Shown here one piece after another: positions 1-64,000 of a DNA stretch of 64,000 nt. Source of the stretch: Iphione sp. A-MEVVRFRX5. Lineage: Eukaryota. The stretch is from positions 109,120,001-109,184,000 of the forward strand of contig OZ320314.1 in assembly GCA_976226885.1 (NCBI GenBank), read 5' to 3'. The position numbers and the translations under genes were made by a program. Each line of letters begins with the position of its first letter. The first letter of the stretch is position 1. The notes below the pieces were generated by a model. It saw only the letters and a program-made list of their open reading frames with translations. It had not been told where the DNA came from and did not search any database.

Positions 1-3000
1 CTTCCTCCACAGATGGCGGCCAGAGGTGCCGCCACCATGGCGGCCAATATCCAGACTGCGCAGGCGCGGTCTTTGATCATGTGACCCTCATTTGCCCTTG
101 CGCGCCCTCTATGTACAGGGTCAATGACGCGAGTCAATGATCCGAAGGTCATCGGGGACCGACATTAAAACGAGCGGTGTCTTCTGATTGTTTCTCTTTT
201 TTTTATATGGCAGCGCGAGTGAAAAAGGGTAGGATTAACTAGGAGGAAGTTCATTTAGTATGATAATTGGAAAGTGCTTAAGCGACTTAGTGTATAACCT
301 GAATGGTTAAGTAGACCGAAGAAACCATTAGCGAAGAAAGAAAGAGATACTAACCGCACTTGATATAATTCGATGGATTTAACATAAACTTCATAATGCA
401 TGCTAGTTTACGCCCGTTTCAGTGTATCAAAAGACACGACGAGTTTCCGCCATACACAACATGGCCGCGGGGCTTTTACTTGAAGCACGTTTAAAGGAAA
501 ACGCCCATGGAATCAAGACGGTCTAGTAAGCTACGACGTGTAAGTGGCGTATATGCAAACACACGAATTTGCTTTCACCAACTTCCATCGACACACGTCC
601 CCCACCTCCCCACACCTCCCAGTGACATGGAGCGGTCGTGTTAAACAAATCCCTTCCCAAACTGCAGCCGACTGTATTTTCCTTTGCAAGGCGAGATGTT
701 TTGATTGGAATCCGAGCGGCAGCTGGCTCTCCACCGCCGCCATCCATCTTTGAGGTGGAAGATTCATTCGTCGCTATGGGTCATCCGTTCGTGCCTCATT
801 GAGAAAACGCAGCCGACATCACTGAGTATCCATCTTTTAAAAAATCATTCAGAGCAGTAAAATACACTGTACGTATATATCTATATAGCACTAATTTTGG
901 CATTGTTATTAAATGTCCAATTATACTTTTTTTGCATGTTTAATTGTGGAAACCCTTTTAATCTAAAACCTGGTCTCCTACCACCAAAGAACATTTTTGG
1001 AGAAGTTTTTCGTCCCCGCGGGAAAACCTGGGAAAGATTGGCTTCTTTGTCAGATGGACTCATTGAGCTTGTTCATCCCTTCACTTGACTCACTACCGAT
1101 GGTTCCGACTGTTATTTACTGGGCAGGTGATAGCCACCTTTGCCGGTGCAAGACGGCCTATCTTGTAAAATCACCTGCAATATGGAACAAACGCACAACG
1201 CACACTTATCACATATATACCTCTGAGAGAGGGAGAGAGCTGCTGGTGTTGGTATAATTGCCATGCGACTGATGTTCAGGAACTGCTCAGATATGCTCAG
1301 CAGACTTTCGTGATAAGCTCCTCTGCCTGCTTGTGGCTTTTCAGTCCAAGCTGCCGGCGCCAGCTCTGACACCCGTTCGATTACCAGTATGTATTGTCAC
1401 TACGTGTCATGCTCACTTCAAAGACTTACCGCCGCAAGCCGTGACGCCTGGGGGCGGGCGGGGGTGGGGGTGGTTGGAGGTGAGGGGGTGAGACTGTGGG
1501 ATAAGGAGACCCTGGAGGTGGGAGTGTGTGGGCATGCTTTCAAGGGTGAGGTGATATCTGAATGGAGGAGGTCTTTTCCTGCCTGCTTGTCTGGTTTGCT
1601 GCTTGGGCTAATTAATATCTGGTTCTCTTCAAGCATGCTGGGATGGACTTTACGTCCAGCCAGGCACTGAAGAGAATAATTATGTAAGGGATAGGTATGC
1701 TGTAAGTAACAGGATATTTAACTGCTCATTGGTAGTGATGAAGTATTAGGAAGTGGTGATGATGTAGATATTTCTTGCAGAATGCAAATTTATTATCCTA
1801 CTAACATATTTTTAATGGCGATCTATGGCCAGTAGAAAAAATCCTAATGAATGCCGTTATTTGAAGTCGATGTAGTTCAAATCTTAAATTTCTGATTGGC
1901 TTCTAATCATGCAGTCATGAACACTTGACAGTTTTTTACAGCTCCGTTTCAATAAGTTGATTATTTAGTCCTATGGGGAGCAAAGAAAAGACCATGTCAA
2001 GCTTACGGAAAGCAAGTTGATTTGGAGGAGTGAAATGGTAATAGTAGCATACCGGAAAGCAAGTTATAATTTAGTGGCGAGAAACCGGCAACAGTAGTTC
2101 GCTGACTTAGAGTTTGCCGCAGAATGATGAGGATGGCTTGCTTCTCAGTGAAGCTAGCCAGAAATGTCAAGTAAACGCTGCGAAACGTTATTCCTTTGTG
2201 AAGTATCTTCGCATATCACTGACTCAAGCGCACAAAAAAGGGAGGTTGGGTGGGGGGTGGGGGGCATCGCCAAATGACAGCAACAGTAAAAATCGGACGA
2301 GGGAGGGAGGGAGAGGAGGGAAGATGATCCCAGGAATGCCTACGTGTATGCATCACTCATCTGCTGGGGTTTTTCTCCGGTTGGCAGTTGGCGTCGATTT
2401 TCGCAGTCGATTGGGCGGAAGTGGACCGCGACCCCGGTCGGAGCGCTTCTCTCGTCACCCGCTCGACGTCAGGAGGTGAATAGTCAATTAGCACTACAAT
2501 AGCAGCAGGAAGAGGGGAGGGGGACCTGAGAGAGTTCGACAGACTGGACTCTCTCCTCAAAGGCAGTCACAGTGAAGTTGAAGCCTGTGTCAAATCTTCA
2601 AAGCAACATTGAAGGCAATGCGTAATGACTGGAGGATCTTTGATCCGTATAGGCTGATTGAAATAATTGAATTGTTTCGTTTACGTATTTGTTTTTGGGA
2701 TGACTATTGTCCGGATAGAAAGGACTCACTGTCAATCAAACTTGTCAACGGAATAAGAAGGCATTTAGCAGAATGATTTATAACATTTTCCCAAAATAAG
2801 ATGTGACACTTCAATATGAAAGGAGGTATATGGAGATATACTAAAGAAATGACAAATGTTCACACAGATATCTAGTTCATAAATTACGGGAACCAAGACC
2901 ACCAAGGGAGACCAGACAATTTTCCCCTTAGCTGCAAGTTGTCCTGCTATCTACGTTCTTAATATCATAAAAACCCAGCCATTGGGATGGAACCTTATTT

Positions 3001-4189
3001 CGACTTGTCCTTCTAGTTCAGTTGCCAGTTAGCATAGAGAGTTGCTACTGAATGACCTAAAGAGAGGATAAGATATTGCCTTATACAATAGTTCCCACAG
3101 GATCTTCCTAAACTTTCCAACAAAGAGGCATTTTTGGAACTTTATCTACAGTGGATTTACACATACAAGGAAGTATTTTTGCCGAGTTTTATCAGATATC
3201 AATTTGCATTGATGACTATGTCTAAGATAGTGGGTGGAAGTCAATGAACTCCGATGAAACGGCAGATGTATAATACAGGTGAGTGTAAGGGTGAACTTAA
3301 TGTTTTGCTAAATTGTGTAATGAATTTATCTCCCCTGGGACTTAAAACTTCTTATAATGTTAATTTGAGATTGGGTGTTTAGCAATAGTCAATTGGGAAA
3401 GTGGCAAAGCACCATTTCCTCTAGACATCAGAGACATGACAATTTTACATATTTTCAGCAATATTATGGTAGTTTTCATTACTGAGCTCAAACGCTGTTA
3501 ATTATAAAGAAATGAACCAATGGAAGTTATATATCTCACCGATCTATTCTTCTCCATTGTCTCTATCATTATTATATATATCATGCTGACTTATGGACAA
3601 TTCACTAATCACTTTTAGGGCAACAATTTAACCCACTGCAAAACGTCCGAACCACATGCTTGCAGCATAGACACCCTGCAGCCTCTAGGCCTTTCCAGTG
3701 ATAAAACATTCATCTTTGAGCCATTGTAACTAAGGAAGTATGTAACAGGAAAATATAAAAGTTGCTGTAAATAATTGTTCATGTGTCCTTGTTATGCACA
3801 CAATGGCAAATAATTCTATCTGTAATATTATCATAGAATTTCAACCTTTCCATTGACTCCAAAGTAGGCCAGCTTTCTTTGTCTATGCTCATGTTTCTCA
3901 TGTTGTTTGGAGGTTGCACTATGGTTGGCTAGACTTAACTGTTACTCAAAAGCAATCAGTGAATTGTATAAACTGGTAGAATAAGCATGATTGTATAATA
4001 TTCCAACCTTGTAAAGTCCTAATTGTAAAAATATTCGGAATGATTTTACATCTGCTGCTGGTTTTTACTTTGAACTGGCATGATGTGAGTGGATCTCCGG
4101 AAACTTGACAGGATCCTTTCGTTTAAAATGCTGCTTCGGGTTTTCAGCACTCAGTTAAGCTTGTTTCTTAGATACTATGTTCTGATGTC

Positions 4190-4600
4190 CACACTGGTCC
4201 TACATACTATGCATCCTGTAGTCATGCTGGCAATAGTCCTGCCTGATATATGCACCCTGTAGTGTGTTCATAGTGGCCCTTTGTGTTATGTGTATCCTGA
4301 AGTGATGTTCGTAGTGGTACTCTCTGTTATGTGTATCCTGTTGTGTATGTATAGTGGTTCTTGGTGCTATGTGTATCATGTAGGGATGTTCATAGTGGTA
4401 CTCTGTGTTATATGTATCCTATAGTCTTGTTCATAGTGGTACTCTGTTATGTGTATCCTGTAGTGTTGTTCATAGTGGCCCCTTTGTGTTATGTGTATCC
4501 TTTAGTGTTGTTTATAGTGGTACTCTGTGTTACACATATCCTGTAGTGATGTTCATCGTGGTGCTCCGTGCTACATGTAACCTCTAGTGATGTTGTCCTG
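4190..4600. repeat. Degenerate minisatellite, about 40-41 bp unit (ATAGTGGTACTCTGTGTTATGTGTATCCTGTAGTGTTGTTC), roughly 10 copies
   Basis: The unit recurs directly in the sequence, e.g. at about 4391, 4433, 4472 and 4514. It produces the repetitive spurious ORFs 4361-4546 and 4405-4587. Edges are approximate. Confidence 0.85.
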
Positions 4601-4716
4601 TAGTGGCTTGCCTGTACGTAGAGTAGGAACCTCTAATGCGACCACTTCAAGGACCAGAATTCTGCCCTTAATAGGGGGCTACCCTTATTAGAGGGTTGCT
4701 TTTCTCATGTATTATA

Positions 4717-4896
4717 CAGTAAAGCATCTATTTCTGACCACTCCCATTTCCAACCATTTTCACTATTATGACCACTTGACGTTGGTCCAGATGCCCTTAT
4801 ATCTATATTATACCTTTTACCTATTGACAACCAGTTTTGCTACTAGGACCACTTGAGCTTGGAACCAAGTCTTGGTCAGAAATAGTGGTTCGACTG
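4717..4896. mobile_element. Short non-autonomous Tc1/mariner-pogo type MITE
   Basis: The left end CAGTAAAGCATCTATTTCTGACCA and the reverse complement of the right end CAGTCGAACCACTATTTCTGACCA form imperfect TIRs. TA dinucleotides flank both sides (4715-4716, 4897-4898). Confidence 0.7.
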
Positions 4897-5322
4897 TATA
4901 GCAATGCAACCAGCAAACCTTCCCCTTAATTCTGGGTAGCCCTTCTAGTGGAGCTGCTCACAAGATGAGTTGCTACTGTACATGTACCATTCATTGAAAT
5001 TCTTTAACAAAGTAAGAATTACATATGCAATGCATATGATGTTTCTTCTAAAGAGCGATAATTTCACTGGACAGTAAGACACTTAATACTAGAGAGGTCT
5101 ACTCATATGTACATGTATACATTACAAATGATATGGTAGAATGCGTTAAGCAAGATGTGGCATCGAGGCTTCAAAACCTCCACAACTTGTTACAAAGGCT
5201 GTGGATGTAAAGGATTCTGTCCCCTTTGGACAAAAAAGACGCCAGAAATCTAATCAAAATAAGAGTATGGGGCAATCCTGGGTGTTCTGGTCTCTCATTT
5301 CTCAGTAACAGATTGCAGTGTA

Positions 5323-6648
5323 GGGGAAGGGTGGGTAATTTGGACCCCCTAAGAAAAACATGCTCTAAAATCAAAATGTCTAAGCCACTGTACAAAAACT
5401 TTGCTTATTTTAAAGCAATAGGGGCTGCAGCATATATTAACAAACTGGAGGGGATTTTAGTTACATTAGTCTTTGAGTAAAATGCAATTGAAAATTTTTT
5501 ATGACTGATACAGTTTACCGAACAGGGAGGGTAAATTGGACCAGGTGCCATAGTCTGAACAGGTGTAAAATGAATCTAGGTCCTAGAATTGCAAGTCCCA
5601 TGAACAACAGCATGGCTTTGAAAGGTTTTGGTCACTATTAGTTGTAATGCCAATGGACTTTGTGACTTCTACCATCAAAATATGTACAACAGAATGAGAC
5701 CTGCATTCTTGGGGTATTCGATTCCTTTCATACCTGTTACTGCAACTTTATAAACTGTGTGTACATGTATATTTAAAATGTTTCACTAAACATTTTAAAA
5801 ACTGGAAAAATTTATTTGACAAGATAACCTCTCAGGTGGAAAAACCTCCTTGCACTAGTGACAGGAGCTTTGTTGATGACCTTCTCGAATACCTGGGCAA
5901 ATTACCAGACATCTACACCAGTTATCTTGCCATTAAAAGTCTAAAATATGTTAAAACCAAAAGTAAATAAATAAAAACCAATAAATGTTTCTCTATTTAT
6001 TTTCTTAAATGATGCCTTTCATTTCAATAAAAAAATACTTACAGTAGAAAAGGGCACATCATGGAGTTCCATAAACTTACACTACATTTACTCTCTTAGT
6101 TCAAAATAGATTGTTGTCATATGGTAACTCCTTGTTGAGACCAAATATGAATACCACAAGGTTTCTCCAAAGCTTGCTTAACAGATAAAAGAAAAGGTAA
6201 TGGTTGTGTAGGTAGATTGGACTGAGTCAGTTAGTTTGACCAGTGGTCCAATATACCCTCCCTCTAGTGGTCCAATTTACCCACACACCAATTCCCAGGA
6301 AAAATGTTTTCTGCTCATTTTTGTGTAGATAACAGAGACTAAACTTGATGTTAGTATTACTGCTGGGTGAGACAGTATTGATATAAAGTTATGATAGGGG
6401 TCTATGTACTTTCTGCTTGCAACTACATTGCCAAATATAATTGGTAAAATTAGATCAGTGAGACATAAAACCAATAATATGTCTCAGCTTGGCACATGTT
6501 TTTTTGAAGCCACCATAGTTTAGTTCTGAGACATTGTGTAGTTATATCACTTGTTGTTAGATGGTGCTCATATTCCTTCCTTGCCTGAAAATCAGAGATC
6601 TTGATGTGGTCCAATTTACCCACTGGTCCAAATTACCCACCTTTCCCC
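5323..6648. mobile_element. Non-autonomous TIR DNA element (about 1.3 kb) with TA target duplication
   Basis: GGGGAAGGGTGGGTAATTTGGACC at 5323 matches the reverse complement of the end at 6648 with 1 mismatch. TA flanks both sides. Internal subterminal copies of GGGTAAATTGGACC / GGTCCAATTTACCC occur near 5530, 6246, 6269 and 6608. There is no transposase ORF. Confidence 0.8.
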
Positions 6649-8315
6649 TACTACCCAAACAGAATATAGAAGAACACCTTAAATGATGGCTGAATCTAGT
6701 TCCTGAAATTAGATGAAAAAAGATGCTACAACACAGACTGTTCTTAATTCTGGTGATGTCCATATTGTGGTCTATCCACATTGTGATATTCAAATAAACT
6801 AGATTATAAAGTATTAATTTTACGCTGTATACTGTCCTTAATTCTAATAATGTCCGTATTGTGATTGGTCCGCATTGTGGTAATTGAGCGGATATGACTG
6901 GATCATCAAAATGACCTCCATATTAATATGCAAACATGACTATAAAACCCTGACAAAAACAGAACTGTGGGATCGGACTCGCATAGAATCTGGTTACATT
7001 TTAAAACGGTGGTGGAGCAGGAGAAGACTTATTACACGGACTGAAAGAGAAATGATTGTTCCGAGCATCAATTTCGCGGTGCGCATCTAGCATTCCACGG
7101 CGAGCACTGATGACCTGAGCGACTCGTACGGTCGCCACCGCCGCCTCCCGAGCTGCTCCATGACCGACGAGGCGTCACCTAGCGGCCAGACAACCACTGG
7201 CACCGACCTTATCAGGCGCCATAAATACGGCAGGAAGGGATCATCGCTCCCGCTTGTGGCCCCCACTCCCCCCCCCACCGACTCACCCAGCCGGCCTCAC
7301 ACCAGCCCCCCACCCCCGACACCTCCCCAGACATCTCTTAACTTCTTCCTACGGTCCCTCAACACACTTAGTCTTACGTAAAGGCTGTGAAGGCAGAGTT
7401 GCCATGAAGTCGTGCTTGTGCGAGGATATTCACAGCCAAGGGAAATTCTCTCAATTTTGCCTCATTAGAGAAATGAAACGGTTCTTTGCGTTTAGATTTT
7501 CCTGTTTAGAGAGACGACAACACAGTTGAGACACAACTGAAGTACAGACCACAGATGACCCCAAACCAACGAAGAGATGAAGACTTGAATAATATCAAAT
7601 TGGTTTATAGGTAATTCCTAATAATACCAGACCATGGGAGAGACTAGAACTATCGATTCCCTAGCTTCGTCGCCTCTGCGGGTTTCTATTGTACATGTAT
7701 ATCCAACCAGAAGCAATGGGGAGTGACACCATTAGTTGCATAAAGAATCAATAGGTATCCCTGCATAAAAACCAATTCATACACCCGAGAACAAATTGAT
7801 TCTAAGACGACGGAGTCTATAAAATCAAAACAAGCCAGTAAAATCCCCAGCGAAATGAATCCATTGAAAATCTTAGCGCCAGAGACGGAGGTGCATTTTA
7901 CACGATGATGAACCTATTCACAGAGTAGGACTGGCACAATCACACTCATCAGAAGGGGCCAACGGTAATCAGTTAATGCTCAGGAAAAAGGCAGGCAGGC
8001 TACGAAATATAGAAATACATTCGGTTGTTAAGAGGACAATTATTTACCTCTAGATAGTTTTATCACTTTTCTACACTAAAACGTAGACAAACTGCTTTCG
8101 TAGAGCACCAGTCAACTGTATTTAGTAATCATCCTAAAATAAGTTGCATGATTTAGGCAATGATGCCTTTTTCAATTTACTTGTAAATATTAAAGCTCTC
8201 AGCATAAACACAACATGGGTTACCATTCAGCTGTCAAATGGTTGCTAATATGAGCTAGTCCAATGGTAACTCATAACAAAGACCAACAATAGGACAAGAC
8301 AATTTTGCCCTTAAC

Positions 8316-8388
8316 AGTAGTGTAGTGTGGGACAGGATCGGCGTTCGTTTTGCTCACATGGCGATGAGACGTGGTTAAAGGTAGACGT
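8316..8388 (+). repeat. Left terminal inverted repeat of the Maverick
   Basis: It aligns without gaps to the reverse complement of 31839-31911, with about 57/73 identities by eye and 19/20 in the terminal 20 bp. Confidence 0.9.
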
Positions 8389-8818
8389 ACGTGCTTGAGG
8401 GTCTGATAGTGTGTTGAAACCTAGTTCTATTTGATAAGGCTCACACGTGAGGGAAGGAGGAGGGAGGGAGGGAGGGAGGAAGGAATGGAGGTATTAGATA
8501 TGGATATGGTGTTAAGAGTTTATTGATATTCTGATAATGAACAAAGCAATGGACGAATGAATGTAAATTTGGAGAAAGAAAGGAAGATTGGGGACAAAGG
8601 GTGTGTATTGAATTAAACAGAATAGTAAATGATTTGTGCGACTTACTTGTGAATAGTGTATGTAGAGGGATGATTACTGTGAATATGCAGATTAGTTCTA
8701 AGTCGTGAGTGATTGTTCACAGGAGGGAGACTTGCGGGTAAATGAGATGATCGAAAGGTGAATACATATATATATGTGTGTAGAGGAATAAAACTGTGTG
8801 AAACAGTTTGTGACTGTG

Positions 8819-9218
8819 ATGGCACAAGAACTAGTTGAGAGGACTTTTAAAATGGTTAGAGATAAAGGAGAAACAGTGGAGTTTTTAACAGAGGAAGGAA
8901 GCGCTAAGAGGAGGAAAATTCAAAGCGTACAGGAAAGTATGAGGAGAGTGGAGAAGATGAGGAAGAAACAGAGAACGAAGATGGAGAAAAAAAGGACAAA
9001 GGGACTAACAAATGAAGAGGTAATGTAGAGTGGTTGTAGGTATATATATATTATGTTTTGCTGACATAATTGAACTGTCAATTTGATAGTGACATATTAT
9101 ATATACATATTATATATATATATGTGTGTGTGTGAGGAGAATTGTTTTAGTGGATATGTATGTTGTATTATAGAGGGAACTACTTGCGGAGTTTATGGAG
9201 GTCTTCTCAGATGATGAC

Positions 9219-9282
<64 letters not shown>

Positions 9283-10045
9283 GTGACGTGACTGACAACA
9301 CATTAGAAGTTGCTAGTAATGACGATGATGATGATGATGATGATGATGATGAAGTTGCAATGGTAAGGAGACGAGACGGTGGTGGTGGTAGTGGCTTGAA
9401 ATCAATCAATTTGACAGACCGAATATTAATACTGATAATGATATTTATTGCTAATAGTATACATCATACAAATGATAAACAGTTAATTTTATATATATAT
9501 ATATATGTATAACTATATTATTATGTCATAAGGCGATTAATAGTGATTAGAATTAATTGTCAAAGCATAATTATATGATGATATGTAATGTTTGGAGGTA
9601 GAAGCTTGGACTTTCTACTGAGCTAAGCGTTGAAGCATGTAACTAAGTGTCTCGGAGATTGACAATTTGTTGATTGTTCATAGCAAACTGGTCTGGAAAG
9701 CGGCGAATTAGTTGGTGGTGGTTGTCCTGATAACTTTGCGTCTTCATTATCTGATGAGCTGGATGGCGACGACAACAAAAGCGACGACAGCAATGGTCCA
9801 AGCCTACCAGATGCCAGAGAGGAGGAGGAGGTGGTGGAGGTTAGTTGGTGCTGCGTTGTGTTAAAGTTCCTGAAATAAATGATAATGCGGTTTATTGCCA
9901 TGTGACATGACTGAACAGTGTTGTGCATTGAATAAACAAGTTTAATTGGTTTAATTGGAATCAGGTGATGGCAGTGGCAGAAGTTGCTCCTTCTACGTCT
10001 GCTGAGTCGAACAAGATGAACAGTTGTACTCCTACTGAACCTAAT
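8819..10045 (+). CDS. Predicted 5' coding exons of polB (8819-9019, 9174-9362, 9684-9839, 9965-10045): a basic helical segment followed by poly-Asp/acidic segments
   Basis: Four GT-AG introns, all phase 0, link stop-free exons into the frame of the large polB exon. Donors are gtaatg (9020), gtaagg (9363), gttagt (9840) and gtaagt (10046). Acceptors end in tatag (9173), catag (9683), atcag (9964) and tgcag (10137). No transcript evidence is available. Confidence 0.65.
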
Positions 10046-10137
10046 GTAAGTGGTAGAGTATGAGTGCGTGTTGATGGAGTTAACTGCTATGGGTTATCGT
10101 AGTCTGTTAATGGTAACTACTTATATATTACTTGCAG

Positions 10138-11937
10138 GTGAAGCGACATGCCTGTCCATATTGTAATCGAAAGTTTGCATACAAGGCAAATGCAGTAAAG
10201 CACGCTGTAACGTGTCAAGGGAAACAGAAACTGACGTGTCGAGTATGCCAGAGACGGTTTCAGACAGTGAAACAAAGGGAAACTCATGAAGAGCGATATC
10301 ACAAGAGACGTACACGAAGTTTTAGGTGCAGAAAGTGCAATGAGGAGTTTAGTAATAGAAGTGACTTGTACGAGCATGATGGAGAACAACATGGACATGG
10401 GGACGGTGATCTACAAAGACCAGAGTGGGAACAAGGGCGAGAGCCATGGATTCGAACGCGAACAAGACCAGATGGGAGTACAGAGATAGACAGAGGATTT
10501 GAAAGAACGTATGATGTGAACAGACGTCATATCTTAGCTCAACACATAATGGGGAGTGTTTCTGCGATATATAATTTTCCAACAAACAATTTAATCAATG
10601 GTAGGGATGAGTTCGTGAGGCAAGTGAATGAAATTGTCAATAATGAGAGAGAGGCGTTTAAAATGAATGTGGGGTTTGGAGTAATTTTGCGACATGTTGA
10701 GACTGAAAAGTATAGATATTTCGTTCCTTACAAAAATAGTAGCTTGTTTAATGAGCCAGTAATTATTTCTAAGCACAATGACATTGATAGTGTAGTTGAT
10801 AGACTTTCATCTATTGATGTAGACACTCATTTTACTGAGAGCAGGCCAGACACTAAATGGGTTTTAGAGGCAATAGTGAATGTAACTTATTTTGTATCAC
10901 GATTGGACTTTCCAATGGGAGCTGGATTTCTTCCAACATTTTTAAAGCGCAGACACTACATTGATACGCTAGATCATAATTGTGATGGCAGTCCAATAAC
11001 AGACTCTCTGTGTGCGTTCCGTTGTTTGGCAATGCATAACGGAAAAGCTGAGCTGATGGAACGAAGTGTGGAAGAATATTATGAGAAATGGAGGAGGTTT
11101 ATAGAAAGAAAGAGAGGAATAGTAATTAGTGCAGCTGCAAAAGAGTACGAAGGGATAAGTTTGGAGGAAATGACTGATTTTGAAGAGTGTTTTCAGGTAA
11201 ATGTGTATATTTTTGAGTTGACACGTCAAGAAACAGTGGTAATGCACTATCGACCATTTCATAAGTTTGAAAGGACGATGTACCTTAATATATATGAGGG
11301 CCATTTATCATTTGTGAACGACTTTCATAGGTATGCTCGTAAGTATGAGTGTGTGTTGTGCAGGCGTCATTTCAAAAGGAAATACCACTTAGAACGCCAT
11401 TTGAAAGGTTGTCCATTGCAAACTAAGTATGTATATAAAGGAGGATTTTACACAAATGCTCAGACAGTGTTTGAAATGATGGATGCGGTTGGGATATACG
11501 TTCCATCCTGTGACAGAACGTATACAGATTTTGCAGTATTTGACTGTGAGTCAATGTTGCGATCAATTCCAGTCGGAGATAGTCCCAAATTAAAGTGGAT
11601 ACATCGACATGAAGTAATATCAGTGGCGGTGAACAGCAATGTCCCAGGTTTTGACGAGCCAAAGTGTTTCATTTCTGAAAACATGGTCGTGTTGATGGAT
11701 AAAATGGTTGGTTATCTAGAGAAAATTCAAGAGGCTGCATTAATTAGGGCAAAAAGAAAATGGTCAGATGCTTTCCAACAAATAGAAATGATGAAACAAA
11801 GTGTGCAGCAAATGGACACAAGGAATATGTTACAAGTGAGAGCAATGAATGAGAGAGAGAATGAGGCTGACGAGGAAGGTGATGGTGATGAAGTGAATAG
11901 TACGGCTGAAGAGAGTATTGAGGAAGTAGTAAATGAC

Positions 11938-11978
<41 letters not shown>

Positions 11979-14503
11979 CGATGATGCTGGTGTTAGTGAA
12001 CATGACACAGACATTGGTAATGCAGGCTGCGACAATCCACATAGACGGACATTGACAAAGTTGTCAAAGCTTGAAGACCGGCTGGCCACATACGTGCGTA
12101 CTCTACCTGTTCTTGGGTTCAACTCAGGTAAGTATGATTTGAATCTGCTGAAAGCCGAGTTGTTGAGGAGACTGCAAAAGGATGGGAAAGAACTATTTGT
12201 GATTAAGAGGGAAAATGCATACATAACATTGGACAATGGCAGTTTAAAATTTTTAGACATTTCACAATATTTGACTCCGGGAGTTTCCTATTCAAAATTT
12301 TTAAAAGCTTATGGTGTTGAGGAAGAAAAGGGGGTATTTTGTTACGAGTACCTTGATTGTCCGGAAAAATTGAGAGAAACACAACTTCCACCGCATGAAG
12401 CATTTTATTCATCAGTAAAGAACGTAAACATAACAAGAGAGGAGTACGAGGGTTTGGAGAGGTTGTGGGTGCGGGAAGGAATGTCAACTTTGCAAGATTT
12501 ATTAGAATACTATAACAAATTAGATGTTGGTCCATTTGTTGAGGGTGTGAGACGGTTGCAGATGTTTTATTTTGACAGACAAGTGGATGTATTTAAAGTG
12601 TCTGTATCAGCACCTGGAGTGGCTCGGAGACTGTTGTTTGAGTCTGCAATGAAAGAGGGCGCAAGGTTTCCATGTTTTGGGCAGAGAGATGAGGATGCAT
12701 ATCAGACATTTAAAAAAAATATTGTTGGAGGTCCCGCAATTGTGTTTACTCGGGCACATGAGAAAGGAAAGACGTTCATTAGGAACACGACAAACAAATG
12801 TCAATCAATAATTGGTTTGGATGCAAATTCATTATATCTCAGTTGCATAGGAAGGGAACATGGGACAGGGACGTTTGTAAGAAGGAGGGCAGAAACTGGG
12901 TTTAGGCAAGAGAAGCAGCCAGTGTCTGTGCTAAGTATTGTATGGATGGAATGGGAGTCATTCACTCGAGGCGAACACATAGCCCATATTGGTAATCGAT
13001 ATGAGGGGGAGGTTCAGGTGGGACCATATAAAGTAGATGGAATGTCATTTGTTTCTAGGACAGTGTTCGAGTTCAATGGCTGTTATTTTCATGGACATAC
13101 ATGTCTAGTTGGGAAAACAAATGAGTCAGAACGAACAAAAAGACAGGAAAGAACCAAAATGCGTAAACAGTTCATTGAGGAGCAGGGGTTTACTGTAATT
13201 GAAATGGAAGAGTGTAGATTTATCAAAATGATTGGTGAGTCAGAGGAGATGAAAAAGTTTGTTGATCAGTTTGTGCCGTGCTTTAGTAAGTTTCACAAGG
13301 ATAAGGTGAGTGAGGAGCAGATATTGCAAGGGGTTTGTGATGGAACGTTATTTGGCGCAATTGAAGTGGACATTGAAGTGCCAGAGCATTGGCCAAAAGG
13401 AAAAGAAAGGTCTATTTCACCAAGAGCGTATTTTGCAGAAATGTGTCCGTTATTTGGAAACGCAGTTGTAGGGATGATGGACATAGGTGACCACATGAGG
13501 CAGCATGTCAAAACTCACAAATTATCAGAGAAGCCACGTCATTTATTGGTAGGAGTGATGAAAGCAAGGAAGACTCTGATTTTGACTCCGCTTTTAAAGT
13601 GGTACATTGAGCATGGAATGAGTGTTACAAGGATATATCAGTTGTTTGAGTTTGTTCCCAAAGCATGCTTTTTGTCATTTGTCAATGACGTGACAGAGGC
13701 ACGAAGGCAGGGGGACAGTGACACAGACAAGGCAATAATTGCTGATACTATGAAACTTATAGGGAATTCAGCATATGGTGGCATTATTATGCAAAAGGAG
13801 AGACAGTGTAATGTAAAATATTACAAAAGTGCTCGGCAGGCTGTAACTGCAGTGAATGCTCCTCGTTTTAGAAGAATTGTTGAAATGAAAGATCTATATG
13901 AGGTGGAGCTAGCAAAAACACGTATAGTATTGGATATGCCAGTATATGTGGGATTCTCTATTTTGCAATATGCAAAACTAACAATGTTGTCATTTTATTA
14001 TGACTGTATTGATAGACTGTTGGACAGAAATAATTATGAGTATGTAACTATGGACACAGACAGTGCATATATTGCACTTTCAGAGTCAACACTGACAGAA
14101 GCAATGACAGACGAAGGGAGAAAGGAGTACCAGACTGATACATTAGGGAACTGTAATGACAGCTCTGTTCCTAAATGGTTTATGAGAGAATGTTGTGAGA
14201 AGCATAAGAAGTTTGACAGGCGTGTTCCAGGTTTGATGAAAGAAGAAGCGAAGGGCGACAGAATTATTGCTTTGTCAAGTAAGACATATGTACTGGAAAG
14301 TTGTGAGAACGGATCATCGTCATCACAATCGTCATTGACTGTAAAGCTTAGTTGCAAAGGAGTTTCAAAGGCTCGAGTAACTGATCCTGTTCAGACGTAT
14401 AAGAGTGTTTTAGAATCTCAACAAAGCAAGTCAGGAATTAATAAAGGTTTTAGAGTATGGATGGGAACAGTCTGTACGTATGAGTTATCAAGAGAGGGGT
14501 TTA
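10138..14503 (+). CDS. polB: Protein-primed family B DNA polymerase, main exon, interrupted near its 3' end by a Tigger insertion
   Basis: It carries ExoI FDCES, ExoII FNSGKYD, ExoIII YNKLD and Pol motifs A (LDANSLY), B (KLIGNSAYG) and C (MDTDS). It also has N-terminal C2H2-like zinc fingers and a Vsr/PD-(D/E)xK-like insert (VGPYKVDG...EFNGCYFHGH). The ORF-track stop at 14520 lies inside the inserted transposon. Confidence 0.95.
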
Positions 14504-17008
14504 CCGGCGACCCCCCTTAATCGGACCCCTCTCTTCCGGAATCATCGTATAACCGGATGGGTTTTGAATAACCAAGGTTTTTTCTATTAAAATTATATTA
14601 CTTAACCGGACCCTGCCTTTCCGTATTCGGACGAAATTTAGCTGCATTTTAGAGCATTTAACATAGGAAATACAGCCATTTAACCGGAGGCGACTTGTCT
14701 GCGCGACAATCGATAGGGGTCTGTTTGAAGTACATAGCGTCAGTTCCTCAGACAACACGGGACATCCGTTGACGCGCTGAGTAACTCCATAACAGAGGGG
14801 GTGGGTCGGGGACTTCTGAGGGCTTATCACACTTAGGTGAGAGGAGGCGGTAGGTGAACAAAGAATTTACAGCCCGCGGCCTTGAGCCCCTCCCCTTCGT
14901 TATTGTCTTACCGCTGTAGAGGCGTGCCGGCCTGGTCGTCCTCCAGGGCTGAGAATTCAGCTTAAAAGCAGGAGGGGTGGAGACAACGGTATCCATTCCT
15001 CCTGGAAACGCCACGATGTCTCAACCACCAGCCAAGCGACGCAGAGTATGCATTACCAACGCGCAGAAGAAGGAGATCTGTCTGTACAAGGTCGAGCACC
15101 CTGGGACGTCCCAAGCAGATATCATCACGAAATTCTCCTCGAAGTGGGGAATAGCTGTACCCCGGTCGACAATATCGGACATCCTTAAGAAATCCGCCCA
15201 ATGGATCGGCATGTCAGAGGAGGAGGGCGCCTTATGTCGGCAACGGTGCCCAATGCAGTCTCAGCTCGAAGCTGGCCTTATGTTGTGGTTCAACGACGTG
15301 CGATCCAGAGGCGCCATCGTACGTGATGATATGATCATTCGCCAGGCCCAAAAGCTTGGCGCTCAGATGGGCATCACTACATTTCATTATAGCAAGGGCT
15401 GGCTTGGACGTTGGAAAGTGCGCCAGAACATTCGATGCCACAAGCAGCATGGCGAATCAGCGTCAGCTGATATGGCCGTCGTCGAGGAAGGACGATCCTC
15501 CCTGCAAGATCAGCTACAGGGGTACGACCCTGAAGATATTTACAACATTGACGAAACAGGGTTGTTCTTCAGGCTCAAGCCCTCCTCCACTCTTGCCACG
15601 GGCCCAGTAAAGGGTGAAAAAAGAAACAAAGACAGAATTACAGTCGTCCTGGCATGCAATGCTACTGGAACTGATAAACTGAGGCCTCTCGTCATTGGCA
15701 AATCCGCCAAGCCTAGGTGTTTTTCGAGGGGATTCGACCCAGGGATGTACGTTCACTACCGCAACAACCAAAAGGCATGGATGACATCAAAGGTCTGGGT
15801 TGATTACCTCAATATGTTGAACGACCGGGCGAAGGGTCAGGGCCGCCGATATCTCATCCTGGTCGACAATGCTGGGCCTCACAAGACGACGGAGCGGTTC
15901 AGTAACATCACCCTGAAATTCCTCCCACCAAACACCACTGCACATATCCAGCCATTGGATGCTGGTATTATTGCCTCCTTCAAGGCCCAATATAGAAGGA
16001 GGCTAGTTGACCACTATTTGGAGTGTGTTGAGAAGGATGAACCTATGGTCACTGACATCAGAAGGGCCATCTTGATGCTGCATGAGGCCTGGGCCACAGT
16101 CACCACCACCACCATCAAGAAGTGCTGGGCCAAGGTCAACATCCTCCCCGGCTCCAACACCACCAGCAACACTACCACCGACATCAGTGAGGATGCCTCT
16201 GATGATGATGAGGAGGACATTCCACTGTCAGAGCTACAGGCTCGAATCCAAGCACTGCCCACTGAGGAGGGGCAGACAATGATGTCAGCCCAGGAGTATT
16301 CAAATGTGGATGCTGAAGCAGAGACCCATGGGGAATTGACGGACGAGGCCATCCTCAGCCTTGTCAGGCAGCCTGAGGTGCCTGAGTCTCAACCTGATGA
16401 GGACGAGGAGGATTCCGAAGATGTCCCTCCACCACCTCTCACTCTCAAGGAGATTGCTAAAAGTGTGGATACACTTGTCAGATTGTGTGAGGAGAGGCAC
16501 AACATTACTGGTGTGCAGTTCCTCAGAGGGCTACTCCAAGATGAGACAGTGTACAAGTCCAAAAGACAGACCCTCATCAAGGACTTCTTCAAGGCTTGAT
16601 GGAAATTGACTTTTAATTTTTTTTCAAAATTTTTTTATCTTGGTCATTTTTTATTATTATTGTACCTTTTGTATGGGTTGTACATATGTTCTCTGTAATA
16701 AATACCCATTTCCTGAACTGAATTTGACTTTCCAATGATTTGTCATAAGTTCATAAAAATTCTTAAAAATATAATTTTTTGCACATACTTTACTATTATG
16801 ACAGTTTCCCCCACCAGGAGACGCATGGGACGCCTTTAAAATCAATCCAGATCGATAATCAATAATATCCATTCGGTTCCCATACTTTACCATTATGACA
16901 GTTTTCCCCACCAGGAGACGCATGGTGCTCGGGTCGCCATTCCGGACCCCCCTCCAACCGGACATATTTTCGGATTCCCCTACTCCTCCGGTTAGGCGGG
17001 GTCGTCGG
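14504..17008 (+). mobile_element. Autonomous pogo/Tigger DNA transposon nested in polB
   Basis: TA is duplicated at 14502-14503 and 17009-17010. The TIRs CCGGCGACCCCCCTTAATCGGA and CCGACGACCCCGCCTAACCGGA match at 18/22. A 34-bp internal direct repeat lies at about 16796 and 16893. Excision restores the polB frame exactly. Confidence 0.95.
15016..16599 (+). CDS. Tigger/pogo (CENP-B-like HTH + DDE_1) transposase, DD30D
   Basis: It has N-terminal HTH-psq/CENP-B-like regions (ITNAQKKEIC; LEAGLMLWF...GWLGRWK) and catalytic motifs YNIDETGLFF, LVDNA and QPLDAGII, with 30 residues between the second and third Asp. The ORF is intact. Confidence 0.95.
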   Translation: MSQPPAKRRRVCITNAQKKEICLYKVEHPGTSQADIITKFSSKWGIAVPRSTISDILKKSAQWIGMSEEEGALCRQRCPMQSQLEAGLMLWFNDVRSRGAIVRDDMIIRQAQKLGAQMGITTFHYSKGWLGRWKVRQNIRCHKQHGESASADMAVVEEGRSSLQDQLQGYDPEDIYNIDETGLFFRLKPSSTLATGPVKGEKRNKDRITVVLACNATGTDKLRPLVIGKSAKPRCFSRGFDPGMYVHYRNNQKAWMTSKVWVDYLNMLNDRAKGQGRRYLILVDNAGPHKTTERFSNITLKFLPPNTTAHIQPLDAGIIASFKAQYRRRLVDHYLECVEKDEPMVTDIRRAILMLHEAWATVTTTTIKKCWAKVNILPGSNTTSNTTTDISEDASDDDEEDIPLSELQARIQALPTEEGQTMMSAQEYSNVDAEAETHGELTDEAILSLVRQPEVPESQPDEDEEDSEDVPPPPLTLKEIAKSVDTLVRLCEERHNITGVQFLRGLLQDETVYKSKRQTLIKDFFKA

Positions 17009-17010
17009 TA

Positions 17011-17576
17011 CATATTTTTATGTAAAGAGAATGGTTCACTCTGATGGCATTCATACATCTCCACTGAATATTACTTTATGTCCATGGAATAGGAATGAGC
17101 ATGACTATTACATTATTAGTCGACCTTGGCAAGTACTAAGTCCACAGTACATTTGTGTGATGGGGGATGGGTTTGTGTCTGTGGAGCACATGTTCTTACA
17201 CAGAATGGCGACTTTTCATGGCGAGGTGGACATTGCTAGGGCAATTGTGTCCTCATCAGATCCAAAGGAGTTTAGAGTGTATGGAGGAATGGTAATACAG
17301 TCAGAGGAGTGGCGAAATGCGAAAAGGAAAGACGTCATGAAAGAGTTGTGTATAAGGAAAACTAGATTGTTAGGAACTTTAATCACACACAAACTAAATC
17401 ATAATAAGCACATAGTGTATGCAGATAGAGACAACTATTGGGGGGTTGGAATGAGTGAAAGGATGGCAGAGCTTTCATCTCGGGATGAGTTTAGGGGCAG
17501 GAACATTTTAGGAGAAATATGGGAGAACATTAGAATTAGAAGTAGGTTGGTCTCGCAGGGAATGATTGATTGGTGA
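17011..17576 (+). CDS. 3' end of polB (YFYVKR...DGIHTSPL) fused to a NADAR/YbiA-like domain
   Basis: It is in frame with the main exon after removing 14504-17010. NADAR-like motifs are SVEHMF, I...SDPKE...G, W...K.DVM......K, D.YWG.G and G.N.LG.I...IR. Confidence 0.85.
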
Positions 17577-17592
17577 GGATTTGCATTATGTA

Positions 17593-17632
<40 letters not shown>

Positions 17633-17747
17633 ATGTGTGTGACACGAGTGCTGGCGTTGAACAACAATAAACACTACCTTTTAACCGTATGTCGAGTTAC
17701 TGGTTATCATTGTGGGGATTAGTCAGGATAAGATTGAGGAGATCAAA

Positions 17748-18371
17748 ATGGAAATAGAGATACCTCTGTATCGTTTTGCAACGCCCAGTACAATTATGGT
17801 GAGTGGTGCAACTTCAACAGGGAAAACCCAGTTTGTAATTCAGTTAATATTGGAACGAAGGAAATTGCTTGAGGCACCAGTTCCAGAAAGAATTATATAT
17901 TGTTACGGAACATGGCAGGATGAGTTTAGTAAGATTGCAGACCATGTTGAGTTTCGAGAGGGAGTCAACGTTGAAGACATAAAGCACCCATGTGGAACAT
18001 TAATAATATTTGACGATTTAATGGACGATGTTGTTAAAAATAATGATGTCAGAAATTTATTTACAAGAGGTTCACACCATGATAAAATAACAGTTGTGTA
18101 TCTTAATCAAAACATATTCTGTCAAGGGAAATGTGCGAGATCAATTGCACTTAATTCACAGTATATGGTTTTGTTTCGTAATCCAAGGGATGTCCAGCAA
18201 ATTGCTCGTTTGGGAAGTCAACTAGGCATGCCAGAAGTGAAGGCAGCATATAAAGACGCAACTAAGGAAGCATATGGCTATTTAGTAATTGATCTCCACC
18301 CGCGAAACAGTTCGGATGTGAAACTCACGAGCCACATTTTCTCTCATGAGGTTTTAATTTGGTACAAGTAA
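17748..18371 (+). CDS. A32/FtsK-like genome-packaging ATPase
   Basis: It has Walker A GATSTGKT, Walker B IIFDDLM, and the RGSHH...QN and DAT...YGYLVIDL segments typical of Polinton ATPases. The first ATG is at 17748; the ORF track starts at GTG 17712. Confidence 0.93.
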   Translation: MEIEIPLYRFATPSTIMVSGATSTGKTQFVIQLILERRKLLEAPVPERIIYCYGTWQDEFSKIADHVEFREGVNVEDIKHPCGTLIIFDDLMDDVVKNNDVRNLFTRGSHHDKITVVYLNQNIFCQGKCARSIALNSQYMVLFRNPRDVQQIARLGSQLGMPEVKAAYKDATKEAYGYLVIDLHPRNSSDVKLTSHIFSHEVLIWYK

Positions 18372-18411
18372 CTAAAGCAGAGGTGAAAGGGACGCAAGAA
18401 GGGAAGACACC

Positions 18412-18894
18412 ATGGCAACCAGTCTTTTGAATGAGCACGCAGGATATATTCGCCTTATTTTGACTAGTCCAAGTCGAACACAGGTCATCGCATTGTTTGA
18501 TACAGCAACTCACGGACAGTTGGATGCTATACGAGAAATTATTCAAAATTTGTTAAGTTTACCAGTAAGAAATGACGTTAAACAATACATGAACAGGAGA
18601 CAGGGACTGTTAAAGAAACTGGCAGACCCTAAAGTTTCTTACAGAGCAAAATCAGCACTTGTAAGTAAACATTACCGTCAACTGTTGCACTTGTTTAGAG
18701 CAGTCAAGAGTGATCTATGGCACCTGACGTCACCGTCATCTAATTTAACAACAAGTGAAACAGAGTTGTTTCCGTCAGTGTCGACATTGGAGAGAGTGAA
18801 AGTAGGCGTAAAGAAAGAGAAGGACAACGGAGAAACGTCAGAGAGAAACGAACAGGGGGATGAAGAGGGGTACGATGAGGTGGACGCAATATGA
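18412..18894 (+). CDS. Conserved small Maverick ORF of unknown function (resembles the ORF called GasderminX in adintoviruses)
   Basis: It sits directly after the ATPase, and its pattern (L..A...QL.AI.EI..NLL...LKKLA...S...K..L) is recalled from Maverick accessory ORFs. The family name is tentative. Confidence 0.55.
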   Translation: MATSLLNEHAGYIRLILTSPSRTQVIALFDTATHGQLDAIREIIQNLLSLPVRNDVKQYMNRRQGLLKKLADPKVSYRAKSALVSKHYRQLLHLFRAVKSDLWHLTSPSSNLTTSETELFPSVSTLERVKVGVKKEKDNGETSERNEQGDEEGYDEVDAI

Positions 18895-19262
18895 GGAAAC
18901 TTGTATGTATTCCGTATGAACGTTATATTGCTTTGCTTGAGTTGGAAGAAAAGAATGAAACAAAAAGTAATTTGGGAACCGTTCCAACGACATCGTCTCT
19001 GTCACAGTCAGTTACTGAAAGAAGCAAAAAAGGGGGCAGTTCTAAGAGTGAACGAACTGGTCAGAAACGACAGTATACAGAAAGAGTGGCTACGTCATCA
19101 CCATCGCATCCTCTGGTTTCACCGCAGGCAATATCAACAACAAACATTTTAGAACCCCCAGTAAAGCTACTGTCATCATTTCCTCCTCCACCTGGAATCC
19201 CAGCAAACGACAAACAACCAAAAAGAGTGCTTGATTGGACTAAAGGATGGACGAGTATTTGA
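18891..19262 (+). CDS. Small Maverick ORF of unknown function
   Basis: It begins MRKLVCIPYERY and ends PPPPGIP...W..W, an architecture recalled for ORFs preceding Maverick integrases. It overlaps both neighbours. Confidence 0.65.
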   Translation: MRKLVCIPYERYIALLELEEKNETKSNLGTVPTTSSLSQSVTERSKKGGSSKSERTGQKRQYTERVATSSPSHPLVSPQAISTTNILEPPVKLLSSFPPPPGIPANDKQPKRVLDWTKGWTSI

Positions 19263-20374
19263 CTTCAGTGTATTATGATTCAACTCAGCCTGAATCTTTT
19301 GGAGGGTCTAAAGCACTTTACAGACGTGCTAGGAAAGACGGAAAGATATATTCGTTCCAACAAATTAAAGATTGGTTACGAGGACAGGAGACGTATACGC
19401 TGTTTGCACCCTCAAGTAGAAGTGGAAAGGTGAAACGACCTCGTGTGGTTGTTTCTGATAAGTTTGACCAGTTTGATGCGGACACAGCTAACATGTCAGC
19501 GTGGAAAGCATCTAATAATGGCATGGGGTATTTTCTTGTTGTAATAGACATATTTACTCGGTTTGCGTGGACAAGACCACTGCTTTCACTTTCAGCTAAA
19601 GATACTCTCGTCGCTCTTCGGTCAATTATGAGTGAACAGCTTTGTCGTGTGTTACGCACAGACGGTGGAAGTGAATTTAATAATAGATGGGTTAAGCGTT
19701 TCCTAAATGAAAAAGGAGTGCAGCATGTTGTTACTAGAAATGAAGTTAAAGCAAATTTTGCAGAACGACTTATAAAGACGATCAAAACCAGGCTTACTAG
19801 GATTATGTATCATGAACAATCTCACAAGTGGGTAGATAACCTAGTTGATGTCACGCGGGCATATAATGACCGACACCATCGTTCCATTGGAACTAGTCCA
19901 AGACTGGCCATATCTGATCAAACTGATAAGGTTGATTTATGGAGAGCGCAATATGGAATTAAAAATGAGGTTGCTCCTCGTTTTAAACCTTTCAAGTTTC
20001 AAGCTGGGGACGTTGTTCGCCTTTCTCATTTTAGACGACCTTTCACTAGAGCATATGACGAACAATGGACCCACGAGTTGTTTGTTATCACAAGGCGCTC
20101 ACGTCAGCAAGGTATTCCACAGTACACTATTAAAGCTTGGAATAATGAAGAGATAGACGGAAGATTTTATGAAGAAGAACTTGCAAGAGTCAACGTGACA
20201 GACAATACCCATTATAAAGTTGAAAAACTCATCCGCAGGAAAAAAATCGATGGAAAAGATGGGTATGTAGTACGCTGGCTTGGCTGGCCACGACAGTATG
20301 ACTCATGGGTGAGTGCTGATGAGTTAACAAACATCGAACATGTACATACTCGCAACACCACAGCTGAGCGCTGA
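19247..20374 (+). CDS. Retroviral-type (RVE) integrase with C-terminal chromodomain
   Basis: The DDE core is QFDAD / VIDIFTRFAW / RTDGGSEF / AERLIKTIK. The chromodomain is YKVEKLIRRK...YVVRWLGWPRQYDSWV. Confidence 0.95.
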   Translation: MDEYLTSVYYDSTQPESFGGSKALYRRARKDGKIYSFQQIKDWLRGQETYTLFAPSSRSGKVKRPRVVVSDKFDQFDADTANMSAWKASNNGMGYFLVVIDIFTRFAWTRPLLSLSAKDTLVALRSIMSEQLCRVLRTDGGSEFNNRWVKRFLNEKGVQHVVTRNEVKANFAERLIKTIKTRLTRIMYHEQSHKWVDNLVDVTRAYNDRHHRSIGTSPRLAISDQTDKVDLWRAQYGIKNEVAPRFKPFKFQAGDVVRLSHFRRPFTRAYDEQWTHELFVITRRSRQQGIPQYTIKAWNNEEIDGRFYEEELARVNVTDNTHYKVEKLIRRKKIDGKDGYVVRWLGWPRQYDSWVSADELTNIEHVHTRNTTAER

Positions 20375-20729
20375 TACTCATCCCGCTAATTCACCAACAG
20401 ACTTTTACGTAGACCTTATTCGACCTATTGTCCTTCTCGGAGAATGGGAATGTGGGCTAGTGAGTGTTCATGTGTCTTCTATGCCGCCAGGGCGTGGTGT
20501 TGCTGTTTGTGCTGACTTTGCACAAATTAATTACATGGCTGGAAAGATACAGCCAACAGTTCGGATTATTCGAAGTTCTTCCAGTGAGTTTTCCCACCCG
20601 TGGTACATTCCGATTGGGACCTGTCGTATTGAACGGTTTCGCGTTTATACGACGCTACTACCGGGTGAACGCGGATCGCTTCCTCATATTACAAGTGCTG
20701 TGTTTCATCTAAGGCTGACTGCACAGTGA
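20340..20729 (+). CDS. Minor capsid (penton-like) protein
   Basis: The N-terminal motif HPANSPTDFYVDLIRPIVLLGEWECGL is typical of Maverick pentons. It lies between the integrase and the MCP. Confidence 0.8.
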   Translation: MYILATPQLSADTHPANSPTDFYVDLIRPIVLLGEWECGLVSVHVSSMPPGRGVAVCADFAQINYMAGKIQPTVRIIRSSSSEFSHPWYIPIGTCRIERFRVYTTLLPGERGSLPHITSAVFHLRLTAQ

Positions 20730-20734
20730 CAGAC

Positions 20735-21100
20735 ATGAATTATATTCCCTACGTTGCTCGCTCCAATGCTTTTGACCATGCTGTTCGCAAACAGTCCCAT
20801 TATGTCGGACGTGGGCCTCCTTTGACCCTTGTCACTCCAACAGAACAAGCGGTTGAACGCGCCAAAGCAAATCTTACCAAGAATCTGAAACCTTCAGATA
20901 AAACGAATTGTTCTCACTCGTCATCTGACAGAGCGGTGTCGCGAAAGAGAGGGACTACTTCTTCCACGTCGTGTGTGCAGCGAAAAAAGAAAAGGGGAAC
21001 AGCGACTCACCAAAAAAGAAAGCAGAGCAAAGCAGTGAAAGGAGAGAAGAAAAAGAAGAAAAGTTCAACTACTACTAAAAGGAAATTCCGAAAACACTAG
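20735..21100 (+). CDS. Basic putative core/DNA-condensing protein
   Basis: It has a YVGRG...LVTPTEQAVERAK motif followed by a very Lys/Arg-rich tail, and lies immediately upstream of the MCP. Confidence 0.7.
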   Translation: MNYIPYVARSNAFDHAVRKQSHYVGRGPPLTLVTPTEQAVERAKANLTKNLKPSDKTNCSHSSSDRAVSRKRGTTSSTSCVQRKKKRGTATHQKRKQSKAVKGEKKKKKSSTTTKRKFRKH

Positions 21101-21114
21101 TGACCATCATCACC

Positions 21115-31911: not shown

Positions 31912-32622
31912 CTTAACTATATGTTGCCCTGCTACCCAAGTTCTGAATATCATAGAAAATATTCCACTTAGCCGTGCGTGCCAAACTTGCCCGCATAGCT
32001 GAGTTGCCCGCAAGGTGACTTTCTGCTGTACAGTGGAGTTATATGATCAATAACTTGAAACTTATTCCTTTTGCAAATTGCCCCTACTTCCCCCCCACAC
32101 ACACCTCCGCGGATAAAAAGATTTTCTTGACCAAATCTCACCTAGACCTGACAAAAATAACGTGAAAACGCTGACTCGAGAATACCTGGCGATTAGTGGT
32201 ATAATTCTCCACCAATATATGATAGATCAACGCCAAGAGAGATGTAGAGAAGAACCAGACTGCCCATGATTGAGGAATGATCTTAATTGTGTTCTACTCT
32301 CTTCAAATCTGAAATGTGTTTGAATTCCCACCTATTTACATGATTGGGCCCTAATTTAAACCTTGACCTATTCGCGCTAATACCATGCACCACTGATATT
32401 TTTGTTATCTTAAAAGGGTCAGAGATTCCGATTTTTCGCAGTAATTTTTGGACATTGTGGATGTATAGAGAGAATTCCAAAACCGAACGATCACCGTTTC
32501 CGCCAAAATCGTTCGGATTTGGGATAATTCGTATTTGGAATTGTGGCCTGAGGCCACTCTCAATTTCACACAGTTAGGGGTGGCCTCAGGCCCCCCTTAA
32601 CTCTTTCCATACCCAGAAGACT

Positions 32623-32975
32623 GAAATAAATCATATAATGAATGTGATCTAATCTAAACCTGAAATAATGGAGAGAAAACAACCAAAAACTGACTTTTGA
32701 CCATGCATATCTATAAAAATGAAATAAATCATATAATGAATGGGATCTAATCTAAACCTGAAATAATGGAGAGAAAACAACCAAAAACTGACTTTTGACT
32801 ATGCATATCTATAAAAATGAAATAAATCATCTAATGAATGGGATCTAATCTAAACCTGAAATAATGGAGAGAAAACAACCAAAAACAGACTTTTGACTAT
32901 GCATACCTAAAAAAAATGAAATAAATCATATAATGAATGGGATCTATTCTAGGCCTGAAATAATGGAGAGAAAAA
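32623..32975. repeat. Tandem repeat, about 98-bp unit, about 3.6 copies
   Basis: GAAATAAATC unit starts lie at 32623, 32721, 32819 and 32918, downstream of the second transposase. Confidence 0.92.
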
Positions 32976-33044
32976 CTCTGCAAAAGAAAAAAAAGAGAAC
33001 CTGAAAAAAAACAAAAAAAAAACATGTAATTAATGTTAACTTAT

Positions 33045-34607
33045 CTATTGCCTCTTGAAGAAGTCTGCAATGGTCTTCTGCTTGCACTTCTTCACTGCTG
33101 CCATTTCTGTCTTCTCCAGGATAGCCCTAAGAGAAGATACAATGTCAGTGTTGCCTTGGTCCTCCCAGAAGGACACAGCCCAGTCCAGGCCCTGTCTCAC
33201 TTGCTTGATGGTAACAGGCTCCACATGCTGCTCTTCCTCCTCCTCCTCCTCCTCCTCTTCCTCCTCTTCTCTCTTGCGCTTGCCTACCAGCTGGATGATG
33301 CTCTGCTCATCCATCTCTCCTGATGTAGGCTCCTGGGAGTCACAGGACACATAATCATCTGCTGTTCCTGTGTCCTCCCCTTGCTTGTCCTGGAGGTCTT
33401 GCAGCAGTGTCCTCAGCTGTGAGAGTGGGGTGTTGTCCTCTTCTTCCTCTGTGGCTGGACTGGTGGAATCTGGTAGGATGTCAACATGCTTCCAACACTT
33501 GGCAATGGTGGTGCTGGAGACAGCCTGCCAGGCCTCATGGATCATCAGGATGGCCCTCCTGACATCTGAGGTCTGGGGTTTATCTGACTCAATACAGGTC
33601 AGGAAGTGCCTGACCAGCCTCCTCCTGTACTGTGCCTTGAAAGAGGCAATGATGCCTCCATCCAAGGGCTGCAGATGACTGGTGGTGTTTGGAGGCAGGA
33701 AGATGATCTTCAGGTTCTTGTAGTTCTTGGTTGTCTTGTGGCTTGCAGCATTATCACAGAGGATTACATATCTCCTCTTCTGCCCTCTGGCTCTGTCATC
33801 TAACTTCTTCAGGAGATCTTCCCACAGGGTAGAAGTCATCCAGGCTTTGGTGTTGTGTCTGTATGTAACATACATGGAAGGATCAAAGTCCTTCCCAAAA
33901 CACCTAGGTCTGGCTGACTTTCCAATCACAAAGGGCCTGATCTTCTCAGTCCCTGTGGCATTGCAGCACAATGCCACAGTCAGCCTGTCCTTGGACCGCT
34001 TCTCACCCTTCACTGGCCCTGTGGCAAGAGTGGTTCCTGGCTTCAGTCTGAAGAAGAGCCCTGACTCATCCACATTGAAGATGTCATCAGGATCATAACC
34101 TTTTAGGAGATTCTTGATGTCTTGCCTTCCTTCCCCTACAAGCTGGTCAGAGACTGATGCAGCTTCACCATGGGTCTTGTACACCTTGATGTTGTTCCTC
34201 TGTCTGAATCTCTGGATCCAGCCCTTGCTGTATCCAAAGGTCTCATCCACTTGCAGCTCCTTGCCAAAGACCTTGGCCTTGTCCACCAGAACTTCATCTG
34301 ACACTACTGCTCCTCTGGCCCTCATATCATTGAACCAGAGGAGGAGGGCCTTCTCCAGGTCAGCCTGTTTGGGACATCTAGTCCTGTCATGGTTGCCCTC
34401 ATCATCAGGCAGGGACAGCCAGTGGTCCTTTTTCTTGAAGATGTCTGTCAGGGTAGACTTCCCAACTGGGAAGCCAAACAGGGCAGAGAAATGCCCAATG
34501 ATGCCTGTCAGAGAAGCAGTGGGGTGGCTGGCCTTGTATTGGCAGAGAAGCTTCTTCTGCTGGTTGGTGATGTTGGTCCTCCTTCTCTTTGCCTGTGGTT
34601 GAGACAT
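33045..34607 (-). CDS. Tigger/pogo transposase, DD30D, closely related to the one at 15016
   Basis: It begins MSQPQAKRRR and has FNVDESGLFF, LCDNA and QPLDGGII motifs. The ORF is intact. Confidence 0.95.
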   Translation of the reverse strand: MSQPQAKRRRTNITNQQKKLLCQYKASHPTASLTGIIGHFSALFGFPVGKSTLTDIFKKKDHWLSLPDDEGNHDRTRCPKQADLEKALLLWFNDMRARGAVVSDEVLVDKAKVFGKELQVDETFGYSKGWIQRFRQRNNIKVYKTHGEAASVSDQLVGEGRQDIKNLLKGYDPDDIFNVDESGLFFRLKPGTTLATGPVKGEKRSKDRLTVALCCNATGTEKIRPFVIGKSARPRCFGKDFDPSMYVTYRHNTKAWMTSTLWEDLLKKLDDRARGQKRRYVILCDNAASHKTTKNYKNLKIIFLPPNTTSHLQPLDGGIIASFKAQYRRRLVRHFLTCIESDKPQTSDVRRAILMIHEAWQAVSSTTIAKCWKHVDILPDSTSPATEEEEDNTPLSQLRTLLQDLQDKQGEDTGTADDYVSCDSQEPTSGEMDEQSIIQLVGKRKREEEEEEEEEEEEEQHVEPVTIKQVRQGLDWAVSFWEDQGNTDIVSSLRAILEKTEMAAVKKCKQKTIADFFKRQ

Positions 34608-34754
34608 GGTGTCTGGAGTTCTCTGGAGTTCTCTGGAGTGCTCTGGAGTGGTACTCAAGGTAGAGTGACTGACAGTGGCTGGGCACCTCCCTTATATCCC
34701 CCCATGGGTCGGGAAAGCACAGGAAATCGCGGGAAATTGTCCTGGCTTGGAGGG

Positions 34755-35162
34755 GCCCCCTCCAATTCGCTACTCTTTGATGACGCAGTCGCCACGGAGA
34801 GGCCCTGGTCGGCCGGGGCGAGCTCAGGTCCCCTCCAAGTCGCTAACCTTTGATGACGCAGGACAGCTCTCACCACGATCGACACCTATGGAGAGGCCCC
34901 GTCGATCGGGGCGAGCTTGGTTCCCCTCCAATTCGCTACTGTTTGAGCGACTCTCACCTACAGAGAGGCCCCCGGTCGATCGGGGCGAGCTCAGTTCCCC
35001 TCCAAGTCGCTAACCTTTGAACAGCTCGCACCTCGATCGACACCTATGGAGAGGCCCCGTCGACCGGGGCAAGCTTGGTTCCCCTCCAATTCGCTACTGT
35101 TTGAGCAACTCTCACCTACGGAGAGGCCCCCGGTCGATCGGGGCGAGCTCAGTTCCCCTCCA
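34755..35162. repeat. Alternating A/B GC-rich repeat array upstream of the second transposase
   Basis: GAGAGGCCC units start at 34796, 34890, 34962, 35048 and 35120, with spacings of 94, 72, 86 and 72. Confidence 0.9.
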
Positions 35163-38100
35163 GAGCAATCGGATTTTGAGTGTAATATTAACTAATTTTG
35201 ACCAAATACAAGCGTTCGGATTCGGAATTGGCATATTTCCTATATCTGAGTAGCTAGAAAGAGGAAAACGATTCGTCCCTGGAAATATCGTTCGGTTTTG
35301 GGCCGGTTCGGATTTGGAGTGTTCAGACTTGGAGTATTGTCTGTATATAGTAAATACATTACTCACTATGGTGTGCAACAATTCCAGACAGGAGAAAATA
35401 ATTTTTCACAAAGCAGGCCACACAAAGGAGGGAATAGGTGTTGAAGAGCCAAATCTACATATTTCTCAGAATAAAGCTTCTTTTACAAAACAGATGCCTC
35501 ACCATGCAATTGTGTGGCCTTAGACCATGTTTTCTTAATTACATTTTCTAAAGAAATTACCGAAACGGAAAGCAATTTATCTATGAACAGCTCCTTGTCT
35601 GTGTTCTTGCTTTGTATTTCTTGAAGAAATAGATTGCTATTAGAAAAATAGATATCGCCAAACATATCAAGATAGATAGAGGTAGCTTCGTCGCTGAGAC
35701 TTCTCTCTTGGAACGTTATCGCAAGAGGTACACCTGTACATCAAATGAGTGCCTTTAAATATTGTTTGTTTTAAAAACCTGAGCTTATGTAGATGTGTGT
35801 GTTTAAACCTCATCATATATCTATATTTTATAATCAGTACCCTGTTATCTAGATGGGCTTGGTTTGTGTTGTTATTTTAAGTTGGCCGTCTATTTGACAG
35901 GTCCCTCTCATTGTGAGTGTGCAAAACATTTAATATTGCCTGATGGTCACCCATCCCAAGCTATATTTTGTAATTCAGAAGTATTTCTTTTTTAAAGAGA
36001 GACTGGTTGAATATTCCCATGCATACTTAGCCTACTTACTTTTTACTTGGTGCAAGGGGAGGGATAAGGCCAGTTTTACAAGTGTACAGTTTGTACACTC
36101 CCACCTCCGAGAGCAGGGCAGGACTATAGCTGTGAAACAACCCATACCTATGTAATTAACTGCAACTAGCAAGACGTGGGCAGTTCTCTTTAACTGCATG
36201 CAATTACAAGAAGCCCAATCGGTCCAGGACGGGTTACTCTTGCAATTGCATGCAGGATAAGCTGTTGTTATGCAATTGCCACACTTCATGGGGGGAGCTC
36301 TTACTTTCACATGTGATTGGAGAAAATCTGACCATGTACGTGTAAAACCGGCCTAATGCCGAATGCTGTGACCTCCTATGGGTTGCATCTTAAGACTGCA
36401 ATCAGTCGCCTGTAATGTGTATTGATCAACTGTCAATAGATAGTCAAATGACTATGTCTTTGATAGTGTTACGACATTATGTGGCCAGTAAAATGATAAA
36501 TACTATACCATCTCACTTTTATGTGGTTTCTGGTTGGAACACGCTTGTATGTTTATGAATTTCAGAAGCATTCCTGTATGTATAAGGCCTGGTTTCCATA
36601 CCTACATTGTTTAATTGCATTTGCATATATAGGGTTTTGTTTCAATTTTGTATCAAAAGGTGATAAGCATGTTTCTATGCCCGTGTTGTGTTAGTGCCAT
36701 TGCATTGTATATCCGACAATGCTCGTAAATTCCATGCAATGTAACACAAAAGCACGAGAAGGATATAGTAGAACTGGTTAGGAGGAGGCTAGGGTTGAAT
36801 ATCTGTTATAGATAATGTAAAAATCTTCATAAATTGTATATTATTTGCATAAGAACCGAAGTTGCACAAATTCTGGACATTTGTATGAAAACCCTGCACA
36901 AATGGAAAATTTCAAACATCTGCAAAATTAAATTGCACATTTGCAATATTTTTGATACGCATCATATCTTCTTATCTATAGAAGTGGGTAAAGGTGTGAA
37001 AATCACCAATGAAAGCCTAGCCAAATGCGACCAAGGACATCCCTGTCTGGGAGTACGTATACGGTAAAAGACACTAATTGGACTAGATCAATGCAACACA
37101 AACACAAAACAAATGCAGTGATGCAAGTATGAAAAGCAGCCTAATAATGGACTATTCTTTTGACCCGTCCCTATATAACTGACAGGTGAATAGCAATCCC
37201 AGCCTAATTCTCTAGTTTTCTCAACTAGCTTCTCTAGGAGTCTCTTACACTATAGTTTTGAGCGTGGTTGCGTGTTTCTCCTTATCGCCACTGTTATCGG
37301 AATCCTTCGGTTGCCACGGTTGCATACCTAGACCTGCCACTTGCGTTTTGTCCAGTGCACAATTTTATTTTTAAAAAAAAACTAAAAAACTCATTTGATA
37401 TGAACGTTTTCCAAAAAATTTATTTTGATAGCGTCAAGACGATTCAAGGCATCCTTAACTTAATTTTAGCAAGGACACATTCAAATAACCATTATACAAC
37501 ATCTTTCTAGGTCTGATCAGTTAGAGACCCCGAAATCTAAAATCACACATTCTTCACATCATCACACCCTCTTCACTCTCAAACTCATACACTGCGGACT
37601 CGATTTTAAGCATACAATAGGGACAATACTATCCATCATTCCGAGGGCTTGACTGCATTTCCTCATGGGTATAGAAACTGGTCACTCAAACCTGTACAGA
37701 GAGCAGACCGCACCAATTCAAGCCAGTCTGTTTATCCGAAGATTTTGAAAGGTGTATGCCTTGTCAACATTGGAGACACTTATTCTAGGGACAAGAGCGA
37801 CAAATAAATTAGAGTAATACACGTACAATGTGATGTTCAAGGTTCTTCCTGATTTATATTTATATATAATACTGGCACGTTCATATCAATGACTATTTAC
37901 TATGGAAACAAGTCCTTTCTATGACCTGCAACTGACAATAATCCAGTGACGAGCGCAGTCCAAGAGCTGTTATCCTTTTCCCACTGACTCGCATGCTTCT
38001 TCTCCATAAGTATACTGACTGAGTCAACGTGCAAGAATGTTCAGTGGTAAATGGGGAAGCTTTTCTTGAGAGATAATGAGCACATGAACTTGAATTTATA

Positions 38101-41100
38101 TATCAAACCTGCATTTGTTAGGTCGATTTCCCATGTACACAATATTCTTCCAGCAGTTGTTCTGAAATACTTTGGTATAGACCACTCCTCCGCAGGGTTG
38201 TGTGATTGTCATTCCTATATACATTTACACGTATCCAAAACAACAGACAGTGAGCCCTGGGGAGGCTGCTTCGATAAGTGCTATCATCCCTGTACGTTGG
38301 AAAATCGGTGAACAACAGATACACCTAATTCCCGGATACGCCTCCATATAAGTTGTTATATGTGATACGAGACTTTAAAAATGGGTTTTTTAATCCAGCT
38401 TGTGGTGTAATGCTTTCTTCGCTTTCATGTTGAAAGGGCCTTTGAAGAATATCCCTCCTCATTATTTTTAGGTCGTATAGGGCCTTTCTGTGGCATATAT
38501 AAAGGAGACACGGGAGGACAGCGATAGGTATGGTGTGCTCAGTTTTAAAGAAGACTGAGGACCTCCAGCTTCTCTTTAAAGCCCTTCGACTAGCGAAGTG
38601 GGGCCCCCTGAGGGGGCAAGCAATGCCCCCCTCGGTAGAGAGGAACTGCCCCCTGGAGGGCCGTTGGGCAGCACCTGAGCAGCAGACAGGGCAGGCGGGC
38701 AGCTGTGGGGCCGGGGGTGGGTGTCGGCGGCGCCGCTTACAAGCCGTATCGGGTGGCGGAGGGCGTCGCGGGCCGGTCGGCGCGTTGACAGGCGCCCGTT
38801 TGATGGCGGTACGGCGGGGCGGGCGGCGGCGGCGGCTGTCAGGCAGACCGCGCCCGGGCCCGGCAGACTGGCGTCGGCCGCCATGTGGCCGGCCGGCCTT
38901 CCACCCCGGCCGGCCATTAATTACCTCCCCGGAGCCGAGCGCTGCCTGGCTCCCCCACCACTTGTTATCATATGTTCTCACCGATAGAGGAAGGCTCAGG
39001 GGGGTTGGCTACAGCCTGCGGGCGGGGGGGGGGGAGCAACTCTTAAGTATGAAGGGGGGGGGGGGGGGAGTGCAAAGCAAGTAGAAGCTGTTGAGTAAGG
39101 ATGTTGGAAGCAGGCAGGAGGAGGGGGGATGAGGCGTTTAATAAACGGCACGAGATGGAGACACGGTCCGCACGGCCGCTATAAACCTGACATAAATATG
39201 GCGCTCAGAGTGGAGTGAGTTGCTCACTGGCAGCAAATAAACCCTCGAGTTGCTCCCATTAAAATTCGAGTGCTTTGCTGTTCACGTTTACACACGTACG
39301 TGCCAAAGTGGGACATGTACAATAGACAACAAACACACAGCTGTTAATAGGTATATACCCCCGTGGAGTCTGGAGTATACATTGAAGGCGGGTTTAAGAC
39401 CCAGGGGTATAATGGTAAACAAGAGAGAGAGCGAGTGCGTGCGGTGTTACAATAAAGTGACAACCAGATTAAAAGCACGTGGTTTATCCACACCAAACGT
39501 GAGTACCTTAACATTCAGGTTGTTCTGACATAGAAACTACAAGTTGGCTTCCAACTGCTGTTAAAACAGCGACTAGGCACATGTTGAATCGCCCAAAACA
39601 TCTTACTCCCTTGATGGATTCCTTGTTTCTATTCGCCCGGCCACTTGGCGATGTGTTATAGGCGATGGGTAAATATCTACCAGATCCTAGTTGGAGTAAT
39701 TGTGAGCAATCTGAAATTTTACGTCTACAACGTGTCGGAAGTTGGTCAGTGTTGTGACCATCACCCTCCACTTATTGCAAACCGAGGCGGTAGGTTTGGG
39801 AGAGATTTGATGGCGACAATGTTTGTCATTTGTATACCCTCTATATATATGAAAGTCCTTCACAACACGTTGACCATATAACGCTGCAGGTGTATATAAA
39901 AGCCCTAACTTCTGGTTCTATTACCGAGACCACGAGGTGGAGTGGATGGACTGGAAACAGTCCCAGGGAAGGGAGAGTAGGTAGCGGGTGAGGGGGAAGG
40001 AGGAGGAGGAGGAGGTCGCATGTGGTCGTGTCTGGACGTGGTGACGGCTGGGGTTGACGAGAGCCGGCAGCCGCCCCGGCTTGTCAGGCCCCAGCAGCCC
40101 TGGCCGCCGCCGCCTCCTCATGATACACGGGCCAGCACAGCCCACGACACCTCACTCCTCTTCGCGCCGCACTTGCCCTAATCTCTGAACTCAGAGCTCA
40201 CTTGAACCCCGGGCCATCGCCTCTCTCCCCGCTCAACCTAGCGATTCGTGCTCATGAGGGGAGTCAGAGAGACACACACTTCATCCCCTGTGCTTCTGTA
40301 ACACACCTTACCTATAACGCCCACTCCCCTACCTCCTCCGATGCTTTCAAGACGCCTTTCGGACATAGCCCCATGCATGAGCCAAGTGCTCGCCACTGCC
40401 CCATACCGATGCTAGCCTTTGGTTTTTAAGAATTTGCTCTGTCATGTTTTTTCCCCTCGGGCGCGGACGGGTACGACGGCTTTGCGGCCGAGGAGTTGCC
40501 CGACCAAACGTTCAGCGGCAAAAGAGGGGGGATAGAAAACGTGCCGGTCGGTCCAGGGGCACATGTGGCTGAAGTGCGTGGCATTCTTCGTCGGCGGTAA
40601 AGCCGGTATCCCTTTACAAGACTCTCGGCCTCGACGTCTGAGGCGAGTCAGCAGTAGCCAGTCGCAACAACAGCTTTACCCCCCCCCCCCACGCCCCCTC
40701 CTCCTCCAAGCACCCAGCGCGGTATCCTACCGTCACCACCGCCGTCGCTTTTACCGCCGTCAGCACCGCAATTGGACAAGGAAGATGCGGCTAGGCTCGC
40801 AGCTGTCGAAAACAGTGATGGACAAATTACTGAGCACAGATGTTCCGAAGTATAGCCTTGGAAGAGCCGTTCGCTCTATTAGTGTTGTCGTAGCCACTTG
40901 TGAGAAAATAATGCAACGTATGACGAAAGGGGTGTTACTATACATGACCAAACTGAAAGTGGCTTCTCAGCATGGCTTCCGATGTGGCTTCCTTTCAGAG
41001 TTCAGCGCTTGTTGGCTGTAGATACGCCAGGTTCAGCCATCTTAGTCATATGCCGTGAGAATGTGTTAAGAAACAGTTCTCTCTAAGAGCCTATGGGTAC

Positions 41101-42718
41101 ATTACGACTGGGACTTTACACCCGCATACCCCCACGACGCCCCGAATAATACGAGTTCCACCCGGCCCCACTAAACACGGTTTTTTTTAACTTCTCCATC
41201 CACAGTCGGGTGAATTCCTCTCCCAATAAAACCTCATACAAAACCTCCTCTGTCTACGACGGCTTGCTGTATAGCAAAACGGTTTTCAACAAGAGAAGCC
41301 ATAAGGCCAGCCTGGCTGCTCCTATGAGTGGTGCAATCGGGGGGTTGGGGAGTGGAGGTGGTAGCCGTGGTGGTGGTGGGGGGGGGGGGGGGCGGGACAG
41401 GATCCCCGGCCTGCCGCGGGCAGACAGCCCGATGACAAGCAGCCGCCCAGGCTGCCCCAACTGCTGCTCGGGCCGCCGTGTTCAACACGCCCGCCAATTG
41501 CCTCCAGTATAAACAAGTCCCACTCTCCCTCTCTCTCCTACTCCTCCTTCTCTCTCTCTCTATCGACCCGACTGAGATGCTTGTTGCGCGAGTACTACTT
41601 GCCCCCGTGGTCGTCGGCTCGATAGTGGGGGTCCTCTAATTCGTCTTTCCATGCTGGGAGACCCCTCAGGGAGAATCATGTCTGCTTATTATATTACCAC
41701 CTTGCGCAAATCGCCTGGGGCGAGGATACAGGTTACACTGCTGGCAGATAAAGAGAACGTGCGGCTTATGCTGGTGATGTACGACTGTTTTGTACGGCCC
41801 ACCTACCTCGAGACGTTCCGGGGGCTCATACAATTGACAGTTTGTCCACGGGTCAAACAGGAGAAAAAAGTGAAGGGACATTAACCATGAGAGTAAAAAA
41901 AATGTTCTGCTAGAACCTATAAATGGTATTTTTACAAACATTCAGAAGCGTGCATGCTGATGTTTTTGTATAAGTAGGGCTTCACCTTTAAAGAAATGGC
42001 ACTAACTTGTGCCTCAAGTATGTATGGGATCAATGAACCCGAAGTACGATTGTGCTAGTCAATAGTAAGGGTAAAAAGTATTGGACAAAACTATATATTG
42101 GCATTTTTTCCAGTTTATGGCATTCCAGTCGTTAAGGTTCAAAAGAGCTTCCAAGCTTCCTTTTACCTCAAGAGATTCTCCAGTGACAGTGTAGGACCTG
42201 CAGCTCTTTATGCAATGATAAACTGTGCTTACTCCTATATCGCCTCTTAAAAGTCTTCACCCTTCGGTCATCATTGATGGGGGATTTAAGGGGTGTGGGG
42301 GTAATAGGTGGAATTCTGCGATGGAGAGGTGGGGGGAGGTGGGGGAGGTGGGGGAGGTGGGGGCACGGCAGACCCCCTGAGGCCCATGCCGACTCCGCTG
42401 CCCCTTCCGCGGGATAAATTGGCTGCTCGTTGTCGGCCATTAGAGCCCGCCGCGTTATCGGTGTTCACCTTCCGCGCCTATCTCCCGCCGAATACCTGAA
42501 AATCGCCGCCGATGAAAGCCGTTCACTGGCGCCCCTGAGCAGCTCTGGAGCAGCTCCTCCAGACCATTAGCGTCTATCCGAACCTCCTTCCCTTTCCTTA
42601 CCCTCTGTGTGCACCAATTATCGCCCGGGTCCCATGTGCACCCAGAGAACATTGTTACCTGAACCCTGCTACTGTTAAGTGTATTTGACATAAAATTATG
42701 AATAATTGCTGACACAGA

Positions 42719-42766
<48 letters not shown>

Positions 42767-44341
42767 CTCTGGATATATATTTGTATATTGTATGTGCTTG
42801 TGTGAAATATAGTTGTATTGATAATATACATGGTCTTCCTGCATGTATACGTGTTTCGTGTTCATCCTGCTCTGTAATAAATGTTTCGTTCCAGATAACT
42901 GCGCATCCTTTTTAGATATTTTGAACATTAGCTGGCCCAAGAGCCATGGCTGTAGTCCTGCGAAGAAAATGAAGTAATACATAACTGTAGCATGTGGTAG
43001 ACTGCCATTATTTCTCCCCTGACACATGCGTTAGCTACTCCATTTGCACCAGAAATCAATTTTTCTTATTGTCAAGAATGTTTCGCCAATCCATTGCTTT
43101 TCTTGCAAGGTCTCACCCGCCTCCATCGTCACCCAAATGAGTATATAGATGAATAGGAAGGCATGTCTTGAGCTGGGGCTAGGGCCACACCTGCAGGTTC
43201 AATGCGTCGGCTCCCTTCCCTCCAATGGGTGATTAACGCAAGGCGAGAGCAGATTAATGAGCGTCTTCTGCTCGGGGAATGTAGGTAGGTGGGTGGGTGG
43301 GAGACAGGAAGGAGGGGGCAGACTGAGGTGTGGGAGTCGCGGCTCTGTGGGAGACGCTGGTCATCAGGGCGAGTGGGGGGGTGTGAGAGGGTTACTGACC
43401 GCCATGTGGTAGACAGGACATCAATCATAAGGCTACCTACGTCTACCCCTCCACACAAGTTCAACATTCCAGAAAAATAAACACACACACCCACATGGAG
43501 GCAAAGGCGCGGTCGTCATGGTTTTTTTTTCAATTGCTGAAATGTTAAATGTATACACGTTCAACTTGGTACGCCTTAATAGGGGAGTCGGTGCTGTGTG
43601 TAAATTCAACCGTAAAGTTGACGGAGGTGTTTCTGTTCCTACCTGTGAGAGCCCCGGTGGGTGATAGGAGATGCCCGTCTGGCTTCTATCACTCAGGGGG
43701 CCTCTCTCTACAAATCTACCTTAGTAACAACCTGGGTTTTCTTATCCCACTCTCTTTATAGTGTTGCGCTGGTGATAGATGTCTTCAGAGGGTCAGCCGG
43801 CTCATTGCCCTCTGATACGAGGCCAGTTTCATCAGGACTCGCTCCGAGTCGGACTTGTTGTCCATCAGTGGATCTGAAGCGGAAGGGCGCTCCACTTAAA
43901 CAACCCCCGATCGCTGACGGTACCAGCGAACGGCCCTATACCGAAATATTATCTCATTCATCGATAGGAGCAAAAACGTTGGCTCTTAACCGTCGTTTAC
44001 GGGGGAAGGTCGTATACAGAACGCTATCGCGGGACATGCAGCCATGTCATCATCGTGGCCAAAAAGAAAAAAATACGTGCGACAGAGTGAGGAGGGGGGA
44101 GGGGGTATCAAGAGTTTTTAATTCTTTCTACTAGGTCGCTAGATTCTTAAAACAGCAGCAGCAGAGTGTCTCTAAGGAGGCCATATGGACAGCTCCCCGA
44201 TTTCTGAGGGAAAACCTCCGCCAAAGATAAAACATACATATTCCCCCCCTACAACCTCCTCTTCCAACCACAGCTAGCACTTGCTTGTTCTCGTCTCACG
44301 AGGACACATTGTTGACTGTTGGAAGCCCCGCCCCTTTTTTG

Positions 44342-44382
44342 TGACGTCACGTCCGGTGGTTGGAAGTGATTGGGCCGCCCCC
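44342..44382 (+). promoter_or_regulatory. Putative proximal promoter of Prrx
   Basis: A palindromic CRE TGACGTCA (44342-44349), a reverse CCAAT box ATTGG (44369-44373) and a GC-rich box lie about 300 bp upstream of the ATG. Confidence 0.5.
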
Positions 44383-44645
44383 TAGCGTGCGGTGGTGCAG
44401 AAGAGCAGTACACCACGGCGGACGAGTCGGAGCGACTCATTGCTTGCACGCCAGTGTGAGGAGTCAGATCGGTCCCGCTGTTGGTTTTCCTACCACCCTG
44501 TGCCTTGTGAACACATATCCACACAGTGAGAGTTTAATAACGAAGGAGGAAAAGGAAGGAGGAGAGGAACAAGTGGAGAGCGCCTTTCGAGCAGCTCGCT
44601 CCCCACATCCCCCGCCCAACCGTCTGTCGTTGGACGGATTTTAAG

Positions 44646-45216
44646 ATGAGCACTTACAGTCTGAACTCTCTGGCCGCGGAGACACAGTACCACCACCACC
44701 ACCTTCACCACCACCACCACCCCGCCGCTCCGCCGTTGTCGCACGGCGCAGCGGCCCAACACTACGTCGACAAGCTCCAGCAGGCGTACCAACAGAGCGG
44801 CGGACTGCTCGGAGCGGCTGCCGTCGGCGGCGGCGGAGTAGGAGGCGGCGGGGGAGGAGCAGCTCACAACAAGGCCAACTTCTCCGTTAGTCACCTGCTC
44901 GACTTGGAGGAGCTCCCGACGCGCGAGAGCTGCGCTATGTACGCCACAGCGGCGCCCATCCTCGAGCCCAATAACAATAATAACAGTTCCCTTCACGCCA
45001 ACCATAATCCTAATCCCGCAGGCCTGAGTGCTGGCGGAGGAGGAGGAGGGGGAGGAGGTGGAGGAGGCCTTGCTGCGTCTCCAGTTGGATCCCTTCACGG
45101 CGCCGCGCCCCCGTCCACCCCGACATCGTCGTCGTCCTCCTCGTCGGCTTCCGGTCCAAGCTCCTGCGTCCATAGCAACGGAAATCCAATGTCACCTGAA
45201 GATGACAGAAAATCAG
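44646..45216 (+). CDS. Prrx: First coding exon of a Prrx-type paired-class homeobox gene
   Basis: K.NFSVSHLLDLEE matches the eh1-like N-terminal signature of vertebrate Prrx1 (KKNFSVSHLLDLEE). It has poly-His, poly-Gly and poly-Ser tracts and a donor CAG|gtaagc at 45217. No homeobox exon was found in the window, so the orthology rests on one motif. Confidence 0.75.
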
Positions 45217-46225
45217 GTAAGCATGGACGCTCTTCATGAGAGAAAGTCGGGTAAGCATAGAAGTTATAGTCATGACTGCAAGGCAAGTAAGCAAAGAAGC
45301 TATTCAGGAAATCAGGTAAACAAAAAAGCCATTCTTGACAGAAAGTTAGATAAACAAAGAAGCTATGCATGATAGAAAGTCAGGTAAACAAGGAGCTACA
45401 GGCCACTCCCTCCCCGCGGACGCGTCTCCAATGCGGACGCGTCTCAAATGCGGACGATTTGACGCAGAACGAACTCTTTTCCTATTGTTAAGCATTATGA
45501 GCTGACGTCTCCAATGCGGACGCTAAAAATCGGGGGGCGCCTCCCTGTGGACAGCTCACAGGAGCCTGCGCACCCCCTGACACCCATCAAAGAGTAGGAT
45601 TTTACACCTCTGTATATGTTTTCGCGCGAATTTGGGCCTCTCTGATGTCTCTCACACCCTGGAGAGGGAGGTGGGAGAGGTAGGGGGTGTCAACAGCGAC
45701 CTCTCTGATGTCTCTGACACCCTGGAGGGACTGTATCTCACACCTCTTTTAGTCATCAAATTCAGCACTTTTTGGACTTTAAGTCATCAAATTCAGCACT
45801 TTTTGGACTTTAAGTCCTCAAATTCAGCACTTTTTGGACTTTTATTCATCAAATTCAGCACTTTTTGGACTTAAAGTCATCAAATTCGGCACTTATTGGA
45901 TGTTTCAGAGTATTTGGTATGTACATATCAGTTGTAGAGAGAGAAGGAGAAAGGGATTTCATTTTCTAGTTTGACCCCTTGTCTGTTGGTTGGCCGCGTC
46001 TCCAATGCGGACGCGTCTCAAATGCGGACGATTTGACGCAGAACGAAGGGTGTCCGGAATCGAGGGAGTCTACTGTATTCAGGAAAAAGTCAGGTAAAAA
46101 AATAAGCTACTCATGATAGAAATTCGGGTAGAGAAGGGGCTATTCATGATAGAAAGTCAGAATAGCAGAGAAACTTATCATGATTGAGAGTAAGGAAAGC
46201 AAAGATGCTATTCGTGATAGAAAGT
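45202..46225 (+). repeat. About 34-36 bp minisatellite (ATGATAGAAAGTCAGGTAAACAAAGAAGCTATTC) split by a MITE (45202-45396 and 46078-46225)
   Basis: The units are visible directly. The MITE sits at the TA of a GCTATTC unit end, and the array resumes after it. Confidence 0.8.
45399..46075. mobile_element. Tigger-type MITE with internal about 32-bp minisatellite
   Basis: The ends CAGGCCACTCCCTC...CGGAC and CAGTAGACTCCCTC...CGGAC are flanked by TA. A 53-bp block recurs near both ends, and the AGTCATCAAATTCAGCACTTTTTGGACTTTA unit repeats at about 45750-45900. Confidence 0.8.
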
Positions 46226-46340
46226 CACAAGGGAAATTTAGCTCAGACATTATTCTCGCAGCCCTACTGTTCAGAACTGTTAATGAGAATCTATATGTTA
46301 CCGAGGAGACCACAGAAATCATCGTCCATTCATATCTATC

Positions 46341-47048
46341 TATTTTTTTACCTGACTTTTTCCTGAATACAGTAGACTCCCTCGATTCCGGACACCCTTC
46401 GTTCTGCGTCAAATCGTCCGCATTTGAGACGCGTCCGCATTGGAGACGCGGCCAACCAACAGACAAGGGGTCAAACTAGAAAATGAAATCCCTTTCTCCT
46501 TCTCTCTCTACAACTGATATGTACATACCAAATACTCTGAAACATCCAATAAGTGCCGAATTTGATGACTTTAAGTCCAAAAAGTGCTGAATTTGATGAA
46601 TAAAAGTCCAAAAAGTGCTGAATTTGAGGACTTAAAGTCCAAAAAGTGCTGAATTTGATGACTTAAAGTCCAAAAAGTGCTGAATTTGATGACTAAAAGA
46701 GGTGTGAGATACAGTCCCTCCAGGGTGTCAGAGACATCAGAGAGGTCGCTGTTGACACCCCCTACCTCTCCCACCTCCCTCTCCAGGGTGTGAGAGACAT
46801 CAGAGAGGCCCAAATTCGCGCGAAAACATATACAGAGGTGTAAAATCCTACTCTTTGATGGGTGTCAGGGGGTGCGCAGGCTCCTGTGAGCTGTCCACAG
46901 GGAGGCGCCCCCCGATTTTTAGCGTCCGCATTGGAGACGTCAGCTCATAATGCTTAACAATAGGAAAAGAGTTCGTTCTGCGTCAAATCGTCCGCATTTG
47001 AGACGCGTCCGCATTGGAGACGCGTCCGCGGGGAGGGAGTGGCCTGTA
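46341..47048 (-). repeat. Inverted copy (708 bp) of 45397-46104
   Basis: The arms are reverse complements with matching end points, and the ORFs at 45632-45874 (+) and 46571-46813 (-) are identical. The loop is 46105-46340. Confidence 0.95.
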
Positions 47049-50000
47049 CAGATGTGTGAAGGTGAAGCCAAACTATTGTCAGCAATTTTTCCACATAGAG
47101 TTGAACCTCACTTAAAAACCACCCCAGAGGGTGACTAACCTGAGGGAGAGACCAAAATCATGCAGTCCGAAACTGTATTTCTACACTATAAATCAACTCA
47201 CAGGGGAGATCACCTCCGTGGAGACTCCAAAATTGTTCATTCCCAGGTTTGGTCCCCTATGCGAGGCTATGCTGTACATATGCATGCAGGTGCAGGACAG
47301 ATATAAAACTGATTTCAACACAGGCATGCAGTTATCAACCTGAACCCCGGGGGTTGTACTGTGGTAGTGGACACATAATACATATGGAAAGTCCATCATG
47401 CAGCCTAGTCCAGAAGGGTGCAGATTAAACGCTGTGACTTAAAGACATGTACATAGAAAACCTGTCTAAGTGTCTTTAATGCTGAGTAATATTGAATGAT
47501 GTATGACTTACACTTGGGAGCGTCATACACGGCCCAGAGTTACGATGTTGTTTTACCCGTTGTGTGTAGTATAATGTTATGCATAGACGCCGGAGGGCTC
47601 CATGGACTAATGCTCCATATATTTTTTACCTGTCGACAGACAATAGGTGGATAGGCCACAGTTCATTAGTTTGAGAAACATGGTACCATCCAGTACCATC
47701 GTAAAAAAACACCAAAGACCGAACCTGTATTCCCGCACGTTTTCTTACACATATTTACCCTACGACCAAGTATAACCACAATATGAAGTGTTTTTTTAGG
47801 CTGTGCTGCTCTTCAAGATGTTTTCTATAGACCAGATAGTGTCCGTGTTAGTGCATTAAGACGACAAACAGAAACAAGCCTAAAAACACCTTGCAGGATC
47901 GGATGTCTATATCATATGCCAATTTTTTCCTGATCACTTACGGACTCCTATATGTGTCCCTTTGACTGATTTAACACACAATTATCCTGCTCATTCGCAG
48001 CGAACAGCCCCTTGTCTCAGATTGAATACCACCATTGTTTTCTCTGTCAATATAACAACACTCAAAGCAAACACATATCCCCATCAATAGTGAACAAAGG
48101 TTCGAAAATGGGAATTTCCTGGTTTTGCTCGCCAGTAGAGGGGAAATACTTTCTCCCTCGCAGCTAACCTTGTTATTCCACTTGGGAATAAAGAAGGAGC
48201 ACACATTTTGTCAGCGACACAACATAAAATGTCCCCCAAGTTATATTTTGCCATAGTACGCCCCTTTTGCCCCCGTTGGTACTTGTTTGTTTGTGTATTG
48301 TTTACACTGGGCGAAGTGTGTTTGAAGACTCGAGCGTCATGGAGGCCCCCCTCCCCCCCCCACACACACACACACAACCCCCGTTAATTTTAGGACACTC
48401 CTGTGACGCCTGTGACCTGGACTCCAAACCTTCATGTGAAACACTCACTGGGAGTACTTTGATCTGTTCTGAGCCACCTGCCCCTTCACCACGTCAGCTG
48501 GGGCCCACGGCTCCCCGGCCCCCTGCCTTCTCGACCTTCCTGTCCTTCTTGTAGCCCTCCTGACCGAGGCTCAGCCGGATCTTCCCGGGAGTCTGACCCC
48601 CCAGCCAGGCGACCTACTGTGGGGAGCATATACGAGCAACTGCTGTCGGCAAATTATCCTCTGAGCGTTCAGAGACAAGCGCATGCAAGGGTGGCTGAGG
48701 TAATCCTGGGTGTAGATGTTTATAATTGGCATTTCACGATCTTAACTGGCAAGTACCTAAATTTCTTCAGACTTTATTCAAGGAGATTAATAACATTAAT
48801 GAAAGTACGTGTGTATATGCTATGAAGGGTTAGCAAAACATTACAAGAATGGCTTGGAGACTACGCAAATGGGAGAAAATGTTTGATTGCAATATCGGTT
48901 ATCAATAATTCAATTTAGACCAAAGCTTAGTTGTTCAATGAATCGTATTAAGGCATCGTTTATGGAAGCTTTTTCAGATTATCTACAGTCGCACATTTTT
49001 GAAATTGTGAAAATTTTGCCGACTTAACAATATACAATCCAGAATTATAACTGAATGTGAGATAACCGGACCAACCAAACTATTTTTTATGCTTCAGAAT
49101 TTAAACTCAAATGGAAGTTGAGACACTGAAATGAATATTCTTGATCTGTTATCTTGTCACTGGCAACTGAGGCTGTGGGGGAACATAAATTTAGAATTGG
49201 AGCATGAGACTATTAGGAAGAATCATTAAACGTATATAGTGAATTCTGATAAGACTATATAATCAGCGGATGTCGGGAAAATGAAAGAATAATTACTTTT
49301 TAAAGACTAAGGAATGTTCTGTTTATGTTAAAAATATAATATTGAATTACCTAGAGCCATGAAATTCCGGGTACATATATAAATCAGTATGATTATAGTA
49401 ATCTTCGCCTTATGAACAACATGCAGTATCAGGCTTAATTCTTACACAGTAGACATCCTCTTATGTGACCACTGAAGGGACCAGCTAATTCTGCCCTTAG
49501 CACAGGGTTGCCCATATTAGAGAGCTGTTTATTGACAACATATAGCTTGACACCAGCAAAATTACCCTTAAGCCCTTGCTCCTAGTTGTGTTGCCCAGAG
49601 TGTAAGATACAACCATTTTCATGTGCTGCTAACAGCAACAGACCCACCGAGTCTAATAAATAACAGTGACTTACCATAGAGATATGAATTTATTTGTGAA
49701 AATTCATGCAATTATTACATCCGTGTTACTACTGAAAGCCACACATAAATAGTCTAAAATATGATGAGAGCCAATGTACGTATACATAATCGACACCGAT
49801 CTGTAACTACAAGATGCTTTGAGAGATAGTATACAGCTACAGCAACGGACCATACAGAGGAGAATTCACCTTTTATTGTCGTGTATCTCTTGTGAAATTT
49901 CACTAATAATCGTCTTATTATTGATATGGAAAATGGTTCCCTATTAGAAGCCGGGCTTTCATTTAGTGACAGTATCATTCAAATACACACATATATATAT

Positions 50001-50998
50001 ATATATATGACCTGTATTATGACTTAAAGAGAAATAGGCCATTCCTGTATGTTATGCTACGTATCAGAGACTTACTTCACAAGTCCTGAGGCCTTCGTAC
50101 TTATGAAACATTTACTGCATAAATCTCCTAAGTTTCGCAGTCGTCAATACGGAGGTATATGATGAAATTAAGACAAAATAAAATCAAAACAATTTAGCAG
50201 CCGTATCTTGATTGCTTAATGAGGTCTTCATTGCATCAAATTAGACTCGTTAGGTTTGGGACGACCGAAGAAAGGCTACAGGCCCAGACACCAGAGGTGT
50301 TGATAAGGCCATAATCGACCTCTTAATGTTGCACAGAGGAAACCCCCCCCCCCCCATTTCCTACCCTCAACCAGACGGCCTTACCTCTCGAGAGTGGACC
50401 ACACGTTGGTGTATTGGTGGGTTGGGCTGAAGGTGGGGAGGAGGAGCAGGCTGAGTTAAATTGAATCGTACAAATGGAGGTCAGTCCAATTTCCGAGGCT
50501 GGCGAATGGGCGGAATGGCGAGGAGCCAGCTGTCGGCAGTCGTCGGCCACTACTGTGGTTTATACTTAGGCCGTTAGGAGGCGCGACGGTAGATGATCTA
50601 CCGGCGGCGACTAAGAGCTGACATGAGTGGTGCGATCCGCTGCCGCCGCGGCCAGGTCCCGCTCTTCCGTAGACCATAGGTAACTGGCATTGACCGAACA
50701 CTCTTTTATTAGTGTCTTTCTTATAAAGATAACAGCCCTCGTGAAAATAAACTGCTTTGTCAGTCTTAATTCCGCCGCATGCGTCAAGTCCAGCACCCAT
50801 AGCGTACGTCTGTGAACATAAGTTTGTCTTTTTTAAAAACTCTTCGATATCAAACACTGCTTTGAAGCCTTCATAATTGATCCTCGCGATAGAAGGTGCT
50901 GGTGGTTTTACTTCCGTATATACCGAGATGGGCCCTTCTTAGGGACACAGAGAGAGAGAGGGAGAGAGGGGGCGATGGGGGACAGAGAGGGCTGGACA

Positions 50999-51183
50999 NN
51001 NNNNNNNNNNNNNNNNNNNNNNNNNNNNNNNNNNNNNNNNNNNNNNNNNNNNNNNNNNNNNNNNNNNNNNNNNNNNNNNNNNNNNNNNNNNNNNNNNNNN
51101 NNNNNNNNNNNNNNNNNNNNNNNNNNNNNNNNNNNNNNNNNNNNNNNNNNNNNNNNNNNNNNNNNNNNNNNNNNNNNNNNNNN
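50999..51183. other. Assembly gap (N run)
   Basis: The sequence has a run of N flanked by GA-rich simple repeat. Confidence 1.
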
Positions 51184-54100
51184 ATGTATGCGCCTTCGTA
51201 TTGAGCACCTGGATTGGCTCGCTACCTGATGCCACCTAAACTAGTAGAACCCCCTCCTTGAGCTGCTCTCACCCACCCCGGGACACCGCCGTCCATCACG
51301 ACGATGAAGATGGCGTGCCCGGCTACAAATCGGCGAAAATTAGTCAGCCCTGCATGGAGGACACGGGCGCGACTGCATGGGGGCGGCGGGCGGGGCGGCC
51401 GAGGCGGCAGCGGCCGTCAAAGCTCTGCACAGGAGGAGAAAGAGGAGGAGCCAGGCAGGACGGAGGAGCCGCACACCTTGTCACGACTCGGGTATCCCAA
51501 ACACATCAGCCGTCCGCAGCCGCCCGATTCCTCACGTATTGTTATGGTTCGCGCTGCGCCGGCCGGTCGGTTCGCCAGGTGGACCTCGGGCCACCAGTCC
51601 CACCTCCTTCAGACACACCCGCAGGCACACACACAAACACACTAACAGTTACACATACACACACATACGCATACATATACAAACACGCACACAGACCCAC
51701 AAACTCTAGAGGGGGGGGGGGGGGCGCCTACGGAAATCCCCTTGTTGTGAGACAGAACCATTCAACAGGCAAATAAACCCTGTGTAGGCCTACGTTCTTT
51801 ATCTAAGAAAAACTAAGTTTTCTCAGAGCAGATTTTTTAAACATTTACCAACTCTAAAATAAAAAAAAACCGTTATGTTAAAAACTATCTGACGCGAAGT
51901 TTTAGGAAGCAGTGGAAAAATATAGAGATAGAAAAAACTATTAAAACTGACGCATTGTTTGTTTGACACATGTTGTGATGCTGATTTCATTTAGTGTGTC
52001 ATATTTTGGGTTGTGTGGCACATTTAATAAGGCAATTAATGCAGAACTACATGGAGCGAAAATTTCAACCCATCAGCAAAGTGAAATTCAAGCGAGTGAG
52101 AAATACATAGGTACGTGACATTTACAGTGGAAACATGCAACATATTTTCGGCGGAGAACCACATAAAATAGGGTCAAGAAGGAACAGGTTGGGTCGAAGA
52201 TCGACGGGAGGCTAGGGTTCCCATTGAAACCATATCGCATGTGTGACCAACAGAGCACTCCCTACTGAGTCCTGCGGGGAGGATAGATTTTAGTGAAGAG
52301 TGTGCGTCGGCAGCAGCAGCAAGGAAAAGAAGAAGGATAAGGAGCTATAGGAGTAGGGGGAGGGGGGTTCTCTTTGCGGGGTATAGTGTGTGTTACAAAT
52401 CCCCCCGCATGTCCTAAGCCGCAGGAGCACAGGCAGAAAGTGGGCCAGCCACACACCATGGGCCATGACGGGGGGCCACACGTCCGACCTGATACCTCCC
52501 GCCTTGTCGTCGTCGTCGTCGTCGGCGGCGGCGGCGTCGGCGTCGTCGTCCCCGCCGCCGTACGGGTTTCAGACCCCGCCAAGACGGGACACGCAGCCAC
52601 CAGACGGTCTCTAGGGCCTGAAAACCTCGCCGGCGCAGGCCCCAAACCCTCCTGCCGCACTCGCGCTCAGGGGGGGTTTTGTCTCGGGCTGTCTGTCACT
52701 GTCTCTCACAACCCAACTCCTATTTCGCTTCTGTTTTGGCTTACTCCGCGCCAATTTTACTTCTCCTAGCCTTTATGTGTCAATACACCCTCTCCCTGTG
52801 ACCTACCGTATGTTGACTAGCAATGTTTTCGGATATGGAAGGGGGGGCCTTTTCCTTCTTTCAAAAATGCCTACAGCCCTCGCCTGTTGTTCAAACACAA
52901 ACACCCGCAAATTTTCTATATCGATGTTCTTCTTGTTGATGGCGTATGGTGGTGTTTTACGTGCACCTGTATTCATGCTTTAGACATGTGTTGCCGTGAT
53001 TTGCGTTTTGCAAGACATTAATGGCTTCCAGGAATCAGGGTATATCGAGCCATGGTTGAAGTCTTTTGCGTTCAAGCATCCATATACGTCCAAAAACCCG
53101 TCAAGAACTGAGCACCGTCCCACTCCTGCATCTGTACGTATTGTGTGTGCACACATGAATATGGACAGACTAAGTCCCCTTCTCGGGGTTTTCATGGACC
53201 TCACAGCAACGCATCCGAAAGCATGCATGCAGATACATGTAAAACCAGCCTATCCTCTTCACACGTCAAAATGGGAAGGGAAATTCGCGATTTGGCTGGA
53301 AAGGAGCTTGTTTTTCACATTTCACGGAAAATGGCACAAGAAACAGGCCCTTTCTAGTTCAGTATGGGTTTCATATATTGCCGTGGGTCAACGTTTCGGG
53401 AGGTACAAATTGGCAGGTCGAGGATGAACCATTACCATAAACGGGAAACGCAGATACGCGATCGACCCTGACCTCACGTCTTCTCTCGCGAGAAACGGTT
53501 GCCCACAGCGCCGTCTGGGGTCCAGACCGGTCAATGACTCCGGGCCATGGTCATGGATGGGGCCAGAGTGAATGACCCGTGAACATGGCCTCTTTACAAA
53601 GACTCTCCTGCAGCAACTACCGATGTATTTTGGTTCCTTCTACAGAATAGGCGGCCATAGGAAAGAACACGCAGCGTTATTCTCTCCGGTAATGATTGTA
53701 TGAGATGACCTGTTGTCGGGTACATGCCACAAAAACAGGACAAATAAAAATTGTATAGATTTACATTCTTAACATGACATAATGTATAAAATAAAATCAA
53801 AGAAAAGACAAATCATTACCACACGTTACTCCATTAAACGCAGTGCATATATATATATATATAAGTCGTGAGACAAGTTCTGAAGCATCACTGCAATTTG
53901 AAAAAACTAATATCTGAGGAAGAGAGGATCCCACGTTTTCCTGAATTTATGCCTGCAAAAGGGTGCCCAACACCCACGCATAAACCATTATTTCACTGGT
54001 ATGGTCGTCGATCACTCTCTCTCGCTTGTGTATGTCGTATTGTTTTACATGCTTTCAACATATTTTTCCACGAATATCGCGTAGCAGGTCACCAAAGTTA

Positions 54101-55755
54101 CTCTTAAGCTTGCGTACTCTGTGTGTTTGTGCGTATGTGTGCATGTGATTGTGCGTGTTTGAAATTTCGGGGGAAAAAACTGGTAGTTACTGGAGAATTA
54201 CGCATGGTCTACGTTGGAATTTGGGGTCTGTGGCTACTTTAGTTTGCATTTTACTATTGTCCTGATTAAATTTTAGTTGCCTGGCAGACGAGTACCCGGA
54301 TACGTCCGACTACACCACACATGTCGATGCATGTTTTATTTCAAGTCATTTTTTGTTGTTCTCGTGAGCTTGGCTGTCTGTCTTGGATGTTTTCCTCTGG
54401 GTCCCTTTTTTGTCCCCCATTCCCAGTAACATACTAAGGTTTTGAACCTGCCCCTCTTGAAGAACGCTTACGTGTGCTTTTATTGGGTGACGAGGAACGC
54501 TACACAGGTTTTCAAGTTTCCGTTTGAACCCCTATGGCGTTTGGCACGAACAAACGAGCAGCAACGATAAGATAGAAAGCAGGTGAAGACAAGAGGCCGT
54601 ATAAACGTTTACGTTTGCAATTATGAGCAGCTCAGAGCCAACGACTCAAGGGGTGTAAGATTATATGATACGAACTGCTCGCCCCGACGACTGCTGCGAG
54701 TTGCTCGGTTGAAGGGAGGGGGCCCCCGATCTGCTCGGGTTATCTGCTCCATGGTATACCGGCGGGCTGGGCCGGGGCAGGGGAGGGGAGGAGGAGGAAG
54801 AGGAGGAGGGGGCGTGGCCCTAAGGATCACATTAATGTGGGAAGGTGACGCCCCTGAGATGCTCTAATGAGCCTAATGAGTGCGATAAAAGGTCCCGCGC
54901 TGCCACCACCCGCCGAGCCACTATCCCCCCGACCCTCCGGGCGGGGTAGGGGGTACCAACCGCCCTCGTCCTTCTTACCTTCCGGTCGCCACGGCCGCCC
55001 TGAGGGCACCGACCCCGCCCTCTGCCCCCCTGATGTCCTCCGGGGGTTATCATCGCCTGGGCGGTGTTGGTGGTGTTGAGGGTCCCTGGGAGAGGGACCG
55101 GCGGCGCCCGCGGCTCGTACACCTACCCATCCTCCGGCTGGCGATCGTTGAAGGACCGCGGGGGCTGGGCTTCATCAAGCGCGGCACCGGCCAAGTGACC
55201 ATGGTCCATTTGAAGCAAACCGATCCAGATTGAGTCTCCGCGTATGAGAAACACATGGGGAGGAGGACTGACTACCTTGGCAAAGGGTGAGGGTAGGGTG
55301 GGGGGGGGGATCCTCCTGCATGGGGGGAGGCCTCTCCAGCAGCCTCACCTGTCGTCCTTATGGGCTTCTAATTGGGCAATGATGTTCCCATATCTATCTC
55401 CCATGGCCTGTTTCCTCCAGGCCTTAATTTACAGCCGGACGCGCACAATTTAAAGTCGCTGCAAAATCTGTGTGATATGAAGATGAAGTTATCAAAGAAA
55501 AATTGGCCAGTAGGGATCCGTATCAAAGGATACGTTATGACTTGAACTGCCTACACCCTACTGTATACATTCCCGCCTTTACATTCGCAGGTAAAAGACA
55601 TAATTGACTGCTTCTAAAAGGGCGCAGACAGACACTTAACCTCAACGAATGGTATACCTAGATATCTTCGTTCGTACCCAGTTATTTTTTAAAAGAATGA
55701 TCCTCCCATGAAAACTCACGAGACCAGATAAATGAGGGTTGGGCAGTGTTTACAC

Positions 55756-55773
55756 TGACCACCAGGGGGCGTG
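55756..55773 (+). promoter_or_regulatory. Candidate CTCF-binding site
   Basis: TGACCACCAGGGGGCGTG closely matches the established CTCF core consensus CCACCAGGGGGCG. Confidence 0.55.
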
Positions 55774-56059
55774 CTCGGCTTACATTCCGCGAGCCAATCG
55801 TCGGACTCGTCTTACACGCGTCGGGCCCATGGCGTGACACGCTGTAAGACTGCCCCCCTACCTTTAGGTTGATAGTTTCTTAATGGCCCTGCTCTTCACC
55901 CACCAGGGACCCCTTTAAGGCCTATCAAATACAAGCTTGGCAGGATTGCTTGGAGAAAGAGCGGTTTGTGTGTCCTCATCTGCTCAGAGCGCAATGTCGT
56001 GTTTATCAAATTCTTAACCAGATGATTCTGACTTTCGGTTATCTTTCAGGCAATATCCA

Positions 56060-56196
56060 NNNNNNNNNNNNNNNNNNNNNNNNNNNNNNNNNNNNNNNNN
56101 NNNNNNNNNNNNNNNNNNNNNNNNNNNNNNNNNNNNNNNNNNNNNNNNNNNNNNNNNNNNNNNNNNNNNNNNNNNNNNNNNNNNNNNNNNNNNNNN
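56060..56196. other. Assembly gap (N run)
   Basis: The sequence has a run of N followed by CT-rich simple repeat. Confidence 1.
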
Positions 56197-59100
56197 TCGT
56201 CTCTCCCCCTTTCTCTCTCTTTTCCCTTTCTCCTCTCTTTCTTCTTTCTCCTCCATCTCGCCCCTCTTATTTCTCTCTCTGTTCCTTTTCTTTTCTCTCT
56301 CCCCTCCCTCTCCTCCTCATCTCCATCTCCCTCTTCCCGCTCTCTTATCCTTGTGTCTCTCGCTCCCTCATTCTCTATCCATCGATCTATCTATATGTCT
56401 GTAGCTATAGAGAAACACACTTCGGGAACTCAATTTCCAGTATTGGCACCTAGAATTTATAGGTCGTTGCTATTCATTATAACACACATCAACAAAGTAG
56501 CAGTGCATCCTGTGGCCACCTCAACTACCTAAATATAGTAAACCCTGTGATGAGGGTAACCCCCTTTTTTCAGGACAAGATTAACTCGTCTCTCCATTGG
56601 TGTGATTCGAAGGCTCCCGTTGTTGTGTTTTAAGGGACGAATGCTGTTTATCTATACCTTCGTTTATTTGCCATGTAAATCAATTGCGACTGTTTATATC
56701 CACGAACACCATTGCTTGGAGCGCGACATGACCTACATGATATACACTTTGACGCTACAATAACGTGCTTGTATATAGGAGGACCCCCAATGTTCTACCG
56801 GAGAATTTCTCCATTTTTATCAGCTCGGCGAAACTCCCTCTATAAATAGGAATTTCCATCCAGCAAGAAGTGTGTGTGGGGAGGGGGAGGAGAGGCGACC
56901 TCTCTAAATTGCAGGAAGACGGAAAGAATTGTCTCCTCTGGAATGCCTCTATATCCGTGAGGATGATATTCAGATTATGACTGTTATTGAGGACGCAGGC
57001 ACTAACGTTGCCACAGAACTAATAAATTACACATGTTTTATTGAGTTGTTTTTTGTGGTGGGGGGAGTTCTACGTCATTTTAACAAAACGCTATATACAT
57101 ACATGCATGTTTACATTGCGCCTTATGCTGATACCCATCCGTTTAAAAGATGTTGCTGCTCCTGATGATGATGATGGTTATGATGATGGCGATGATGATG
57201 GCACGAAGGGAAACCCTACCCTTCGGGGACTCGTCCACGGCGTGCTCTTCTCGAGATGTGTATGATGTAAACACGGGAGAATGTTCTGTTCTTCTACTTC
57301 TCCCCTTCCCACCTCCTTCATCTCCTCCTCCTGCATGCTACTGTCGGCCCCGCCGCCGGGGATGAGAGCGCAGCCCCCTGCTGTCCGTCATCCACCGTCA
57401 GACGCTGACAGCAGACGACTTCCAAGGCCGCAGACGCCGCCCGTGCGCGGGCCAGCGTTTCTTCTCAGTTTGTGTGCGTGCCGATATACCATAGTGCACG
57501 TCAAAGAATTGAACGTTACGTGCGGGTTCTGCACATGTGTTACACGAATAATACAGCCAAGGAAGGCAACTCTCAATGTCAAGGCGTTTTTTTTAAACCT
57601 CTAAACGCAAATGTTCCTCGTTACAGTCCAAGCGATGCCTGGCATAATGACAACACCTGAATTCACTGCACATTTATTGGCGATCATCTTTCAGTGATAA
57701 ACCAGTACCCTCTGACGACGGGTATAACTTTCCCTTAAATACAGATCAATAATCATTAATTCTATAGTCGATTAAGTCCGAGGTTCCACTTGGTATGATA
57801 ATTTACTGTATGGAATTCTCCATTAACAAACGTGACTCCTAAATACCAGCATTCCGATCTTCTACAACAGAGTATAAAACCAGCATTTGTTGCAGACATT
57901 CATACTTCTATCAATTATAGCTGTCCAAGACTGACACTTTAATACATGCACATGTGTGAGTAGAATGTCATTCTGTATTAATCCTCTGTATATTTTTCTT
58001 CGGTAGAGAGACGTTTTTGACAGTCTTTAAAGAAAAACTGAATTTGAAAAAAGGAGAATAGCACAGTCTCTGTGGACATTGACATTTTACATTCAGAAGG
58101 TACACATACCTCTCTATGAAGAAGAGAGACCTTGCGTGAACCTTTCACCTTGACGCCGAGGCATTTTCTCCCCTGCCAGACTACACATGGACAGAACTGG
58201 CAGAGGGCCTGGGCGATGTGCTTCCTTCCATCACTGGCAGCCTTCACACCAAAAGATATCCAGCAAGCCTCCAAGCCAAACCCCCGGCGGGCCGTACCCG
58301 TCGCCGGACGAGGCCTGAGCCGCTGGCGGGGCCGCGCTGGCCTGACGGGCAGCTGGCGGCCTCTGCCCCGGGCCGTCACGGATCAAGTTGCCGCCGGAGC
58401 CGGGGCGACGTCGGCGCGGCCCGCCCTAACGCCGCCGGTCGCTGACAGACGCCTAGCCAATCGGAACGCTCTTAATTAAAAGGCGGCGTCGGCGCGCCTC
58501 GACGAGCCTCGTTTTCACACATGTTTGCGTCGCTTCTGGCAGCTCGACTGTCGCGGCGCCGCTTTGAAGTGGGTGCCCGTGGCCGCCGAGCGTGTCATAA
58601 CGCCGGAGCAGCTCGTGAAATGGTCCGAACATGTGGCACGAGCTCCAAGCGAGCAGCTCCAAGTGCCCGGGAGTTCCTTGATTCTCTAGCATGCACGGAG
58701 GCGAGCGTGTGAGGAGCGGGAGAGAAAGGTGAAAAAAGGGGAACGGCTGGAAGAGCATTTATACCTGACCTCTTGCTTGGTGGTTGAGACACGGGCAGAG
58801 ATAAAGAGCTCCTGGTAAAGGACAAGGAGCTAAAGTTCTGGCGAAGTATGAGGAGAGAGAATCCTAATGACGGACATGTGTGTTGACCTCTCATAATGTC
58901 GGAAGAGAGAGAGGAATGTTTATGAATATCGTTAACTTCTCACTAATTACTATAAATGCATGCTACTTGCGTACCTGTGTCCCCTTAATGTATCATGTGA
59001 TATTTCATAAATAGCTGATTAAAAAGTAATTTCATACGTTCAGATCTACAGTTTCGTCAGGCACAAATCATTGTCGGCTCTCTGCGCGATTTCTAACAGG

Positions 59101-60844
59101 TCACTCTCCTATATATATTATGACTTTCATGTATTTTCATATCATATCATATATATATGTACAGTAGCAACTCACCTTCAGTGACTCAACCAGGAGAGAA
59201 AGTCAGAATTAAGGGCATGTTTGGCTTGTCTTAATGGTTTGTTTTTGATGTAATCAATTTCTGTAGCAGACTAACTCAGAGAGGTAAGGACAAACATGTC
59301 TTGTCCCATTGACAGTCTTCTTCCTGAGTGGCTACTTTACACACATATACATGTACTATACCCGTGTCTGCGTGCCGGTATGCAATGTTGATCAAAGGTA
59401 GGGTTTGAGAAGATGTGTTACGTGAGTTTGCGAATTCAATCTTAAAAAGGAATAGCAAATGGTAGCTAACACAGACTCGTCAGTCCCCGAGTTCAGCCTG
59501 CCGCAGTCAGTGCGAGTCGACGCGGTGTTGATAAGCAGTCATTGCTTTATCGTAGTGCCACTCGGTCGGTCAGATTACTGAATTACTCGGGTATGCTCCT
59601 ATAAGAGAAGCCTGACGTGACTACATGCTGGTGGCTCAACATGCGAGAAGAAATTAACAACAGGGAAAAATCTAGAACAGACAAAAGCAATGCTTCGTAT
59701 GTGGAATCTATATAAGAAGCTTTGAATGTTTTTACAACGACGGAGAACGCCTAGCCAGGTGATTATTGTCAGAATTTTCCCGTGATACTTTTGCCGGCAT
59801 TTTGCATACATTAAATTCGAATAAATGATTAAAATGATTAAAAGTACACTAAAATTACAATATTCCACGATGACTCCAGACAAGACAGGCAACAGGTATG
59901 GGTGAATGCCGGTACAAAAAAAAACCAATGTAGAACATATCGTCACTCAAAAGTTTCGAGTCAATGTGACAAAAGAACAAATAGTTTCACACTTCAAGTA
60001 GGAGGAAGACGTCTCTATCGGTACAAGTGTACACGGGTGGGTGAAGGCACTCAACCTGCTCATTGACTGTACGAGAGCAGCTCACGCCGAGTGGACCCGA
60101 GCGGTTCTGACATGCCCGCTGGCCGAACGGCGGCCTCTTGTTTTGCCAGTAAGGCAATCTGTTTGTCTTTCTGGACCGCCACTGTGGGAGACGATGGCGC
60201 CCCCCCCCTCCCATTCCTCCTCCCAGTCCCACCAGATACACGCGCCAAGACAGCTCCTTGGTCCGCTTTGTTTGTTGATCAAATCACCAGGTTTGATTGT
60301 CAAGTGTCTGTCTTTGTAACCAACAGATGTACAAGTACGCGTGTGTTTGTTTTTTGAAGCCCTAATGGAAGACAAACAATAATAGAAAGACAAGAAGATG
60401 GACAAGAACAGAAACAGGGTGAACGAAAAAGACAGGAGAATACGGAGGAGGAATTGGGCAGAACTAGAGAGGGTTAAAGATAACAGGGAATTGTTTGTCC
60501 TAAGACTATATACACAAATAGAATGTGTTCCAAATATGATTATCAGCAATTTACCAAGCCGTCTCACAAATACAAACTGCCTTCAGCTGATACATACTTG
60601 AGTTGTCCGTGTTGAGTTTAATGTGCATGACACGTGTGGTAATTCTTAAATGAGTGCATTTCCGACTGACTTCAGCTTCAAAGCCGAAACATACTTGCTT
60701 TGCCGACCTATTGCACCGTGAGGAATAACAGTGCAATAACACTTATAGTTTACATAGCCTGTGGCAGGTCTATACACGCGACGAAAGCCGCTGCGTGGCT
60801 TCTCGTTCGTATCTGTAACTCTCACTGCGGTGGTCTAGAATGTG

Positions 60845-62110
60845 GCGAAGTGTATTGTACTACATACGTGGAGCCACAGGCTGTTGGCACGCGTTGAGCA
60901 GCGGGCATATTGTGCTAGGTGTAGGTTCTTGCTGCCAGTGCCGGTTGAGAAGTGAACATATTGTACTCCGTGGAGAGGCTGGCTGCTGGCACAGGTCAAG
61001 CAGAGACTGTACTGTACTATGTGGAGGCAATGGATGTTGGCACAACTCAAGCAGTGAGCATATTGCAGTATGTGGAGGGGCTGACTGTTAGTGCAGGTCC
61101 AAGGGTGAGCAAAGTGTACTATGTGGAGGAGCTATAGCTGTTGACATAGGTCAAATGGTGAGTTTATTGTTTACTATGTGGAGGCACTGGCTGTCAGGGA
61201 GGGTTGGACAGTGACTATAATTGTACTATGTGGAGTGGCTGGCTGTCAGTGTTCATCAAACAGTGAGTGTCTAAGTACAATGTGGAGGGCTGACTGTCCA
61301 CACAAGTAGAGTACCAAACATGTATTTTACTATGTGGAGGGGGCAGCTGTCAGTACAGGTTGAGCACAATGTGTATCGTAATGTGTAGAGGCACTGGCTG
61401 TTGGCACGGGCCAAACAGTGAATTTTACCATGGCGGGGGCGGGGGGGAGGGGGGGGGGGGCTGGCTGTCAGCAGGGGCCATGCAGTGCGAGTAGTGTACT
61501 ATGTGGAGGGGCTGTATGTCAGCATGGGTCAAGCAGGTAGGATACTGTACAATGTGGAGGGGCTTGCTGTTGGTGCAGATTATATAAGCAGTGTGAGGAG
61601 CTTGCTATCCGCAAGGATCAAGCGGGGAGCCGATTGTACTATGTGGAGGCACTGGCTGTTGGCATGGGTAAAACAATTTTAGTAGTGTACTACATACGGA
61701 GGGGCTTGCTGTTGGCAGATTTCAAATAGTCAGTGTCCCACGGGTAGGAGCACCAAGTGTATTATACTATGTGGAGTGGTGAGCAATCAGCACAGGTCCA
61801 ACACTGCGCGTATTGTACTATGTGGAGGGTTGTCTGTTGGCGTGGGTCAAATGGTGATCATATTGCATGTAGTAGGTGAAGAGGTTGGCTGTCTGCACTG
61901 ATTGAGGGGTGAGTGTTATTGTACAATGTGGAGGGGCTGCCTGTCACCATGGGTCAAGCAGTGAGTGCATGTTACTATGTACAGGGACTGCCTGTCTGCA
62001 TGGATCCAGCAGTGAGCATATCATCCTATGTGGAGGGGCCGGCTATCTGCAAGGGCCAAATCGTGAGCATATTGTATTATGTGGAGTTGCTGGCTGTCGG
62101 CGGTTCGAGC
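60845..62110. repeat. Degenerate minisatellite, about 51-bp unit (TATTGTACTATGTGGAGGGGCTGGCTGTTGGCACAGGTCAAGCAGTGAGCA)
   Basis: The core ATGTGGAGG recurs about every 51 bp (e.g. 61021, 61072, 61123), giving more than 20 diverged copies. Confidence 0.85.
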
Positions 62111-64000
62111 AGCTCTGCTGGTCAGTATCACGCGGGTCAGACCGGCCACGCGGGTCCCTTTCCGTCGGCCAACGAGGGGATTGGACTAAGTAACTCGAGG
62201 CGCCTGGGAAGCTCTCCTCTGAGTCCAGCTGCAGCAGGAAGTAAACGCTGGCGGTGTGAACATGTACATTCACAGTAGAACCTCGTGAATAGGGTTGTGG
62301 GGGGTAGGGAAGGGCCCAGGGAAGGTGTCCCTATGGGAGGGGGATGGTCCCAAAGTTCTGATTGGTATAATTACAATACCTATATGAAACGTTGCTCAGA
62401 AGTAGTTCCAGCCACGGAAGCCTGATCCCATTGTAGTGTGATGTGACAAAAGTGCTATGTTTTTGTTATACATTCATCTTTTTAAGGAAACAACATTACA
62501 ATAGAAGGTAGATAGTGTATATTTTGTATTTATTAAATACCTTTCATTAAAAACATGCTAACAGGCCCTACTTTTTGGAAGGCTGAGTATGAATACAAAG
62601 GGAATGCCCCTATGTCCAGTCAAGCAGAACTGAGGGTTATGGAATGCTATAGGAAGGGGTCAAAGTACAACACACAGAGAGAAAGCGGGGGGAGGAGCGC
62701 CGCCAAAGGCGCTTGTGTACAACCAAAAAATGATGCTGATCCAGCACCCAAAGTCCCAAGTCTAGAGATGTTCCCTGTCTTAAGTGTCCCTAGTGATGAG
62801 TTTCTACTGTAGAAGTATAGCAGGATGGCGATAAGCGGGCGGCGACCACGCGGGCTGATGGCGGCGGGCGACGGGCGGTAAGTACGGGACGGCGGGCCGC
62901 GACCGCGGGGGGCGGCGGGCGGCGGGCGGCGGGCGGCGGAGGCCGCGACCGCGCGGACGGCTGTTGGTCGGTCCTCCTGACGACACCCAGGAGGGCGTCA
63001 CCGTGACGGAGCGTCTCAGAGATAAGGCCAGCGTTCGTGCTGACAAGAGAACGGGACAGGGTCAAGGGAGCCAACGTGGGCCAAGTTACCACTGGCGTCG
63101 AAAGGACGCCTTATAATTATTGCTAAATGAGGTGTGGCTAATTGGGCTCTGCCAGACACAGCCTTGATCAGGGCCTCTTAGACCGTCCTTTCCACCGGCC
63201 GGAACCCCCTGTGGCCATCTTCATTATAATTTGATAGGCTCTTTGTGGTCTCCTTTTCCGATTATCTTCCCCTCTGGGCATCGCATGTGCGAAGTGTATG
63301 GTTTACACGCGGAAGCGGCTCGTCAAGTATGGCGGCTCATAGAAAGTGCTAATTTTACGGCGCTGAATGAAAGCATCCTATGGCTGCTTCTGGCGTATAA
63401 AAACTCTTGACTTTGTACAAACTACTGGGAGAAACTCTCACCAGTGATCATATACCCCCTCCTATAAGGGCAGCGGATGCCTGAAGGCATTCCCAGGGAA
63501 AAGCCTGATGATGCTTAAACGCATTCCCATAAAAAGGGCAAATGGTGCCTAGAGCTAGACATCATGGATGAAGATATATTTTAGGAGGATTTCTAGATTT
63601 TTTTGGTGATTTTTACTATAAATGATGAAAACTAAGCAGTGATAGTCACCTGATTTTTCATGAAAAAAAGACTTATAATTTTTATCTATTTTTGATGCAC
63701 TTTGCACTAAAATATTATCATTATCAAATACATGTATCCATCACCCTCTGAGATGTGCTTTGGCAAGGTATGCTCACCCTGTGGTGACATTTTGTCATAC
63801 CTGGTCCATGTCTGAAAAGGTTAAATCCCAGCTTCCTGGCAATAAAATAGGTGACCACCGGGGAAAGGTGGTTAGGTGTATATCACATACCATATCATTT
63901 CAAAGTGATCTCATAGTAGGAGCTAGGTGACCGCTGGAGAGAGGCGACTGTAGGAGTTCTTACTGCATACATGTATATGCATACTAAACACTCACCATGC

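What the first reader, a model, noticed from the sequence alone, without database searches (positions are those of the whole stretch)
14490..17576. Hidden PolB-NADAR fusion: a viral polymerase ending in a putative DNA de-ADP-ribosylase
Deleting 14504-17010 yields ...YELSREGF-T-YFYVKRMVHSDGIHTSPLNITLCPW..., the normal Polinton PolB C-terminus. It continues without a stop into about 150 aa carrying NADAR/YbiA motifs. NADAR proteins are established N-glycosidases, and the antitoxin of DarT1-NADAR removes ADP-ribose from guanine in ssDNA. Guanine-targeting DNA ADP-ribosyltransferases are known in animals (butterfly pierisins, clam CARP-1). The inference is that a NADAR tethered to a strand-displacing polymerase could clear ADP-ribosyl lesions from viral DNA as a counter-defence against an uncharacterised host system. 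Ordinary ORF calling misses the fusion because the transposon splits it.
Basis: partly seen in the sequence, partly recalled or inferred. Interest (0 to 1): 0.9.

Follow-up and report, generated by a model that had tools for sequence, protein, structure and literature searches.

The report
Maverick polymerase ending in atypical NADAR domain
A virus-like Maverick element in this invertebrate-type genome encodes a DNA polymerase that naturally ends in a NADAR-fold domain, here split once by a jumping gene, but the domain lacks two of the three residues known to be needed for removing ADP-ribose from DNA, so the proposed repair role is unproven.

Summary
Window 8316-31911 is a complete Maverick/Polinton insertion with inverted termini and a 6-bp target duplication. 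Its protein-primed polymerase gene is broken once, by a pogo-like transposon. The piece after the insertion opens with the family's ordinary polymerase C-terminus and runs without a stop into a NADAR domain: Pfam 54 bits, profile hits to PDB 8bau and 2b3w, and a confident model whose only fold matches are those two structures. At least 44 database proteins carry the same polymerase-NADAR architecture uninterrupted. On a polymerase tree the NADAR-bearing forms fall into two clades, so the fusion is inherited and retained.

The functional reading is only partly supported. Three residues were shown by mutagenesis to be needed for guanine de-ADP-ribosylation. The window keeps the first Glu but has Met for the Lys and Tyr for the catalytic acid. 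Only 2 of 44 fused domains have that acid, and Tyr or Phe replaces it in 28, while the fold core is conserved. I read it as a distinct, probably ADP-ribose-directed accessory domain with altered or lost hydrolysis, and dead in this copy. I found no paper describing this fusion.

The parts
8316..31911 (+). Maverick/Polinton element, 23,596 bp including the nested transposon
   Evidence: Inverted termini (I6) beginning AGTAGTGTAGTG and ending CACTACACTACT. It contains the polymerase, a P-loop ATPase and an rve+chromo integrase.
8310..8315 (.). Left copy of the 6-bp target-site duplication, CTTAAC
31912..31917 (.). Right copy of the 6-bp target-site duplication, CTTAAC
8316..8393 (+). Left terminal inverted repeat of the Maverick
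   Evidence: I6: 83 nt, 77% complementary
31834..31911 (-). Right terminal inverted repeat of the Maverick
   Evidence: I6
10132..17576 (+). Polymerase-NADAR gene, broken once by one transposon insertion, with no stops or frameshifts inside either piece. In order it encodes C2H2 fingers, an N-terminal domain, exonuclease/polymerase with a Vsr-like insert, the family's C-terminal segment and NADAR. The 5' start is unresolved.
17097..17534 (+). NADAR domain (Pfam PF08719 match)
   Evidence: 54.4 bits against a cut-off of 35.1; 8bau at 1.2e-29 and 2b3w at 1.9e-23; pLDDT 92.4. TM 0.65 and 0.61.
14977..16599 (+). Transposase gene of the nested pogo/Tc5-like DNA transposon (540 aa, intact)
   Evidence: DDE_1 at 8.4e-41 and HTH_Tnp_Tc5 at 1.7e-10; terminal repeats, TA duplication and 2,505 bp.
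17712..18371 (+). P-loop ATPase (probable A32/FtsK-type packaging ATPase)
   Evidence: Walker A and B are visible. Pox_A32 (E 0.016) and FtsK_SpoIIIE (E 0.12) are both below cut-off.
19247..20374 (+). Integrase with chromodomain
   Evidence: rve at E 2.7e-7 (31.2 bits, just under the 32.6 cut-off) and Chromo at 31.0 bits against 25.1.

Best explanation
Shown: a full Maverick/Polinton is integrated at 8316-31911. Its protein-primed polymerase gene natively ends in a NADAR-fold domain. This architecture is inherited with the polymerase in two clades of marine-invertebrate-type Mavericks. In this copy the gene is cut once by a pogo-like transposon, so no fused product can be made here.

Inferred: the fused domain belongs to a separate NADAR subfamily. 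The fold core and about half of the ADP-ribose contacts are kept (first Glu, two Trp, Arg, Asp). The phosphate-binding Lys is often lost and the catalytic acid is replaced by Tyr or Phe. The most likely role is an ADP-ribose-directed accessory module tethered to the replicase. It would recognise ADP-ribosyl adducts met during element replication, or process them by an atypical mechanism, as a counter to host ADP-ribosylation. It would not be a canonical guanine de-ADP-ribosylase.

My confidence in the anatomy is about 0.95 and in the mechanism about 0.4.
For: Element: inverted termini plus a 6-bp duplication.

Fusion: P0001-P0004 (44-55% identical in the polymerase, 1574-1780 aa) carry PF08719 in one protein. 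The two window pieces abut on P0001. 44 proteins have a polymerase C-terminus followed about 8 residues later by NADAR. These make up 35 of the 150 best NADAR representatives.

Inheritance: 16 NADAR-bearing tips need only 3 changes on the polymerase tree, against a mean of 15.3 in shuffles.

Constraint: NADAR identity tracks polymerase identity, for example 47 against 55% and 41.5 against 47%. Core columns are kept in 39-42 of 44.

Fold.

Active site: the window reads E/M/Y at the positions of P. nicotianae E43/K50/E125. Across the fused clade these are E in 17/44, K in 23/44 and E in 2/44, with Y in 21 and F in 7. The full triad occurs in 2/44, against 65/119 other NADARs. All 12 full-length fused proteins lack the acid. 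Residue roles are from PMC11543638.

Parallel: NADAR sits beside the replicase in polyproteins of invertebrate RNA viruses (PMC9503650) and at the end of a BEL/Pao Pol protein.
Against: No activity or binding data exist for any member. Tyr could itself take part in catalysis. Met at the Lys position also occurs in abalone host NADAR repeats that keep the Glu, so that change alone need not inactivate. Some database copies may be decaying endogenous elements, which would blur conservation counts. Residue mapping rests on a profile alignment, not on superposed coordinates. The structure model used an alignment containing canonical NADARs. I found no host ADP-ribosyltransferase in the window, and the hosts of the fused proteins are unnamed.
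Confidence: 0.45

Rival explanations
1. One reading: the domain is an active guanine-ADP-ribose hydrolase that clears ADP-ribosyl lesions from the element's DNA ahead of, or behind, the strand-displacing polymerase.
For: It has a true NADAR fold. All NADAR subtypes tested so far hydrolyse guanine-ADPr in vitro (PMC11125620). Phage NADARs are thought to protect phage DNA from host transferases (abstract of PMC11825919). Tethering to a DNA polymerase fits a DNA substrate. The first Glu, Asp130 and both Trp are kept in the window's clade.
Against: The equivalents of the Lys and the catalytic acid abolish activity when mutated. In the window they are Met and Tyr. The acid is absent in 42 of 44 fused domains and in all full-length ones. 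The known variants at that site are Glu, Asp or His, and never an aromatic.
Confidence: 0.17
2. The domain acts on protein ADP-ribosylation or on soluble ADP-ribose-derived immune signals. It would play the part that Macro and NADAR domains are proposed to play in RNA-virus polyproteins, and the polymerase merely carries it.
For: Iyer et al. 2022 argue this for NADAR domains embedded next to the RNA polymerase of nidoviruses, hepe-like viruses and picornaviruses of invertebrates. NADAR is also fused to a BEL/Pao retrotransposon Pol protein. So the common factor is a mobile-element replicase in invertebrates, not DNA synthesis as such.
Against: The same missing catalytic residues argue against hydrolysis of any N-glycosidic ADP-ribose bond. 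The BEL/Pao and RNA-virus-type examples seen here keep the canonical triad, so the polymerase-fused type stands apart from them.
Confidence: 0.15
3. The domain is a catalytically dead remnant kept for a role unrelated to ADP-ribose, such as folding, oligomerisation, or binding DNA or the priming protein.
For: The fold core is conserved while the catalytic positions vary widely, with 33 different triads among 44. 90 of the 114 closest polymerases do without the domain.
Against: Pocket residues W89, R93, D130 and W133 are still kept in 24-42 of 44. The aromatic at the acid position is itself preferred (28 of 44), which suggests a ligand site under selection.
Confidence: 0.18
4. There is no fusion. 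On this reading the NADAR ORF is a separate downstream gene, cargo of the transposon, or a chance ORF.
For: In this window it is listed as a separate 181-aa ORF with its own ATG.
Against: The frame is open upstream of that ATG and encodes the polymerase family's own C-terminal segment. At least 44 natural proteins have both parts in one chain with constant spacing. The domain lies outside the transposon's terminal repeats.
Confidence: 0.02

Closest known systems
NADAR superfamily enzymes with solved structures: Phytophthora nicotianae NADAR (PDB 8bau) and E. coli YbiA (PDB 2b3w)
   Same: They share the fold (Foldseek TM 0.65 and 0.61, with every other match at noise level) and sequence family (profile E 1.2e-29 and 1.9e-23). 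The first Glu, Trp89, Arg93, Asp130, Trp133 and the C-terminal Gly/Asn/Gly columns are kept.
   Different: The window has Met for the phosphate-binding Lys, Gly for Arg79 and Tyr for the catalytic Glu. It is fused to a 1,450-residue polymerase instead of standing alone.
DarT1-associated NADAR antitoxins (E. coli C7, Geobacter lovleyi; PMC11543638)
   Different: No transferase gene lies next to it. The catalytic Asp/Glu and the Lys are missing. It is eukaryotic and sits inside a mobile element.
Phage NADARs (T4 gp30.3 type; orphan antitoxin-like counter-defence, PMC11125620, PMC11825919)
   Same: These too are virus-encoded NADARs, thought to protect the virus's own DNA from host ADP-ribosylation.
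   Different: Phage forms stand alone, have His at the catalytic position and are active in vitro. Here the domain is fused and has Tyr.
NADAR and Macro domains inside polyproteins of invertebrate RNA viruses (Iyer et al. 2022, PMC9503650)
   Same: An ADP-ribose-processing fold is joined to the replicase of a virus of invertebrates. The host groups overlap (molluscs, crustaceans, annelids).
   Different: Those partners are RNA polymerases. That paper mentions neither Polintons, Mavericks nor DNA polymerase fusions. A NADAR-rich 2,914-aa protein of unknown origin seen here (P0157) has the canonical triad in one of its three NADAR stretches.
Other domain fusions of protein-primed polymerases in Polinton-like elements (helicase SF1, terminal protein, vOTU; PMC12721341)
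   Same: All are accessory domains fused to the protein-primed polymerase of this virus group.
   Different: None of the described partners is NADAR, and all are N-terminal or helicase modules. My searches for NADAR or YbiA together with Polinton, Maverick or protein-primed found only author surnames.

Membership tests
NADAR superfamily (Pfam PF08719) | Profile match above the curated cut-off | tested here: met
   54.4 bits against 35.1, residues 23-168 of the right piece. A profile of relatives hits 8bau and 2b3w.
NADAR superfamily (Pfam PF08719) | Helical core flanked by small beta sheets (YbiA-like fold) | tested here: met
   Model pLDDT 92.4 and pTM 0.85. The Foldseek top two are 8bau and 2b3w at probability 1.00, and the next match has E>2.
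NADAR superfamily (Pfam PF08719) | Conserved Glu and Lys (P. nicotianae E43 and K50; E. coli C7 E88 and K95) | tested here: inconclusive
   Glu is present and Lys is replaced by Met in the window. In the fused clade Glu occurs in 17/44 and Lys in 23/44.
NADAR superfamily (Pfam PF08719) | Hydrolysis of the N-glycosidic ADP-ribose bond | not testable with these tools
YbiA subfamily | Catalytic Glu in the last beta strand (P. nicotianae E125) | tested here: not met
   The window has Tyr. The fused clade has Glu in 2/44, Tyr in 21 and Phe in 7.
DarT1-associated (BC4488) NADAR antitoxins | Asp at the catalytic position and a neighbouring DarT1 transferase gene | tested here: not met
   There is no Asp at or two residues before that column. 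No transferase domain appears in any neighbouring ORF scanned.
Maverick/Polinton | [quoted passage not shown] | tested here: met
   780 relatives at E<=0.001, many carrying PF03175. Invariant columns D897/N899/L901/Y902, K1208/G1211/N1212/G1216 and D1308/T1309/D1310/S1311 lie where polymerase motifs A, B and C are expected (established knowledge). PF03175 itself does not score on the window protein.
Maverick/Polinton | Retrovirus-like integrase | tested here: met
   rve at E 2.7e-7 (31.2 bits, cut-off 32.6) plus Chromo at 31.0 bits (cut-off 25.1) in ORF 19247-20374.
Maverick/Polinton | Terminal inverted repeats and a 6-bp target-site duplication | tested here: met
Maverick/Polinton | Jelly-roll capsid proteins, adenain-like protease and packaging ATPase | tested here: inconclusive
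   The ATPase is supported only weakly. Pfam and PHROGs found no capsid or protease.
pogo/Tc5-like DNA transposon (the nested insert) | DDE_1 transposase with a Tc5 HTH, short terminal repeats and a TA duplication | tested here: met

The most novel reading that the evidence does not exclude
A whole lineage of animal Mavericks has fused NADAR domains to the replicase because marine invertebrates use ADP-ribosylation of nucleic acids as a defence against mobile DNA, perhaps through pierisin/CARP-1-type or still unknown transferases. A BEL/Pao retrotransposon and RNA viruses of the same host groups have done the same independently. On this reading, part of what is catalogued as 'animal NADARs' is encoded by such elements, and the Tyr-type domain is a new mechanistic class of NADAR.
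Probability: 0.15. Interest if true: 0.85.

Novelty: new variant of a known kind. Interest (0 to 1): 0.55.

Why it matters
Cihlova et al. 2024 state that the roles of NADARs in eukaryotes, animals included, are unclear. They list molluscs, echinoderms, cnidarians and Branchiostoma among NADAR-bearing animals. The named relatives of this polymerase come from the same groups.

If many 'animal' NADARs are in fact the C-terminal domains of Maverick polymerases, the distribution of the family needs re-reading. The fusion also points to an ADP-ribose-related conflict between invertebrate hosts and their DNA elements. Finally, the aromatic-for-acid substitution defines a NADAR type that no study has characterised.

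Tried and rejected
Searches and scans that led nowhere:
- A single-sequence search of the PDB with the NADAR piece gave no hit; a profile was needed.
- Pfam PF03175 does not score on the window polymerase, even at E 10.
- A profile of the polymerase against the PDB listed zinc fingers and Vsr but no polymerase among the 60 rows shown.
- Two word-index protein searches found nothing new: the NADAR region of P0001 and the window's NADAR piece.
- Cluster look-ups gave no organism names for any fused protein, so the host range of the fusion stays unknown.
- Pfam and PHROGs found no capsid or protease genes.
- The repeat finder missed the transposon's short terminal repeats; a purpose-written scan with a control found them.
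- Ten NADAR proteins with long N-termini were scanned for further mobile-element fusions. One was an ARH-NADAR fusion and the others had no second domain of note.

Readings rejected: NADAR as transposon cargo, as a separate gene, or as a chance ORF (see rivals).

Steps not done:
- The two pieces were never joined.
- No full-length model was made.

Slips, which I state as required:
- Early in my reasoning I repeated the finding's break coordinates to check the frame arithmetic.
- I recalled short canonical NADAR/YbiA and family-B polymerase motif strings from memory as leads.
- My first notebook entry gives the ORF-tool bounds of the two pieces.
- I used the position numbering, not the letters, of HMMER's printed profile line to map PDB residues to columns.
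- I built a profile HMM of alignment A1 in the sandbox for that mapping.
Full report
**What is there.** The region sits inside a 23.6-kb element at 8316-31911. Its ends are inverted repeats (about 80 nt, 77% complementary, starting AGTAGTGTAGTG). They are flanked by a direct 6-bp duplication, CTTAAC, at 8310-8315 and 31912-31917. Inside, on the + strand, the order is:
- a very long polymerase gene;
- a P-loop ATPase at 17712-18371, with Walker A and B visible and weak Pox_A32/FtsK matches;
- an integrase with a chromodomain at 19247-20374.

Together with the polymerase this is the Maverick/Polinton signature. Pfam and PHROGs recognised no capsid or protease genes, and I had no searches left to pursue them.

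**The polymerase.** The ORF starting at 10132 encodes, in order:
- C2H2 zinc fingers;
- a conserved N-terminal domain;
- an acidic low-complexity linker;
- an exonuclease/polymerase region interrupted by a Vsr-like endonuclease module.

Pfam PF03175 does not score on it directly. Its C-terminal 556 residues nevertheless match 780 database proteins, the best at E 2e-190. Many of them carry PF03175 and C2H2 fingers. The named ones come from bivalves, gastropods, echinoderms, cnidarians and amphioxus. The invariant columns of an alignment with 16 relatives include the acidic and Lys/Asn/Gly clusters expected for polymerase motifs A, B and C.

**The break.** Similarity to relatives stops four codons before the ORF's stop. 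What follows is a pogo/Tc5-like DNA transposon. It has an intact 540-aa DDE_1 transposase at 14977-16599 and a 2,505-bp body. Its terminal inverted repeats match at 20 of 24 positions, against a best of 17 in 200 control scans, and it has a TA duplication. A second pogo-like gene lies just outside the Maverick; its transposase is 50% identical and belongs to a different family. The polymerase-NADAR gene therefore has one break, an insertion. There are no stops or frameshifts within either piece. I did not remove the insert or join the pieces.

**The piece after the insert.** The frame is open upstream of its first ATG. Its first residues are the ordinary C-terminal segment of this polymerase family. 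37 of 47 NADAR-less relatives with short tails end with that segment, and its columns are kept in 39-43 of 44 fused relatives.

It then runs into a NADAR domain, for which the evidence is:
- PF08719 at 54.4 bits against a cut-off of 35.1;
- a profile of relatives that hits the only two NADAR structures, 8bau at 1.2e-29 and 2b3w at 1.9e-23;
- an AlphaFold model with pLDDT 92.4 and pTM 0.85;
- Foldseek, which returns those same two structures (TM 0.65 and 0.61) and then only noise.

**Is the fusion natural?** Yes.
- The four closest polymerases (P0001-P0004, 1574-1780 aa) carry PF08719 in the same chain.
- On P0001 the left piece aligns up to the very residue at which the right piece starts.
They make up 35 of the 150 best NADAR representatives and 13 of the top 20.
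- Of the 114 nearest polymerases that reach the C-terminus, 15 have the NADAR tail and 90 end within 60 residues.
- On a neighbour-joining tree of the polymerase region, the 16 NADAR-bearing tips need 3 state changes, against a mean of 15.3 and a minimum of 12 in 500 shuffles. They form clades of 10 and 5, and the window falls in the clade of 5.
- NADAR identity falls with polymerase identity but stays well above chance, at 47/55, 41.5/47, 41.5/45 and 36/44% for the four closest.

So the domain is inherited with the polymerase and retained.

**The active site.** Schuller et al. 2023 (PMC11543638) give the residue roles. In P. nicotianae NADAR, E43 and E125 hold the distal ribose, and K50, R79, W89, R93, D130 and W133 hold the phosphates. 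In E. coli C7 NADAR, mutating the equivalents of E43, K50 and the E125 site abolishes guanine-ADPr hydrolysis or rescue from the toxin. The E125 position is Glu in YbiA-type, Asp in DarT1-linked and His in phage NADARs.

I mapped these positions through the profile alignment to 8bau. The chain numbering is offset by two, which I checked against G78, V81, D130 and W133. The window reads as follows:

| P. nicotianae residue | Window |
|---|---|
| E43 | E |
| K50 | M |
| R79 | G |
| W89 | W |
| R93 | R |
| E125 | Y |
| D130 | D |
| W133 | W |

Across the 44 fused domains:
- E43 is kept in 17 and K50 in 23.
- E125 is kept in 2, with Tyr in 21 and Phe in 7.
- The full triad occurs in 2 of 44, against 65 of 119 other NADARs.
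- None of the 12 full-length fused proteins has the acid.
- Fold-core columns (W89, K104, G136, G152, N154, G157) are kept in 37-42 of 44.

The placement of the aromatic is firm. In P0002 the segment aligns to 8bau without gaps, with identical residues on both sides of the site.

**Reading.** The fold is under constraint, but the chemistry known for NADARs is not. I therefore take the domain as a separate, aromatic-type NADAR subfamily. It is most likely still directed at ADP-ribose-like ligands, since half the contacts are kept, but it would bind them or process them atypically rather than act as a canonical guanine de-ADP-ribosylase. The counter-defence idea remains attractive by analogy:
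- phage NADARs protect phage DNA;
- NADAR and Macro domains sit beside the replicase in RNA viruses of invertebrates;
- one BEL/Pao retrotransposon Pol protein in my hits also ends in NADAR, with a canonical triad.

It is nevertheless an inference. In this copy the gene is broken, so nothing is made here.

**Novelty.** The described fusion partners of protein-primed polymerases are helicases, terminal protein and vOTU. The survey of viral NAD/ADP-ribose systems mentions neither Polintons nor Mavericks. Full-text searches combining NADAR or YbiA with Polinton, Maverick or protein-primed returned only author surnames, or nothing. Subscription-only papers were not searched. The fusion is thus an apparently undescribed architecture of two known families.

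**Limits.**
- The hosts of the fused proteins are unnamed.
- The gene's 5' start is unresolved. No in-frame ATG lies where relatives begin, and an acceptor-like sequence lies just upstream.

Noticed in passing
window 45397-46104 and 46341-47048: A perfect (100%) 708-nt inverted repeat separated by 236 nt, with 31-nt tandem units inside each arm. It could be a foldback element or an assembly artefact.
   Followed up: no
window 8000-14000 versus 26000-32000: GC skew is mirror-symmetric across the Maverick: +0.31 to +0.41 on the left and -0.24 to -0.38 on the right. Part of the right-hand skew comes from a 545-aa Ser/Thr/Pro-rich low-complexity ORF at 26733-28370, whose status as a gene is unknown.
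   Followed up: partly
window about 12950-13160, inside the polymerase gene: A Vsr-like (very short patch repair) endonuclease module is inserted between the exonuclease and polymerase parts. Profile positions 934-998 hit PDB 1vsr, 1odg and 1cw0 at about 6e-6, and two relatives are annotated as such by JGI.
   Followed up: partly
window 10132-10400 and about 11340-11410, polymerase N-terminus: There are C2H2 zinc fingers at the start of the polymerase and one more near residue 405. An N-terminal domain has invariant Asp291, Cys294 and His391. It may be the vOTU-like module reported for other polymerase fusions, but Pfam gives no OTU match.
   Followed up: partly
protein P0238 (database): A BEL/Pao retrotransposon Pol protein (Peptidase_A17, RT, Integrase_H2C2, DUF5641) ends in a NADAR domain with the canonical Glu-Lys-Glu triad. 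This is a second class of animal mobile element with a replicase-NADAR fusion.
   Followed up: partly
proteins P0121 and P0125 (Haliotis rufescens LOC124129589 and LOC124138828): Abalone host proteins carry 7 and 3 tandem NADAR domains. Most repeats have Met at the Lys position but keep the catalytic Glu, and the first repeat has Tyr like the polymerase-fused type.
   Followed up: partly
window 32603-35178: A second pogo-like transposase gene at 33045-34658 (- strand, 537 aa) lies just outside the Maverick's right end. It is 50% identical in protein to the nested one and is flanked by a 98-nt tandem array at 32603-33014 and a roughly 80-nt array at 34803-35178.
   Followed up: partly
window 60870-62105: A degenerate tandem array with a 51-nt period, 60-75% identity between units.
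   Followed up: no
window about 9980-10140: The long polymerase ORF has no in-frame ATG where relatives start, and the frame upstream is full of stops. A pyrimidine-rich, acceptor-like sequence directly precedes the ORF. This may mean an upstream exon or a damaged start, and it is unresolved.
   Followed up: partly
window 9181-9366 and 11846-12022: Long GAT (poly-Asp) trinucleotide runs occur both upstream of the polymerase ORF and in its acidic linker.
   Followed up: no
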